A stretch of DNA of 64,000 bases from an uncultured delta proteobacterium (GCA_963798425.1 CAWCTP010000012.1:153470-217469); one strand, 5' to 3'; positions 1 through 64,000 are shown, numbered from the stretch's first letter. Notes: generated by a model from the letters alone, not told the origin. Translations and numbers: made by a program.

Positions 1-98
1 AGAGGCTGGATATTTTACTTGTAATGATTTTTGGAAGACAACTTCTTCGTAGCTGGAATATTGCCAAGACATTCAACACAACAACGTGGTAGGAAATC

Positions 99-1001
99 AT
101 GATTAAACCTTTTCTGAATGTTCCACCGTGCAATTCTTTTAGATTGCCTTTGATCACTGTTTTTTGGTTATTGATTGTTGCCCTAACGGGTATTGCTTCG
201 GCTGAGACAATCTCTGGGGCACCTGTGATGGAAATTACCTTTCAGGACAATTTGATTTCAGCCGAACTTGTAGATGTTCCACTTATTGATGTTCTTAAAC
301 GTATTAAGCAGGAGTTCGGGTTTAAAACACATTTTTATGGTGATCTCGGTGAATTGATTACTTTGTCGTTCAACGAGGTGCCTTTGGACAAATGTCTTCG
401 TCTATTGACAGCCAATCAATCCTTATCAGTTGCCTTTGTGCCGCCCCCGAAGTTGCCACAAACGACGAAGACTAAACAGATTGCAGAAATATGGGTGCTG
501 AGCCGCAGCAAGTCTCCTTACCCAAAGAATTTGGCCCCCGTGGCGCAGATACCATCGTCTGACGACTCTGATAGTGTCCTTAAAGCCAACGAGAATTCTT
601 CTGACCAGTCTCAAAGCGAACAGGTGGGAGCTGTCCCTTTGGATGAAAGAGCAAATCAGCCGGATACCGAAAAAACTAATCAGGAGCAAGCCGTCAAAGA
701 CTTAACTGAACTTAACGATTCTGCCTCTGTTGCGGCCATGGTCGACTTGTTGACCAGCATTCAGAACAAAGAAGATCGAATATTTTTGGTAAACGAAATA
801 GGTTCAATTCAGAATGAAGAGTCAACTCAAGTGCTAGCTCAAGTGTTCCGGCAAGACTCCGATCCTGAAATTCGCAAGACAGCAATACGTGCCTTAGGTC
901 AAAGAAAAAATGATAGTGTTGCTCGTGCTGTTCTGGAACAGGCACTGAACGATGATGATGATGAGGTTAAGGCTTTGGCAGACCAAATGCTTACGCAGTA
1001 A
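99..1001 (+). CDS. HEAT/PBS-lyase-like repeat protein with hydrophobic N-terminus
   Basis: 300-aa ORF. N-terminal hydrophobic segment (LPLITVFWLLIVALTGIASA). C-terminal tandem helical repeats (…EIRKTAIRALGQRKND…DDEVKALADQML) typical of HEAT-like repeats. Confidence 0.5.
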   Translation: MIKPFLNVPPCNSFRLPLITVFWLLIVALTGIASAETISGAPVMEITFQDNLISAELVDVPLIDVLKRIKQEFGFKTHFYGDLGELITLSFNEVPLDKCLRLLTANQSLSVAFVPPPKLPQTTKTKQIAEIWVLSRSKSPYPKNLAPVAQIPSSDDSDSVLKANENSSDQSQSEQVGAVPLDERANQPDTEKTNQEQAVKDLTELNDSASVAAMVDLLTSIQNKEDRIFLVNEIGSIQNEESTQVLAQVFRQDSDPEIRKTAIRALGQRKNDSVARAVLEQALNDDDDEVKALADQMLTQ

Positions 1002-1104
1002 TGCATTACCTTGGAATTGATGCTCGTACTAGCTGTTGCTTTTTGTACTCAGTCCTGTTTCTTTGTGTTTGTTGTCATCCATCCAATTTTAACGTTAATA
1101 TCGC

Positions 1105-2406
1105 GTGAATATCTTAATTATAGAGCCGTCTAGAATTTTTCAGTTAATGCTTGAAAGTATTTTTAGCGCGTATGCAACGAATATCTTTATTTCGAGTTCT
1201 GGAACTGAAGCAACAAATATTTATCAAAGTGTTACTATCGATCTGATTTGTATGTCGTTTTATCTTTCAGATATGGATGGTATTGAATTTGTCGCAGGAG
1301 TCAGAAAGCTTCAATTCGGCGAGACATTGCCAATTTTAATGATCACTTCGAAGAAGAGTCAAGAAACGACAGTAAAGAGCCTTAATGTCGGAGTCACAGA
1401 AATATTTCGAAAAAACAACCTGGATGAGCTTAAAAAATATTTAAAATTATTTGCAGAGCATGCGCGACAACAGGCACAAACCGAAGGAAATATTCTACTG
1501 ATTGATAGTGATCAGAAGCAGGCATCCGAGATTAGGTCTTTTTTTGAAGATACCCGACTGAATTTCATCCATTTCACAAGCGCAGAAGAGGCTGAACTGA
1601 TTGCAAGGTCTGCTGAGTTTGATCTGGTTATTACTAATGTTGTTTTAGGTGGAACTATGAGTGGTCTTGCCTTCATTCGTGAGATCCGAGAAATTAACGA
1701 CACTATGCATCGAGTTCCAATCCTCGCAATTTCTGCAATCTCAAATGTTTCGCAAAAAATTGAGCTTTTCCGAGCTGGTGCAAATGACTATATTCAAAAA
1801 CCGATTGTTCTTGAAGAATTAAGGGTTCGAATGAAAAACTTACTGCTCAGTAAGAAGCTTTTCGACCTCGTTGAGTCTCAAAAAGAACAATTGGAGATGT
1901 TGGCAATCCATGACCAGCTCACTGGGCTTTACAATAGGCATTATCTCATAGATATTGCTGAGAGAAATGTCAGTGAGTCCTGGCGATATAAGTATCCTCT
2001 GTCGATACTAGTGGTTGACCTTGATCACTTTAAGAAGGTCAATGATACACATGGTCACTTGATCGGAGATGTTGTATTGAAAGCTATCGCGGCGCTTTTA
2101 TTGGAAATGTTCAGAAAGAGCGATACTGTCGTTCGGTTTGGTGGAGAAGAATTTGTAATTCTTCTACCACACTGTAATGGAGAACAAGCTACAGCCCGGG
2201 CGGAATCCCTTCGATTACAGATCAGCGCGCTTTGTCCTCATTCAATACCAATTACGGCAAGCATTGGGGGTTCGCAAACATCTCCAACAAGTCAAATCGG
2301 ATTTGAAGAACTTTTCGCGGCAGCAGACAAAGCTGTTTATGCTGCAAAAGCTAATGGCCGAAATTGCATTATTTTCTATGATAGTTGCGGTGAGGTGACC
2401 GCGTAG
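1105..2406 (+). CDS. response-regulator receiver domains fused to GGDEF diguanylate cyclase
   Basis: 433-aa ORF. Two REC-like regions followed by a GGDEF domain with an RFGGEEF active-site motif. An RKSD (RxxD I-site) lies 5 residues upstream, and the DHFKKVND motif is typical of diguanylate cyclases. Confidence 0.8.
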   Translation: MNILIIEPSRIFQLMLESIFSAYATNIFISSSGTEATNIYQSVTIDLICMSFYLSDMDGIEFVAGVRKLQFGETLPILMITSKKSQETTVKSLNVGVTEIFRKNNLDELKKYLKLFAEHARQQAQTEGNILLIDSDQKQASEIRSFFEDTRLNFIHFTSAEEAELIARSAEFDLVITNVVLGGTMSGLAFIREIREINDTMHRVPILAISAISNVSQKIELFRAGANDYIQKPIVLEELRVRMKNLLLSKKLFDLVESQKEQLEMLAIHDQLTGLYNRHYLIDIAERNVSESWRYKYPLSILVVDLDHFKKVNDTHGHLIGDVVLKAIAALLLEMFRKSDTVVRFGGEEFVILLPHCNGEQATARAESLRLQISALCPHSIPITASIGGSQTSPTSQIGFEELFAAADKAVYAAKANGRNCIIFYDSCGEVTA

Positions 2407-2470
2407 AGCAATCTTGCTACTCACTCTACATGGTCACGTGATGTGTGTGCAGCACCTATAGCATGAGCCT

Positions 2471-2668
2471 TTATTCCCCTGGCTCAAAACCGATCTTACT
2501 GATGGCAGTTCTAATCTGTTCCCGAGTGACACCCTCGTTTTCAAAGGAGGCTTCTCCTGCGTCCAGATTGACTGTGACCTGCGAGAGGCCGGAGATGTCT
2601 TCAAGGACTTTTTTCACCGAGCCAACACAATGCTGGCAGCTCATTCCTTTTATTTTAATACTGTCCAT
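2471..2668 (-). CDS. copZ: copper chaperone CopZ (HMA domain)
   Basis: 65-aa protein MDSIKIKGMSCQHCVGSV… with a GMxCxxC heavy-metal-associated motif. The second ATG is preferred as start because GGAGGT lies just upstream; the ORF track starts 4 codons earlier. Confidence 0.8.
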   Translation of the reverse strand: MDSIKIKGMSCQHCVGSVKKVLEDISGLSQVTVNLDAGEASFENEGVTREQIRTAISKIGFEPGE

Positions 2669-2892
2669 TCTTACCTCCATAGTGAATAACTGAGTTTTTA
2701 GTGTGAGCTATAATAACCATTTATTGCATGATTGCTAGAGCTTGATGTCCTAACCGCCACTTATCCCATCAACGTATGTTGACCCCCAAAAGAGATCGAG
2801 ACTTTATTTGATTTTTGCTGTGGGAGAAAAAAAATTCAATACTATTGCCACAATGTAGTATCTGGTATATTGTAAAAATATCAGGTGAGACT

Positions 2893-3309
2893 ATGCGAAT
2901 ATTTTTCTATACTACCATTGCTTTTTTATTCACTATCCTGGCTGCTGGAATAAGTTCCGCACAGATGAGGGATCACTCTTGTTGTGAGGCTGAACAGACA
3001 ATTGGCGCCATGGATATGGCAAAATGCAACCACACGGAAGGGCCACGAGTCTGGAGTACAAATTCGGGCCGAGACACCCTTGTCGGTGATTGTTGTTGTA
3101 AGTCTGAACCCTGTAGGGATTTGCTCATTCCAAAAGAAGTTGTTCCCGGTTCAACTATCTCTCTTGTTGACTTTTTCGGGATGGTTCAGGAGCAATCCTT
3201 TTTTCAACCGATACCGCTTGTATTATTCGGTGCTAATAGAACCGGGTCTGCGCCACCGCGATTATTCTCCACACCAGCATACCTCCGACATTGCTCCTTT
3301 CTCATTTGA
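2893..3309 (+). CDS. hypothetical small secreted Cys-rich protein
   Basis: The internal ATG of ORF 2815..3309 is preceded by AGGTGAG. The N-terminus is a classic signal peptide (MRIFFYTTIAFLFTILAAGISSAQ). The mature part has CC…C…CCC…C clusters. It sits between copZ and the cus genes, so it is a possible metal-binding periplasmic protein. Confidence 0.3.
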   Translation: MRIFFYTTIAFLFTILAAGISSAQMRDHSCCEAEQTIGAMDMAKCNHTEGPRVWSTNSGRDTLVGDCCCKSEPCRDLLIPKEVVPGSTISLVDFFGMVQEQSFFQPIPLVLFGANRTGSAPPRLFSTPAYLRHCSFLI

Positions 3310-3734
3310 TATACTGCTCCAGGCGTATCTTGGTCTGAAATGGTCCAAATCCAGGACTAATTGACCAAAGTTTTACGGACATGGAGGAGTGTATTGTGGC
3401 GTTTCATTGCCAAATTTCCTCTTCGATACAATCCATTCATTTACCAATGTGTTTTTCTGGTCAGATCTCATGGTCAAATTGGGAGAAATGTTCCATTTGT
3501 TTGATATCATTTTTCCTAATAATTATAAAAAAAAATGAATATAATGTGACAATGACAGGTGTATTCTCGAGTTGTGAGTCAGGACAATTGTCGTCATATT
3601 TTAAGAAAAACTATATGCTTATCAAATGGTAAGACAGTTAGGAGTCTGGTCCCAGACAAAATATTCCAAATAGGGACAGGGTGTTTCGTTCACTCGTTAC
3701 TCTATCAAACAAGAAAACCAGAAAGGAGAATCCA

Positions 3735-4175
3735 ATGAAAAAATTTGTATTATTGTTTGCAGTTCTCAGCCTTGTTTTTGCCAGCAGTTCCATGGCGGCC
3801 ATGGAAGGAATGAACCATGGCGACACCACCGAAAATGGAACTTTTACTCATTCAGCCATGGCTGGTGATATCCACGCTGAATTTAAAATCATGGATCTTG
3901 CCAGTATGAATATGAAAGATCCGGATGGCAAGACTCATCATGTCATGGCAACGTTTAAGCGCAACGGTGAGATAATTACCAACATAGTCGCAAAACTGAA
4001 ACTGGTTTCTCCAAGCAAGAAGGAACAGATTGTTGACTTGAAAGATTTCGGAGGAGGTGTTTTTGCAGCAAAAGTCACTATTGACGAGCCAGGGAAATGG
4101 GGTGTTATCTGTGTGTTTAAAGATGACAAAGAAAAGCAGACGGTTAAGTTCTGGTACCCACACATGGCAATGTGA
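3735..4175 (+). CDS. periplasmic protein with Met/His-rich N-terminal region (possible Cu-binding)
   Basis: AAAGGAGAA RBS before ATG 3735. Signal peptide MKKFVLLFAVLSLVFASSSMA, followed by a Met/His-rich segment (MEGMNHGDT…HSAMAGDIH) and a beta-rich domain. It lies directly upstream of the cus genes. Confidence 0.45.
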   Translation: MKKFVLLFAVLSLVFASSSMAAMEGMNHGDTTENGTFTHSAMAGDIHAEFKIMDLASMNMKDPDGKTHHVMATFKRNGEIITNIVAKLKLVSPSKKEQIVDLKDFGGGVFAAKVTIDEPGKWGVICVFKDDKEKQTVKFWYPHMAM

Positions 4176-4291
4176 CTGTTCTCTTAAGCAGGCGCCGGTC
4201 ATAACCTTTAGAGTGGTGACCGGCCTTCCGACGCACTCTACGTTATCGAAGTTTATTTCGTTAGGTCTGTTTCACTCAAGGGGGGATTTTC

Positions 4292-5723
4292 GTGTCACAT
4301 ATAATCAGACAACCAATAGCTGCTTCCTCGGTTCGTTTTGTTTTTATCCAATTTATGTGCCTCATCGGACTATTATCATTTTTTGTCGGGGCGGCTCGGT
4401 CTGGAGACATCACACTCACCCTTGAGAAGGCTGTAAAAGCTGCACAACTCAATGATCCCTGGTTGGTCGGCAACCGACATTCTCAAGACGCAATCGAATC
4501 AATGAGTGTTGCTGCGGGAACACTGCCTGATCCACAAGTCTCTTTGGGGTTCGCAAACGTGCCCACCGACACCTTTGATTTTGGTCAGGAGCCAATGACG
4601 CAGTTTAAGGTAGGGGTGACGCAGATGTTTCCGCGTGGAGACAGCCTTGCGATTAAGCGGAAGCAACTCGAAACGGTTGGAAGTGAGTTTCCTTTCCAAC
4701 GGCTTGATCGCAGAGCAAAAATTGTCGTTACGGTCAGTCAGCTCTGGCTTGATGCATATAATGCCCAGGAAAGCATAGTATTAATTGAAAAAGATCGTCC
4801 ATTATTTAAACAACTGGCGGATATTGCAGAGGCCAGTTATTCGTCAGCATTCGGGAAAACCAGACAACAGGACATTATTCGTGCTCAATTGGAACTGACT
4901 AGGCTTGACGATCGACTCACCATGCTCAAACAGAAACAAGAGATGTTTCTGGAGAAGCTTTCTGAGTGGCTGAGTGAATACTTTCGTGAGGAATATAGCG
5001 ACAGCCTGACGTCTGAGACACCACTCCCCTGGTCGCGTCTGGAATTGGATAGAAGTCGTCCCAATATAAAGATGTTACGGGAGTCTCTCTATTTGGCGAG
5101 CAATGAAGCGGATCCTCAGAAACTCTATGAATACTTTTCAAAACACCCATCGCTGCTTGCCCTTGATCGGGAGATTGAGGCCAGTAAGGTTGGAGTTGAC
5201 CTCGCCCGTGAAAGCTACAAAATTGGCTTGGGGTGTCAATGCTAATTATGGCTATCGTGGTGAAGACAATAATGGAAAAAATCGAGCTGATTTCGTCTCC
5301 TTAGGCGTCAGTTTCGATCTGCCATATTTCACGAAGAACAGACAAGATAAGCAAGTCCAGGCTTCTGTATCTCAGGCTGAAGCGATAAAGACGAAAAAAT
5401 GGGCCATGGTGCGTAAAATGATAGCCGGTTTCGAAAAAACCAGAACGCAACTCAAAAGACTGAATGAGCGACAGTTGCTCTACCAGGCTCATCTCTTGCC
5501 ACAAATGAGTGAACAGGCCGAGGCCTCTCTTACCGCGTATACCAATGATGAAGGTGATTTCGCTGAAGTCGTCCGTGCCAGAATCGCTGAACTGAATGCG
5601 CAAATTGATGCATTGGGCATTGACGTGGAGAAACAGAAAAATATAATCCAGTTGAACTATTATTTCATGGAAAAACCCGATGATATCATAGCAAATAATA
5701 GCCTTGTGGGAGAAAAAAAATGA
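4292..5723 (+). pseudogene. cusC: CusC/CzcC-like outer-membrane efflux factor (TolC family) split by a frameshift
   Basis: The N-terminal 317-aa ORF (4292..5245) and the C-terminal ORF (homologous part from about 5215 to 5723) are both OEP/TolC-like but lie in different frames. The frame switch maps near the A-run at about 5216-5222. The joined length of roughly 470 aa is typical for this family. The stop overlaps the cusB start (ATGA). Confidence 0.7.
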
Positions 5724-7303
5724 AGAGATTTTCGAGTATACTGGCATTGCTCATCGTCGGGGCTGTCGTTGGTTCCTTTCTCACTTTTGTTGGATATCCC
5801 ATGTTGAGTGGCTATCTCAAACCACTTAAGTCAGTACAGAGCAGCGCTCCTGCAACCGCCAAGAAAAAGCCGTTATACTGGGTCGCCCCGATGGATCCCA
5901 ACTATAAAAGAGACAAGCCGGGCAAATCACCAATGGGTATGGATCTTATACCTTTTTATGGGGAAGATACCACCGGTTCGGATGTCGGCCCCGGTACGGT
6001 AAAAATTTCTCCCGATGTGATAAACAATCTGGGGGTGAGAACTGGCCCCGCTCGACTTGGTTTCTTGAAATCTGAAATTCAGACAGTCGGCTATGTTAAG
6101 TACGATGAAGATCAGATGGTGCATATCCATCCCAGAGTAAATGGATGGGTAGATACGCTTTATATTAAAGCCTCGGGCGATCCGGTAAAAAAAGGGGAAC
6201 CACTTTATAATCTCTATTCTCCGGAGCTGGTTAATGCCCAGGAAGAGTTGGTGATGGCTCTTGAGAGAAAGAACCCCCGGCTCATAAGGGCAGCAGAAGA
6301 ACGTTTAGCCTCTTTACGGGTACCCGCTACAGCAATCAATAAATTGAAAGAGTCCAGAGAGGTAAAACAAAATATCACCTTTTACGCGCCACAGAACGGG
6401 GTGATCGATAATTTAGATATTCGTCAGGGATTTTTCGTTAAACCTGGTACTACAATAATGTCGATTGCTTCCCTGGAACAGATGTGGGTGGAGGCTGAGG
6501 TGTTCGAGCGGCAGGTTGCTGGAGTTGCTATTGGACTCCCAGTTACAATGACCCTTGGTTATCTGCCGGGCAAAGAGTGGGATGGGGTTGTTGATTATAT
6601 ATATCCTTCCCTCAGTGCCAAAACTCGAACATTGAAAGTTCGTCTACGATTTGACAATTCCAAAAGACTCCTCAAGCCTGAAATGTTCGCCCAGGTTGAC
6701 ATCCATCTAAATATCACCAAAAAAAGTCTGCTTGTACCAAGAGAAGCGGTAATTCGCACCGGTCGTTCCAATCGGGTAGTTCTGGCTCTCGGAGAAGGTC
6801 GGTTCAAAGCGATAAATGTCGAAGTCGGACGTTTCGATGAGCAGTCAGCCGAGATTCTGTCAGGACTCGTTGAGGGGGAAAAAGTTGTCACTTCCGCGCA
6901 GTTCTTAATTGATTCAGAATCGAGCAAAACCTCTGATTTTAAGCGCATGGATCATAGTGAGAAGGCGCTCCCCGGGAGCGTTTGGGTTGAGGGCACTATC
7001 AATAGTTTAATGGCTGAACACCGGATGATCAACATATCGCACAAGGCAGTAAGTGCCTGGAATTGGCCGGAAATGACCATGGATTTCACGGTGGCAAAAG
7101 ATGTTGATTTTGCCTCACTTAAAGCCGGTATGACCTTGCAGGTAGAGATAACCAAAACACAGGATGGTAAGTATCGAATTACCAAAATCCACCTTCCCGG
7201 CGCTGACGACGCAAACATGAATCTTGATGACTTAAACATGGATGACATGACTCTTGATGATATGAGTCTCGATAAAAAGAAACCAACCGACCATAAGCAA
7301 TAG
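5720..7303 (+). CDS. cusB: RND periplasmic adaptor CusB/CzcB-like with C-terminal CusF-like metallochaperone domain
   Basis: The N-terminal motif YWVAPMDPNYKRDKPGKSPMGMDLIP is characteristic of CusB-family adaptors. It has a membrane-fusion core. The C-terminal roughly 90 aa (MAEHRMINISHKAVSAWNWPEMTMDFTV…) resembles CusF, followed by a DDANMNLDDLNMDDMTLDDMSLD tail. Confidence 0.85.
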   Translation: MKRFSSILALLIVGAVVGSFLTFVGYPMLSGYLKPLKSVQSSAPATAKKKPLYWVAPMDPNYKRDKPGKSPMGMDLIPFYGEDTTGSDVGPGTVKISPDVINNLGVRTGPARLGFLKSEIQTVGYVKYDEDQMVHIHPRVNGWVDTLYIKASGDPVKKGEPLYNLYSPELVNAQEELVMALERKNPRLIRAAEERLASLRVPATAINKLKESREVKQNITFYAPQNGVIDNLDIRQGFFVKPGTTIMSIASLEQMWVEAEVFERQVAGVAIGLPVTMTLGYLPGKEWDGVVDYIYPSLSAKTRTLKVRLRFDNSKRLLKPEMFAQVDIHLNITKKSLLVPREAVIRTGRSNRVVLALGEGRFKAINVEVGRFDEQSAEILSGLVEGEKVVTSAQFLIDSESSKTSDFKRMDHSEKALPGSVWVEGTINSLMAEHRMINISHKAVSAWNWPEMTMDFTVAKDVDFASLKAGMTLQVEITKTQDGKYRITKIHLPGADDANMNLDDLNMDDMTLDDMSLDKKKPTDHKQ

Positions 7304-7315
7304 GGGATAGACAAA

Positions 7316-10300
7316 ATGATTGCATCTATTATACGCTGGTCGGTTGGTAATCGCTTTTTCGTGTTACTGGCTACCATTATGCTGGTAGGCATTGGTCTAT
7401 ATTCGGTGAAGAACACACCTGTTGATGCCTTGCCGGACTTGTCAGACGTGCAGGTGATTATAAAAACATCGTACCCGGGACAGGCGCCTCAGGTGGTTGA
7501 AGACCAGGTGACCTATCCCTTGACGACCGCAATGCTTTCTGTACCGGGAGCGGTAACGGTTCGAGGGTATTCGTTTTTTGGGGATTCGTACGTCTATGTC
7601 ATTTTCAACGATAAAACAGATTTATATTGGGCCAGAAGCAGGGTGCTTGAGTACCTCAGTCAGGTTGCCCCATCACTCCCGGCCGAGGCCAGACCACAGT
7701 TGGGCCCGGATGCCACTGGAGTGGGTTGGGTTTATCTCTATGCCTTAGTGGACAAAACCGGAAAGCATGATATCAGCCAACTCCGATCGCTTCAGGATTG
7801 GTTTTTAAAATACGAACTGCAAACCGTCCCCGGCGTCTCAGAAGTTGCCACCGTGGGTGGTATGGTCAAACAATACCAGGTAATGGTGAACCCGGAAAAG
7901 CTGAGGGCTTTTGGTATCCCGCTGTCCAAAATACAAATGGCAATCAAGGCCGGAAACCAGGAAATCGGGGCATCGGTTGTGGAGATGGCTGAAGCCGAAT
8001 ACATGGTGCGGGCAACCGGCTATCTGCAGAATGCAAAAAATCTGGGCAATATACCGCTTGGGGTCACAGAAAACGGTATCCCACTGCTGTTAAAGGATGT
8101 TGCGGAAATAGGTACTGGCCCACAGATGCGACGGGGCGTCGCAGATTTGAACGGTGAAGGCGAAACCGTGGGTGGTATTATCATCATGCGTTTTGGCGAG
8201 AACGCCCAAACAACTATTGATAGTGTTAAGGCAAAACTTGAGGAACTAAAAGCCGGTCTTCCTGAAGGGGTTGAAATCATTCCGGTCTATGACCGAAGTG
8301 CCTTGATTGAACGTGCAGTCACCAATCTCTGGCACAAGCTGCTGGAAGAATTTGGTGTAGTCGCTTTGGTTTGCGTTGTCTTTCTCTTCCATATCCGTTC
8401 TTCCCTGGTGGCGATTATCAGCTTGCCAGTAGGGATCCTGGCCGCTTTTATTGTCATGCATATGCAGGGTCTCAATGCAAACATCATGTCGCTCGGTGGA
8501 ATCGCAATCGCAATTGGTGCAATGATTGACGGTGCAATAGTCATGATCGAAAACATGCACAAGCATATGGAGAAAACCCCGCTCACCAATGAGAACCGCT
8601 GGCAAATTGTCGCAGAGTCGGCAACTGAAGTAGGCCCTGCTTTGTTTTTCAGCCTGCTGATTATTACAGTCAGTTTTGTTCCTGTTTTTACCCTGGAAGC
8701 CCAGGAGGGACGGATGTTTTCCCCTCTGGCGTTTACCAAGACTTACTCCATGGCCGCCTCAGCCGCACTTTCAATCACGTTAATCCCTGTTTTAATGGGG
8801 TATTTTATTCGGGGCAAGGTGCTGCCGGAGCATAAGAATCCCCTCAACCGTTTGCTGATAGCCATTTACATGCCGCCGCTACGGATGGTCCTGCGCTTTC
8901 CCAAGGTGGTCCTGATCGGGGCTCTGATGGTGCTGGCCATAGGTCTCTGGCCGATCAACAGGATCGGCAGTGAATTTATCCCACCCCTGGATGAAGGAGA
9001 TCTAATGTACATGCCCACAACCTATCCTGGCATATCCATAGGAAAGGCGAGGGAGGTATTACAACAAACCGATAAACTGATCCGCACCGTGCCAGAGGTG
9101 CAGACAGTTTTCGGCAAGGTCGGCAGGGCAGAAACTGCTACAGATCCGGCCCCCCTCACCATGATCGAGACATTTATTCAACTGAAGCCAAAGGATCAGT
9201 GGCGTGCAGGGGTGACCACAGACAGCCTGAAAAAGGAATTGAACAATCTGGTCAAGATACCTGGTTTGACCAATGCCTGGGTGATGCCCATCAAGACGCG
9301 CATCGACATGCTGGCCACGGGAATCAAGACGCCGGTCGGCATCAAGGTAGCCGGCCCCGATTTGAAGGTAATCCAGAAAATTGGTCAGCAAATTGAAACC
9401 GTTATGAAGGATGTTCCTGGTACCGCTTCGGTTTATTCTGAAAGGGTCGCCGGAGGCCGCTATATCAAGGTTGACATTCAACGGGAAAAAGCGGCCAGGT
9501 ACGGCCTGAACATCGCTGATATCCAGCAGGTTGTCGCCTCGGCTATCGGCGGCATGAACGTTACCCAGACAGTCGAAGGCCTGGAGCGCTACCCGGTCAA
9601 TCTGCGTTATCCCCAAGACTATCGTAAGTCGCCGGAGCAACTCTCCCTGTTGCCGATTGTTACCATGGCCGGCCAACGGATTGCCCTGGCGGATGTTGCT
9701 AAAGTTTACATTGAAGACGGACCTCCGGCTATAAAAAGTGAAAATGCTCGTTTGAACGGCTGGACGTTCATCGACATCGAAGGGGTTGATGTAGGCAGCT
9801 ATGTGGAACAGGCTCAAAAGGTGGTTGCCGAAAAAATTCAACTGCCCGCCGGCTATTCCCTCAACTGGTCGGGACAATACGAGTATATGCTGCGGGCCAA
9901 GCAAAAGCTGAAGATGGTGGTGCCGACGACCTTGCTCGTCATCTTCATCCTGCTCTATCTCAATTTCAGGGATGTTACTGAAAGCATCATTGTTATGCTG
10001 TCAGTGCCCTTCGCTCTGACCGGGGGGCTGTGGCTGATCTACTGGCTGGGCTACAACATGAGTGTGGCGGTGGCCGTCGGCTTCATCGCCCTGGCCGGCG
10101 TGGCCGCAGAAACCGGAGTGGTGATGCTCCTCTATCTCGACATCTCCTACCTGAAGTACAAAACGAAGTATGGTCCGGCTTTCTCGAAACGCCACCTGAA
10201 CGAGGCGATCGAAGAGGGGGCAGCGCTCAGGGTCAGGCCGAAGATGATGACGGTAGTCGCCATTATGGCCGGACTTGCCCCGATCATGTGGGGCAGCGGT

Positions 10301-10498
10301 ACCGGCTCCGAGGTTATGAGGCGGATTGCCGCCCCGATGATCGGCGGGATGCTCAGCGCAACGATCTTGACCCTGGTGGTAATCCCGACCATCTATGCCA
10401 TTTGGAAAGGCTGGGGCCTGCCGAAGGAAAGTGAAGGAGCGGCTGGCCGGGCAGGACTCTCCATCGATGTAACCGAAGATCCCAACTCAACCCGATGA
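7316..10498 (+). CDS. cusA: heavy-metal efflux RND permease CusA/CzcA (HME family)
   Basis: 1060-aa, 12-TM RND protein with HME-family conserved blocks ([20 protein letters not shown], large periplasmic loops), directly after cusB. Confidence 0.9.
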
Positions 10499-10546
10499 AA
10501 AGAGAACTGGTAGCCCATATGCGTACGAGCATACTGCCTTGCAGAG

Positions 10547-10567
10547 AGGGCGGGTTAGAACCCGCCC
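10547..10567 (+). terminator. GC-rich hairpin downstream of cusA
   Basis: gggcggg-ttagaa-cccgccc, about 50 nt after the cusA stop. There is no T-tract, so assignment as an intrinsic terminator is tentative. Confidence 0.3.
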
Positions 10568-10616
10568 CCCTGCATACCTGTGCTGAAAGCGATCCTTAGT
10601 TATCCCAGTTCTCCTC

Positions 10617-11350
10617 GTGGCCTTGCTGGTACTTGTTGTCGGAATGTGGCCGATTGATAAAAACGCCCGCTTGAACGGCTGGTCTTTTATTGACATTGAA
10701 GGTGTCGATATTGGCAGCTATGTGGTTGAAGCACAGAAGGTCGTGGCGGAGGGGTCAAACTGCCGGCGGGGTATTCTCTCAACTGGTCGGGACAGTATGA
10801 GTACATGTTGCGGGCAAAAGAGAGACTGACCTATGTGGTTCCTCTGACGCTCACCATCATCATCATTTTACTGTATATGAATTTCCGAAATTTCGTGGAA
10901 GTTTCCATCATTATGGGCACCCTGCCCCTGGCGATGGTCGGCAGTATCTGGTTGATGTATCTTGGGGGATATAATTTCAGCGTTGCGGTGGGTGTCGGCT
11001 TTATAGCCCTTGCCGGAGTTACCGTTGAAATCGGTGTAATCATGCTCGTGTAACTTAATCAGTCCTATTACAAGATGCTCGCCGATACAAAGAATGAAGG
11101 CATTTCACCGGGCACAGAGGAATTATCTCTGGCCGTTCTGCATGGCGCCGGCATGCGTATACGGCCGATTATGATGACCGCTGCGGCAATCATCGCCGGA
11201 TTGCTGCCCATACTATTAGGCACCGGTACCGGTTCTGAGGTAATGAGCAGAATTGCTGCCCCAATGGTGGGTGGGATGGTCAGTTCTGTTGTGCTTACCT
11301 TACTGGTTCTTCCTGCGGTTTTCTTTTTGTGGCGTAAACGTTCGCTTTAG
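10617..11350 (+). pseudogene. decayed duplicate of the cusA 3' end (last ~250 codons)
   Basis: Three ORF fragments (10617..10829, 10805..11053, 11075..11350) align in order with the cusA C-terminus at roughly 65% identity ([20 protein letters not shown]…, MLRAKERL…, GTGTGSEVMSRIAAPMVGGM…). They carry one frameshift and one in-frame stop. No N-terminal 800 codons are present. Confidence 0.75.
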
Positions 11351-11357
11351 TACCTTA

Positions 11358-11391
11358 GAAAATCTTTCTCTGCTTTTTGAGAAAGATTTTC
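11358..11391 (+). terminator. perfect 13-bp stem hairpin after the cusA remnant
   Basis: gaaaatctttctc-tgcttttt-gagaaagattttc, 8 nt after the remnant's stop. Confidence 0.4.
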
Positions 11392-11405
11392 GTGAAGGTA
11401 CTTGT
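11379..11405 (+). repeat. left copy of an imperfect direct repeat (gAGAAAGAtTTTCGTGAAGGtACtTgT); the partner is at 27024..27049
   Basis: 22 of 26 core positions are identical between the two loci, with an extended similarity (ctttttgRg…) of about 35 nt. Each copy is followed by a short GC hairpin (cccgc…gcggg / ccccg…cgggg). Confidence 0.5.
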
Positions 11406-12365
11406 CCCGCGAATCTTTTGGGCGGGATTACCCCTTACTCCAGAATTTCTGTCACTCAGTTTAGTACCCCATTGAGGGGTGTAAAAAACAAAAAAGCTGC
11501 AACGTGTATTGAAATTATAAACTTGAATATACCTTATCCCGGTTTTCTTCCCGTTTGCCGGGGTTAGATATAAGGGGTAACACATAAGCAAAAATAAACC
11601 TGCCTACCTTGCAAACTTGGGTTAAATTGAAAGCATCAACCAACAACCCAGTGCCAAAATCAAGGAGGCAGGTCAAGGGAAAAAACAAATGTCACAAAAA
11701 CAGCTAATGCCTGAGAGATCGCAGGTTTATCCTGGGCAATAGCTCAGGCTCTTCCTAAAGAGCTATGGCTAAGCCATAGCAATAAAATTTTCATTTAACA
11801 ACTTAACCTTATAGGAGTGTTTAAAACCATTAACAGTGTTAACCATCTCAGTGCCTTAGGAATGAATTTTTGTTGGGAAAAGGCCGCAAAAACCCTTCCG
11901 GGCAACCACTACGTAATTCCACCTTCTTGAAAGCTGGCATTTGGCGACTGTGCCTTTTTCTTTAGGGTTCAATGCAGATTGTTCCAAATTGCCTTAAATT
12001 ATTTCTCTTTGTTATCTACCCACCCGACTTGATTCGAGAAAAATAAACATCTGGATTTGCCACGTTTCAAAGTTCCAGCCAACGCCACAAACTCGGTATT
12101 TTTCTTCAACCACTCAATAATTCAGTACTTCAAAGAATTGACAAAGCTTCTTTTGGAATTCCAAGATGCTGAAAACATAAGAAATGTCTTGACATAACGG
12201 TCAGAAAAGGCAATCACTGTCATGACAAAACGAAGCAGCGACATGTCAGAAGGTTAGATATCGTTTTATACATGAATTATGTCGGGGGAGTTGATGGCCG
12301 TGCTCGATTGCAACGTTTTTACTTAGACTTGCTTGCACCTGATATCTTGTCGTTTAAATTTCGGC

Positions 12366-12403
12366 TTTCTGTATAACACACATTTGTGAGTGTTATACAG
12401 AAA
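12366..12403 (+). promoter_or_regulatory. perfect 14-bp inverted repeat with 10-bp spacer (operator-like)
   Basis: tttctgtataacac-acatttgtga-gtgttatacagaaa. It ends 29 bp upstream of the ATG of ORF 12433. Confidence 0.45.
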
Positions 12404-12432
12404 CTGGTGATCCCCTTGTTAAATCTCTAAAA

Positions 12433-13227
12433 ATGAAACTTCATAAATTAACAGAAAGCTATAGGGTTAGACAAGAATCATACCTTTCAGAATTGAAGAA
12501 ATTTCCTTCGACTGAATTGAGAGTTAAAATTGAAATGAATCTATCAGTGTCAAACTTAGTGCTTGAAAATTTATTTAGTTTCTATGCTGCTTTGTCAGAA
12601 AATTTAGATGGGCTTCACAACAAAGGTCAAGAAATTGGGGAAAGGCTAAGATTAGTTATTGCTGAAAATTCTCCACACGAAATCAAGCGCAAAGTTGAAG
12701 AAATAAATCTTTCGAACAAAGCAGAAAAAGAGGAAGAATTACAAAGAATACTTTTACCAGTTAAGCTAGTTGAAAGATTAGGGGAACAAAATGCCTCAAT
12801 AAGTCAAATGCTTGATACTCTATTGAAATACCAAGAAGAATCTGAGAAACTAGTATTCAAAGTGTTTTCATTTAATAGAAAAGCAGAATTGAAAAATGGA
12901 TTGAAACTACTTTTTCGGTTTATTGCTACTCTAAATCCTTTTGTTTCGGGAGCAGATTCGATTTACCAATTAGTCAGGGAAAAGCAAATAAAATATTCAA
13001 CTGCAGATAAATGCATAAGAGAACTGAATGAATACTGGAATAATTGTTTTTCACTTGCTGTTACAGCGAAATATCTAGAAAAGGTTTTGTTAAGTTTTGT
13101 TAGATCACAATCTTCAGTATCAGTTGATGCAAAGAAATGTGTAGATGAAACCTACCAAAAACTTACGAGTCTGCAGACTGAATTTTATGAAGAAGTAATC
13201 AAGAAGATAAAAGAAATGAAAATTTAA
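12433..13227 (+). CDS. hypothetical protein (AT-rich orphan)
   Basis: 264-aa ORF of strongly AT-rich composition, in sharp contrast to the adjacent GC-rich cus genes. It is Lys/Glu-rich and helical, with no recognisable motif. A GC hairpin (gccgcg-aacag-cgcggc) follows it. Confidence 0.55.
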   Translation: MKLHKLTESYRVRQESYLSELKKFPSTELRVKIEMNLSVSNLVLENLFSFYAALSENLDGLHNKGQEIGERLRLVIAENSPHEIKRKVEEINLSNKAEKEEELQRILLPVKLVERLGEQNASISQMLDTLLKYQEESEKLVFKVFSFNRKAELKNGLKLLFRFIATLNPFVSGADSIYQLVREKQIKYSTADKCIRELNEYWNNCFSLAVTAKYLEKVLLSFVRSQSSVSVDAKKCVDETYQKLTSLQTEFYEEVIKKIKEMKI

Positions 13228-13299
13228 CAAATCGTTCCAGCGGAAGCCGCGAACAGCGCGGCTCCCGCTGAACTCCACGTTGAGCCTGTAGAAAAAGGT

Positions 13300-15100
13300 A
13301 TTTGGCCTTGTGAAATCAGAGAGTTATTGGTATATTTAGCTACATCAAATGGTAATCAACCGCTCAACTCTGCAGAAAGTCGGAAGCCATGGCCAAATAC
13401 AAGCCTTACTCCTACGCTCAAGGGCAGTTCATACCGGTATACTTCAACAAGCAGATCCAGAAAGGCACCTTCGAATACACACTCAACTATCTCATCGATC
13501 ATGAGCTTGATCTTGGAATTTTTGATAAGCGATTTCGTAACGATGAGACCGGTGCTCCTGCCTACGACCCCAGAATATTGCTAAAGATCATTCTTTTTGC
13601 CTATTCCCGCGGCATCACCTCAAGCCGTTCAATCGCCAGGTGTAGTGAGGAAAATGTGCTTTTCATGGCACTGTCGGCAAATAGCCGTCCCCACTTCACT
13701 ACCATTGCTGATTTCATATCGAGTATGGACAAAGCAGTGGTCAACCTCTTTCTCCAGATCCTTTTAGTCTGTGACCAGCAGAACCTTATTGGTAAGGAGA
13801 TGTTTGCCATCGATGGCTGCAAGCTGCCGAGTAATGCATCCAAGGAATGGAGTGGCACCAAGGAAGACCTGAAGCGTAAAGCGGAAAAGATGGAGAAGGC
13901 CCTGCACCGGATGATAATCCGTCACAAATGCATGGACGAGTCCAAGATTGAGCCGGAGGTGCAGGAAAGAGAAAAGAAGTACCAGGAAAAACTGAAGAAA
14001 AGTGCTGCCAAGATCAGGCAATGGCTTGGCGATAACGATGATCGTACAGGCAGCGGCGGCAAGGCGGTGAAATCGAATATCACCGACAACGAATCTGCGA
14101 AAATGGCGACGTCCAAAGGTGTGATCCAGGGATATGTTGGAGTTGCCTCGGTGGATAAGAAACACCAGGTGATTGTTGGCGCGGAAGCATATGGCCAGGG
14201 CCATGAAACCGATCTTCTGGTGCCTGCAGTGGAGACGATACAATCCAATCTTGCGAAAATCGGCGAATCGGATGCGTTGGATAATGCACAAATTGTGGCC
14301 GACAGTGGCTATCATTCCGAAAAGAATATGGAATATCTCTTTACGGAGAACATAGACGGCTATGTGGCGGACAAGCACTTTAGAAAAAGGGATCCCCGGT
14401 TTATCACCCAGGATAGATATAAAGATTTGCCAAGCTATTATGGCAGCACCAGGAATGGTAAGAAACGATTGTTCAGGCCGTCTGATTTTATCTTTGCCGA
14501 TGACTTGAGTCACGCCATCTGCCCGGCAGGTAAAAGGCTTTACCGTAGCGGCTCCCGTGCCAAGGTGAAAAACTATCTTGCCTACAAGTTCAAAGGAGCG
14601 AAACGGGATTGTCTTCCCTGCGAACTGCGTCGGGAGTGTCTCCGTCATCCAGAAAAAACCGAGATCCGCCAGCTTGCCTATTTAACAGGACGAAACCGCG
14701 CCGGCAAAGAACGATTCACTGAGAAGATGAAGCGCAAGATCGATACTGCTGTTGGCTGTGCGCTGTATGGCATGCGACTGGCTATTGGTGAGCCGCCCTT
14801 CGCGCATATACGCTCGGCAATAGGCCTGGATCGATTCAGCCTACGCGGCAAAAGGAAGGTTAACACGCAGTGGAATCTGTTCTGCATGGTCCATAACTTG
14901 AAGAAAGTGCATGCCTTTGGAACGATAGAGGTGTAAAAGCAGAGAGAAAAGTAGAAGAAGGCCGGAAATAAGCTGAAATGAAGCTCAGGAGAGCGCCAAT
15001 GACATAAGAAAAGGCAATTTATTGAATATTCGGTAAGTTTCAAGGTAACGCCTCAAATTTTGAAATTGAGAGGTAGTGGGAAACTCCGACTTTCAAAAAC
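13300..15100 (+). mobile_element. IS element (boundaries approximate)
   Basis: A single transposase gene flanked by short non-coding stretches. The terminal inverted repeats could not be defined by eye. Confidence 0.4.
13389..14936 (+). CDS. IS1182-family (IS5-like DDE) transposase
   Basis: 515 aa. The N-terminal DUF772-like block PAYDPRILLKIILFAYSRGITSSRSIARCSEENVLFMAL and the C-terminal DDE region match the IS1182/IS5 superfamily. A 294-aa antisense ORF overlaps it and is disregarded. Confidence 0.8.
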   Translation: MAKYKPYSYAQGQFIPVYFNKQIQKGTFEYTLNYLIDHELDLGIFDKRFRNDETGAPAYDPRILLKIILFAYSRGITSSRSIARCSEENVLFMALSANSRPHFTTIADFISSMDKAVVNLFLQILLVCDQQNLIGKEMFAIDGCKLPSNASKEWSGTKEDLKRKAEKMEKALHRMIIRHKCMDESKIEPEVQEREKKYQEKLKKSAAKIRQWLGDNDDRTGSGGKAVKSNITDNESAKMATSKGVIQGYVGVASVDKKHQVIVGAEAYGQGHETDLLVPAVETIQSNLAKIGESDALDNAQIVADSGYHSEKNMEYLFTENIDGYVADKHFRKRDPRFITQDRYKDLPSYYGSTRNGKKRLFRPSDFIFADDLSHAICPAGKRLYRSGSRAKVKNYLAYKFKGAKRDCLPCELRRECLRHPEKTEIRQLAYLTGRNRAGKERFTEKMKRKIDTAVGCALYGMRLAIGEPPFAHIRSAIGLDRFSLRGKRKVNTQWNLFCMVHNLKKVHAFGTIEV

Positions 15101-15152
15101 GGCTTTTTCTATAGACTCGTTATTAGGCATAAGAATCCGGGGGTGGCCGTAG

Positions 15153-16880
15153 ATGGCAAAGAAGAAAAAACTAAGCAATCCATTCTCCACCGGCGGTGGC
15201 GGCGTCCATTTTGAAGCGCATGTCCAAGCGTCCTTTGTCGCGCTGATGCTTACCGGCGGGCACGCTCCCTGTCTTCCCTGCTGGCCTATTGCGGAAATCA
15301 AACTTCAGGGCAAGATTGACGGCTTTGATACAGACGACCTTGTTGTTGTTGTAGAAAACGTGAACAGCAAGGAGCGGCGCAAACTTCTCGGGCAGGTCAA
15401 GCACACCATTGCCATCACGCAGGGCAGCACCCTATTTGGGGAGGTGATGCAGGCCGCCTGGAATGATTTCAAAAATCCTAAGGTGTTCACACGAGATAAG
15501 GATATTATTGCCCTGATCACAGGACCGCTCAGCGCAACCGATGCACACAACGTGCAATGGTTGCTAAACCAGGCGAGGCACACCAAAAACGTTGATGAGT
15601 TTTTCAGAAACGTCCATCAAGCGAATTTCAGCCCACCCAAGAGTGCCGAGAAACTGGAGGTCATTCAGCACCACCTAAAAGCAGCAAACGGTGGCAACGA
15701 CGTTTCAAGGGATGAACTCTATGACTTCCTTAACCACTTCCATCTGCTTGGTTACGATCTTGGTAACGAGTTCGGCGTTGTCCTGTCTCTGCTGCATTCC
15801 CACATTTCCCAATTCCAGCAGCATCAGCAGCAATGGGTCTGGTCACGGGTTGTCGATATTGTACAAACATGGAATCAAGATGCTGGTACGATCACGCCCG
15901 GCAAGTTGCCGGACGACCTTCTGGAAGCATTTAAGCAAAAGGCCGTGGCGGAAATGCCCGAGGAATTGAAGGCGGCACAGGAGAAACCTAAAACTGATTG
16001 GACTCAGCACCCTGACGCCACCTATCTGGCCTTGGCAGTTTTGATTGGCGCTTGGCAAGACAAAAGTCAATGCGACCTTGAGGCGATAACCCAACTGCTC
16101 GACATAAGTTATGACGAGTGGCTAAAGAAGGCGCGGGAAATATTACACTACCCTGACAGCCCGTTGGCTCTCAAAAACGGTATCTGGAAAGTTGTTAATC
16201 GAGCCGAGCTTTGGGGCCTGCTAGGATCGCGCATCCTTGATCAAAACCTTGATACTTTTAGGCCGCTTGCTGTTACCGTACTGAAGGAGCCAGACCCCGC
16301 TTTTGAACTGCCCGCCGAAGAGCGATACGCGGCAAGCATTCATGGCAAGGTGCTGAAATGTTCACATGTGTTGCGAAAAGGCATTGCCGAGGGTTTGGCC
16401 ATTCTGGGCAGCCAGCCAGAGTCGTGCCTTAACTGCTCGCAAGGGAAAGCTGAAGCAGCCTGCGCATTGGTAATACGTGAACTTCTGACCGATGCTGACT
16501 GGGTTTTGTGGGGCAGCCTGAACGGTTTGCTGCCCACTCTGGCCGAAGCCGCCCCGGGTGAATTTCTTGATGGTGTCGAAAAGACGATGCAGCTGACGCC
16601 CTGTCCTTTTGATGAGCTTTTCTCCCAGGAAGGCAACGGCATCACCGGCGGCAATTATTTAACCGGTCTACTCTGGGCGTTGGAAGGGCTGGCATGGGAT
16701 GAACAATATCTGGTTCGAGTCTGTGTTGCGCTTGGTGAACTTGCCAGTCATGACCCTGGCGGCCGGTGGGCCAATCGTCCATCCAATTCGCTTGCTACCA
16801 TTTTGCTGCCCTGGCTGCCACAGACGCTGGCATCTGTTGACAAACGCAAGGTGGCGGTGCGAACGATCCTTAATGAATGA
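15153..16880 (+). CDS. large hypothetical protein, N-terminal part (possible PD-(D/E)xK-like nuclease core)
   Basis: 575-aa ORF with no P-loop. It contains FDTDDLVVVVEN…GQVKH, a pattern compatible with a D-x(n)-E/QxK nuclease motif. It ends at TGA 16878-16880, but the same frame stays open into ORF 17046..18692. Confidence 0.55.
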   Translation: MAKKKKLSNPFSTGGGGVHFEAHVQASFVALMLTGGHAPCLPCWPIAEIKLQGKIDGFDTDDLVVVVENVNSKERRKLLGQVKHTIAITQGSTLFGEVMQAAWNDFKNPKVFTRDKDIIALITGPLSATDAHNVQWLLNQARHTKNVDEFFRNVHQANFSPPKSAEKLEVIQHHLKAANGGNDVSRDELYDFLNHFHLLGYDLGNEFGVVLSLLHSHISQFQQHQQQWVWSRVVDIVQTWNQDAGTITPGKLPDDLLEAFKQKAVAEMPEELKAAQEKPKTDWTQHPDATYLALAVLIGAWQDKSQCDLEAITQLLDISYDEWLKKAREILHYPDSPLALKNGIWKVVNRAELWGLLGSRILDQNLDTFRPLAVTVLKEPDPAFELPAEERYAASIHGKVLKCSHVLRKGIAEGLAILGSQPESCLNCSQGKAEAACALVIRELLTDADWVLWGSLNGLLPTLAEAAPGEFLDGVEKTMQLTPCPFDELFSQEGNGITGGNYLTGLLWALEGLAWDEQYLVRVCVALGELASHDPGGRWANRPSNSLATILLPWLPQTLASVDKRKVAVRTILNE

Positions 16881-18692
16881 CCGGATATCGCCTGGAATCT
16901 GATCATTCAGCTTCTTCCCGGTCAGCACCGGACCTCTTCTGGATCGCACAAACCAAGCTGGCGTAAGACCATCCCCGATGATTGGGAAAAAGGGATTACG
17001 CATCAGGAATACTGGCAGCAGGCATCTTTTTACGCGGAACTTGCGGTGGCTGCCGCAGGCCAAGATACTGTCCGGCTTTCCGCATTGATTGATCATTTTG
17101 ATAACCTACCTGAACCCGCTTTTAATCAACTTCTCCAGGTTCTTGCCTCCCAATCCATTTCAGAACTCTCCGAAGAACAACGACTTTCGATTTGGGACCA
17201 TCTCACGAAATTCACAAACAAACATCGGCGGTTCTCCGATGCGAAATGGTCATTGCCCGACGAACTGATTACCCGCATTGAACAAGTTGCCGAGCAACTC
17301 GCCCCCACCAGCCCGTTAAATTTATATCAGCACCTTTTTACAAATCGTGACTTTGATCTCTACGAAGAGAATGGCAATTGGGAAGAGCAGCGCAAGAAAC
17401 TCGAGACGCGACGTGAAACGGCCATTTTGGAAATCTTTCAGCAAGATGGCACTGAGGGTGTCATACGATTTGCCGAATCCGTTTCTTCACCAGGTCAGGT
17501 CGGGCATGCGCTTGGCATTATTGCCGATCCAGTCATTGAGCGAACCCTTTTGCCTCACTTCCTAGGTTCAGAAGACAACAGGCGCAGGGAATTGGTGAGC
17601 GGTTTTATCTGGCGGCGTTACTACCTAAAAGGCTGGGGGTGGTGCGACGACATCAATAAATCTGATTGGACTCCAGAGCAAGTAGCACAATTTCTGGCTT
17701 GTTTGCCGTTTACCAAGGAAACATGGGATCGCGCTTCTGAATGGCTCCAGGCCCACGAGAATGAATATTGGACCCGCACAGGCGCTAATGCCTATCAGGC
17801 CAATGGTGATCTTGCCATTGCCATTGAGAAACTGATTGAACATGGCAGACCACACGCGGCAATCAACTGCCTAGACAGGATGCGCCATGACAAGCAGCCA
17901 ATCGATAGTAATCAATGTGTTCGAGCGTTGCTCGCAGCACTTTCCTCCAGTGAGCCCAGCTACGCCATGGACGGGTACCACATCGTCGAACTGATCACGT
18001 TTCTTCAGGCAGAGCCTTCGGTTAGCCAAGACGACCTCTTTAGAGTCGAGTGGGCATATGTTCCCTTGCTCGACCGTCATAGAGGTGCCGCGCCCCAACT
18101 CCTTGAAAGCAGACTGGCCAATGACCCCGAGTTCTTTTGCGAGGTAATTCGACTGATCTACCGTTCCCAGAAAGAAGATCAGCCGTCGAGAGAACCCACC
18201 GAGGAATCAAAGGCAATCGCAACAAATGCCTGGCAATTGCTACATGAGTGGAAAACACCGCCTGGAACACAAAAAGATGGAACGTTCAGCGAAGAGCGCT
18301 TTACTGAATGGCTCCAAAGGGTAAAGGAAGTCTGTACGGAATCCGGCCACCTGGAAGTTGCACTCATCAATATTGGCGAAGTATTGATTCACACCCCACC
18401 CGATCCAGGCGACTTATGGATACGCCGCGCTGTCGCTGCCGCATTGAATGACCGCGAAGCTGATGACATGCGCGCCGGTTTCAGGACGGGGACATACAAC
18501 TCACGCGGTGTTCATTGGGTTGACCCAACCGGAAATCCGGAGAGAGAACTGGCTGAGCAGTTCCGGAGCAAAGCCGAGGAAATAGAGAACGCTGGGTTTC
18601 AGCGATTTGCAGTTACCTTGAGAGGTTTGGCGGACAGCTACGACCGCGAAGCTGAACGGATAATTAACGATAACAAAGACCGGGAAGATTAG
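16881..18692 (+). CDS. large hypothetical alpha-helical protein, C-terminal part (in-frame continuation of 15153..16880)
   Basis: The frame is continuous from 16881 with protein-like, Trp-rich translation (PDIAWNLIIQLLPGQH…). The first ATG is at 17046. The combined reading frame is about 1180 aa. Confidence 0.5.
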   Translation, partial: PDIAWNLIIQLLPGQHRTSSGSHKPSWRKTIPDDWEKGITHQEYWQQASFYAELAVAAAGQDTVRLSALIDHFDNLPEPAFNQLLQVLASQSISELSEEQRLSIWDHLTKFTNKHRRFSDAKWSLPDELITRIEQVAEQLAPTSPLNLYQHLFTNRDFDLYEENGNWEEQRKKLETRRETAILEIFQQDGTEGVIRFAESVSSPGQVGHALGIIADPVIERTLLPHFLGSEDNRRRELVSGFIWRRYYLKGWGWCDDINKSDWTPEQVAQFLACLPFTKETWDRASEWLQAHENEYWTRTGANAYQANGDLAIAIEKLIEHGRPHAAINCLDRMRHDKQPIDSNQCVRALLAALSSSEPSYAMDGYHIVELITFLQAEPSVSQDDLFRVEWAYVPLLDRHRGAAPQLLESRLANDPEFFCEVIRLIYRSQKEDQPSREPTEESKAIATNAWQLLHEWKTPPGTQKDGTFSEERFTEWLQRVKEVCTESGHLEVALINIGEVLIHTPPDPGDLWIRRAVAAALNDREADDMRAGFRTGTYNSRGVHWVDPTGNPERELAEQFRSKAEEIENAGFQRFAVTLRGLADSYDREAERIINDNKDRED

Positions 18693-18803
18693 TAATCTCA
18701 ATGCCTAACAACCGTATCAACTCAGACTGTCAATTCCGCTGCTCTCCATTACCAGCCGGTTATGCGGAGCGTTGGCCGTAGAAAGAATACTGGAGATATC
18801 GAA

Positions 18804-19223
18804 ATGAATGTTAAACCACATGATAGATTCAGCGCGGAATATTCTCTAACGCCGAAGAAGGTTGCCGATTATGCACTTTCAGTAGGTGATAAAAATCCAA
18901 TCCACCATGATCCTAATTTTGCGGCCAAAACACGATATGGCCGTCTAATAGCAAGTGGAACTCATACGACAGCTTTGATTCTTGGATTAACTGCATCTCA
19001 CTTTTCAAAAAAGACTTCGATGGTTGGACTTGATTATTGGGTCGGCTTTCAGCGTCCGATCTATGCAAATGAGACTATCAAATTGGAATGGCTAGTGGTC
19101 CGAGTGACTCCAAATAAAAAATTGAAAGGTAGTATCGTTGAACTCCGCGGACGAATTTTAGGACAGGATGGTAAAACGTCACTTGGTGCCAAAGGACGTT
19201 TGTTAATCACTGACAAATTATAA
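18804..19223 (+). CDS. MaoC-like (R)-hydratase hotdog-fold protein
   Basis: GGAGAT RBS before MNVKPHD. Contains the motif DKNPIHHDPNFAAKTRYGRLIASGTHT, typical of MaoC dehydratase. Confidence 0.75.
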   Translation: MNVKPHDRFSAEYSLTPKKVADYALSVGDKNPIHHDPNFAAKTRYGRLIASGTHTTALILGLTASHFSKKTSMVGLDYWVGFQRPIYANETIKLEWLVVRVTPNKKLKGSIVELRGRILGQDGKTSLGAKGRLLITDKL

Positions 19224-19447
19224 TGAATCAGAATTTTGCCAACCAGTCGTTTTGAGAATCGACGCGCAAAAAGCGCGTGTCTCAACTCCATGGTGGGGTG
19301 CCGATTATGAACTGGCAATTGAGAAGACGGGAAGTTAATTTATAACTGATAGAGGAAATAGATATCCATGCGTTTCAACTCAACCCCACGCAAAAAGACC
19401 GCCGACACACCACATCCTCAGAAGCTTGCTTTGAGGCACATGTCATT

Positions 19448-19740
19448 GGGGTCGGACCACGTTAAGTGTATGAATTAATTGTGTAATACCGGAAAGAAGT
19501 GGTAGTTTGCATTCTTGCAATGCCCTTTTGGGTGGAGAATAGGTAGCTTTAAGGAAAGTGTTTGTGGAAAATAGGGGACGTAGGAAATAGGGGACGTCCT
19601 TAAAAAATAAAATTAGTTGTCCTTTACTTTAGGGCTTGCCGGAGTAAACAGGAAATCATTCCAAGAATAGCCAGACTTGATAGCCCCCCGTGCCCCCCCC
19701 TTTTTGATCTCCCCATGGTTGTTGTTAAGGTCCGACCCCA
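19448..19740 (+). repeat. 12-bp inverted repeats (tggggtcggacc / ggtccgacccca) flanking a 270-bp segment with tandem 17-nt repeats and a C8 tract
   Basis: Arms lie at 19447-19458 and 19729-19740. Inside are ggaaaataggggacgta-ggaaataggggacgtcc (19566-19599), a C6 tract (19684-19689) and a C8 tract (19693-19700). Confidence 0.35.
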
Positions 19741-19825
19741 TTTGGATTTGGCTTCCATTCTCATTTGGCTTTGCGATCAATTTTTACGAAGGACAACACT
19801 GCTATACTACTTATCGGTTGCAATT

Positions 19826-19986
19826 TTTTCCTGTTTACAGGGAAAATAGATGAAATTCAGATCGGTTTGCTGTTCTTGAGGATTGTTTAGTTGTTTTTAC
19901 TCGTTTACAGGGAAAAAATGTTGACTATTGAATCTTGATTGCTATCATTTGAACATAACAGTTTATTTTCCCGTTAAACAGGGAGG
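19826..19986 (+). promoter_or_regulatory. hipB promoter region with three operator-like repeats spaced 70 bp apart
   Basis: TTTTCC-tgtttacag-GGAAAA is a perfect palindrome at 19826-19846. Related copies lie at 19896-19916 and 19966-19986; the last overlaps the RBS. A sigma70-like TTGACT-16-TATCAT lies at 19921-19948, and a GGGAGGAGG RBS sits before ATG 19991. Confidence 0.45.
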
Positions 19987-19990
19987 AGGC

Positions 19991-20242
19991 ATGGAGAGAC
20001 AGCTAGCACACATTATTAGATTTCACAGAAAACGCAGTGGATTGACTCAGCTTGAGCTCGCTGAAATGGCTGGTGTCGGGAAAAATCTGATTTATGAAGT
20101 CGAAAATGGCAAACTAAGTTTGCGCCTGGATAACTTACTGAAGGTTCTCCAGGTTCTAAATATCGATCTCAACTTTCAAAGTCCCCTTCGTGAGAGTTTT
20201 TTGAAGGAGTATCCTAATGCGGATAGCGGATGTGTTTTTTAA
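19991..20242 (+). CDS. hipB: HipB-like XRE-family HTH antitoxin/repressor
   Basis: MERQLAHIIRFHRKRSGLTQLELAEMAGVGKNLIYEVENG is a Cro/C1-type HTH. It is the first gene of a three-gene operon with overlapping starts and stops. Confidence 0.8.
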   Translation: MERQLAHIIRFHRKRSGLTQLELAEMAGVGKNLIYEVENGKLSLRLDNLLKVLQVLNIDLNFQSPLRESFLKEYPNADSGCVF

Positions 20243-20546
20243 AAATATTACGGCCGGACAGCTTACCCAGATGGATGAAGACGGGAAGTATTGTTTTCGT
20301 TATGCTCTGAACTACGCTGGCCCCCCGATTTCGGCGACAATGCCGGTACGGAGTGAGGCCTATCTATTTGATAGTTTCCCTCCTTTTTTTGACGGCTTAC
20401 TGCCGGAGGGATTTCAACTCGAAGCTCTTTTGCGCCAAAGAAAACTCGATCGGAACGACAGATTCGGGCAGCTACTTCAGGTTGGAGCTGATACCGTCGG
20501 TGCGGTAACAGTGAGTGAACATCTATTGGAAGAAAGGTGCAAATGA
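20217..20546 (+). CDS. hipS: HipS-like protein (HipA N-terminal subdomain as a separate polypeptide)
   Basis: 109 aa resembling HipA N-terminal subdomain 1. AAGGAG RBS upstream. Overlaps hipB by 26 bp and hipT by 10 bp. Confidence 0.75.
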   Translation: MRIADVFFKNITAGQLTQMDEDGKYCFRYALNYAGPPISATMPVRSEAYLFDSFPPFFDGLLPEGFQLEALLRQRKLDRNDRFGQLLQVGADTVGAVTVSEHLLEERCK

Positions 20547-21469
20547 ATCGATGTCCTCTCACCTATCAGCCCTGTGTCGGCGCATACTCCGAACAAGGTT
20601 TGAAACTTCTCTCCCGGCGCCTGATAGGACTAAAAGATTTACCGTTCACCGCCGAGGAGTTACGCCGGGAGGCAGCTGCTCGCTCTGAGAAAATGTCCAT
20701 CCAAGGTGTCCAGCCCAAATTGTCGGCAAAACTGAACATTAAAGAACAACAATTTGATTTTGTTGACAGGAGCGGTCTTTATATTCTCAAACCTCAAACT
20801 GCAGACTATCTGGAGGTGCCGGAGAATGAAGATCTCAGCATGCGATTTGCACGTGTAGCGGGCATTGAGGTGCCCCTGCATGGTCTGCTTTATGGACGGG
20901 ATCGACAGTTGAGTTATTTCATTCGCCGTTTTGACAGAGTCGGCCGTAACGACAAGGTTCATGTTGAGGATTTTGCTCAACTTGCCGGACTCTCACGTGA
21001 TACAAAATATCGATCCAGCATGGAACAAGTGGCAGGTTTGATAGACAGATACTGTACCTTTCCGGCTGTCGAGAGACTCAAATTATTTCGTCTGATTTTG
21101 TTCTGTTTTCTGATTGGCAATGAAGATATGCATCTGAAAAATTTTTCTATTATATACAGAGATGACGTTATAGGGCTGTCTCCGGCCTATGACCTCTTGA
21201 ATACAACCATCGCCTTGCCTCATCCAGAGGAAGAACTCGCCCTGCCGTTAAATGGTAAAAAGAACAAGCTGAAACGACAGGATTTGGTTGATTATTTCGG
21301 ACGGAATCGATTGCAGTTGACAAACCGGGTGATTGATAAGGTAATGCTGGAATTGAAGCAGGCACGTACGACTTGGGAACAATTACTAGCTGTTAGTTTC
21401 CTGTCAGAGCAAATGAAAGAGAAATATCTCAGTGTGCTGGAAGATCGATTTTTAAGACTGTATGGATAG
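20537..21469 (+). CDS. hipT: HipT-like Ser/Thr kinase toxin (HipA C-terminal kinase core lacking N-subdomain)
   Basis: Contains GVQPK and the catalytic GNEDMHLKNFS motifs of HipA-family kinases. The length (310 aa) and gene order match the HipBST tripartite type. Confidence 0.8.
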   Translation: MQMNRCPLTYQPCVGAYSEQGLKLLSRRLIGLKDLPFTAEELRREAAARSEKMSIQGVQPKLSAKLNIKEQQFDFVDRSGLYILKPQTADYLEVPENEDLSMRFARVAGIEVPLHGLLYGRDRQLSYFIRRFDRVGRNDKVHVEDFAQLAGLSRDTKYRSSMEQVAGLIDRYCTFPAVERLKLFRLILFCFLIGNEDMHLKNFSIIYRDDVIGLSPAYDLLNTTIALPHPEEELALPLNGKKNKLKRQDLVDYFGRNRLQLTNRVIDKVMLELKQARTTWEQLLAVSFLSEQMKEKYLSVLEDRFLRLYG

Positions 21470-21568
21470 GCGCACTACGATCAACCAAGACGAAGTTGAT
21501 TTTTAACCATTTATTATTTATCGCGGCAATTGGTGCCTGCCGTGTCAAGAATAAAGATTTGCTCCCTC

Positions 21569-22390
21569 TTATTTACTTCCCAGTAGATACACCTCCGTAA
21601 ATGTCGGATCAATATTATGATAAGACTCCAGCAAGACTAGAAATTTGCCACGTACTCGCGGGTATTTGTTCATGATTTTTTTGAACTTCTGCGGGTAGGT
21701 GAAGATCATGGCAGCGTATTCGTTGATATCGTTTTCGACGCTGGTTTGCGCGTATGTATCCATAAAGCCTTTTTCAAAATCGACCTCTGTCCCACCTAAA
21801 TGCGAGACGCTCTTGTATGTCTTTAGTGGATCCTTGGTTGTGTTGTATAAGTAGTCAAATTCCTTTGGATTATTTGCAGTCCAGAGATTGGTGTCAAATG
21901 AATTACGTTGCAACAAAAGGGAACTGAACTCATGATGAAAAGCGTATATACCATCATCATGAGCTTGGAATCCACTATCAATCAAATATATGCTCCTTTT
22001 CAAAGGATCATATAATGCTCCATAGTTAAACCCATTTTTTTTAGTGATTCTCCCAGCAAAATTAATAGTAGATAAATGGTTTTTGATTACTTGAACCGGA
22101 TACCTCTCTAATGCCGTTTGCAAGATATCAGCATAGCGAACTAGCACCCTAGGCCAAATCGGTTTGATGATGGGCGATTCTTCCCAAGCTGATAAAAAAT
22201 CCGCGTCAACCTTGTAGACAATCTTGATCCCATATTTGGATGTAATTGGTTCAAAACAAGCGTCAATTTCCTCTTTGGTATAGGTCGTATGAAGATAGAT
22301 GAAATACAATTTACCGCCGACAGCGAGCACCAGCAGAATTGCTAATAAATAGTTTACTACCTTGTTCATCGGTCTATATTTGATCATATC
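21569..22390 (-). CDS. hypothetical membrane-anchored protein (AT-rich)
   Basis: About 274-aa ORF with an N-terminal TM (VVNYLLAILLVLAVGG) and a soluble domain. Overlaps the end of the upstream LysM gene. The start codon is uncertain. Confidence 0.5.
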   Translation of the reverse strand, partial: DMIKYRPMNKVVNYLLAILLVLAVGGKLYFIYLHTTYTKEEIDACFEPITSKYGIKIVYKVDADFLSAWEESPIIKPIWPRVLVRYADILQTALERYPVQVIKNHLSTINFAGRITKKNGFNYGALYDPLKRSIYLIDSGFQAHDDGIYAFHHEFSSLLLQRNSFDTNLWTANNPKEFDYLYNTTKDPLKTYKSVSHLGGTEVDFEKGFMDTYAQTSVENDINEYAAMIFTYPQKFKKIMNKYPRVRGKFLVLLESYHNIDPTFTEVYLLGSK

Positions 22391-23360
22391 ACGCATCTGG
22401 ATATTCATGACGTTTTGGGTCAACGGAGTGTTTGAAAGACATAATTGAGGTCATTTCTCCTGGTCTAAATGTTGCTATGCGAATTGCTGGGAAAAAACGT
22501 GCGATAACCGTGATCGCTACCAAAGCGAAAATCGCAGTTAGATAGTCGTCCGTTTTGGTCACATCTACCGAGGTGGTTGGATCTAAAGCTCTAACATCCA
22601 CCGCCGCATTATCCCGAACCGGTGCTTTATTCACTCCCTTGGATCTTGGATGCATGATCACCTCAACTTTGAGCTCGATATCGGCGCTGAATTTGTATTT
22701 TACTCCCCTAACTTCCAAGGTGCCGTTGAGAGTTTGAGGCTTAATGAAGCCCGCCCAATGGATAGGGCTATCCTTCTGAACTTTTACCGTAAAGGGGCCA
22801 AGATTGGCCTCGGTCGCTAGAGGTGCCTTGATTTTGACTATGCCGGACTCGAACACCATCTCAGGTTTGGCCGTCAGGGCAGACAGGGCCGGGTCGTATG
22901 TCTTGTATAATTTTTGCTTGGCCTGTATGGGGTCTTTGCTTATGAGCAGTTCAAAGCCGTGTTGGCGCATGTTGTCGGACATGGTTTCGATGCTGATCTT
23001 GCCGCTTAACTCGGTTTTGACCGTGAAGTCAAGATAAGGACGGACGTATTTGATTTGTGGCGTGTCATGGCCGATTGAGTAGGTAACTTTCAGATCGAGT
23101 GGAATTGCTGATTTTCCACCTTCAACTTTGACGCCGGTTCCTGGTTGCAGATTTATTTTGCGTGCCGGCAGTACAATCGTCTGTCCCACATAAATCAGAT
23201 TTTCATTTACAATGGGAATCAGTGGGCGTTGCTGATGTTGCTTTGCGGCCTCTTTATTGTGTTCGTTGAAAATATCTGGCCATCTGGTGCCGCTACCCAA
23301 ATATTGGTAGGCCAAGCTCCATAGACTGTCTCCCTTTTTAACCAAATGATACAAAGGCAT
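22389..23360 (-). CDS. LysM domain protein
   Basis: The N-terminal LysM motif YHLVKKGDSLWSLAYQYLGSGTRWPDIFNEHN…GQTIVLP is followed by a beta-rich domain. The gene is AT-rich. Confidence 0.65.
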   Translation of the reverse strand: MPLYHLVKKGDSLWSLAYQYLGSGTRWPDIFNEHNKEAAKQHQQRPLIPIVNENLIYVGQTIVLPARKINLQPGTGVKVEGGKSAIPLDLKVTYSIGHDTPQIKYVRPYLDFTVKTELSGKISIETMSDNMRQHGFELLISKDPIQAKQKLYKTYDPALSALTAKPEMVFESGIVKIKAPLATEANLGPFTVKVQKDSPIHWAGFIKPQTLNGTLEVRGVKYKFSADIELKVEVIMHPRSKGVNKAPVRDNAAVDVRALDPTTSVDVTKTDDYLTAIFALVAITVIARFFPAIRIATFRPGEMTSIMSFKHSVDPKRHEYPDA

Positions 23361-24508
23361 TTTGCCTCCTTTTTAAGTTGTAACCCAACGGTGATTTAAT
23401 GTTTGGCTTTTTTATCTTTGACACTTTGCCAGCGTTATGACGACGTTCCTGCGTATCTAGATGGAATCTTGTTGCCAGGAGATCCTTTAGTCAAATGGGT
23501 CGCAGACTACTTATCCGTGTTGGATTTCACAACTTTTCCCTCCGTATAAAATTTTCTATTTCAACCCTGCCTTGGTAAGGGTTGACTGTAATCTTATATG
23601 CAAAATGTCCCAAGAAGCCAATTTTGCATAAGGTCATATACCTCCTGAATTTGAATTGTCCTCGCAGCAGAAGACTGTTTGGAAAAACTATCTTCAAGCC
23701 ATGAACACCAATAATGGGTCAAGCAAAGAGTAAACGTTCACCAGCAACCCATATGCTTGCGATGAACCCCCCTTGCATAGGAACGTTGTGTTTTTTCTCT
23801 ATCTGCTTTCTGATGCTCGACTCTTCTTCCAGATCCCTTTTTCCAAGGAGGGCCTTTATCTCTTCAACAAACCCGACACATCCTCTTGTATTCATGGAGT
23901 TGTGATAGCTTTGATATCTTATATTTTTCTTACATTTTTAAGGTTGATAGAGAAAAACGAGCTTGCTGGGGACGTCACATATCACGCTTTTGGATATTCT
24001 TGGAGTTTGGGGTCAATGAAATGCTCGAAAGACATAACCGAGGCTGTCGTTCTTGGTTGAAGTTGTATTTTACTCCACCGACCTCCACGGTGCCATTGAG
24101 AGTGGCAGACTTAATGGTGCCGGACATATGGTTGGGGCTCTCTTCACCTAATTGCCTTCTTTTAGGTCTTGATGAGGCCTCCCGCTTTGCTGAAGTTAGG
24201 GTGGTGATTGATGAGAAAATGGTTTCTTATCACAATCTTTCTCGGTCGCCAATCTTCCCAGTCCGAAACACCTGTGATATTAAATTCCCTTATGATTTCA
24301 TGAAGATTTGTAAACTCTGACAATTGCCACTTCATTTTCGAGATCGGGAGTTCTGAACCTGAAGTTCGGTTTGCACCGCATTGAGTTTCCGGGCACCTGT
24401 GTCTTTCGACAAGTATTTGGTGGCTGTTTATAATTGGAATGATTATCATAAATAGGGTAATGTAACATTGAAGTAAATACTTAAACACTCTACGGAATTC
24501 ACTCTGTT

Positions 24509-26782
24509 ATGGCTATAGAAAACATCGAAGCCAAAATTAAAGGTATGCATTGTGCGGCATGTTCCTCGCGCATTGAACGTGTGGTCGGTAACATGGAAGG
24601 GGTTACCGAATGTTCTGTGAATTTGGCTACAGAACGGGCTAAAATTGCATATGATCCAGTAGCAATTACCATCACCGCAATCGAACAGGCTATAGCCGGT
24701 CTGGGTTTTTCAGCTGAGGTTGCAACGGATGATTCAGACGATTCCGGTGATGCCCGAGAAGCGGCTGACCGCTTGGAGGCGATGAAGAATAGCCTGCTTC
24801 CAGCATTTGTCCTGGCATTGGCTATCATGTGTCTGTCAATGTCGGGAATGGTTGGAGTCACACTGCCGGAAATCGTACACCCCAATCATTCACCCTTCAC
24901 CTACGCGATAATCCAGTTTCTACTCCTTTTGCCAGTTCTCTATCTCGGCAGAAATTTTTATCTGAATGGCATTCCGGCACTTCTGCGTGGAGGGCCGAAC
25001 ATGGATAGTTTAATTGCTATGGGTACCGGCGCCGCTTTCATCTACTCCACCTGGAATCTGATTGAAATTGGACTTGGGATCAATCCTGTCGCTCGTGCCC
25101 ATGATCTCTATTTTGAATCGGCAGCCATGTTGATTGCTTTGGTTTCCTTGGGAAAATATCTGGAGGCCCGGTCAAAGTCCAGAACCACAGATGCTATAAA
25201 GCAACTGATGCAGCTTGCTCCTGAGACTGCCACGCTGCTCGACGGTAACGAACAGCGCCAGGTGGCGGTGTCTGAGATACAGATAAGTGATCGCATCCTG
25301 ATCCGACCTGGAGAAAGAATCCCGGTTGATGGGAAAATAACCGATGGGGAATCCGCAGTTGACGAATCAATGCTTACCGGTGAGAGCATGCCGGTGTTGA
25401 AAAGAAAGGGTGATGATCTTTTTGGTGGCACGTTGAACAAAAACGGCGCCTTGACCATGGAAGCGAAAAAAGTCGGACGTGATACAATGCTGGCCCGAAT
25501 TGTGAAACTTGTACAGGACGCACAAGGGACGAAGGCGCCGATAGCCAATCTTGCCGATCGTGTCAGCTTCTATTTTGTGCCAACCGTAATAGTAATTGCA
25601 TCGCTGGCAGGTTTGAGCTGGTTTTTCATTGGTGGTGCAGAGTTTAGTTTTGCTCTGCGTATTTTTATAGCTGTTTTGGTGATCGCTTGTCCTTGTGCCA
25701 TGGGTCTGGCCACGCCAACTTCTATCATGGTCGGAACTGGCCGTGGTGCACAGCTGGGGGTCCTGGTAAAAAGCGGAGCAATACTTGAGCTGGCCCAGAA
25801 GGTGAGTTGTGTGGTTTTTGATAAAACCGGCACGCTTACCCGCGGTAGACCTGAGGTCACCGATATTCGTCCTTTTTCCGATTATGATGAAAAAATGCTT
25901 TTGAGTCTTTCTGCCGGGGCGGAGAGTCACTCGGAGCATCCTCTAGCTGAAGCGATTATTACAGCAGCACGAAAAAGTGATTGTTCTATTCCCGAACCAC
26001 AATCTTTTTCGGCAACACTTGGTCGGGGTATTACATCGTCTCTACTGTTGGATGGTAATAACTATGAGGTACTCTTTGGCAACATCGAATTTCTCCGGGA
26101 AAATCACATTGAGGGTCTAACCGAGCAGGTTCAGAGGGAGGCAAGTGCGTTGTCTGATCAGGGGAAGACCGTTTTGTATCTCGCGGTTGGTAAAGCTTTG
26201 GCCGGTCTACTGGCCATTGCCGATCAATTGAAAGATGAGGCGAGGGATACAGTGAAACATCTTGAGGCGATGGGGATTAAAGTCGTGATGCTTACCGGGG
26301 ATAATGAGAAAACAGCAACCGCAATTGCTCGTGAGGCAGGGATAAAACGGGTTGTCGCCGATGTTCTGCCGGACAAGAAAGAAGAGGAAGTTGTTAGATT
26401 ACAGCAGGAAGGTGAGATCGTTGCCATGATCGGGGATGGAATCAATGATGCACCTGCACTGGCAAGGGCTGATGTCGGCATTGCCATGGGTACAGGAATT
26501 GATGTTGCTATGGAGTCGGCCGATATAGTTTTGATGACCGGCCATCTGTCCGGGGTCGGTCGGGCTATTGGCCTTAGTCGGGCGACCATGAGGAATATTC
26601 ACCAGAATCTTTTCTGGGCCTTTGCTTATAATGTGATAGGGATCCCTGTGGCGGCTGGAATCTTGGCCATCTTTGGTGGGCCAACCCTTAATCCGATGAT
26701 TGGCGGTGCTGCCATGGCACTTAGTTCTGTTTCCGTCGTTACTAATGCTCTGCGTCTCAGGTGGTATCAACCTGAAGTCTAG
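24509..26782 (+). CDS. copA: copper-translocating P1B-type ATPase CopA
   Basis: N-terminal HMA ([12 protein letters not shown]). TM motif [11 protein letters not shown] (CPC). DKTGTLT phosphorylation site. [10 protein letters not shown] hinge. 757 aa. Confidence 0.9.
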
Positions 26783-26834
26783 TAAGACCTGGCTTTAATG
26801 GTCTAAAAAAAATGATTTGGTTAAAAATGTTGTC

Positions 26835-26978
26835 TTAGAATTTTTTTTTGGTTCCGTACGTAGAATAGTTGAATTCCAGTAATTTCTTGAAAATATTTAT
26901 CAGGAAATCGTACCAGGCGGGCTGCTCTATTTCTGGATTCATTTCTTTGACCAGCTTGTTGGTATCTTCTACTGCCAT
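26835..26978 (-). CDS. possible small protein (47 aa)
   Basis: Reverse-strand ORF MAVEDTNKLVKEMNPEIEQPAWYDFLINIFKKLLEFNYSTYGTKKKF preceded by GAGGAGAGAC. It is below the 60-aa ORF-track threshold. The call is speculative. Confidence 0.2.
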   Translation of the reverse strand: MAVEDTNKLVKEMNPEIEQPAWYDFLINIFKKLLEFNYSTYGTKKKF

Positions 26979-27023
26979 TTAGTCTCTCCTCTTAGTGACT
27001 TAGGAAGTCTTTACCCGTTTTTG

Positions 27024-27049
27024 GGGAAAGAATTTCGTGAAGGAACGTA
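27024..27049 (+). repeat. right copy of the imperfect direct repeat (gGAAAGAaTTTCGTGAAGGaACgTaT)
   Basis: See the feature at 11379-11405. It lies about 240 nt downstream of the copA stop and 220 nt upstream of the flavodoxin gene. Confidence 0.5.
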
Positions 27050-27266
27050 TACCCATCAAGGGGGCATGAAACAGAGTCCCCGCACGTTACGGGGCAGAGT
27101 GAACTAGAAAGTATTTCCTTTACGAGTGCGACCCAGTATAATTACAATCGTTATATCTCACAAGCGTTTCTTTTCGTGAATTAACGGGGAGATTTAGATG
27201 TGGAGGATACGGTTATATCCCACTCACATTGAGCCCTAATCCGGACAACAGATAAATGAGAGTTCT

Positions 27267-28067
27267 ATGAAAATTAAAAAAATATGGCTCGTTTCTTTTT
27301 CACCGACCAGAACTTCCAAACACGGTATCGATGCAATTGCCTCGGGCCTTCAGGGCATCCCCTGTGAAACTCTCGACCTGACGTATCCTGATAAAATCGT
27401 AGAGACGGTACATTTTGCAGCAGACGAGCTGGTTATCATCGGCGTTCCTGTCTATGCCGGACGAGTTGCCCCCCTCGCGGTGAAGAGACTTGCGACAATA
27501 CAGGGAGTCGGCACTCCGGCGGTTTTAGTCGTCACTTATGGCAACAGAGCCTTCGAAGATGCCTTGTTAGAATTAAGAGATATTGCAGAAGGAGCTGCGT
27601 TCAAACCTATCGCAGCCTGTAGCTTTATTGGAGAGCACTCTTTCTCGGGAACCGAAACACCCATCGGTGCAAGCAGGCCTGATTCGGTGGATCTGGCCAT
27701 TGCCAAAGCATTTGGGGTGAAGATTATGGCGAAAATTGCAAACATTGAAAATTTGGAATCGGAACAGTGCCTGAAAGTGCCCGGGAATAGTCCTTATAAA
27801 GAAGGGATGGGATCACTCCCGTTTACTCCCGCAGTAGTCCACTCCAAATGTACGCAGTGTGCAGCTTGTATTACTACCTGTCCTGCCGGTGCGATTTCTC
27901 TGGTTTCGGAGATAGAAATCGATCAGAATAGTTGTATTTTTTGTTGTGCCTGCATCAAAAACTGTCCCGAGGATGCTATAGAGATTGAAGCCGAGCCCAT
28001 AAAACAAAAAAGACAATGGTTGTATGAAAATTATGTCGAGCGTAAAGAACCGGAACTTTATCTGTAA
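27267..28067 (+). CDS. flavodoxin-like domain fused to 2x[4Fe-4S] ferredoxin domain
   Basis: N-terminal flavodoxin-like fold (IIGVPVYAGRVAP…VVTYGNRAFEDAL). C-terminal CTQCAACITTCP and CIFCCACIKNCP cluster motifs. Confidence 0.7.
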   Translation: MKIKKIWLVSFSPTRTSKHGIDAIASGLQGIPCETLDLTYPDKIVETVHFAADELVIIGVPVYAGRVAPLAVKRLATIQGVGTPAVLVVTYGNRAFEDALLELRDIAEGAAFKPIAACSFIGEHSFSGTETPIGASRPDSVDLAIAKAFGVKIMAKIANIENLESEQCLKVPGNSPYKEGMGSLPFTPAVVHSKCTQCAACITTCPAGAISLVSEIEIDQNSCIFCCACIKNCPEDAIEIEAEPIKQKRQWLYENYVERKEPELYL

Positions 28068-28135
28068 TTAATATCTTAGAAATTCTTTCCCAAACAGTGG
28101 AACAAGAATTTCTAAGTCACTAAAAGGAGAGACCA

Positions 28136-28540
28136 GTGACAGCAGCTATTCAGGTTTTGAAAAGGGTGACACTTTCACTTATTCTTGGTAGCGCGGGCAG
28201 TGGACGAGAAAAATATAATCTATCCGATTCATCGGTACCTTTTGAATTTATCTATGGGGTAGCAAGTGTTGGACTTTGCCCATTCGAAAACGAACTGCAC
28301 GATAAACAAGTAGGTGAGAGCCTCACTTGCACTGTATCGAGTACCGAGGCACATGAATTTTTCGGCCATCTCTTTTTACCTTTACAGCAAGCACTGAGCT
28401 TACAGAATATCCCTGAAGTAATCACCCTGAAAATTGAGGTGATTGCGGTACAAGATGCCGAGAACAGAGAAATAGTGCAGTCGTTGGCTAAAGCATTGGC
28501 GCATGGTGGCTGTGGTGGATCCTGTGGTTGTGGTTGTTAA
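28136..28540 (+). CDS. SlyD-like FKBP-type protein with Cys-rich metal-binding tail
   Basis: GTG start after AAAGGAGA. The C-terminal half (LKIEVIAVQDAENREIV…AHGGCGGSCGCGC) resembles the SlyD IF/FKBP C-terminus and its Cys/His-rich tail. The N-terminus is divergent. Confidence 0.45.
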   Translation: MTAAIQVLKRVTLSLILGSAGSGREKYNLSDSSVPFEFIYGVASVGLCPFENELHDKQVGESLTCTVSSTEAHEFFGHLFLPLQQALSLQNIPEVITLKIEVIAVQDAENREIVQSLAKALAHGGCGGSCGCGC

Positions 28541-28566
28541 TTAAGGGTGTTATATAAACCTGCTGA

Positions 28567-29406
28567 TTAAAGATTCAACTCTCTTGGGGACTCAAAAGAC
28601 ATCTCAACCCCGGTGATAGGATCCCGAAACTCAATTTTACAGGACAGGAGTTGCAGAGGACGACAAAAATCGTCCGGCATTTCCTTCATAAGTGTTGGGT
28701 AATAACGGTCATTGACAATGGGAAAGCCAAGCCCACTTAGATGAATTCGAAGCTGGTGCTTTTTCCCGGTTATGGGGAAAAGCTGAAAGAGGGCTTGTGA
28801 TCCTACGACTTTGATCAGCCGAATTCGGGAACGGGCATTGATATCCCCCTCACTTGTCTGCATCCGGAACCAGGGGGTGCCCTGCTCAATTCGGTTTTCA
28901 ATAAGCCACTCAGTTTGCCCGGAATCAAACGGGAATTCCGTTACAGCCTGATATGTTTTTCGAACCAGCCCATCCATAAACATCTGCTGATACATCCCCC
29001 TGGTTTTTTTGTTAACCGATATCAGGACGAGGCCTGCAGTCCCTCGATCAATCCGATTGATGGGGGAAAGATCAAGGTTTGCCGTCTGCTCTTTCAGCCT
29101 GCCTATCAACGTTTCACGCACGAAGGGACCCCCAGGAGTTACAGGGAGGAAATGTGGTTTACAGGCCACCAGCAAATTATCGTCTTTGAACAGGATCTGC
29201 TCCTGAAAGGGTATCAGGCGTTCCGTTTCTACTTCCCTGAAATAGAAGAGCCGCTTGTTCGGCATATATGGGGTGTTCAAGGTGACAGGGGTACCCTCCT
29301 CGGTGAGCACCTTGCCTGTCGTAATGCGCTCTACCCACTTTTGTAATGATATCTTGGGAAACCGGCCGACGAGAAACGTAAGGAGCGTCGGATATGGCTT
29401 AGCCAT
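28567..29406 (-). CDS. RluA-family pseudouridine synthase
   Basis: NRIDRGTAGLVLIS matches the conserved RluA catalytic-Asp motif (HRLDxxTSG-like). The start is taken at MAKPYP…. Confidence 0.8.
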   Translation of the reverse strand: MAKPYPTLLTFLVGRFPKISLQKWVERITTGKVLTEEGTPVTLNTPYMPNKRLFYFREVETERLIPFQEQILFKDDNLLVACKPHFLPVTPGGPFVRETLIGRLKEQTANLDLSPINRIDRGTAGLVLISVNKKTRGMYQQMFMDGLVRKTYQAVTEFPFDSGQTEWLIENRIEQGTPWFRMQTSEGDINARSRIRLIKVVGSQALFQLFPITGKKHQLRIHLSGLGFPIVNDRYYPTLMKEMPDDFCRPLQLLSCKIEFRDPITGVEMSFESPRELNL

Positions 29407-29530
29407 ATCTGGCATGGACACTATCGAACAACCCGCTGAAATGCCCAATTATCAACTCCTTTCAAAATTTTTGGATTTCTGGTGGGCAGATTTACTGCCC
29501 ACCAGAGTTTTAATGTACACGCTCACCGTT

Positions 29531-31130
29531 TTACTTGCTTCCCTTCAGGTGTTTGGCGCCTCCAAGCTCTGCAAAACCTGTTTTCTGAAGGTCCGTCCAG
29601 AGGGTACCATCGCCAGCGTGGATGATATTCAGTTTCATAGCTGGATTCAAGGTATCAGCAAACCGCCACTTCGCGTATGCAACCGGGTCGTTGAAAACCT
29701 CGGTTTTCAGCTTAAGACCATTGGCCCTTTCACCGTCCACTTTTTGCAGGGCGGATGCGGTGGCCAGGCCGAGTACACGAACTTTGTCAGCAGATATTGC
29801 TGCGGTCAGTTTTTTGATTTCAGCTGCTTTTTTCAGTGTTTCCGCCTGAATCTGGGCGACTTGTTTTCCGAGATCGGCGGCGATTTCAGCCTTTATTTTT
29901 TCGGTCTCCTGTATAACTTGTTCGCCGCGTTGCTGTATAAGCGAAAGTTCGGTATTGAGTTCGGCTTGTTTACGGGCTGTATTCTGCCGTTCTTTGTTGG
30001 TCAGATCCTGTTCAATGGCAATGCTGGCCTGCTGGATAGGCGCACGAATTTCGTCCGGTACCTCTACATGACGAATGAGTGCATTGTAGACCTTGATATC
30101 CTTGGTGGTAAGCGTTTGCTCAAGAGATACGGTGAGGTCGTTCTGAAATTTTTCACGACCTTCGCCGACGATGAAGTCCTTTGCCCGATATTCTGACCCC
30201 TTGTTTCGCGAGATAGAGGTAATCTGCGGCATGATGATTTTATCGACCACTGCAGGCAGATCCCCGTATCGACGGAAAATATCGGCGATCTTGTCGGGCG
30301 AGAGTTCGAATTCAACGGTCATGTCGAGACTGATCTGAAAACCATCGCGGGATGGAAAACTGACAAGTTCGGTCAGGTTCATTTCCCCTTCTTCAAGCGA
30401 GGCTGGTGACATATTGGCCAGCGGGCGACCGGCATCAAATTCAACCTGCTCGCCGCTTTTGAATTTTTGTTCCTGGGCAGAGGAGGACCGTTTACTGAAA
30501 TAGTCCTGCCGTTTAGCTTCCTGTTTTTGAAGCACAGCCGACTGCAGCTCGTTCAGTGCTTCATTTTGACCAAGCTGTCTGGCCTTGGTGACGACCTTGC
30601 CACCGCTTCGGCCCAGTAAACGATACCTGATTGATGCCGATTTCGAGTACATCGACCTTATATTCCTTCGGATTGATATAGTAGAGACCAGGCTGCAGTA
30701 CGTCCTTGCGGACACCTTTTTGCTTTTGGTCCTGGCGAATTCCCCGCCCGCGGCAGGTTCGCCTGAGAGCGAGGTGATAACCCCGGCGTAGCCGATCGGG
30801 AATGCTGATGGCATCGACGATTTCAATATTGTAGCCGTATGGGTTCATTCGGTATTTCCCGGGGCCAAGAACACTGCGCCAAATACCTTTCTGGCCACGT
30901 TCAGCAATGAATTCCCCTTCGGCAAGCTTGTCTCCAACCTTGGAGGTGACCACTGCCACCTTGCCGGGTTGGACGAGGGTCACATTAACTATTTCCCATT
31001 CGTTAAAAACCGGATTGAGAAAATGACGACCCTCCCCGAGGGTTTCCTCCCGTATTCCTTTCTGACCCTCACGGGCGAGAATCTGTCCCGGTTCGAGAGG
31101 ATCACCTGTTTTTGCGGTAATAATGGCCAT
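29531..31130 (-). pseudogene. SPFH/band-7 paralog with N-terminal PGxxIAxxGQKGI…NPY repeats, split by a frameshift
   Basis: The 189-aa ORF (30561..31130) carries the repeat modules. The 431-aa ORF (29531..30826) carries the SPFH domain. Both are homologous, in that order, to the intact 512-aa neighbour, but lie in different frames with a 266-bp overlap. The first ~90 aa of the longer ORF read as out-of-frame sequence. Confidence 0.6.
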
Positions 31131-31231
31131 CTGGTTAGGCCCTACATAAAAGCGGCAGAATCCCCACTGCCAGACAAATTCAGCAAGTAGCAGAATTAAA
31201 AAGTGCTGAGTAGTATCTTAATGATTTTTTT

Positions 31232-32770
31232 TCATTTCGCACCTCCAGTTGCAGGAGCGAAGGTGCCGAATATCCCGCCCAACCCGTCCTTGGAATCACT
31301 GCTGAGTACAGAGAGCACTTGTGGCCCGACCTTTTCATAGAGGGTGTAACGCGCAAAATTATTGCCACCGCCAAAGGATGATACACGGTTTTTAAGGACG
31401 AACGCCTCGGCTTCGTTCTGCGCTTTGATGGCATCTTTTTGTCCATCTGCGGTTAAGATGATGGCTTCGGCCTGGAACAGCGCGGCATCATATTCAAGCT
31501 TGGCCACTTCCAGTTCCTTCTGTGCTGCGATCAATCGTACGCTTTGGTCCTGCTGTGCATCGATCACAGCGCGAATACGCTTGGTGTCGGCTTCGACCTT
31601 TTCCTTGCTCTGAACGGCCAGCATTTCCTGTTTGGTCAGTTCGGCTTTGGATTTGGCCTGGATAATCTGTTGCTCATACTTAGCGGCGTCCTGAACTGCC
31701 AGCTCACGGTCCCGGTTGATACTGGCAATCTCGTCCGGGACAATGATCTTGCGGACCAGTACCGATTTAATATCAATACCCCATCCTTTTGACTTGGCGC
31801 GCAAGTGGCTTTCCAGGTCACTCTGGAATTTTTGGCGAGTCTCACCGACAATAAAGTTGACGGCTGGATGCTTACTGCCTTCGATGCGGCTAAAGCCACG
31901 GGCTCGCGGAAGGATCAGTTTTTTGATGATGTCGTCCATGTCGCCGACCCGGTGCGTCAGAAAGGCAGCTTCCTCACGTTCGATTCCGAACTCGATAGTA
32001 CCTTCCACTGAAACGGAAAATCCATCCATGGTAAGGAAATTAATGACGTCATTACCGGACATCTCAAATCGCTGGCTCTGGGTGTTCACTTCTACTATGT
32101 TATACATATAGGGATTGAGATAGTGTGTGCCCGGATCGAGTAGCTGGCCAGAGACCCCTTTCAGCCCCTTGGTGACCATGAAGGTGTTTCGTTCATCTTG
32201 CGGGAGCTCGTTGTTGAGTACATCTTGTCCTGTCATTGCCGTCACAACACCAACGTGTCCGGGATTTATGTTGATCGCGTCGAAGAGGGCGACGTGGTAG
32301 GCGTAGGGATTGATGCGGTATTTACCGGGACGGAGAATTTCCTGCATAATGCCGCGCTGATTATTCTCAGCGATGATTTTGCCGGGAGGCAACTCTTCAC
32401 CGTAGAGACGCGTCATTACTCCAAGCTTACCCGCGGGAACATCGAGAATACGATGGATCTTCCAACTCCAGGTGTATGGATTTTTAAAGTATCGGCCCTC
32501 AGAAAGTACTTCCAGTTGAATCCCTTTCTGCCCCTCCTCAAGCGCTATAACCTGTCCCGGTTTGAGGTCTTGACCGGTCTTACGGATGAGTACAGCAATT
32601 TGACCAGCCTCGGGCTCGATCCGGCAGAAAAACCAGATGAAAGTTGAGGTCGCAAGAAGGGCTGTCACTATAAGCAATGGTAAGAATGGAAGTTTCGGTA
32701 GCTTCGGCAATGTCGGTATTCTCAACCCGAACTTCTTTTTTAACGGTACTAACTGCTTTGATTCTGTCAT
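31232..32770 (-). CDS. SPFH/band-7 (flotillin-like) membrane protein with N-terminal repeat modules
   Basis: N-terminal TM. Four roughly 30-aa repeats (KPGQVIALEEGQKGIQLEVLSEGRYFKNPY…). An SPFH domain and a C-terminal coiled coil. Confidence 0.75.
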   Translation of the reverse strand: MTESKQLVPLKKKFGLRIPTLPKLPKLPFLPLLIVTALLATSTFIWFFCRIEPEAGQIAVLIRKTGQDLKPGQVIALEEGQKGIQLEVLSEGRYFKNPYTWSWKIHRILDVPAGKLGVMTRLYGEELPPGKIIAENNQRGIMQEILRPGKYRINPYAYHVALFDAININPGHVGVVTAMTGQDVLNNELPQDERNTFMVTKGLKGVSGQLLDPGTHYLNPYMYNIVEVNTQSQRFEMSGNDVINFLTMDGFSVSVEGTIEFGIEREEAAFLTHRVGDMDDIIKKLILPRARGFSRIEGSKHPAVNFIVGETRQKFQSDLESHLRAKSKGWGIDIKSVLVRKIIVPDEIASINRDRELAVQDAAKYEQQIIQAKSKAELTKQEMLAVQSKEKVEADTKRIRAVIDAQQDQSVRLIAAQKELEVAKLEYDAALFQAEAIILTADGQKDAIKAQNEAEAFVLKNRVSSFGGGNNFARYTLYEKVGPQVLSVLSSDSKDGLGGIFGTFAPATGGAK

Positions 32771-32934
32771 GAAATCCTCTTTCGAATTGAGAGTACAGCC
32801 AATTAAATCGTTATAAACTCGGATTTACGAGCTTTCTTGAGCATACCTTTGACAGGTATTGTATTGCTTTTGTGAGAATTAATTCCAGTAAAGTTCAGTA
32901 TATGTAAAATCAAAAAAATCGCAAGAAAGACTCA

Positions 32935-33537
32935 TTAACGTAACAGAACGAGACCCGCCACCCAGGCAAGCTGGTCTGGTTCATCATGATCGTTGACTGT
33001 GAACAGATTGGTCGACCAACCGGCAGATTTCATCAGCTCACCAACATTTACTCCATAGCCGGACATTGACGTTCGTGCATGATCCGGATATCGACATTCT
33101 CCTCTTTCGGCTATCACTCTGCAATTTAGTTGATCATGACAAAAGCTCTCTTTACAGGAACCTCCTGCAAAACCGATGGATTCTGTAAACCCAAGCCGTT
33201 TCGCTTCAGTCTCGGTTTCAGCTGTAATTTCATGCAGAAGTCTCATCACTTCAGGTCGATCACTGCCATGCAGCGATGACGATTGGATCTCGATCCGGAT
33301 AACAATGGCATGTTGACATGACTGGAGCAGTCTCCGAAAGCCCTCAGGGCCGGAAACATATGGCGGACAACTTATTGATTGGCCATAATGAGGACATTTG
33401 GGATCTTGGCAAAATTCGGCCAATCTGTCTTCTACACAAACACTTTCAGGGGGGAGGCGTTTGGCCTTGGTTGCACCAATATGTTCTGCAAATTGCAAAA
33501 GCGATTCAATCTTTTTTTGGTCGTCATACTCAGTCAT
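32935..33537 (-). CDS. Cys-rich predicted metal-binding protein (DUF2284-like)
   Basis: CAGGAGAAA RBS before MTEYDD. Multiple CxxC/CxxxxC pairs (CQDPKCPHY…SCPPY…CKESFCHDQLNC). The family assignment is from memory. Confidence 0.4.
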   Translation of the reverse strand: MTEYDDQKKIESLLQFAEHIGATKAKRLPPESVCVEDRLAEFCQDPKCPHYGQSISCPPYVSGPEGFRRLLQSCQHAIVIRIEIQSSSLHGSDRPEVMRLLHEITAETETEAKRLGFTESIGFAGGSCKESFCHDQLNCRVIAERGECRYPDHARTSMSGYGVNVGELMKSAGWSTNLFTVNDHDEPDQLAWVAGLVLLR

Positions 33538-33909
33538 GCGATTTCTCCTGAAGCCCAATGATGGCTCCTGTTCAGGCAGCAGCTGGCAGTGGCACAATAT
33601 TTGGAGGTTTGAAAATATAAAAAGAACACACGATAGCACACCCAGAGTGTGTCGGGAACTATAAATGTGAAGTGTATATAATAGGATACTTTTCGCGAAG
33701 ATAACATGGATTTTTAATAAAAAAATACCAAAAGCCCTATGGTTTCTAGGTAGGGGGGCGAAAATATGTTGATTTGAGAAACCTCCTGATACTTCGGGCT
33801 TGAAGTTTAAAAATGTCGTGCATACCGTTAGTTATCTGCGGACTGATTGGCCACTAACAACAACGCAACAGGGTATCGCTGATCTCAACTGACCCGGGAG
33901 GAACAACTC

Positions 33910-34782
33910 ATGAGTAAACCGCGCTATTATCTACTGATGATGGTCTCTTTTCTCGCTCTCGTTTCCGGAGTGTGCGCACTTCTCTATGTTCCACTTCGCC
34001 AAGCATTTCTGGCCAATTGGGGATTTAATACGGTCATCCTTGGGGCATTGGTGATTGGAATTTTTCTTAACTTCCGCAGGGTGGTTGTTCTGAGGCCTGA
34101 AATAAGCTGGATCGAAATTTTTCGAACCGGCAGCTCGGGGTTGTCAGTGGCTGAAAGCCCGCATTTACTGAGGCCGCTGGCCAAGCATCTTGAGGGGTTG
34201 CATCGGGACCGTTTCAGCCTGTCTGCATTGTCACTTCAGACTGTTCTGGAGGGTATCCGAGGGCGGATGGATGAATCCCGGGAAATATCGAGGTATGTCA
34301 TCAGTCTGTTGGTTTTTCTTGGTCTGCTCGGTACTTTTTGGGGGCTGCTTGGGACCATCGGTGCGGTGAGCTCGGTGGTCGGTGGTCTCGAGGTCGGAAA
34401 CGGCGATTTCAACCAGATGTTTCAAACTATGAAAGTCGGTTTGCAGGAACCATTGAAGGGAATGGGAACGGCCTTCAGTTCTTCGCTCTTTGGTTTGGGA
34501 GGTTCACTTATCCTGGGATTTCTTGATATTCAGGCTAACCATGCTCAAAATCGTTTCTTTAACGAGCTTGAAGAGTGGCTTTCCGGTGTGACCCAGTTGG
34601 TCGAGAGAACGACGAAGGTTCAGCTTGAAGGGCAGGGCTCTATAGCACCCACGGGACCAGGCCAAGCACAGTTAGAAGCTTTGATTAGGGAGTTGCAGCG
34701 CACGAACAATTATCTGCAGGAAAAGTCCAGGGAAGAAATTGCAAAGTCAGCCGGTGATCCCGACGGGGATGATTGCCGCTAG
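33910..34782 (+). CDS. MotA/TolQ/ExbB-family proton-channel protein
   Basis: GGGAGGAACAACTC RBS. 290 aa with TM helices and the conserved C-terminal block LLGTFWGLLGTIGAV…MGTAFSSSLFGLGGSLILGF. Confidence 0.75.
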   Translation: MSKPRYYLLMMVSFLALVSGVCALLYVPLRQAFLANWGFNTVILGALVIGIFLNFRRVVVLRPEISWIEIFRTGSSGLSVAESPHLLRPLAKHLEGLHRDRFSLSALSLQTVLEGIRGRMDESREISRYVISLLVFLGLLGTFWGLLGTIGAVSSVVGGLEVGNGDFNQMFQTMKVGLQEPLKGMGTAFSSSLFGLGGSLILGFLDIQANHAQNRFFNELEEWLSGVTQLVERTTKVQLEGQGSIAPTGPGQAQLEALIRELQRTNNYLQEKSREEIAKSAGDPDGDDCR

Positions 34783-34790
34783 GAGAAAGT

Positions 34791-36068
34791 ATGTCCTCCA
34801 AATTTCGATCTTCTCAACAGTCACCAAGTATATGGCCGGGCTATGTTGATGCCTTGTCGGCTCTACTGATGGTGGTAATCTTTGTCCTGATGATATTTGC
34901 CTTTTCTCAATTCATTTTGAGTTATATCCTCTCCGGTCAAACCAGCGAATTGGCATCCCTTCATTCCCGTATCGCAGAAATAACCAAGTTACTGGGACTT
35001 GAAAAGAAGAGAAACAAGGAGATGGGGCAGCAGATAGCTTCTCTTTCAATCCAGGTTGAAGCACTGACCCTTGACCGAACGAAATTGCGCAGTAACGTCG
35101 ATGATCTGACCGCACAAAACGTCGCGGGAAAAAAAGAACAAGAACAGCAGTTACGAACCATTGCCAGCCTGCAGCAGGACATCGATGCCTTACAGGCTGT
35201 CCGTCGGGAGCTCGAAAAAAAGATCGCCAATGTGACGGCAGGTTTGGAGCAGGAACAACATCTGACTCTGTCACTGAGAGACCGAAGCAAAGCACTGGAG
35301 GCTCGCCTGGCTGACGAAGAGGAGAAGACACTGCTTGCTCAAAAGGATATTGACCAGCGCGATATCAGGATTCAGGCACTATCCGCATTGATCGGAGAGC
35401 AGCAGGAAAGTCTCGACAAAGAACAGCGCCTCACTGCCGACGCTAGAGCCGAGGTGGCATTGCTCAAGGAACAGTTGGTGCAGTTGCGGAGTCAACTGAG
35501 CGAAATTAACAAAGCTCTGAGTCTTTCTGAAGCGAAACGGACTGAACAAAAGGAAGAAATTCGTAATCTTGGTAATCGACTCAATATCGAGTTGGCGAGG
35601 AAAGTAAACGAACTGGAACGCTACCGTTCTGAATTTTTCGGTCGGTTGCGAAAGATTATCGGTGATAATCCGTTGATCCGTATAGAAGGCGATCGGTTTC
35701 TCCTGCAGGCTGAATTGCTTTTTGCCTCCGGGACAGCGGATTTGGGGGAGCAAGGGAAAAAACAGCTGCAACAGGTGGCGGCAGTACTGCTCAAGTTGAT
35801 ACCTTCCATCCCGAAGGACCTGCCATGGATTCTGCGGGTAGACGGCCATACTGACCGAGTGCCAATCCACTCGGCAAAGTTTGCTTCAAATTGGGAATTG
35901 TCCACCGCCAGAGCCGTCTCCGTTGTCCGGTATCTCGCTGAGCAGGGGATACCAGAGGCGCGGATGGCAGCTGCAGGATTCGGCAAATTCCATCCACTCG
36001 ACCCGGCTGATACCGAAGAGGCATATCGCAAAAACAGGCGCATTGAAATCAAGCTTACTTCCCGCTAA
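34791..36068 (+). CDS. MotB-like protein with ~250-aa coiled-coil linker and C-terminal OmpA-type peptidoglycan-binding domain
   Basis: The start overlaps the motA-like stop. MotB-like TM (WPGYVDALSALLMVVIFVLM). A long heptad-rich region. An OmpA-like C-terminus (GHTDRVPIHSAKFASNWELSTARAVSVVRYL). Confidence 0.75.
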   Translation: MSSKFRSSQQSPSIWPGYVDALSALLMVVIFVLMIFAFSQFILSYILSGQTSELASLHSRIAEITKLLGLEKKRNKEMGQQIASLSIQVEALTLDRTKLRSNVDDLTAQNVAGKKEQEQQLRTIASLQQDIDALQAVRRELEKKIANVTAGLEQEQHLTLSLRDRSKALEARLADEEEKTLLAQKDIDQRDIRIQALSALIGEQQESLDKEQRLTADARAEVALLKEQLVQLRSQLSEINKALSLSEAKRTEQKEEIRNLGNRLNIELARKVNELERYRSEFFGRLRKIIGDNPLIRIEGDRFLLQAELLFASGTADLGEQGKKQLQQVAAVLLKLIPSIPKDLPWILRVDGHTDRVPIHSAKFASNWELSTARAVSVVRYLAEQGIPEARMAAAGFGKFHPLDPADTEEAYRKNRRIEIKLTSR

Positions 36069-36258
36069 TTTTTGATTGTTGTTGAATTCCGTGGGAGTTT
36101 GATGCCTTTATCAGTTTCTCCATTTTTAAATCAAACAATTTTTTCCGGAAAATCAAGCCGTAAATGCGGAAAAGGCATTATCCAAAACTTCATTTTTCAG
36201 GTACGCATTTACTATTTTCTTAATATAAAACAAAACGATGAACAACTTGTATCGATAT

Positions 36259-36274
36259 TGGCTTGAAAATTGCT
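36259..36274 (+). promoter_or_regulatory. sigma54 (-24/-12) promoter candidate
   Basis: tTGGCttgaaaatTGCt: GG-N10-GC with TGGC and TTGC elements, about 210 bp upstream of the enhancer-binding protein (EBP) start. Confidence 0.5.
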
Positions 36275-36485
36275 TGTTTCAAACAGCACAAACCAACCGA
36301 GTTTTTGCAGTTCTTCAGTACAAATTGATCTACCCATTACCCATCAAGCTTATCTACTACAGCAAGAAAACTTGCATGGGTATAGTTCAGCTAAAGATTG
36401 TTATGCTGTCGTTCATAACACTTCTTTCTTAATTCTTAGGGCCGAAAAATGTCATAATAAAATCCCCATCGAGAGAGGACGCCTA

Positions 36486-37967
36486 ATGAGTCGTTTATCA
36501 CCACGCGTTTCCGAGAAAGTTGAAGCATCGATCATATTCCCTGATAAAAAAGAACGATCCGTTCCTTTGACGAATATCGGTTTAGGTGGCGTTTTTCTGG
36601 ATGTTAGCAAAGAAATTTCGGCTAAATGGTTCGCACCTCAAACAATTCACACTCTCCGCATCAGTACAAAGAAATTTGGCGAGTTGATGCTTGGTACAAT
36701 GGTTGTTAGAAATGGAGGGAAGGGTGTCGGTCTTGTTTTTTCTGCAATCAGTCATGGAGATCTTTTAAAAATATGGGACTTCATTCGCGAGCTTATAGCC
36801 GATAAAACACGATGCCCCTATTGCAATCACGCCTTCAAGGTATTTCCTGAAAACTGTCCCGGTTGTCAACGTAATCTGAATTTCGAAAACAAGGGATATC
36901 TCACCTACTGGAAAAAGAAAGCACTCCTCAATCAGGTAACCGACAGCTTGAGCAACCTTACTGTCAGTGAGTTACAAAGAGTCTCGCAATTCATTGAAAA
37001 GGACTCCCGGGCTATGAAGCAATTGCCTGTGTCTAGTGAAACTGAGGAATTTGTGGGTACGTGTCCAGCAATTATGAAAGTTTTTTCTTTAATCCGAAAG
37101 ATATCTCTCACCGATCTCCCCGTCGTCATCTTTGGAGAAAGTGGGACGGGTAAGGAATTGACCGTCCGCGCCATACATGAAAGAAGTCCAAGAAACAAAG
37201 GGCCTTTTGTTGCTATAAATTGTGCGGCAATACCTGAGTCACTTCTTGAATCTGAACTTTTTGGACATACTAAAGGAGCTTTTACAGGGGCTCACGAGAT
37301 CAAGAAAGGAAAATTTGAATTGGCCGATAAGGGAACGCTGTTTCTTGATGAAATTGGAGAAATTCCGCTTAATTTGCAGCCAAAACTCCTTCGAGTCCTG
37401 GAGACCCAGGTAATTGAGCCTATCGGTTCGCAGGAAACCAGAAAGGTGAACGTTCGAATTCTCGTCGCAACAAATGTTGATCTTGAGGAGGCCGTAGCTG
37501 CGGGTCGTTTCAGGCTGGATCTGTATTACCGGCTTAAGGTTTTCACCATTAACCTTCCTCCCCTGAGGGAACGAGGAGAAGACAAAGGCATCCTGGCACA
37601 ATATTTCCTAAAGAAGATCAAGCAGGAAAGTAACTGGGCATGTAAAGGTTTCACCCCGGAGACTATGGACGTGATCAGTAAGCACTCCTGGCCAGGTAAC
37701 GTAAGAGAGATGATCAACCGTATTAGACGAGCGGTAGTGGTTCAGGACGAATGGATCAGGCCGGAAGATATGGAACTCGATGTCGAACCCAACACAAAAA
37801 ATCAACCAAGACTCAAAGAAGCCAAGGAAAACCTCAAAGAAAAAATGATACAGAACGCCTTAGTAGAGAATGGGTACAACATTTCTCAAACCGCCAAATC
37901 TCTGGGGATCAGCCGTCAGCATCTCTATCTGCTCAAAAAGAAATTTTCTATCGAAGTCTCCCGGTAA
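36486..37967 (+). CDS. sigma54-dependent transcriptional activator with N-terminal PilZ domain, Zn-ribbon and C-terminal Fis-type HTH
   Basis: GAGAGAGGA RBS. PilZ motifs RLSPR and NIGLGG. CPYCN…CPGC ribbon. AAA+ core with GESGTGKEL and GAFTGA. C-terminal HTH (ISQTAKSLGISRQHLY). Confidence 0.85.
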   Translation: MSRLSPRVSEKVEASIIFPDKKERSVPLTNIGLGGVFLDVSKEISAKWFAPQTIHTLRISTKKFGELMLGTMVVRNGGKGVGLVFSAISHGDLLKIWDFIRELIADKTRCPYCNHAFKVFPENCPGCQRNLNFENKGYLTYWKKKALLNQVTDSLSNLTVSELQRVSQFIEKDSRAMKQLPVSSETEEFVGTCPAIMKVFSLIRKISLTDLPVVIFGESGTGKELTVRAIHERSPRNKGPFVAINCAAIPESLLESELFGHTKGAFTGAHEIKKGKFELADKGTLFLDEIGEIPLNLQPKLLRVLETQVIEPIGSQETRKVNVRILVATNVDLEEAVAAGRFRLDLYYRLKVFTINLPPLRERGEDKGILAQYFLKKIKQESNWACKGFTPETMDVISKHSWPGNVREMINRIRRAVVVQDEWIRPEDMELDVEPNTKNQPRLKEAKENLKEKMIQNALVENGYNISQTAKSLGISRQHLYLLKKKFSIEVSR

Positions 37968-38230
37968 GGAACATACACGACACCTGTCATATAGGTGTTA
38001 CATTTCTGTTTGTTTTACTGTTTTCAATAGTTTAAACGACTATTTGGTCCCAGTTTGTAATATTTACCTTACAATTGAGGACGTATTTTTTTGTGTTGTT
38101 TTGCAATAACGACCAGTTAGGTTTGTGGCATGGTTTTTGTATATTTAGACACAAACGTACGGATATGAAACTTACGCTGAGCCAAGAGAACGTTCGAACG
38201 AAAACTATTCAAACAATAAGGAGGGTTCTT

Positions 38231-38620
38231 GTGAAAAAATATGTTTTGAATATTCTCATTATTGCCCTCCTTTTCATTTCAAACATAGCACTCGGTCAAG
38301 AAAGCAATCCGACGGTCCCTCAATTTCTTGAAACCAGCCAATTTTGCCAAGACTGTTTAACTGATGCCACGGTTGAGAAGTCCCATAAAACGATTGCTAC
38401 CAAGGAGCTTTCCTCTGAAGAACTTGACCGGATTATTGGAGAGGGACCAGCAAGTTTTATATTTCAAAATGACAACCAATCAAAAAAAAGGAGCCTGGCT
38501 GAGGTTATTCTCTGGGATGAAATCTCAAAACGAAGGAATGCCTCCATCGCGAGCAGTATCGCATTGAAGAGTGGAGGATCTTTAATGCATGGTGTCCAGG
38601 TAAACGGGGTTATCAAGTGA
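38231..38620 (+). CDS. small secreted hypothetical protein
   Basis: AAGGAGG followed by a GTG start. Signal peptide (KKYVLNILIIALLFISNIALG). The start codon is uncertain. Confidence 0.4.
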   Translation: MKKYVLNILIIALLFISNIALGQESNPTVPQFLETSQFCQDCLTDATVEKSHKTIATKELSSEELDRIIGEGPASFIFQNDNQSKKRSLAEVILWDEISKRRNASIASSIALKSGGSLMHGVQVNGVIK

Positions 38621-38747
38621 ACTATTCCATAGGAAGGATAAAGCCATAAGTGAAACAGCACAAAACAAAGAGCAAAGGGCGCCTTGAAGATCAAAAAACA
38701 AGGTTAGCAAAACGGAAAAAATTGACAAGAAAGGAGGTGGAAGAAAG

Positions 38748-39302
38748 ATGAGAAAATATTTGATCTTATTTCTAGCGTTCGCTTTCATGCAATCACCCCT
38801 TGCCTGGGGAAAGTCATCGAGTCTGACGGATGATGAGATGGAAGGGATATACGCCACAGGTGTGGATATAAGTGGAGGCACCCTGGTAGGCGTTCAAGAC
38901 ACAGTCATTGGTAGCGACGGTGCCATTGCGGTGGCCAATGCAACCGATAGCGCAATTGCCAATGACAAATCGTCTTCGGTGGCCAATACAAATGATAGCG
39001 CTGTACAGGTTGGTGTCAATAATAGGGAAAACGGCCAAAATCAAATGGATAATGCTGGATCCACAGTACAAGGAGGAGATTCGACGGTGGTCAATGTGGA
39101 CGGAGATAACAGAGATCAAAACAACCTGAATAAAACCGTTCAAGTCAATGATGAAGGTCAATCGAATAATCAAGGAATTATTGCCAACTTGTCACAAGGG
39201 ATTTTCGTACAGCCGGTTAATAGTGTGTCGCTGGCGAATGCGTCAATGAACAGTGACATCTCTCAACACAATACGGTTACAATCATGACAGTCAACTATT
39301 AA
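38748..39302 (+). CDS. secreted Asn/Asp-rich low-complexity protein, paralog family member 1
   Basis: AAAGGAGG RBS. Signal peptide, then the shared motif SLTDDEMEGIYATGV. Imperfect repeats (VANATDSAIAND / VANTNDSAVQVG). No Cys. Confidence 0.6.
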   Translation: MRKYLILFLAFAFMQSPLAWGKSSSLTDDEMEGIYATGVDISGGTLVGVQDTVIGSDGAIAVANATDSAIANDKSSSVANTNDSAVQVGVNNRENGQNQMDNAGSTVQGGDSTVVNVDGDNRDQNNLNKTVQVNDEGQSNNQGIIANLSQGIFVQPVNSVSLANASMNSDISQHNTVTIMTVNY

Positions 39303-39321
39303 ACTTTAGAAGGAGGACATT

Positions 39322-41058
39322 ATGAAAGGATTTAAGGTATACATGAGCTCACTCGCTTTGGTAGGGTTTCTGGTGTCTCCAGCATGGTCGACCCAGACCG
39401 CGCTCTCAGATTCGGACATGGATGGGGTTTATGCCCAGGGAATCACCATTTCGAACACCTACAACGATAACGATACTTTCAACAACACAACTACCCAGAA
39501 AAGTTCAAACTCCCTGAAGAGCAATCAAGCCAACCTGGCAAGCAATAATGCCCAAGCCGCGGCTTTAGGTAGCGGCGGGGATGCAAAGGGTGAAGCGGAG
39601 ACTGAAGGTAATAACAATGCCAACGGCGGCGATGGCGGTACCGGTGGTGCCGGTGGGCCTGGTTTTGGTCTTGGTCTTGGTCTTGGTGACAGTGGCGGCA
39701 ACACCGGCACCGGTAGCGGCACCGGCGGCAACGCTGGTGGCGGCGGTGGTGGCGGCACCGGTGGTCTCGCCGGTAATTTAGTCCCCGGTGGAAATGCTTT
39801 CGGCGGACCGGGCCTGGCTGGATCTGGAGCAGGGGTCCTGAATCCTAATGCTAACATTGATCCTGATATTCCAATTAGCGCCAATGTAGCGGCCACCCTG
39901 CAAACGTCTTTGGGTCTTAATGTCCAGGTTATTGCAGATATTAATGCAGCAGACAATGGTTCAGTTGCTATCGATGATATTGACGACTCAGCCGTCGCCA
40001 ATCTTAGTTCTATAGCCAATCGTAACAATAAAGGAAATTACCAAGCAGCAATTAATGGAGACAATGTCTTCAACAACTTGCAAAATCAGATCAGTCTGGA
40101 CGACAGCACCGTCTTTGGCAATGAATCACCGTCAATTAATACAGTTATTGGAAATGTGGCTGCGCCGAAAGCAGTGGCATTTGGTTCTGCGTACTCTGGG
40201 CCAGCCTTTGCCGGTGCGTCTAACAAAAGTGATCAGTTTAATGTTCCGGTTGCGGTCAGTGCAGCAACGAACGTTGGGCTGACGGATGCATATGGCAGGA
40301 CTTATGCCGATGCTGATGGTGGCGATGCACTGCAAGTTCCAATTGCTGCATCAGCCAACTTGGGTAAAGCCGATGCTGATGCTGACGGCGGTGCCTCTTT
40401 TGCAGCTGACGGAGCACTTGGCTTAACAGGTGCCGGCAGTGCTGCCTTTAATCCTAGCGGTAATGCTGCTGGACTCGCCGGCGCTACAGGCGGAGTCGGC
40501 GGCAATGGCGGGGACGGCAATGATGGTAATGCTCTGGCCGCCGCACTCGCTAGGGGTGGCAGTGACAACGATGCTCTAAGCGCTGCACTTGCTGCTCAGG
40601 GATTTGATCAGAAGGCTAAAGCCGGCGATGCCAATGGTGGTACAGCTGATGCTTATAACGACCAGAGCAATAAAAATTCTGCCGCTGCAATTGCGGATAC
40701 CAGTGGAAAAGCGCTGGCAGCTTCGGATGTAAAAGCAATCAACGAGCAGTACGCCAAGTCCGATGAAGCTAAGGCAGAAGGGGAAAATTATGCCAAGCAG
40801 GAAAATGATGTCAATGCAAAAAGCACCGCTACAAACCTGACCGCCGCTGATGCAAGTGGCACAGTAGCTGTCGTGACTGTTGATCAGAACAATCTGGTAA
40901 AATCCCTCCAGGTAAGTGGGAGCAATGATAACAAAGGCAACGTATTCCTGTCAATTCAAAGTAGTGTGCAACAGCAGGTGAACAACGTTTCAACTTCTGG
41001 CTATTCATCACCTATAACCCAAGGCAATGCAGTGGCCGTGAATACTCTGTTCAATTAG
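39322..41058 (+). CDS. secreted Gly/Ala/Asn/Asp-rich low-complexity protein, paralog family member 2
   Basis: GAAGGAGG RBS. Signal peptide plus ALSDSDMDGVYAQGI. A long GGTGGAGGPGFGLGLGLGDSGG… tract. No Cys. 578 aa. A Pro-rich antisense ORF is disregarded. Confidence 0.65.
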   Translation: MKGFKVYMSSLALVGFLVSPAWSTQTALSDSDMDGVYAQGITISNTYNDNDTFNNTTTQKSSNSLKSNQANLASNNAQAAALGSGGDAKGEAETEGNNNANGGDGGTGGAGGPGFGLGLGLGDSGGNTGTGSGTGGNAGGGGGGGTGGLAGNLVPGGNAFGGPGLAGSGAGVLNPNANIDPDIPISANVAATLQTSLGLNVQVIADINAADNGSVAIDDIDDSAVANLSSIANRNNKGNYQAAINGDNVFNNLQNQISLDDSTVFGNESPSINTVIGNVAAPKAVAFGSAYSGPAFAGASNKSDQFNVPVAVSAATNVGLTDAYGRTYADADGGDALQVPIAASANLGKADADADGGASFAADGALGLTGAGSAAFNPSGNAAGLAGATGGVGGNGGDGNDGNALAAALARGGSDNDALSAALAAQGFDQKAKAGDANGGTADAYNDQSNKNSAAAIADTSGKALAASDVKAINEQYAKSDEAKAEGENYAKQENDVNAKSTATNLTAADASGTVAVVTVDQNNLVKSLQVSGSNDNKGNVFLSIQSSVQQQVNNVSTSGYSSPITQGNAVAVNTLFN

Positions 41059-41174
41059 TATTTTATTTGACCAAGAGTTAAATGAAAAGGAGAGGGGGCA
41101 CAGAATCAGACCGTGCCCCCTTCTCCTGTTTCTCGTTTCAATTCAGGTTGAATGAAATAAAGGAGATAGAAGAA

Positions 41175-41831
41175 ATGCTCGCTCAAAAGCCAATAAAAGT
41201 ACTTTTAATAATGGTACTCATAGTAGGGTTATTCCCTGTTATCGGGTGGGCAGGGCCAAGTCTACTGACTGATGATGATATGGATGGAATATACGCCAAG
41301 GGGATCTGGGTAAATTTTGAAATAAACATAGCGCTACCCGGAGGAAACACACTGTCAGTTCCCTTTTCCAATATGTCTAATATGGCCTCGCTAGGTAATA
41401 TAGGGGGGACGGGAGGTGGTGTTGAAAATGTAAGTGTATCTACCCCGTCGTCAACTTCTAATCCAGCCACCGGTCAAAGCACTCCGTCGGTGGTTTCTGC
41501 TCCAGCCACTGGTCAAAGCACTCCGTCTGTGCTTTCTGCTCCAGCTACTAGCCAAAGCACGCCGTCGGCTACTTCCGGAAATACCACAAGTTCTCCTGCT
41601 AATACGGCATCACCTGTTTATGAATATAGCTCTCCGGGATCAGGCTTTATTGTCACTGGCAATGCTATGCAGGGAAACAGTGGACTGATGATAAATGCAC
41701 CCAATTCTGCAGTCAGCATGACCATCAGTGTGGTGGTCCTGAATAACAGTACGGTTGGAGGGAATATTATTCAATCCTCGAATAGCTACCCTACTAACCT
41801 GTTCTTGTCACTTAAAAGCTATATGCAGTAA
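41175..41831 (+). CDS. secreted Ser/Thr/Pro-repeat protein, paralog family member 3
   Basis: AAGGAGA RBS before MLAQKPIKVLL. Signal peptide plus SLLTDDDMDGIYAKGI. Three near-identical ATGQSTPSV(V/L)SAP repeats. Confidence 0.6.
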   Translation: MLAQKPIKVLLIMVLIVGLFPVIGWAGPSLLTDDDMDGIYAKGIWVNFEINIALPGGNTLSVPFSNMSNMASLGNIGGTGGGVENVSVSTPSSTSNPATGQSTPSVVSAPATGQSTPSVLSAPATSQSTPSATSGNTTSSPANTASPVYEYSSPGSGFIVTGNAMQGNSGLMINAPNSAVSMTISVVVLNNSTVGGNIIQSSNSYPTNLFLSLKSYMQ

Positions 41832-42082
41832 GTAAAGCCATAATCCCAATTTGGGATAGATTCCTTTGGATCTTCTTGATCTTTTTGAATAAAGGTACTC
41901 ACTCTATCTCACTCTATTTGGGTTGTGGCTCGTTGAACTATGAATAATTTTGTGTCCGACTCGTTGAGGTCCCTGTTTTTTTATTTTATGAGGGAGGATT
42001 TTCCAACAAGCTGCCAAAAGGTTTCTTTGATTGTTTTTCCTGTGATAAAGAAACTGATTAAAAGAGGGAGGAAAGGGTTGAT

Positions 42083-42793
42083 ATGAAAAAAAGACTTATG
42101 ATGTTTCTGTCCGTTTTGTTGATGCTTCTGCTCTCTGGATGTGCAAAAACAGTCGGACCCAGAATAAGCATAGGCGGAGCAGGATTGGGACTGGTAGTCG
42201 CAATGCCGGTAAAGAGCGACCAGGAGATAAAATGGCAAAATGTCAAAAGGCAAAGTCTGGATATTAGTTGTGGACCGGCAGCCTTGTCCACTTTGATCAA
42301 CTACTATCTTGAAGATCAAGTATCGGAAATGGACATCATAAGCGGTATCCTGACGTCCAGCGACATCACCAAGATAAAAAAAATTCAAAAGAGACAGGCT
42401 TTCTCTTTGTTAGATTTGAAGAAATTTGCAAAATCCAGGGGGTATCAGGCTGCAGGATACAGAGTGGGTATTCAAGAACTGCTGGACTTTGCCAAGCCGG
42501 TTATAGTTCCTATCGAAACCATGGGGTATCGGCACTTTGTTGTGTTCAAGGGGATTAAGGGTGACCGGGTATACCTGGCTGACCCTGCTTTTGGTAACAG
42601 AACGATGCGCTATCCAAATTTTCTGTATGTCTGGAAGCAGCGGGTGGCTCTGGTAGTCAGTGCTCATGATGGAAAAGAAATTAAGAAGCATGATTTGAGT
42701 TTAGATGGTCAGCATGGGGTCTATGTGGAGGGTGGCATGCAGAGGATATTGAACCAGAGCTCTATAAATTTTATACCCTTGGGAGACTTCTAA
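42083..42793 (+). CDS. peptidase C39-like domain lipoprotein
   Basis: Lipobox LLSGC. C39 hallmarks: Cys in SLDISCGPAALSTLINYY, His in YRHFVVFKGIKGDRVYLADPAFG, then WKQRVALVV. Confidence 0.7.
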   Translation: MKKRLMMFLSVLLMLLLSGCAKTVGPRISIGGAGLGLVVAMPVKSDQEIKWQNVKRQSLDISCGPAALSTLINYYLEDQVSEMDIISGILTSSDITKIKKIQKRQAFSLLDLKKFAKSRGYQAAGYRVGIQELLDFAKPVIVPIETMGYRHFVVFKGIKGDRVYLADPAFGNRTMRYPNFLYVWKQRVALVVSAHDGKEIKKHDLSLDGQHGVYVEGGMQRILNQSSINFIPLGDF

Positions 42794-42891
42794 CAGAGTT
42801 CTCAGACAGAGTTATCAGTATGCTTGATTCGAAAAAATTAAGAAAAGGGTGTCTAGCCCTTTTCTTAATTTTTTCTTGTTGATTCAATCTG

Positions 42892-43929
42892 CTAGAATAA
42901 GTCAAAACGGAAAGGTACTGCCAGCTGGACGGTTACGTCGGGCGCATCCTCTGATAGTCCAATGGCGATGGAGAAATCGAGGTACCCACCTTTATCAAGA
43001 GCTAACACAGTCCCGAACTTGAGTGACGGAATGTTTTGATGGCTTCCGGAAATGGTTCCGGTTTTAATTCCGGCATTGTTATCGGGAAACTGGATATCCT
43101 CAACTGAACTTCTGAAGATAACTTGATGAGAATACTGCATATTTAAAGAAAAATCCGGACTCAATGCATAGGCAAATCCCAGCCCCCAATCTATGCTGTC
43201 GCCCGGATCATACTCTACATCTCCTACATTAACATCCGGTCCCAAATCTATCGTTCTTGAAATATTGTATGTATAGCCGATATTAGAAAAAACGACCACA
43301 GGGTCCATGGTTTTTATGGCGCTGAGAGTTCCATGGATTCCCCAGAAACCAGACCCCGTGGGGATCTCGTCATCATTCAGATCGAAGGGGTCCTTGCCTG
43401 TTCTGGTCTTTACCCTTACTGAGCCTACCAAGGCCGGTCTGCTGGCTTTTTCATTTAAAAATTGATAACTGAGGCCAGCCTCTATATCTCCAAAAGCTGT
43501 ATCAGTTGTTTTTGTTTCTTCACCGCTTTGGTACGAGATAATGTCGTTGGAATACCGCCATGGCACCATTACGTCCATTTGCAATTGGTTCCAAAGGCCA
43601 TATCGAAAAGTAAGGCTGGGTTCTACTATATTTCTTTCGACATCGGCCACATCAAAGGAACCTATAATAACCCCCGGAAGAACAGCCAAGCCATAAACGT
43701 ACAGGCGGTTGGTTGTTTGTAGTGAATAGCGGAGTTGAGGAGAGATCTCAAGCTGCCCCTGTTGGAGCAGGACGCCCCCTCTTTCGGCAACAGCTGGTGC
43801 AATTGAAAGTCTGATATCTTCAGGATTTTCAGCACCTTGTTGGGCGGACAAGGCTGTTTGGCCATTTCCAATGGTGCACAGGCCAAGAGTCATTACCATA
43901 ATAACACTCTTACAAATCGGCTTTTTCAT
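42892..43929 (-). CDS. outer-membrane beta-barrel protein
   Basis: AAGGGAGGA RBS before MKKPICK. Signal peptide. Alternating beta-strand pattern. Ends …VPFRFDLF (aromatic C-terminus). Convergent with the C39 gene. Confidence 0.6.
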   Translation of the reverse strand: MKKPICKSVIMVMTLGLCTIGNGQTALSAQQGAENPEDIRLSIAPAVAERGGVLLQQGQLEISPQLRYSLQTTNRLYVYGLAVLPGVIIGSFDVADVERNIVEPSLTFRYGLWNQLQMDVMVPWRYSNDIISYQSGEETKTTDTAFGDIEAGLSYQFLNEKASRPALVGSVRVKTRTGKDPFDLNDDEIPTGSGFWGIHGTLSAIKTMDPVVVFSNIGYTYNISRTIDLGPDVNVGDVEYDPGDSIDWGLGFAYALSPDFSLNMQYSHQVIFRSSVEDIQFPDNNAGIKTGTISGSHQNIPSLKFGTVLALDKGGYLDFSIAIGLSEDAPDVTVQLAVPFRFDLF

Positions 43930-44198
43930 CGTTCCTCCCTTGCTGCTCATATGAGCGATAACTATTAACAAATAGGTGTAAGGTGATGGGTGATATGTAG
44001 TCGTTTCTGTGCTTGTCTTGAGGTTTACCAGATATTTCTTTTCTCTTCCTGAGTTTTATTAAACCTATCGTATTTCTATATCTTTTTCTATGATTTTCGT
44101 AACTGTTCAGAAAAATAATATCGAAAAATCAATTCTGTCTGAGCAGAATCCAACTGCCTTTCAAATATACAATCAATCTATGCTCGATTACAGACATC

Positions 44199-44224
44199 AC
44201 ACGAAGGGATACCACGAAGGGATA
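44199..44224 (+). repeat. perfect tandem 13-bp direct repeat (cacgaagggatac x2)
   Basis: About 125 bp upstream of the helicase start. Candidate regulator binding site. Confidence 0.5.
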
Positions 44225-44347
44225 CGGCAGTGATAAAAGATATAGAAAATCAATAAAAACATCGATATTGGGCACTAAGTCAGGTAAACCTGAAATTGGG
44301 ACATAGCATAACTATTCAATAACACAATTCCATGATATTGGCATTAT

Positions 44348-47300
44348 ATGACCAGTGAAAGTCAGGATTTCCTTCGACAGTGCCTTCTTCTTGATATCGA
44401 GGTTAACGAAAAGAACGTTATTTATTCGATAGGTGGTGCTTTTCAGGGAGATTCTTTTCTGATCAAACCTGGGAAACAGATATCTTTTCAGCAGCTTCAG
44501 GAATTAGATAAATTCGGTCGTTCAGCGCAGTTTATTCTAGGTCATAATATCCTCAGTTATGATATTCCGCGCCTCAAGCAGATTGATCCTTCTCTGCAAC
44601 TCTTGAAAAAGCCGGCAATTGATACTCTGATTCTCTCTCCGCTTGCTTTCCCGGAAAATCCTTATCACCGATTGGTGAAAGATTATAAGCTCGTCCGGGA
44701 CAGCGTTAACGACCCGGTGCAGGATGCTCTTTTAGCCGGTAAAGTCTTTTCCGAGCAGTGGGATGCTTTTACCGGACAGATCGGCGCTGGCTCGGACGCA
44801 CCGATACTTTTCAGAAGTTTTCTGCACAATGATGGAAATCTGGGCGGAACCGCTGCAGCATTTGAGGCAATGAGTGTGCCTCTATTGAGAGGAGACGATC
44901 TTTACGAATCCTTTTGTTGGTTGGCACAAAAACATGGCTGCAGGACCAGTGCTGAAAATATTGTCGAGCAACTTATTAATGGAACGGTGAGTCATCCTCC
45001 GCTTGCCTATGTTACTGCCTGGTTGACAGTTGCTGGTGGAAATTCGGTTTTGCCGCCCTGGGTAAAACATCACTTTCCTGAAGTGCCTTTTTTACTCAAT
45101 CAACTTCGGCAGAATGGCTGCGGGGAGAGTAATTGCAGCTATTGCAGGGAGCACCATGATCCTCACCATTATCTGCAAAATTATTATGGTTTCCAGGATT
45201 TTCGGTTAGAGCCGGCTACAGAAGAAGGAAAAAGTTTACAGGCGGAAATTGTAGCAGCTGCCGCAAAAAATCTGTCACTTTTTGCCACGCTTCCGACTGG
45301 CGGCGGCAAATCGCTCTGCTATCTGCTTCCAGCCCTGATGCGCTACCAGCAACGCAATATGTTGACTATCGTCATTTCGCCCCTCCAGGCCTTGATGAAA
45401 GATCAGGTCGATAATTTCCTGAAACAGACGGGAACAAAGCTTGCGGTAGCTTTATACGGCATGCTGACCATGCCGGAGCGCGGAGAGATTATAGAGGGAG
45501 TTCGTCTTGGCGATGTCGGGATTCTGTTTGTCTCCCCCGAACAGCTTAGAAATCAATCGTTTATCAATACTATCAGTCAACGGGAAATTGGGGCCTGGGT
45601 TTTTGATGAGGCGCATTGTCTCTCTAAATGGGGCCATGACTTTCGGCCCGATTATCTCTACTCCATCCGGTTCATTCGTGAGTTTGCTCAAAAAGAAAAA
45701 ACCGGTATACCGCCTGTCCAGTGCTTTACCGCAACCGCTAAAAAAGATGTAAAAGCCGAAATAATTGACATCGTCCAGAGCGAACTCGGTTTGCGGCTGC
45801 ATCAATTTGAAGGCGGACACGAACGGACCAATCTGCATTATGAAGTGTGGCCTGTAGAAAAGCATGAAAAGAACCAGACAATTCTCGAATTACTCAGGGC
45901 GAGGTATCAGGGCAAAGGTAGCGTGGTTATTTATTGCGCGACGAGAAAAAATACCGAAATGTTATCGGAATTTCTCAATATGGCGGGATATACCGCTGAA
46001 GCCTTTCATGCAGGTCTAGACCCATCGTTGAAAAAACGTATCCAGGAAAATTTCATCGAGGGGGCAACCCCAGTTATTTGCGCCACCAACGCTTTTGGCA
46101 TGGGGATCGATAAGGACGACGTCCGTCTGGTAATTCATGCAGATATTCCCGGATCGCTGGAAAATTATCTCCAGGAGGCCGGTCGAGCAGGACGTGATCG
46201 CAGTGCCGCTGAGTGTATCCTCATATTTGCCGAGCAGGATATTGAAGGGCAATTTAGACTCAGCAGCAAATCCAGATTGACGCAGCGGGAAATTGCTCAG
46301 TTTCTTCGAGGGTTGCGATATGCTGCAAAAGGTGGAGATTCTGTGGTGCTGACAGCAGGGGAATTGCTGCGCCTCGACGTTGTGGACATCGATCCGGAGG
46401 AGCATCCAAATGCAGATACCCAGGTTCGCACCGCAGTCTCCTGGCTAGAACGTGCCGGTTTTCTTGAACGTAATGAAAATCACACCAGGGTCTTTCAGGG
46501 TAAGCCATTGGTCCGAAGCCTGGCGGAAGCGACCGAAAAAATGGGCAAACTTAATCTCTCTCAGAGGCAACAGGCCAGATGGCTGGCAATTTTAGCAGTT
46601 TTGATGGAGCGGCGACAGAATCAGTCCTTTAGTGCAGATGAACTGGCGGGGCAGTCAGCATTTACAACCACCCCTGAAGATCCGCCAAATGAAACAGAAA
46701 CCCTGCGTGTTATTCGTACTTTAAACGATATGGCCGAACAGGGCTTACTCTCAAAGGAAACGATCCTTTCAGCCTATGTCCGTTATAAAGTCTTGAAAAA
46801 TACAGAAAAACAACTGCAGCAGATAGTTATGCTGGAGCACGATTTCCTCCAGGTTTTACAGGAGACCGCACCGGAAATGGAGGTTGAGGCATTACTGGAG
46901 ATCGATCTTCGGCAAGTGAACCAGCTGTTACTGGAGAAGGGCCATAAAGAAAGCACCCCGCATATCCTGAAACTAATTCTGCATGGTTTATCCCGTGATG
47001 GCAAAGGGCTTGCGGGACAGCGTGGGAGTCTTTCGCTTAAAGCCAAAGGAAATAATAGATTTTCCCTGTGCCTGCATCGTGATTGGCAATCGCTGGTGCA
47101 AACGGTGCGTACTCGTCAATTGGCTGCTTCTGCCGCATTGAAGGTAATGCTTGGCACGATTGAGCCTTCTGCCAAGCCAAATGCAAGTCTGTTAGTCGAG
47201 TTCACCCTGGAAAAAATAATTGCCGGGTTAAAAACAGATTTACTTCTATTGCCAAAACTCCGGGACCCGCTTGCTGCGGCGGAACGTGCGCTGACTTTTA

Positions 47301-49513
47301 TGCATGAGCTGGGAATTATCGAATTACAGCAGGGACTGGCTGTTTTTCGTCAGGCCATGACCATCAAGATAAACCCGGAAGCAAAGCGAAGACGCTATTC
47401 CGGGACTGATTTCTCTCCTCTTAAAACCCACTATAACGAACGGAATTTCCAGATTCATGTGATGAACGAGTACGCGAGGCGGGCGCTGGAGAAGCTGAGT
47501 GTGGCAATGAATCTGGTCTCTTCGTATTTCAACGATGATAAAGACGACTTTATAAAACGGTTTTTTCCGGGGAAGAAGAAACATTTGGAAAGGGCGACCA
47601 GTGAGCAGTCGTATCTCAGGATAGTCGATGATTTGAAAAATGAAAGTCAACAAAGGATCGTTGCTGCGGAAACCGACCGCAATATGCTGGTTCTGGCCGG
47701 TCCTGGTTCGGGGAAGACAAGGGTTGTTGCTCATCGCGTGGCGTATCTGCTCCGGGTGAAACGGATAAAACCCGAGGCGATTCTGGTGCTCTGCTTTAAC
47801 CGCAGTGCGGTGATGAGTCTTCGGAGAAGAATTCGGGACCTGGTGGGGGACGACATGTTTGGGGTGACAACACTCACCTTTCATGGTTTGGCCTTGCGGC
47901 TGACCGGCAGGTCTTTGGTCACTGGAGAACAGAAAACTGGTCTCGATGAAATCGATTTTTCCATGGTTATCCAGGATGCTATCAGGTTGTTAAAAGGTGA
48001 GGAGGATGTCTTGGGTTTTGGTGATGTCCCTCCCAGATATACCCTGGTCGGCAAAATCAGCCATATCCTGGTCGATGAATATCAGGATATTGATGCCGAA
48101 CAGTATGAACTTGTCGCACTCCTGGCAGGTAAGACGCTGGAAGAAAAGGATCAGAAAATGACAATCCTTGCGGTAGGAGACGACGACCAGAACATCTACC
48201 GCTTCAGGGGGGCCAATGTCGGATTTATCCGAAAGTTCCATGAGGATTATAAGGCGGAAATTCACTACCTCATAGAAAACTACCGATCGACTGCACATAT
48301 AGTCTCTGCTGCAAACACTCTTATCAGCATGAATTCCGACCGGATGAAAATCGGTCATTCACTTCAGGTGAACCAGGCAAGGATTTCGTTGCCGCCTGGA
48401 GGAAACTGGCATTTGAATGATCCCCTAACAAAAGGTAGAGTACAGCGAATTGAAGTTGAGAACCAGCAGGATCAGGCCTGCGTGCTCTTACAAGAATTGC
48501 GACGTTTGCAGCGATTGCAGAATGGTTTTGCATTTGGCGAGTGTGCTGTTCTTGCCCGTGAGTGGAAAGGTCTTGATCTGGTTCGGGCTGTTTTGGAACA
48601 TGAAAAAATCCCGGTCAGTCTGAACTGGGGGCGTACGAATGCTTTTCCACGCATGTCGAAGATTAGGGAAAATTGCGTGCTTCTCGATCAATTACGGGAG
48701 ACAAGGTCGGAAATGAGAACAGCAAGTTCTCTCCTCACCTTTGTGCCGGTTGATATAAATCAAGATACTCTTTGGCACACTAATCTCAGGAGGTTGATAG
48801 CAGAATGGAGAGAGGAAACAAAGGATGTTCCACAGCCGGTGTCCCTTATTGAGGACTATTTTTACGAAGCACTCTCCGACCAGAGTCGGTCTAAAAATCT
48901 CTCTAACGGGATTTTTCTCTCCACTGTTCATTCTATAAAAGGTCTTGAATTCGACCATGTTTTTCTTCTCGGAGATGGTTGGCAGAAAAAACAGGGGATG
49001 GAAATGGAAGAGGAACGAAGGTTGTATTACGTCGGCATGTCGCGGGCGCGTGAGACGTTGCATCTCTTCAATCTTTCAGATAGTCCTAATCCACACGCAG
49101 AATCACTCACCGGCGACTTTCTGATCGCTCGAAAAGTGAAACCCGTAGAAAAATTCCAACCTTTAAATACACACTATGCCCTATTAGGTATGGGGGATCT
49201 TTTTCTCGATTACGCCGGACGAAAAAATGCGAGTCATCAGATTCGGGGAGCTTTGCAAAAATTACGGGCCGGAGACCGACTGCTGATAGAAGTGCGCAAT
49301 CGACAGTTAGAGCTGGTCAATGAACAAGGAATTTCAGTTGCTCGATTATCGAAAACTGCGCAGGCAGAGTGGGAAAATCGGGTGAGAGCGATCAGGGAAA
49401 TTCGGGTTATAGCAATGGTTCAGCGTTGTAAAAAGGATATCATTGATCAAACTTTCGGCAATCGATGTTCAGAAGAAAATTGGGAGGTTCCTATTGTCGA
49501 ATTTTGTTTTTAG
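44348..49513 (+). CDS. DEDDh-exonuclease / RecQ-like SF2 helicase / UvrD-like SF1 helicase triple-fusion protein
   Basis: 1721 aa. N-terminal DnaQ-like exonuclease (LLLDIEVNE…ILGHNILSYDIPRL). RecQ motifs (TGGGKSLCYLLPA, SPLQALMKDQV, DEAHCLSKWGHDFRPDY, ATNAFGMGIDKDDVR, QEAGRAGRD). C-terminal UvrD motifs (AGPGSGKTRV, ILVDEYQDID, VGDDDQNIYRFRGA, NYRST, VHSIKGLEFDHVFLL, VGMSRARE). Confidence 0.85.
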   Translation: MTSESQDFLRQCLLLDIEVNEKNVIYSIGGAFQGDSFLIKPGKQISFQQLQELDKFGRSAQFILGHNILSYDIPRLKQIDPSLQLLKKPAIDTLILSPLAFPENPYHRLVKDYKLVRDSVNDPVQDALLAGKVFSEQWDAFTGQIGAGSDAPILFRSFLHNDGNLGGTAAAFEAMSVPLLRGDDLYESFCWLAQKHGCRTSAENIVEQLINGTVSHPPLAYVTAWLTVAGGNSVLPPWVKHHFPEVPFLLNQLRQNGCGESNCSYCREHHDPHHYLQNYYGFQDFRLEPATEEGKSLQAEIVAAAAKNLSLFATLPTGGGKSLCYLLPALMRYQQRNMLTIVISPLQALMKDQVDNFLKQTGTKLAVALYGMLTMPERGEIIEGVRLGDVGILFVSPEQLRNQSFINTISQREIGAWVFDEAHCLSKWGHDFRPDYLYSIRFIREFAQKEKTGIPPVQCFTATAKKDVKAEIIDIVQSELGLRLHQFEGGHERTNLHYEVWPVEKHEKNQTILELLRARYQGKGSVVIYCATRKNTEMLSEFLNMAGYTAEAFHAGLDPSLKKRIQENFIEGATPVICATNAFGMGIDKDDVRLVIHADIPGSLENYLQEAGRAGRDRSAAECILIFAEQDIEGQFRLSSKSRLTQREIAQFLRGLRYAAKGGDSVVLTAGELLRLDVVDIDPEEHPNADTQVRTAVSWLERAGFLERNENHTRVFQGKPLVRSLAEATEKMGKLNLSQRQQARWLAILAVLMERRQNQSFSADELAGQSAFTTTPEDPPNETETLRVIRTLNDMAEQGLLSKETILSAYVRYKVLKNTEKQLQQIVMLEHDFLQVLQETAPEMEVEALLEIDLRQVNQLLLEKGHKESTPHILKLILHGLSRDGKGLAGQRGSLSLKAKGNNRFSLCLHRDWQSLVQTVRTRQLAASAALKVMLGTIEPSAKPNASLLVEFTLEKIIAGLKTDLLLLPKLRDPLAAAERALTFMHELGIIELQQGLAVFRQAMTIKINPEAKRRRYSGTDFSPLKTHYNERNFQIHVMNEYARRALEKLSVAMNLVSSYFNDDKDDFIKRFFPGKKKHLERATSEQSYLRIVDDLKNESQQRIVAAETDRNMLVLAGPGSGKTRVVAHRVAYLLRVKRIKPEAILVLCFNRSAVMSLRRRIRDLVGDDMFGVTTLTFHGLALRLTGRSLVTGEQKTGLDEIDFSMVIQDAIRLLKGEEDVLGFGDVPPRYTLVGKISHILVDEYQDIDAEQYELVALLAGKTLEEKDQKMTILAVGDDDQNIYRFRGANVGFIRKFHEDYKAEIHYLIENYRSTAHIVSAANTLISMNSDRMKIGHSLQVNQARISLPPGGNWHLNDPLTKGRVQRIEVENQQDQACVLLQELRRLQRLQNGFAFGECAVLAREWKGLDLVRAVLEHEKIPVSLNWGRTNAFPRMSKIRENCVLLDQLRETRSEMRTASSLLTFVPVDINQDTLWHTNLRRLIAEWREETKDVPQPVSLIEDYFYEALSDQSRSKNLSNGIFLSTVHSIKGLEFDHVFLLGDGWQKKQGMEMEEERRLYYVGMSRARETLHLFNLSDSPNPHAESLTGDFLIARKVKPVEKFQPLNTHYALLGMGDLFLDYAGRKNASHQIRGALQKLRAGDRLLIEVRNRQLELVNEQGISVARLSKTAQAEWENRVRAIREIRVIAMVQRCKKDIIDQTFGNRCSEENWEVPIVEFCF

Positions 49514-49546
49514 AGCCTTAGGTATAAAGTTTCAATAATAAAAATA

Positions 49547-50635
49547 TTATTGAAACTTTATATCCCAATTTTCTGAACAAATAAGTGATGTTCGGGTTAG
49601 CTGTCCTAATTCTTTTCGTACCTTGGCAAGGTAGTCAGGACCAATTTTCTTGCCCCACTCCTGCAGTACCGGTTCTGCCAACTTTTTCAGTTTATTTATA
49701 TCCGGGTCTGAAAGCTTGATGAATTCAACTCCCGCCTCTTTGGCTTTTGCCACTTCGGTATCATATTGTTGACGGGTCAGGGCACGGCTGCTCTTGCTTT
49801 CTTCGGTGATAACAGACAGCAGGATTTCCTGCAAATCCTTTGGTAATTTGTTCAGCCATCGTTTGTTGATGAAATGAACGAAGAGGCCCTGTGCATAATC
49901 GAGCTCGGTAAAGTATTTGGCTATGGTGAATTTTTTGGTGATATTACAGACAATTGCTGTGTGGTCCAGGCCGGTAATAACGCCTGTCTGCAGTGCCTGG
50001 GGAACATCCGGCCATGGCATCACTGTGAACTTTAATCCCCATGCCTTGTAGGTGTCGGTATTAACAGGAGCTTCAGCAATACGGAAGTTGGTGTTCTTTG
50101 CGTCTTCTATAGTTTTTACAGGAGTGGTGGTTGCCCATCCATAGGGGCCGTAACCGGTTACATCAGCTACGAGGAGGCCTTGCTTTTGAGCACCGTCGGC
50201 AAAGGGTTGCCAGAGCTGAGGAGTATTTCTGAATTTGTCAAGCTTGTCAAAAGTGTCGATTACGTAGGGAAGATTGACGATGCCAATGAGGTCCGAGACA
50301 TTTGCGGCGGCAACAGAAGAACTCATCATCCCTTGAATCGCACCTAACTTGAGCTTACTGATAACATCTTTTTCACCACCGAGCTGGCTCAAAGGACGAA
50401 AATCCACATAGAGGCGGCCACCCGATTTTTCCCATACTTTGTCGCGAATACGATATCCTACACCAACGCCTTCTATAACCGGGTGAGAGACGTTGGATAA
50501 AATATAAGTGTACTCAGCACCACTCGGATCAAATTTAGGCTGCCATGCCTCCAGCGGATTTTTCTTTGCTTCTGCGGCAAATACGACACCTGGCAAAGAG
50601 AGGGCAAGCAATAAAACGAGAAACAGTTTTTTCAT
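49547..50635 (-). CDS. TRAP-type transporter substrate-binding protein (DctP family), orphan
   Basis: AAGGAGA RBS before MKKLFLVLLL. Signal peptide. DctP-family blocks (LGGEKDVISKLKLGAIQGMMSSS…LPYVIDTFDKLDKF). No dctQ or dctM adjacent. Confidence 0.75.
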   Translation of the reverse strand: MKKLFLVLLLALSLPGVVFAAEAKKNPLEAWQPKFDPSGAEYTYILSNVSHPVIEGVGVGYRIRDKVWEKSGGRLYVDFRPLSQLGGEKDVISKLKLGAIQGMMSSSVAAANVSDLIGIVNLPYVIDTFDKLDKFRNTPQLWQPFADGAQKQGLLVADVTGYGPYGWATTTPVKTIEDAKNTNFRIAEAPVNTDTYKAWGLKFTVMPWPDVPQALQTGVITGLDHTAIVCNITKKFTIAKYFTELDYAQGLFVHFINKRWLNKLPKDLQEILLSVITEESKSSRALTRQQYDTEVAKAKEAGVEFIKLSDPDINKLKKLAEPVLQEWGKKIGPDYLAKVRKELGQLTRTSLICSENWDIKFQ

Positions 50636-51017
50636 GATGGGGTCTCCTTTTTTATGGATCAGATCAGAACTGAGGGAAATCATTTCGTCAGATATTTTGA
50701 GAAATGATTTGTCCTGTATTAATGCCCTTTTCAATAACATGAACGAGCAATGTTAGTAAACCATTTTGTTGAATCAAATGCGTCATTGTTCGCAAAACAG
50801 AGAATAGTCTTAGGTGTTTTGTCGTATTTGACTAATTTAATAATGGAAATATTGAATTACGATTAACTGGCTGGTGAAAGGTGAGGCGCATAACTGTTGT
50901 GTTATTAGATACTTATATGTGAGGGATCTATCGAATTATGTTGCATGTTCCTTGCAGCTTTCCGCTACCATACTCCTGGCAAATTAAGTCCGTACCTAAA
51001 AATAAAGGAGGGAGAGA

Positions 51018-52064
51018 ATGAGAACCATCAAAATGGCGACTTGGGTAATCATGATATTTGTGATTGGGAGTTTGGTAAGTGTTCCAGTATGGGGTGCAGA
51101 TGACCCTCTTGCCAAATGGCAACCCTCATTTGATCCTTCGGGAGCGAAATACGTGTATCTCCTTTCCTGTGTTGGACATCCGGCTATAGAAGGAGTGTCT
51201 GTTGGTTTTCGAATTAGAGATAGGGTCTGGCAGGAATCAAAAGGTCAGCTGTATGTCGATTTTAGACCTTTGAGTCAGCTTGGCGGTGAGAAAGATGTTA
51301 TCAGCAAGCTCAAGTTAGGTGCGATTCAGGGGATGATGAGTTCCTCTGTTGCCGCAGCCAATATTGCACCGGAGCTTGGGGTCGTCAACCTTCCTTATAT
51401 AGTCGATACCTTCGCAAAACTCGATAAATTCAGGGATACGCCGGAGCTATGGAGTCCGTTCCGCGATGCTGCGTTGTCAAAGGGACTCAAGGTTATTGAT
51501 TTTACGGGGTATGGCAGCTATGGTTGGGCAACCACCAGACCGGTCTCTACTCTTGCAGAGGCCAAAGGAGTAAACTTTCGAATTGCTGAGGCTCCTGTCA
51601 ATATTGATTCGTACAAAGCCTGGAAACTGAAATTTGCAGTTTTGCCATGGCCGGATGTTCCCCAGGCATTGCAGACAGGGGTAATCGACGGACTTGATCA
51701 TACCCCCATCGTTTGCAACATTTCTAAAAAATTTACCGTTGCAAAATACTATACCGAGCTTGATTATGCTCAGGGCTTATATGTCCATATCATTAACCAA
51801 AAATGGCTCCAACAGCTCCCTCAGGATTTGCAGCAGCTCCTCCTCAAGGTAGTAAAAGAAGAGAGTGCTGTCGCCAGGGCCCGGACAAAACAGCAGCAAC
51901 TAGAGCAGATCGCTGCGGCTAAGGCAGACGGAGTAGCTTTTCTACAACTGAAACCTGTTGATAAGGAAAAAATGGTAGCAGAAAGTGAAGAAGTATACGA
52001 CAAGTGGGGACCAAAGATCGGTCAGGAGTATCTGGACAAGGTGAGGAAGGTATTGCAGGAATAG
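51018..52064 (+). CDS. TRAP-type transporter substrate-binding protein (DctP family), paralog of 49547..50635, orphan
   Basis: AAGGAGGGAGAG RBS. About 70% identical to the divergently transcribed neighbour. Confidence 0.75.
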   Translation: MRTIKMATWVIMIFVIGSLVSVPVWGADDPLAKWQPSFDPSGAKYVYLLSCVGHPAIEGVSVGFRIRDRVWQESKGQLYVDFRPLSQLGGEKDVISKLKLGAIQGMMSSSVAAANIAPELGVVNLPYIVDTFAKLDKFRDTPELWSPFRDAALSKGLKVIDFTGYGSYGWATTRPVSTLAEAKGVNFRIAEAPVNIDSYKAWKLKFAVLPWPDVPQALQTGVIDGLDHTPIVCNISKKFTVAKYYTELDYAQGLYVHIINQKWLQQLPQDLQQLLLKVVKEESAVARARTKQQQLEQIAAAKADGVAFLQLKPVDKEKMVAESEEVYDKWGPKIGQEYLDKVRKVLQE

Positions 52065-52255
52065 TTTCTTCGTTGTAGAGGGCTAGAAATTATTTGCGAA
52101 TAATCGGAGTCAACGTTACGTTTCATTTTCCTCAGGCTCGGTATGTTGTTTGGTGAGCATACCGGGCCTGAGTTGCGTTTATCCGATGGAAGGCGTACAA
52201 TAACGCCTCATATTTTTAGTCCAAAAGTAAGACTTTGAAATCACACAGGAGACGT

Positions 52256-52957
52256 ATGCGAATTAACAATAGAAAATCCGATAGTCTGAGACCCATATCT
52301 GTTGAAAGAGGATTGCAGTATCAGGCGTATGGCTCGGTTCTTATCCGAATGGGCAATACCCATGTCATTTGCGGAGTATCAGTTGAAGAAAAGGTACCAC
52401 CATTTTTAAAAGATAAGGGGCAGGGGTGGATAACTGCCGAATACGGCATGCTCCCTTGTGCCACAAACAGTCGATACCGGCGTGAAACTAAAGGACAGTC
52501 TGGCAGAACCATGGAGATTCAACGTTTGATTGGTCGAAGCCTTCGGATGATGGTTGATCTTACTACCATCGGCGAAAGAACCATTCGGGTCGATTGCGAT
52601 GTTCTCAATGCCGATGGAGGAACCCGTACGGCATCAATTACTGGTGGAGCTCTGGCACTGAGAGATGCATTGCAAAAACTCGTAGCCGAAGGCCGACTGG
52701 ATATACTGCCGGTCATCATGCCGGTTGCAGCGATTTCCGCGGGAATATTGAACGGTGAAGCTCTTCTTGATCTAGATTATTCAGAAGACTCTTCTGCTGA
52801 AACCGATGCTAATTTTGTTATGGCAGGCGATGGTCGATGGATAGAAATTCAGGCGACAGCAGAAGGCAAGCCTTTTGCCGATGAATCATATCTGGCCATG
52901 GCAAGTTATGCCAAAAAGGGTATTGAAGAACTTTTCCTGCTCTGGCGGGATAGATGA
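52256..52957 (+). CDS. rph: ribonuclease PH
   Basis: AGGAG RBS before [16 protein letters not shown]. Conserved RNase PH blocks ([49 protein letters not shown]). Confidence 0.9.
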
Positions 52958-52974
52958 TTAACAAGTAAATCGCG

Positions 52975-53781
52975 ATGGCAGATGAAAGTACTGGGAAAAA
53001 GCCCATTCGTGGAACCCGGGAATGGGCGGTTGCAGAAATAAACTGCAGTTGGGGGTGTCCCCATGGATGTCGGTATTGTTACGCTCGTTTTGATTTAGTG
53101 GTAAAAAAGAGAACGCTTACTCCCGAGCAGTGGACGAGCTGTCGGATTTTAGATGATGAAGTTACCAAAAAGCAGCCGCTCTATCCAGGACAGGTAATGT
53201 TTCCATCTGCTCATGATATTGTGCCCGACAACCTTGAGGCTTGCCTGCGTGTCATAAGAAATCTTGTTGATGCAGGTAATAAGGTTCTGGTGGTATCCAA
53301 ACCACACTTTGAATGTATTAAACGACTCTGCTCAGATTTGTTAGATGCCCGGGAGCGACTCCTGTTTCGATTTACCATAACTGCCAGAGACAAGAACCTA
53401 CTGCAGCTATGGGAACCATCTGCACCCGGTTATATGGAACGAAAGGATTGCCTGGAATATGCCTTTAGTAAAGGCTTTGCTACCTCTGTCAGTGTAGAAC
53501 CGATGCTCGATACAACTGATGTTGTGGCCATGGTACACGAATTGCTACCCTTTATTACCCATTCGATCTGGTTGGGAAAGATGAACAGAATTGAGAGGCG
53601 GGTTGCTTGCGAGTCAATTGAGATGCAAAAAGCGATTGATCGAATTGAAAAGGGACAAAGCGAGCCGCGGATTGTCCAATTGTACCATGAGCTAGGCAAT
53701 ATTTCACTGGTACGGTGGAAGGAGTCGGTGAAGGAAGTTTTGGGGCATCGGCTGGCATCACAACCGGGACTGGATGTGTAA
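52975..53781 (+). CDS. radical SAM protein, SplB-like DNA-repair photolyase family
   Basis: CPHGCRYCYAR is a CxxxCxxC radical-SAM cluster in the context typical of the SplB-like COG1533 family. Confidence 0.6.
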   Translation: MADESTGKKPIRGTREWAVAEINCSWGCPHGCRYCYARFDLVVKKRTLTPEQWTSCRILDDEVTKKQPLYPGQVMFPSAHDIVPDNLEACLRVIRNLVDAGNKVLVVSKPHFECIKRLCSDLLDARERLLFRFTITARDKNLLQLWEPSAPGYMERKDCLEYAFSKGFATSVSVEPMLDTTDVVAMVHELLPFITHSIWLGKMNRIERRVACESIEMQKAIDRIEKGQSEPRIVQLYHELGNISLVRWKESVKEVLGHRLASQPGLDV

Positions 53782-53808
53782 AATATTGCAAATTAATCAG
53801 GAAAAGAG

Positions 53809-54390
53809 ATGCAAGAAAAAAATTATAAGAACAATGAGATAAAGGAAATCGAAAATATCCTGGGGAGGGGAAGGGTTGGCCGACTGGCGACACTTGGTGA
53901 AGATGGCTATCCCTATATAACTCCGGTCAATTATGTCTATTGGCATGGGTCCGTTTATTTTCATTGCAGCCTGAAAGGGGAGAAGCTCGACAACATCAGA
54001 CGTCATGGAAAGGTTTGTTTTGAAGTGGATTTTCCCCTTGCCTATCTTGATACCGCTTATGATAAGACCATGCCTGTCTGTGATGTGGGCCAATTCTACC
54101 AGTCTGTGATCATCCGCGGTCAAGCAGAAATTATCGTGGATTTGGTCGAAAAGATTGATGCGCTGAATGCTCTGATGGCAAGTCATGAAAATGTTGCCCA
54201 GTTCACGGGTATTACATCCCAAACTCCGGCTGTGAAATTATGTGAAGTGGTGGCAGTACGGGTTGAATCCTTTTCAGCGAAAGCGAACCTGGGACAGAAA
54301 AAATCTGAAGAAGAGAAAAGCAAGATCCGAGCCTATCTGCAGGAAAGAAACCTCCCTGGTGACAACGAAGCGGCAGCACTGATCCGATAA
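53809..54390 (+). CDS. pyridoxamine 5'-phosphate oxidase-like FMN-binding split-barrel protein
   Basis: GRVGRLATLGEDGYPYITPVNYVYWHGSVYFHC is typical of the PNPOx/NimA-like family. Confidence 0.7.
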   Translation: MQEKNYKNNEIKEIENILGRGRVGRLATLGEDGYPYITPVNYVYWHGSVYFHCSLKGEKLDNIRRHGKVCFEVDFPLAYLDTAYDKTMPVCDVGQFYQSVIIRGQAEIIVDLVEKIDALNALMASHENVAQFTGITSQTPAVKLCEVVAVRVESFSAKANLGQKKSEEEKSKIRAYLQERNLPGDNEAAALIR

Positions 54391-54421
54391 AAAGATATAT
54401 TTGCAATACATTGGAGGGAAA

Positions 54422-57127
54422 ATGCACCTGATTCTCGGTTTGTTGTTCGGTTTTTTAGGAGCCGTGCAATTTGAAGTGAGTGGAGTTGTGTTAGGATTTA
54501 CTCTAGGAGCTCTGATTGGCATTTTGGGAGCAGAGGTTTTGTCGCTTCGCAAAAGATTAGGTTTACTCGAAAGGGCTAAAACACCTCAACAGGTGCCGAT
54601 AAAAAAGACTGCGGTCGTTCCGGAGGAAGTCGTCTTTCGGCCAGCAACTGCCGAATCTGCCCCTGACCGCATACCTCGAAAACAGGCGAGCACTTCAAGC
54701 AGGGTGCTGCCGGATAGAGGGATAAAGGTGATGGAACCGGTCGGTCAGGATACCGGCATCGATCGTTTTTTCGCTGATATCGGTGGTAGTGCTTCAAAAC
54801 TCGCAACAATGCTCAGACATTTTTTCACCAGCGGTAATGTGGTACTGAAGGTTGGTATCATCATCCTGTTTTTCGGAGTGGCGTTCCTCCTGAAATATGC
54901 AGCTCAGCGCAATATGGTTCCCATCGAGTTCCGCCTCATCGGAGTTGCCTTCAGCGGGATGGTTATACTTGGGATCGGCTGGTGGTTGAGGCGGACCAAG
55001 GCTGGTTATGGTCTTGCGATGCAGGGAGGCGGGGTTGGTATCTTTTATCTTGTGGTTTTTGCCGCCGCCAAAATCTATAATTTTCTGCCGATGACCTTAT
55101 CGCTCGCGGTGATGATTAGCCTTGTCGCTTTTTCATGTATGCTTGCGGTGTTGCAGGACTCCAAGTCTCTTGCCGTTTTTGGTATAGTCGGTGGTTTTCT
55201 TGCCCCGGTGCTTATGTCCACAGGCGACGGCAGTCACGTTATGCTTTTTTCTTATTATGCACTCCTCAATGCGGGGATTCTCGGTATCGCCTGGTTTAAA
55301 TCCTGGCGGGAACTGAACCTGATAGGTTTTATTTTTACCTTTGCCATTGGTACACTCTGGGGCAGCACTGGTTATCAGCCGGAATATTTTCGCTCAACGG
55401 AGCCTTTTTTGGTTCTCTTTTTTGTTTTTTACGTTTTGATTTCGGTTCTTTTTGCCCACCGTCAACCTGTTAATCTCCGTGGTTTTATAGACGGGCCACT
55501 GGTCTTTGGTTTGCCTCTGATTGTATCCGGGCTCCAGTATTTTCTGGTTAAGGATTTTCACTATGGCATGGCGTTTTCAGCCTTGGCTCTAGGTATTTTC
55601 TATCTGACCCTGGCAACTACCTTGTGGCGCAGGCTTGTCCTGTCCATGCATCTTTTGTGTGAGGCCTTTCTTGCTTTGGGGGTAGTGTTCGGCAGTTTGG
55701 CTATTCCACTAGCCCTGGACGGACATTGGTCTGCATCGATCTGGGCCCTCGAGGGTGCTGGAATGGTTTGGGTCGGTGTACGGCAACGACGGGTTGTTGC
55801 CCGCCATTTCGGACTATTTTTGCAATTGTCAGCAGCTTACATCTTTCTGGACTCGGTCTGGTATCCATTCAATGCTTTACCTTTTGCCAATCAATATTTT
55901 TTTGGTTGCCTCTTTTTGTCCCTTGCTGCTCTCTTCTCAAGTTATTGGTTGGACAGATACAGCACTGAATTGAAAAAATGGGAGCGATTTTTTCCCTTGC
56001 CGCTCATGATGCTAGGACTTATCTGGTGGTATATTGGCGGTTTGCGGGAGATTGATAATCAGATTGCACATTCGGAGGCGGAAAACGGTTTTCTCTTGTT
56101 CTGTAGTGCCAGTTCGATTCTCATGGGGATAGCCATAAAAAAGCTGAATTGGCCGCGTTTTGGGTTGTCTTTATATCTGCAATTGCCGGCAATGGTTCTT
56201 CTACTGAGCGTGAGTTTGCTTGGTTCTCATTTCAGATCTCATCTTCTCGACGGTTGGGGGGCGGTTGCCTGGACTGTAGCCTTTGTCGTTCAATATCGTA
56301 TATTGTATCTCTTTGCAGGGGAATGGCCCAATCGAAACATGGTGGCCTGGCATCTCGGCACCCTGTGGTTGCTGTTTTTTGTTCTAAGCGAAGAAGCCGC
56401 GTGGGCGATCGGTCAATTGTCCGGACTGGGTGAGATCTGGACGATGATCTGCTGGGCTCTTATTCCAAGCTGCGGGCTTCTGGTACTCCTGCATCTGGGA
56501 AGAGGAGTTTCCTGGCCAGTTGGGAAATATACGTCTTCTTATCTGGGAGTGGGTGGTACTCTTCCTGCATTTGGTCTTTTGCTTTGGACGATACTATCGT
56601 TTGGTGCAGCCGGAGATCCAGCCCCTCTGCATTATATTCCTCTCTTTAATCCTGTTGAACTGTCCGGACTGGTCGTGGTTATTACTCTTTTTCTGTGGGT
56701 GCTTTTTCGGAAGAACAACGGCTACTCCCTTACATATCTTCCGGAAAAGCATTGTTTTTGGGCCATTGCCGTGCTTTTTTTCTTATGGATAAACAGTGTG
56801 GTTGCTCGTACGGTACATTTTTATGTCGGCATCCCGTATCATCCGGAATCGCTCTATCGTTCTGTTATTTTTCAGGCGGCAATTGCCTCACTCTGGGGCT
56901 TTGGTGCACTGGCTATAACTATCTGGGCAGGGAGGAAGGGGAGTCGGCCACTTTGGGGAGTTGGTGCCATTTTACTTGGCATGGTGGTCCTGAAACTTTT
57001 TGTCGTCGATCTTTCCGGTACTGGAACTATAGCTCGAATTATTTCCTTTTTGATTGTTGGAGTTCTAATGCTCGTGATCGGTTATTTCTCTCCATTGCCT
57101 CCGAAAAAAGAGGAGAAAATTCTATGA
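54422..57127 (+). CDS. large polytopic membrane protein (DUF2339-like)
   Basis: GGAGGG RBS before the second ATG. About 900 aa, with a soluble N-terminal segment followed by more than 20 predicted TM helices. The family assignment is from memory. Confidence 0.65.
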   Translation: MHLILGLLFGFLGAVQFEVSGVVLGFTLGALIGILGAEVLSLRKRLGLLERAKTPQQVPIKKTAVVPEEVVFRPATAESAPDRIPRKQASTSSRVLPDRGIKVMEPVGQDTGIDRFFADIGGSASKLATMLRHFFTSGNVVLKVGIIILFFGVAFLLKYAAQRNMVPIEFRLIGVAFSGMVILGIGWWLRRTKAGYGLAMQGGGVGIFYLVVFAAAKIYNFLPMTLSLAVMISLVAFSCMLAVLQDSKSLAVFGIVGGFLAPVLMSTGDGSHVMLFSYYALLNAGILGIAWFKSWRELNLIGFIFTFAIGTLWGSTGYQPEYFRSTEPFLVLFFVFYVLISVLFAHRQPVNLRGFIDGPLVFGLPLIVSGLQYFLVKDFHYGMAFSALALGIFYLTLATTLWRRLVLSMHLLCEAFLALGVVFGSLAIPLALDGHWSASIWALEGAGMVWVGVRQRRVVARHFGLFLQLSAAYIFLDSVWYPFNALPFANQYFFGCLFLSLAALFSSYWLDRYSTELKKWERFFPLPLMMLGLIWWYIGGLREIDNQIAHSEAENGFLLFCSASSILMGIAIKKLNWPRFGLSLYLQLPAMVLLLSVSLLGSHFRSHLLDGWGAVAWTVAFVVQYRILYLFAGEWPNRNMVAWHLGTLWLLFFVLSEEAAWAIGQLSGLGEIWTMICWALIPSCGLLVLLHLGRGVSWPVGKYTSSYLGVGGTLPAFGLLLWTILSFGAAGDPAPLHYIPLFNPVELSGLVVVITLFLWVLFRKNNGYSLTYLPEKHCFWAIAVLFFLWINSVVARTVHFYVGIPYHPESLYRSVIFQAAIASLWGFGALAITIWAGRKGSRPLWGVGAILLGMVVLKLFVVDLSGTGTIARIISFLIVGVLMLVIGYFSPLPPKKEEKIL

Positions 57128-57239
57128 GATATCTTTTAGCGCCTTACAGATTATTTTCGTTCCAAAAAAACAAGAAAAATAACCGGCGAAAGGCTCTTAT
57201 ACTCGGCAGAGAGGTACTAAACCGAGTCCCCTTTGTGGG

Positions 57240-58646
57240 GTGCTGGCAGCGATGATTTTGATTTTTTCGATTGGGCAATCAATGGCTGCGGATATTACCT
57301 CCAAGGATTTTGCTGCGGGATATTACCTTGAAGTGGACAATAAAAGTGCGGTCTATTCCTTGGAGCTACCAGAGGATGTCTATCATATGGTGAGGAGTGC
57401 GGATCTAAGAGATGTGAGGGTCTTTAACGGTTCAGGTGAGGTCGTGCCCCACGAGTTTCGGACTGTTCAAACAGACCAGACAACCCTGCGGGACAAAAAA
57501 ACTCTCCCTTTCTTTCCTCTTTTTCTCGCTAGTATGCCAAGTAATATGAAAGGAATTTCACTCGAGGTTTCGCGTGATACAGCTGGGGCTATTGTCAATA
57601 TTAAATCCGATCCGGCTGGAGATAAGGATCAGCAGGAAATCACCGGCTATCTGCTTGATCTCAGCGGTTTGAAACAGGCAGTAGCAGAGCTTGAGTTTCA
57701 CTGGAAAAAAGACATGGACTCCTCTGTTTTTACAGTGAATATTGAACAGAGTGACGATCTCGTGCGATGGACACCCCTTGTGTATAAAGCAACTCTCGCC
57801 GATTTGCAGTTTGGTGGGCAAGAGGTTGAAAAACGAACCATCGAGCTGCCGCGACAACCTTTGAAGTACCTGAAGTTGACTTGGCAAGAGTCTCGTTGGC
57901 CACTGAAGTTAACCGAAGTTGCGAGTTTTTTTCGTAGTGTGGCTGCACCTGGAAAGCACCGATGGGTATCTGTTGAAAATGGAAATCTCCGGGAAGAAAA
58001 CGGTCAGTTTATGGTGGATTTCGAAACCAGCTATCGGCTTCCAACCACCAGTGCACAGATACATTTTTCTGAAACGAACTCCATAGCCAGGCTATCGATA
58101 CAATCCCGGCCCTCAATCGACACGGCTTGGAGCACACGTTGTGAGCAAGTTTTTCACGATCTGAGTTATAAGGATGCAACTCTACAAAATGAACCTTGCG
58201 AATTTCAATCTACATCTGACCCCTTATGGCGGGTAGTGATTAAACAGGATGGGGCCGGTTTGGGATCTGGAAAGAGGTTGGCAGCTTTACAACTTGGCTG
58301 GCAACCGAGTGAATTGCTGTTTATGGGTAGGGGGACGCCTCCTTATTTGCTGGCTTTTGGGAGCGGCAAGCTTGCGCAAGGTAATCAGGATTCTTCTGCT
58401 GGAATGCTCTTAATGGCGATGCAGGTGAAAAAATCTGGACCGGAGATAGCTCAGGCTAAACTCGGAAAAAGGATTGACCTTGGTGGCGATTTGGCTCTAC
58501 GAACTCCGGCCAAACCTACTCCGTGGAAAACGTGGCTGCTCTGGCTCGTTTTGGTTATGGGGGTAGGTCTGGTAGCTTTAATGACCCGTAGTCTTTTAAA
58601 AGAAATGAAATTGACTGAAGAAAAAAATGTGCCTGGAGAGAGATAA
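57240..58646 (+). CDS. secreted/membrane-anchored protein (DUF3999-like), partner of the preceding membrane protein
   Basis: Signal-like N-terminus, a beta-rich body and a C-terminal TM (WKTWLLWLVLVMGVGLVALM). This family is usually found next to DUF2339. Confidence 0.5.
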   Translation: MLAAMILIFSIGQSMAADITSKDFAAGYYLEVDNKSAVYSLELPEDVYHMVRSADLRDVRVFNGSGEVVPHEFRTVQTDQTTLRDKKTLPFFPLFLASMPSNMKGISLEVSRDTAGAIVNIKSDPAGDKDQQEITGYLLDLSGLKQAVAELEFHWKKDMDSSVFTVNIEQSDDLVRWTPLVYKATLADLQFGGQEVEKRTIELPRQPLKYLKLTWQESRWPLKLTEVASFFRSVAAPGKHRWVSVENGNLREENGQFMVDFETSYRLPTTSAQIHFSETNSIARLSIQSRPSIDTAWSTRCEQVFHDLSYKDATLQNEPCEFQSTSDPLWRVVIKQDGAGLGSGKRLAALQLGWQPSELLFMGRGTPPYLLAFGSGKLAQGNQDSSAGMLLMAMQVKKSGPEIAQAKLGKRIDLGGDLALRTPAKPTPWKTWLLWLVLVMGVGLVALMTRSLLKEMKLTEEKNVPGER

Positions 58647-59165
58647 AAGATTATGGTTTTCCGCTTGTGTATTTAGCTCCAGATTATCCTGCTAACCAGC
58701 AGGCAGTTTATAGAATTTTCCAGGAAGGATTGTGGATGTTTCGATCGTTTCATAAGAGTAAGAGATGGTCCCTCTGGGCTTACAGAGGTGGGGGTTGTTT
58801 TGTTGGTGGCTTTGTTTCGATGGGGGGCGAAATCTCACTGAAAAGATAATGACCAAAGCGTGTCACTGTGTCACTCTTAAATCGAGAAATAAAGTGAAGA
58901 ATTTCTAGGGGAATTGTGTTAGTTGTGGCTGATTAATTGTTTTCTAGTTTGTAAGCTATCAGGTGTGTTACTGAAAAAAAGTATCAGGAATAAGTTTAGT
59001 AAAAGCTCTTAAATACCCAAGGGGGTATTTTAAAATGCCCGTTCCTCAGGATTAGGTTCCAGTTTATACTGTAGATGTAATGGAAAAAACCTGATTCTGC
59101 GGAGTGATGAATGATAGAAGTGTTGATATTTATCAACTACTTGTTGACTATAAAGAGGTAACAAT

Positions 59166-59930
59166 ATGGAACCGGTAAATGTTGTTTGCATTAAGTGGGG
59201 AACTAAATTTGGTCCTGAGTATGTTAACAACTTATATCATATGGTGCGACGCAATATTACTTTGCCATTTCGTTTTATATGTTTAACAGAGATATCTAAT
59301 GGGTTTAATGATGCCATTGATGTTTTGCCTTTACCAATTTTTAAAGAGCCACCGCCTGAATATTTAAAGAAATGTTTGTGCTGGCGTAAACTAGCCTTGT
59401 TAGGTGAACAATACCATGATATTAAAGGGAAAGTTTTTCTTTTGGATCTTGATGTTGTGATTGTTGACAATATTGATTGTTTTTTTACTTACTCTGACAA
59501 ATTATGTATGGCTGAAAATTGGTCTCAACCAAATCGGATGATAGGACAAGGTTCTGCTATATTTTTTGAGATGGGAAAATACAGTCAGTTATTAAAGCAG
59601 TGGGAACAAGACGCCGCTTCCGTTTATCAAAACTATCGAACGGAACAGGTCTATTTGCCGCAGGCTCTTGGAAAAGAAAATTGTGAATGGTTTCCAGTCG
59701 AATGGATTCGAAGCTTTAAGGCTCACTGTATGCCCGGTGGCATCTTGAATAGCTTCGTAACTCCCACAAAAGACAAAATTCCCAAAGGCACAAAAATCGT
59801 TGCTTTTCATGGTGATCCAAATCCTGCCGAAGCTATGGAAGGGGTGTGGGGTTCAGCTGTGCCATGGTACAAGAGGTGGTATAAAACAGTAAAACCAACA
59901 AAATGGATTGCTGAATATTGGTGTGAATAG
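59166..59930 (+). CDS. hypothetical protein, possible GT-A-like glycosyltransferase (DxD)
   Basis: 254-aa AT-rich ORF. FLLDLDVVIVDN contains a DxD-like motif. The assignment is weak. Confidence 0.35.
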   Translation: MEPVNVVCIKWGTKFGPEYVNNLYHMVRRNITLPFRFICLTEISNGFNDAIDVLPLPIFKEPPPEYLKKCLCWRKLALLGEQYHDIKGKVFLLDLDVVIVDNIDCFFTYSDKLCMAENWSQPNRMIGQGSAIFFEMGKYSQLLKQWEQDAASVYQNYRTEQVYLPQALGKENCEWFPVEWIRSFKAHCMPGGILNSFVTPTKDKIPKGTKIVAFHGDPNPAEAMEGVWGSAVPWYKRWYKTVKPTKWIAEYWCE

Positions 59931-60069
59931 ACGTGTCTGCCCCGGTTTCATTCCAATGATTGTTTTCTGATGAGCTGCAAGTGCTACTTGCAACGGGTGA
60001 GGATGACTTGCCGGAGATCACTCCATGGGTGCATATCCTCACCCTATCATTAATTGATTATTACGAATC

Positions 60070-61188
60070 TCACCTTGTGGAAAGCTGTCTGCTTTTGAGA
60101 ATAAACAGTATAAATCGAGCTGTTACAGGATATGCCGAGGCAAGACCACGTAACCTGCTCCAGCCAAATCTGTGTCCTAGGGCCGGTACACCAGCCAATG
60201 CTGTGTGGAACTGGAATTGCCTGGCTGCAAGGCGAAAATCTTCTATATTTTTAATAGGCAAATCACTAAGTGACGCTAAAAGAGATGGCATGCAACATGC
60301 CGGCAGTTCATGACGTTTCCAGCCTCCTGGCAACCGCATGAAAAAGCGAATCCCACTACGTTGCACCCTGTTGCCCATAACTACTTGGTGAGGAATTGCA
60401 TTTGTGGGAATTGGTGGCCGTGAAAAATCAATTATCGTTGCTGTTTCTGGAATTTTATGGTGCAGACGACAGTCCATAAAATCCTTTCCTCTGGGGAGAA
60501 GATTAATAACAAAGTCTACTTCGCCTAGCTGCAGATTTGCAGCTTCTTCATCTGTTAACCGAACATCCCCTTTTCTGGTATATCTGACACCAACCATAGA
60601 CATCCGATAACCATTAGCACCAAGATGCTGCTCCAGTTGATCTGCGAGCAAACCTCCTCCAACAACTGCAACTGAAATATTCCAGGGTTCTTTCTTTGAA
60701 GTGCTTACCAGATGACTAACTGCCTTTTGAATGCTGAAAATATTGCCGAAGGTGCTGCTGTAAAAAGGATGCTCCATTGAAAAGCCATGGCGTTTTTCGA
60801 ATATTGGACCGAGCTGTCCTGCCAAGCCTATTGTCTGTGCACCGGAAAGTTTTTGAACCCAGAGCATGCGCTTTATAATAGTCTCGACTGTAGGGCGATT
60901 TTTTTTAAGCATCAGTTCTAAAGATGAGTTTGGGATTACGAGATATATCCCGAGGGGACGCCATCCCTTCATTATGAGTCCAGCCGGCGTCGGTCGGCCC
61001 GAAAAAAAATTCCGTAACCATTTTATATTAGGGCAAAAGTCAAGACATTCCGAACTGTCCGTTGGGTATATGAGAAAAAGAGTTTTGAACAGTTGTATTC
61101 GACCGAAAAACCAAATCAGTATCCAGATAGGCCATCGCAGTAGAAAAGCATAGAGTAGAAAGATAAACTGGCGCATGAATTTGTCCAT
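60070..61188 (-). CDS. hypothetical protein with N-terminal TM and possible Rossmann-like segment
   Basis: 372-aa ORF. TM (FIFLLYAFLLRWPIWILIWFF). VAVVGGGLLADQL resembles a GxGxxA dinucleotide-binding motif. Confidence 0.35.
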   Translation of the reverse strand: MDKFMRQFIFLLYAFLLRWPIWILIWFFGRIQLFKTLFLIYPTDSSECLDFCPNIKWLRNFFSGRPTPAGLIMKGWRPLGIYLVIPNSSLELMLKKNRPTVETIIKRMLWVQKLSGAQTIGLAGQLGPIFEKRHGFSMEHPFYSSTFGNIFSIQKAVSHLVSTSKKEPWNISVAVVGGGLLADQLEQHLGANGYRMSMVGVRYTRKGDVRLTDEEAANLQLGEVDFVINLLPRGKDFMDCRLHHKIPETATIIDFSRPPIPTNAIPHQVVMGNRVQRSGIRFFMRLPGGWKRHELPACCMPSLLASLSDLPIKNIEDFRLAARQFQFHTALAGVPALGHRFGWSRLRGLASAYPVTARFILFILKSRQLSTR

Positions 61189-61433
61189 TTTGTTCTCCTT
61201 GAATGATTTTGTTAACCAGAGCTCAGTGCAGCTAGGGTGAGGGGAAAAACTTTTGATTATTCTTTATCGGCGATTTGCAAGAGAAGTATTATGTGTTCGT
61301 GAAATTATAAAAATCGCGATTCCAACATGGTGATGTCGTCTGTGATCTTGGATATTTATGGGAATAAAAAAAGGCCGCATTATCTTGAGATAGTGCGGCC
61401 CGAGTACAACAAAAATAAATTTTAATGTTAGCT

Positions 61434-63341
61434 TTAACCAGTAAGAACCTCGTTGATTATTGTAATTATCTCTGCCAGCCCGTAAGGCTTCTTGATATAG
61501 CTGTGCACGCCAAGCTCCAGAGCTTTCTTGACGCGATCAGTCTCAGAATAACCACTTACGATAACTACTTTCTGGTCCGGCCGGATTTCAAGAATACGTT
61601 GATATGTATCCAAACCATCCATGCCGGGTTCCATGATCATATCAATGAGAATAAGATCAACGGTTTTTTCTCTTAGAAATGCTATGGCCTCTTCACCACT
61701 GGAAACAGTTTCTATCCTGTAGCCCAGAGTAGAAAGGATGTTTTCTCCAAGTGATCTCTGTTCCAGGTCGTCATCGACCAGCAAAATTGTTTCTCCATTG
61801 CCCTGTTTGATTGATAGTGATATCGGTTTTGTGGTGATCGACTGGTTGTGGTCATTTTTTTGAACAGGGAGAAACACCGTTATGGTAGTGCCCTTTTCTG
61901 GAGAACTTTCTACATCCAAATATCCATCATGGTCTTTGACAGCACCCCATACCACAGTCATACCCAGGCCGGTACCGCTGCGGCCCATAATTTTGCTGGT
62001 ATAAAATGGTTCAAATATCTTGCTCAGCTTATCTTGAGATATGCCCATTCCGTTGTCACGGATTGTAAAAACCACATAATTTCCGGGGATGGTGGTGTCG
62101 TATCCTCTGATCGGAGTATCTACATATCTGTTTTCCGTAACCAGTAAAACGCTGCCTTCTTTTTCTATTGCTTCAAAGCTGTTCATCAAAAGATTCATGA
62201 CAGCCTTTTCCAAATGAACCGGAGATGCGGATAAGTATTGCAAGTCAGGAGCGAGATGTGTTTCTACAGTCACATCGGGATAAATCTTCTGTAAATTGAT
62301 GAATTCGGGGCTTTGCAGATGGGCTCTGATGATATCATTGAGTTGTACCTTTTCTCTGGTCGTGATTCCCCTGCGCGCTAAAGTCAATAGGTCCTGGACA
62401 ATTACCGCGGCACGTTTTCCAGCACGACGTATGTTTTCCAGAGGCACGCGCATATCACTGTTCGGTGATAACTTATGCAGTAACAAGTCGGGATAGCTGA
62501 CGAGACCAGACAAAACATTGTTGAGGTCATGTGCTACACCACCGGCCAGCCGCCCAAGAAGTTCCATCTTCTCTCCCCTGACCAGTTCAGACTTCAGTCG
62601 TAACTGTTCCTGTTGCGCCCATTTTCGTTCTTCGATTTCAAGCCGTAATTTTCTGTTAGCCTCTTCCAATTCCGAAGTTCTCAGTGTGACACGTTGTTCA
62701 AGTTGATTTCTGGATTCTTCCAGTTCTTTTTCTTTGTCCCGTAGCTCGTTTATGGTTCTGGCTAGGATTTGTTGTTCGTCCAACAATGCGTCACGGCTCC
62801 CAGAGCGACTCTTTTCAACTAGAAAAGCTAAAACACAGACGAGGAGATAGGAGGGAATAAAACGAATAGCAAAATCTTTGCTGTATACATTGATATTGTC
62901 GGATTGCAGATCGAAGAGGAGAAACCCTGTACAAAAACAGAAAAGGAGCCCTGTGACCCACATGCCTTGCCGTAATCCAAGCAGATAAAGAGATATAAGC
63001 GGGAAGGTGTAGAGCCACATGAAGGAAGTCGTGTGTACCCCTCCAAGAAAAAACAGATAACTAAAAAAAAGGAGGAGGATAAAAATGCCGAAACGGGAGG
63101 CAATAGGTTCGTTTCCGGTTCGGTGCAGATAGAAAAGAATCATGAAGAGAGCGCTGGCAACGATAAAATCAGCGATGCCTAGAAGTAGAGCACTTTGTAG
63201 CAGAGCAATACCTCCCATGAACAAGAGAAGGATAGCACCAAGAAATAGAAAAATATTTAACATAATAATTTTTCTTACGGTCTCACTATCCTTGCCGTCA
63301 CGGACTCCCTTGTAGAGAAAAGAATGCATCTGTGTCCCCAA
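61434..63341 (-). CDS. hybrid sensor histidine kinase (multi-TM sensor, HisKA, HATPase, C-terminal receiver)
   Basis: Six or more N-terminal TM helices. Coiled coil. H-box (VAHDLNNVLSG). Response-regulator receiver at the C-terminus (ILLVDDD…LILIDMIMEPGMDG…SGYSE). Confidence 0.85.
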   Translation of the reverse strand: MGTQMHSFLYKGVRDGKDSETVRKIIMLNIFLFLGAILLLFMGGIALLQSALLLGIADFIVASALFMILFYLHRTGNEPIASRFGIFILLLFFSYLFFLGGVHTTSFMWLYTFPLISLYLLGLRQGMWVTGLLFCFCTGFLLFDLQSDNINVYSKDFAIRFIPSYLLVCVLAFLVEKSRSGSRDALLDEQQILARTINELRDKEKELEESRNQLEQRVTLRTSELEEANRKLRLEIEERKWAQQEQLRLKSELVRGEKMELLGRLAGGVAHDLNNVLSGLVSYPDLLLHKLSPNSDMRVPLENIRRAGKRAAVIVQDLLTLARRGITTREKVQLNDIIRAHLQSPEFINLQKIYPDVTVETHLAPDLQYLSASPVHLEKAVMNLLMNSFEAIEKEGSVLLVTENRYVDTPIRGYDTTIPGNYVVFTIRDNGMGISQDKLSKIFEPFYTSKIMGRSGTGLGMTVVWGAVKDHDGYLDVESSPEKGTTITVFLPVQKNDHNQSITTKPISLSIKQGNGETILLVDDDLEQRSLGENILSTLGYRIETVSSGEEAIAFLREKTVDLILIDMIMEPGMDGLDTYQRILEIRPDQKVVIVSGYSETDRVKKALELGVHSYIKKPYGLAEIITIINEVLTG

Positions 63342-63526
63342 GTTTTCTGGTGGGCTCTAGTGTTACAAAGTGGAGTGTCAGTCTGTTATGTCGGTTTAAT
63401 TCCTAACTGTATTATACTATATACATAATTTAATGTCATTCCAGTGCCGGAATAGTTCTACTCAACCACATAAGAATTGAACGAATAAGATTTTAATTTT
63501 CAATCAATGTCTCGATAGATCGGCTA

Positions 63527-64000
63527 TTAAGCAACTGATGGCATAACGTAAAATAAAATCGCAAAAAAATGTGCAGCGCTGCCGGCAACCACAAAAAGAT
63601 GCCAGATGGCATGGTGATAGGAAAGAGCTTTCCATACATAAAAGACGACACCAAGTGTATAGAGTAGACCGCCGATCAGGAGAAGGATGACACCGTTAGG
63701 TGCGAGAGATAAAAGGAGAGGACGCAGGGCAATCACAAGCAGCCAGCCCATTCCAAGGTAGAGTGTGAGAGACAACCATCGAATTTGTTTTTTTATAACC
63801 AATTCAAGAATCAATCCACCAAGAGCAAGTCCCCATACCAGACCAAAGAGGGTCCACCCCCAAGTTCCACGTAATGTTATTAAAGTCAAAGGAGTGTAGG
63901 TTCCTGCAATGAGAACATAAATGAGAGAATGGTCGAATCGCTTGAAAAGCCTCTTCAGGTTAGGAGAGGAAAACAGGTGATAGAGTGTGGAGGCCAAATA
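63527..64000 (-). CDS. hemolysin-III/PAQR-family membrane protein (5' end beyond window edge)
   Basis: The C-terminal HlyIII blocks (RFDHSLIYVLIAGTYTP…HAIWHLFVVAGSAAHFFAI) are present. The ORF runs to the window end, so it is probably N-terminally incomplete. Confidence 0.65.
   Translation of the reverse strand, partial: YLASTLYHLFSSPNLKRLFKRFDHSLIYVLIAGTYTPLTLITLRGTWGWTLFGLVWGLALGGLILELVIKKQIRWLSLTLYLGMGWLLVIALRPLLLSLAPNGVILLLIGGLLYTLGVVFYVWKALSYHHAIWHLFVVAGSAAHFFAILFYVMPSVA

Follow-up and report, generated by a model that had tools for sequence, protein, structure and literature searches.

The Fap system (fapABCDEF) of Pseudomonas and Aeromonas exports all of its components through Sec and combines a stand-alone periplasmic C39 cysteine peptidase, FapD, with a 12-stranded outer-membrane barrel of the FapF type that carries a PTG motif. 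Its cargo is Cys-poor and N/Q-rich, and its operon opens with a small protein, FapA, that has a leader-like motif in mid-chain. One further component, FapE, has a related motif right behind the signal peptide, whereas FapB and FapC have no such motif. Mature FapE lacks its N-terminal ~70 residues, and the catalytic Cys of FapD is needed for secretion (PMC5557850). The periplasmic coiled coil of FapF has also been reported to be necessary for secretion in Pseudomonas. The Fil 'type III' pilus (filABCDEF) of Acinetobacter has a C39 peptidase (FilB) and a barrel (FilC) as well, and its major subunit FilA (DUF6160), a surface pilus/fibre subunit in Acinetobacter Tol 5 (PMC11784438), bears the motif class MDDAALSAATGQDG directly after its signal peptide.

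Two other systems share part of this design. The PCATs of class II bacteriocins, ComC and microcins have the same C39 fold with a Gln/Cys/His/Asp active site. There, the peptidase is a cytoplasmic domain of an ABC exporter, and the substrates, which present Leu-12, Glu-8, Leu-7, Val-4 and a small residue at P2, have no Sec signals. Curli (Csg, type VIII secretion) follow the same concept, in which N/Q-rich repeat proteins are exported by Sec, pass a dedicated outer-membrane pore while unfolded and assemble extracellularly, but they use another pore family and no protease.

Here, we analysed a locus within a 64,000-nucleotide stretch of DNA from an uncultured delta proteobacterium (the window). 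Judged by its sequence, this locus is a divergent relative of the machines that export the Fap amyloid in Pseudomonas and the Fil pilus in Acinetobacter. The features described in the original prediction were all confirmed at their positions (Table 1).

Locus organization and candidate regulatory elements

The order of the seven genes is kept in two further loci, L001 and L002, at 78% identity, while the flanks on either side differ; the locus was counted as a conserved unit. Both loci carry a 491-aa orthologue of the regulator in the same position, again with flanks unlike those of the window. This protein had been predicted to be a PilZ-sigma54 regulator. Its sigma-54 part is clear (Pfam Sigma54_activat 2.6e-69, together with AAA_lid_14 and HTH_8), and the architecture comprises a PilZ-like N-terminal domain, a Cys4 zinc ribbon, an AAA+ sigma-54 interaction domain and a Fis-type HTH, but the PilZ assignment stayed below threshold (E 4.6e-4, 20.9 bits against a cut-off of 22.5 bits).

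The putative sigma-54 promoter in front of gene A has a non-consensus GT, not GC, in its -12 element. A consensus search with one mismatch allowed missed it, and it is therefore graded as a candidate only. The block GTGG(C/T)A(T/C)GG(T/C)TTTTGTATA is kept in L001 and L002, where the surrounding intergenic DNA is poorly conserved. The palindrome listed in Table 1 is probably a bidirectional terminator.

Table 1. Coordinates of the genes and non-coding elements of the locus, counted from the first nucleotide of the window.
Feature	Position	Strand	Remarks
Regulator, sigma-54-dependent transcriptional activator	36486..37967	+	Probable start MSRLS at 36486
Candidate sigma-54 (-24/-12) promoter, TGGCAT-GGTTT-TTGTA	38126..38141	+	Read from sequence; ~90 nt upstream of gene A
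Gene A, 129-aa small exported protein, first of cargo operon	38231..38620	+	GTG start, AGGAGGG ribosome-binding site
Gene B, 184-aa cargo protein	38748..39302	+	Signal peptide, motif, N/D/S/A-rich body, C-terminal module
Gene C, 578-aa cargo protein	39322..41058	+	Signal peptide, motif, low-complexity body, C-terminal module
GC-rich hairpin, then U-rich tract	41088..41139	+	Between C and D
Gene D, 218-aa 'D-type' cargo protein	41175..41831	+	Signal peptide, motif, linker, C-terminal module
Gene E, 236-aa lipoprotein C39 cysteine peptidase, FapD/FilB family	42083..42793	+	Lipobox LLSGC
Near-perfect palindrome, 20-bp stem	42831..42875		Between convergent genes E and F
Gene F, 345-aa FapF/FilC-family outer-membrane beta-barrel	42892..43929	-	ATG start, GGGAGG ribosome-binding site

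The C39 peptidase and the outer-membrane barrel

Protein E matched Pfam Peptidase_C39 (3.8e-17) and the NCBIfam models FilB (5.4e-38, 131 bits, cut-off 475) and FapD (1.1e-33, 116 bits, cut-off 330), as well as Aeromonas FapD in a phmmer comparison (1.9e-31). Its residues Gln57, Cys63, His151 and Asp167 are invariant across 25 diverse homologues, which, together with the lipobox, bears out the C39-like lipoprotein with Cys, His and Asp in place that had been proposed. E has no ABC domain and stands alone. It is predicted to be periplasmic and lipid-anchored, in contrast to the cytoplasmic C39 domain of the PCATs, and being a lipoprotein also sets it apart from the Fap system. In an NJ tree of C39 peptidases, the clades track the cargo type, and true FapD forms the C39 clade most distant from E.

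A convergent outer-membrane beta-barrel with a terminal Phe had likewise been expected, and F indeed lies on the minus strand and ends in ...FRFDLF. Its start, formerly placed at a TTG (43971), was replaced by the ATG given in Table 1. With phmmer, F aligned with FapF in the PDB (5O65/5O67; 2.5e-32) over residues 70-356 (numbering of the 359-aa ORF), that is, over the whole barrel with the PTG aligned. Among the NCBIfam models, FilC gave 2.1e-22 (80 bits, cut-off 630; phmmer with FilC 1.6e-22) and FapF gave 4.1e-45. Since the FapF score is 154 bits against an equivalog cut-off of 700, F is a family homologue of FapF and not an equivalog. The periplasmic trimeric coiled coil of FapF is absent from F, as the FapF model matches only at positions 117-420 of 420. 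The signal peptide and the barrel are only ~35 residues apart, with no heptad pattern visible in between, and RGG stands directly before the barrel (N-terminal plug region AERGG|VLL). F thus differs from its Fap counterpart in this missing element as well as in its convergent transcription.

By these comparisons, E is truly homologous to FapD/FilB and F to FapF/FilC, rather than analogous, with all scores well under the respective NCBIfam cut-offs. The Fap-like parts list of the original prediction was right, and stronger than its author had thought. The accompanying view that the sequences are not orthologous to Fap components is therefore wrong for the machinery and holds for the cargo proteins A-D.

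Cargo proteins and their leader-like motif

Sec-type N-termini on four consecutive genes had been described, and reading the sequence of A-D supports this: a hydrophobic segment is followed by small residues at -3/-1 (AWG|K, AWS|T, WAG|P and ALG|Q). The Cys-free low-complexity bodies were found as well, with B, C and D containing no Cys, 13-22% N+Q, 18-34% G+A and 15-29% S+T. The reported internal imperfect repeats are present but modest, namely a 39-nt unit in D (2.7 copies, 41462-41568), Gly-codon microrepeats in the long, Gly/Ala/Asn-rich body of C (39637-39765) and an 8-residue xVANxxDS periodicity in B, where one homologue has an extra 16-residue copy. B and C each end in a single N/Q-rich module (residues 121-184 with Tyr as the last residue, and residues 518-578, respectively). 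This module is 60-75 residues long and recurs as 12-14 tandem copies in the 1110- and 1151-aa cargo proteins of loci L007 and L005. Behind its motif, D has a beta-strand and then a linker that is rich in Ser, Thr and Pro and contains repeats of 13 aa; its C-terminal module is conserved and reads GNAxQGxxGLxINAxNSAVSxxIxVVVLNNS. AlphaFold2 reached no confident model of either D or B (mean pLDDT 45.8 and 33.9, respectively).

The homologues of B and D are all unannotated: only 16 for B, each at least 73% identical, and for the D-type family 32 members in a set of 5.8 billion proteins and at least 150 representatives in one of 1.84 billion. In five distant lineages (L003, L005, L007, L047 and L056), the gene immediately before that of the C39 peptidase encodes a D-type member, and the gene order D-type, C39, FapF-like is kept in Armatimonadota, Aquificaceae, a delta-proteobacterial MAG and other MAGs. 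C aligned with the D family in hhalign at 94% probability across the signal peptide and motif.

None of A-D matched Pfam or NCBIfam, the FapA, FapE and FilA models included; the NCBIfam FapE and FapA models gave no match on A-D at E <= 1, though they recognised true members. HMMs built from metagenomic FapA, FapB and FapE, as well as phmmer with FapB and FapC, detected nothing in the window, and the FapB/FapC repeat GNxGxNxxAGxxNQQxN was not found there by Pfam, NCBIfam, phmmer or HMM searches. The B/C module aligned with FapB at only 0.3% probability in hhalign, and A has no profile similarity to FapA outside the signal peptide. Regarding the Fil system, DUF6160/FilA had no match on A-D, and phmmer with FilA, FilD (FadL-like), FilE and FilF returned nothing among the window ORFs. 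When A-F were scanned against Pfam at E <= 1, neither Curlin_rpt nor a Csg family appeared, and hence no counterpart of CsgG, CsgE or CsgF. As far as these searches reach, the cargo proteins are new and without homology to FapA/B/C/E, FilA or curlin, and share with FapA and FapE only the motif.

This motif had been noticed in B, C and D, where it reads L-[ST]-D-x-[ED]-M-[ED]-G-[IV]-Y-A-x-G over 13 residues and begins 4-5 residues past the predicted signal-peptidase site (LTDDEMEGIYATG at residues 26-38 of B, LSDSDMDGVYAQG at 28-40 of C and LTDDDMDGIYAKG at 31-43 of D). These three stand, but ORF A has LSSEELDRIIGEG at residues 60-72, in mid-protein, so that the carriers number four. In A, the motif is followed by a conserved ILWD(E/D), and ILWD is invariant in the aligned first-gene small proteins of L001, L007 and L005. 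A relaxed motif regex matched A-D only among the 302 window ORFs of at least 50 aa, and 0.2% of shuffled Fap-locus ORFs. Its register is that of the C39 leader-recognition helix (Leu-12, Glu-8, Leu/Met-7, Val/Ile-4 and a small residue at -2), which contradicts the earlier assessment that a C39 domain whose substrates have Sec signals and no GG leaders is unlikely to be a leader peptidase. Each of the four cargo proteins has a motif of this bacteriocin-like 'double-glycine leader' type, which probably marks it for protease E.

Across 99 non-redundant instances, the successive positions are aliphatic (100%), S/T, D, x, Q/E/D, L/M (98%), D/S, x, V/I (95%), T, A/G (99%), G/Q/A and G/A. These preferences equal the contact set of the LahT150-leader co-crystal, in which Leu-12, Glu-8, Leu-7, Val-4 and a small P2 residue are engaged (PMC6363468). 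Family-wide, P2 is A (81%) or G (18%), P1 is G (47%), Q (28%) or A (14%), and P1' is G/A in 92%. Written with the predicted cleavage points, the four motifs of the window read LTDDEMEGIYAT|G, LSDSDMDGVYAQ|G, LTDDDMDGIYAK|G and LSSEELDRIIGE|G; A has Gly at P2 and the other three have Ala, and P1 varies between T, Q, K and E. Classical C39 enzymes require Gly, Ala or Ser at P1, and no window motif has Gly-Gly, Gly-Ala or Gly-Ser at P2-P1. The locus also differs from the PCATs in that P1 is not Gly, the 'leader' comes after a Sec signal peptide, and the cargo consists of large proteins exported via an outer-membrane barrel.

The same motif class occurs in both reference systems. It falls inside Pfam DUF6160 and NCBIfam FilA proteins, and the regex matched 29 of 45 FapA proteins, compared to 3 of the 1137 other ORFs and 0.2% of the shuffled sequences. 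In FapE, a conserved variant (ELKDxELAxLRGRY) stands straight after the signal peptide; a motif HMM built from the cargo did not match FapE significantly (best E 2.6), and hhalign of D-type proteins with FapE reached 8.5-24% probability with only the signal peptide and motif aligned. Whereas the window has the motif in all four cargo proteins, FapB and FapC are without it.

The original prediction had proposed searching other genomes for the motif beside a C39 peptidase and an outer-membrane protein, and such an arrangement was indeed recovered. In the best 80 genome loci with a related C39 peptidase, which span many phyla, 63 contain a FapF-like ORF within 5 kb and 50 contain one or more motif ORFs within 8 kb. 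These motif ORFs total 102, with 90 on the C39 strand and a median motif start at residue 32.

Proposed export route and alternative readings

We consider it reasonably probable that the locus is a self-contained, sigma-54-regulated module of the Fap/Fil machinery superfamily that exports proteins over the outer membrane, with A-D as cargo recognised by E and passed by F. The sigma-54 activator, possibly responsive to c-di-GMP through its PilZ-like domain, would turn on the operon A-B-C-D-E. As their N-termini suggest, A, B, C and D would pass the inner membrane via Sec, and signal-peptidase cleavage would leave the 13-residue motif at the new N-terminus of B, C and D, with that of A internal. 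The lipid-anchored peptidase E would then bind the motif helix and most likely cut at the small-residue pair, after -1 (IYAT|G in B, VYAQ|G in C and IYAK|G in D). Given the homology of F to FapF, this recognition may license the unfolded, Cys-free cargo for passage through the barrel. After export, the low-complexity bodies and the N/Q-rich modules at the C-termini are predicted to form a surface fibre or matrix, with C and B as bulk components and D as a conserved minor or adaptor subunit, while A may serve as an accessory protein in the periplasm, in a position like that of FapA. Weighing against this route are the variable P1, the missing coiled coil of F, the non-significant comparisons with FapE, the low-confidence models of B and D and the non-consensus -12 element of the promoter.

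The same machinery could work with the motif as a docking or targeting signal instead of a cleavage site. E would then be a receptor or chaperone of the leader-like helix, like C39-like domains in some type I secretion systems, or would cut elsewhere, for example in the F plug region (AERGG|VLL). In Pseudomonas UK4, a 22-residue FapA tryptic peptide across the motif was recovered intact and sequenced 14 times, so the motif can persist uncleaved. In addition, P1 is not conserved as Gly, and Rouse et al. proposed FapF as the FapD target at a GG junction, with which the RGG before the barrel of F is in line. Nevertheless, the invariant Gln/Cys/His/Asp residues in 25 homologues argue for real proteolysis by E, secretion was abolished in a FapD C38A mutant, and P2 and P1' are as conserved as the helix, which fits a scissile site and not a pure docking helix; we regard this reading as rather unlikely. 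It is doubtful, too, that the product is a true Fap-type functional amyloid, an extracellular cross-beta fibril with B and C as FapB/FapC-equivalent subunits. The Cys-free cargo rich in N, Q, G and A, the tandem N/Q-rich modules of relatives and the homologous pore and protease are all consistent with it, as are the low-confidence AlphaFold2 models without globular fold, which are compatible with disordered monomers. Against it, neither the Fap nor the curlin repeat was found and the FapB HMM and hhalign comparisons were negative; modules of 60-75 residues, and 1100-aa proteins with 14 of them, resemble repetitive adhesins more than amyloid subunits, and what has been described for the related Fil system is a pilus.

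Two readings depart further from the export module. That A-D are secreted toxin or bacteriocin-like precursors, antimicrobial and not structural, with leaders removed by E, appears very unlikely: class II bacteriocins and microcins do share the leader register, and ORF A has a weak Pfam match to the type-A lantibiotic family (E 0.075), but the locus has no immunity gene, ABC exporter or modification enzyme. The cargo is also large (184-578 aa), low-complexity and acidic, with 12-14 tandem modules in relatives, and the homologous Fap and Fil systems are structural. Hardly credible is a role of F as a COG4313/MetA-type uptake channel for hydrophobic compounds that lies beside the C39 and low-complexity genes by coincidence. 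Although the COG4313 importer Pput2725 is the closest structure to FapF, the match of F to Pfam Phenol_MetA_deg (5.6e-7) is far weaker than that to FapF, the pairing with C39 recurs across phyla, gene F is retained in L001 and L002 despite different flanks, and no catabolic genes are adjacent to it.

Within the export module, the hairpin at 41088..41139 is possibly a partial terminator or attenuator, which would set the B/C : D/E ratio. Its RNA fold has -46.2 kcal/mol (z = -6.8; 0 of 200 shuffles equal or better), and the stem core is found, in weaker form, in L001 too.

Export machinery and putative cargo proteins

The six genes of the candidate locus, A–F, form two convergent units with a regulator gene upstream. 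The lipoprotein peptidase E contains the lipobox LLSGC and a C39 domain (Pfam 3.8e-17). It matches the NCBIfam models of FilB (5.4e-38) and FapD (1.1e-33) as well as FapD of Aeromonas (1.9e-31), and 25 aligned homologues, with 33–78% identity to E, all have its active-site residues Gln57, Cys63, His151 and Asp167. F aligns over its whole length, including the PTG motif, with the crystallised FapF barrel of Pseudomonas sp. UK4 (E 2.5e-32), and matches the NCBIfam models of FapF (4.1e-45) and FilC (2.1e-22). All of these scores are far under the NCBIfam equivalog cut-offs, so E and F are regarded as family members rather than as FapD and FapF proper. Judged from sequence, E is a lipoprotein peptidase of the FapD/FilB family with an intact active site, and F is a barrel of the FapF/FilC family. 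In contrast to FapF, F lacks a periplasmic coiled coil; the FapF model matches from position 117 only, and the stretch from signal peptide to barrel in F is about 35 residues long. A further difference from Fap is that E of the window is lipid-anchored. Among the GTDB representatives, the best C39 match to E is 43% identical.

A, B, C and D, the putative cargo, each open with a hydrophobic stretch, and small residues occupy positions −3 and −1 of the predicted signal-peptidase site. B, C and D are free of Cys and rich in N/Q, G/A and S/T, and the C-terminus of F reads ...FRFDLF. The Sec-type N-termini, the C39 lipoprotein and the Phe-ending barrel noted in the original prediction are thus borne out. 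The same prediction held that the components do not look orthologous to those of Fap or curli. This fails for the machinery, since E and F are homologous to FapD/FilB and FapF/FilC, and it holds for the cargo, for which profile, phmmer and hhalign comparisons were negative. A–D gave no match in Pfam or NCBIfam at E <= 1, in libraries that include the FapA, FapE, FilA and DUF6160 models, which do recognise true members. Reference loci were taken from the true fap operon of Aeromonas (L083) and 80 metagenomic fap loci (L085–L164); HMMs built from their FapA, FapB and FapE detected nothing in the window. A Fap homology of the cargo was rejected after Pfam, NCBIfam, PDB sequence search, phmmer, custom HMMs and hhalign, the sole cargo–Fap alignments being short and lying over the signal peptide and the motif described below. 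A tblastn search of plasmids with Aeromonas FapE returned only the self-match. AlphaFold2 gave no usable fold for D (31-sequence alignment, mean pLDDT 45.8) or B (15-sequence alignment, 33.9); with low confidence, the motif is modelled as a short helix with a strand after it.

The cargo falls into three families. D-type proteins consist of a signal peptide, the motif, a β-strand, a variable linker and the module GNAxQGxxGLxINAxNSAVSxxIxVVVLNNS. They number 32 in a set of 5.8 billion proteins and at least 150 representatives in a set of 1.84 billion, none of them annotated. In L003 (Armatimonadota), L005, L007, L047 (Aquificaceae) and L056, a D-type gene immediately precedes that of the C39 peptidase. 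An hhalign comparison of the D-type with FapE gave 8.5–24%, confined to the signal peptide and motif. In B and C, the last ~60 residues are a single copy of an N/Q-rich module (consensus Q-NNN-SVQLN-AQ-GAS-L-N-A-SA-N-GQN-A...Q-N-Q-A-N), which is 60–75 residues long, matches no Pfam family and has a 0.3% probability of relation to FapB by hhalign. It occurs in 12 copies in a 1151-aa cargo protein of L005, in 14 in a 1110-aa protein of L007, and in at least four in L047. The two giant genes (L005:5884-9339 and L007:5786-9118) both begin with a signal peptide and leader-like motif and end in an aromatic residue. P0006, a homologue of B, carries one additional 16-residue copy of the SVANATDSAVANDNSS unit (columns ~98–113 of the B alignment, A4); therefore, the repeat number in the B body differs among close relatives. 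The A-type is a small protein encoded by the first gene in the window, L001, L007 and L005, and its ILWD motif is invariant.

The leader-like motif in the window and across phyla

Behind the signal peptides, a 13-residue motif had been noticed in three proteins. The motif is real, and the number of its carriers is four, A included: LTDDEMEGIYATG in B, LSDSDMDGVYAQG in C, LTDDDMDGIYAKG in D and LSSEELDRIIGEG in A. It starts 4–5 residues past the predicted signal-peptidase site in B, C and D, and lies mid-protein in A. The motif HMM matched A–D only in the 64-kb window, and a relaxed regular expression matched 4 of its 302 ORFs, compared with 0.2% of shuffled ORFs from Fap loci. The locus encodes four predicted Sec-type proteins carrying a leader-register motif.

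One genome per species was scanned for relatives of E, and the best 80 loci were kept, spanning Armatimonadota, Omnitrophota, Desulfobacterota, Acidobacteriota, Aquificota and Alpha-, Beta- and Gammaproteobacteria. In 63 of these 80 loci, the C39 gene has a FapF-like ORF no more than 5 kb away, and 50 loci have at least one motif ORF within 8 kb (motif HMM, E <= 0.01); in many motif-less loci, the C39 gene sits at a contig edge. The motif ORFs total 102, of which 90 are on the strand of the C39 gene; the motif begins at a median of residue 32. By gene neighbourhood, the coupling of C39 peptidase, FapF-type barrel and motif proteins is conserved across phyla.

Residue frequencies of the motif in 99 non-redundant instances
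Position	Residues	Frequency
−12	L/I/M/V	100%
−11	S/T	83%
−10	D	59%
−9	variable	
−8	Q/E/D	94%
−7	L/M	98%
−6	D/S	88%
−5	variable	
−4	V/I	95%
−3	T	67%
−2	A/G	99%
−1	G/Q/A	
+1	G/A	92%

C39 peptidases recognise their leaders through Leu-12, Glu-8, Leu-7 and Val-4; the leader forms a two-turn helix that packs −4, −7 and −12 into a hydrophobic groove, and its final 13 residues suffice for recognition (PMC6363468). As read from residue pattern, the register of the motif is this known C39 leader-recognition register. The chief departure from classical C39 leaders is that P1 is not conserved as Gly.

The neighbour-joining tree of the C39 peptidases is ordered by cargo type, with groups for FapD, for loci with small ‘VTAG’ proteins, for DUF6160 and for the D-type loci. 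The window and L001 share a long branch, and the clade furthest from E is true FapD. One contig with a FapD-like C39 gene and DUF6160-like motif proteins (L014, JAKPZB010000043.1) is binned as a Methanobacteriota archaeon; it is probably mis-binned, because this system is of a diderm-bacterial type.

Proposed substrate recognition in Fap, Fil and related systems

The Fap amyloid system depends on the protease FapD. A 2018 review stated that the substrate of this enzyme was yet to be determined, and a 2025 review that it is ‘thought to’ process FapE and FapF. The former also mentioned co-localised fapD/fapF homologues in five additional phyla, with no cargo given. In open-access papers and bioRxiv, this remark was all that was found on FapD/FapF generalisation, DUF6160 or the FapD substrate, and no description was found of the shared leader-like motif, the D-type and A-type families or the B/C module.

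FilA of Acinetobacter carries the motif directly behind its signal peptide (SMDDAALSAATGQDG), as do DUF6160 proteins adjoining the C39 genes of Desulfobacterota and Smithella (MTPVSDxxLSxVTGQAGV). In true fap loci, the regular expression matched 29 of 45 FapA proteins at the most conserved FapA block, mid-protein (ELSDGDFAxVSSG), none of FapB, FapC, FapD or FapE, and 3 of 1137 other ORFs. In FapE, the signal peptide is immediately followed by a conserved variant, FKPIELKDxELAxLRGRY, which retains Leu-12, Glu-8, Leu/Met-7, Leu-4 and Gly-2 (L151:393-842 and L151:2947-3696 are examples of FapA and FapE, respectively). The cargo-derived motif HMM found nothing significant in true Fap loci (best E 1–3), with FapE matched at the right site; clear enrichment there comes from the relaxed expression only, and in FapA only. 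Profile comparisons with FapA and FapE show no homology, and the short motif alone is shared. These links are strong leads, not proof. Some Pseudomonas genomes (L050, L042, L059 and L078) contain a second pair of C39 and FapF-like genes that does not form a fap operon. Behind it lies a FadL-like ORF, an arrangement shared with the fil locus of Acinetobacter; at the threshold used, these loci showed no motif ORF.

Combined, these data suggest a probable route of export, in which periplasmic E would bind, and probably cleave, the motif, and this reading would license passage of unfolded cargo through F to a surface fibre or matrix. Expression would be under sigma-54, and possibly also c-di-GMP, control, with subunit ratios tuned by the hairpin between C and D. 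Alternatively, E may recognise the motif by docking, without cleaving it. In UK4, secretion needs Cys38 of FapD, and no FapE peptide was detected ahead of residue 72 (PMC5557850). Mass spectrometry of UK4 recorded an intact FapA peptide across the motif 14 times; therefore, the motif is not always cleaved, which keeps the docking-only alternative alive. Provided that the export route is correct, we lean somewhat towards cleavage. As for the product, FilA is a surface pilus subunit (PMC11784438). By analogy with this pilus, with Fap fibrils and with the tandem-module cargo of relatives, the exported proteins may form a fibre. An amyloid seems rather unlikely.

A broader reading is put forward tentatively and as a whole, slightly short of an even chance. 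The motif would be the general recognition signal of periplasmic C39 peptidases of the FapD/FilB type, in effect a double-glycine leader that follows a Sec signal peptide, and Sec, the C39-read leader-like helix and the FapF-type barrel would make up a phylum-spanning two-step pathway of outer-membrane secretion. Both Fap, via FapA and FapE, and Fil pili, via FilA/DUF6160, would be served by this pathway, along with hundreds of families that lack annotation; the A-type ILWDE proteins, the B/C-type module and the D-type proteins would be three of these, and the window locus would be a minimal member bearing the signal on every exported protein. The locus and its relatives offer a concrete candidate signal, a leader-like helix in the C39-read register, which occurs on nearly every neighbouring exported protein, on FilA and FapA and, as a variant, in FapE. 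If confirmed, it would account for substrate selection by FapF-type pores, allow genome-wide prediction of cargo (largely fibre, adhesin or matrix proteins that lack annotation, from uncultured phyla), and provide a handle to block Fap or Fil biogenesis or to engineer secretion. The contribution of the window itself is more modest, a recognisable machine with a set of cargo proteins that is new and unannotated; the chief value of the locus is a testable hypothesis on substrate recognition across the FapD/FapF superfamily.

Gene order, transcription and surroundings

Features of the locus and its surroundings (window coordinates)
Feature	Position	Strand	Description
Upstream ORF pair	33910-36068		just upstream of regulator
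Inverted repeat	37979-37999		ACACCTGTCATATAGGTGT; directly 3' of regulator gene
Conserved block	~38055-38075		TGTAATATTTA(C/T)CT
Candidate −24/−12 promoter	38126-38141		TGGCAT-N5-TTGTA; −12 element GT, not GC
Gene A	38231-38620	+	129 aa; GTG start, AGGAGGG ribosome-binding site
Gene B	38748-39302	+	184 aa
Gene C	39322-41058	+	578 aa
GC-rich hairpin, then U-rich tract	41088-41139		between C and D; −46 kcal/mol, z = −6.8
Gene D	41175-41831	+	218 aa
Gene E	42083-42793	+	236 aa
Palindrome	42831-42875		20-bp stem, between convergent E and F
Gene F	42892-43929	−	345 aa
Downstream ORF	44348-49513		1721 aa, directly downstream

The order regulator-A-B-C-D-E-F is kept in close relatives (78% identity) while both flanks differ; therefore, the seven genes are a unit. 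F is more likely to start at the ATG preceded by a GGGAGG ribosome-binding site than at the TTG at 43971. The regulator is a sigma-54 activator (2.6e-69), whose N-terminus scores slightly under the cut-off for Pfam PilZ (E 4.6e-4). A search for the consensus sigma-54 promoter with one mismatch allowed found none upstream of A. The candidate promoter, which requires two mismatches, is kept as a block in two related contigs, where the surrounding intergenic DNA has diverged. The hairpin between C and D, present in weaker form in L001, could be a leaky terminator setting the ratio of the bulk subunits to D and the peptidase. Scans of the window gave no tRNA and no Rfam match.

Two further elements lie between the regulator and A, the inverted repeat and the conserved block, the latter conserved in L001/L002 as well; each could serve to bind the activator or to terminate transcription. 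The ORF downstream of the locus is an apparent fusion with helicase motifs (DEAH and UvrD-like), and L001 has an ABC transporter in its place. Upstream of the regulator, an ORF with several hydrophobic segments precedes a second one, whose product has a single hydrophobic segment, at the N-terminus, along with a long stretch that is charged, repetitive and coiled-coil-looking. Going by their translations, the two may be MotA/ExbB-like and MotB/OmpA-like; the upstream region of L001 lacks them.
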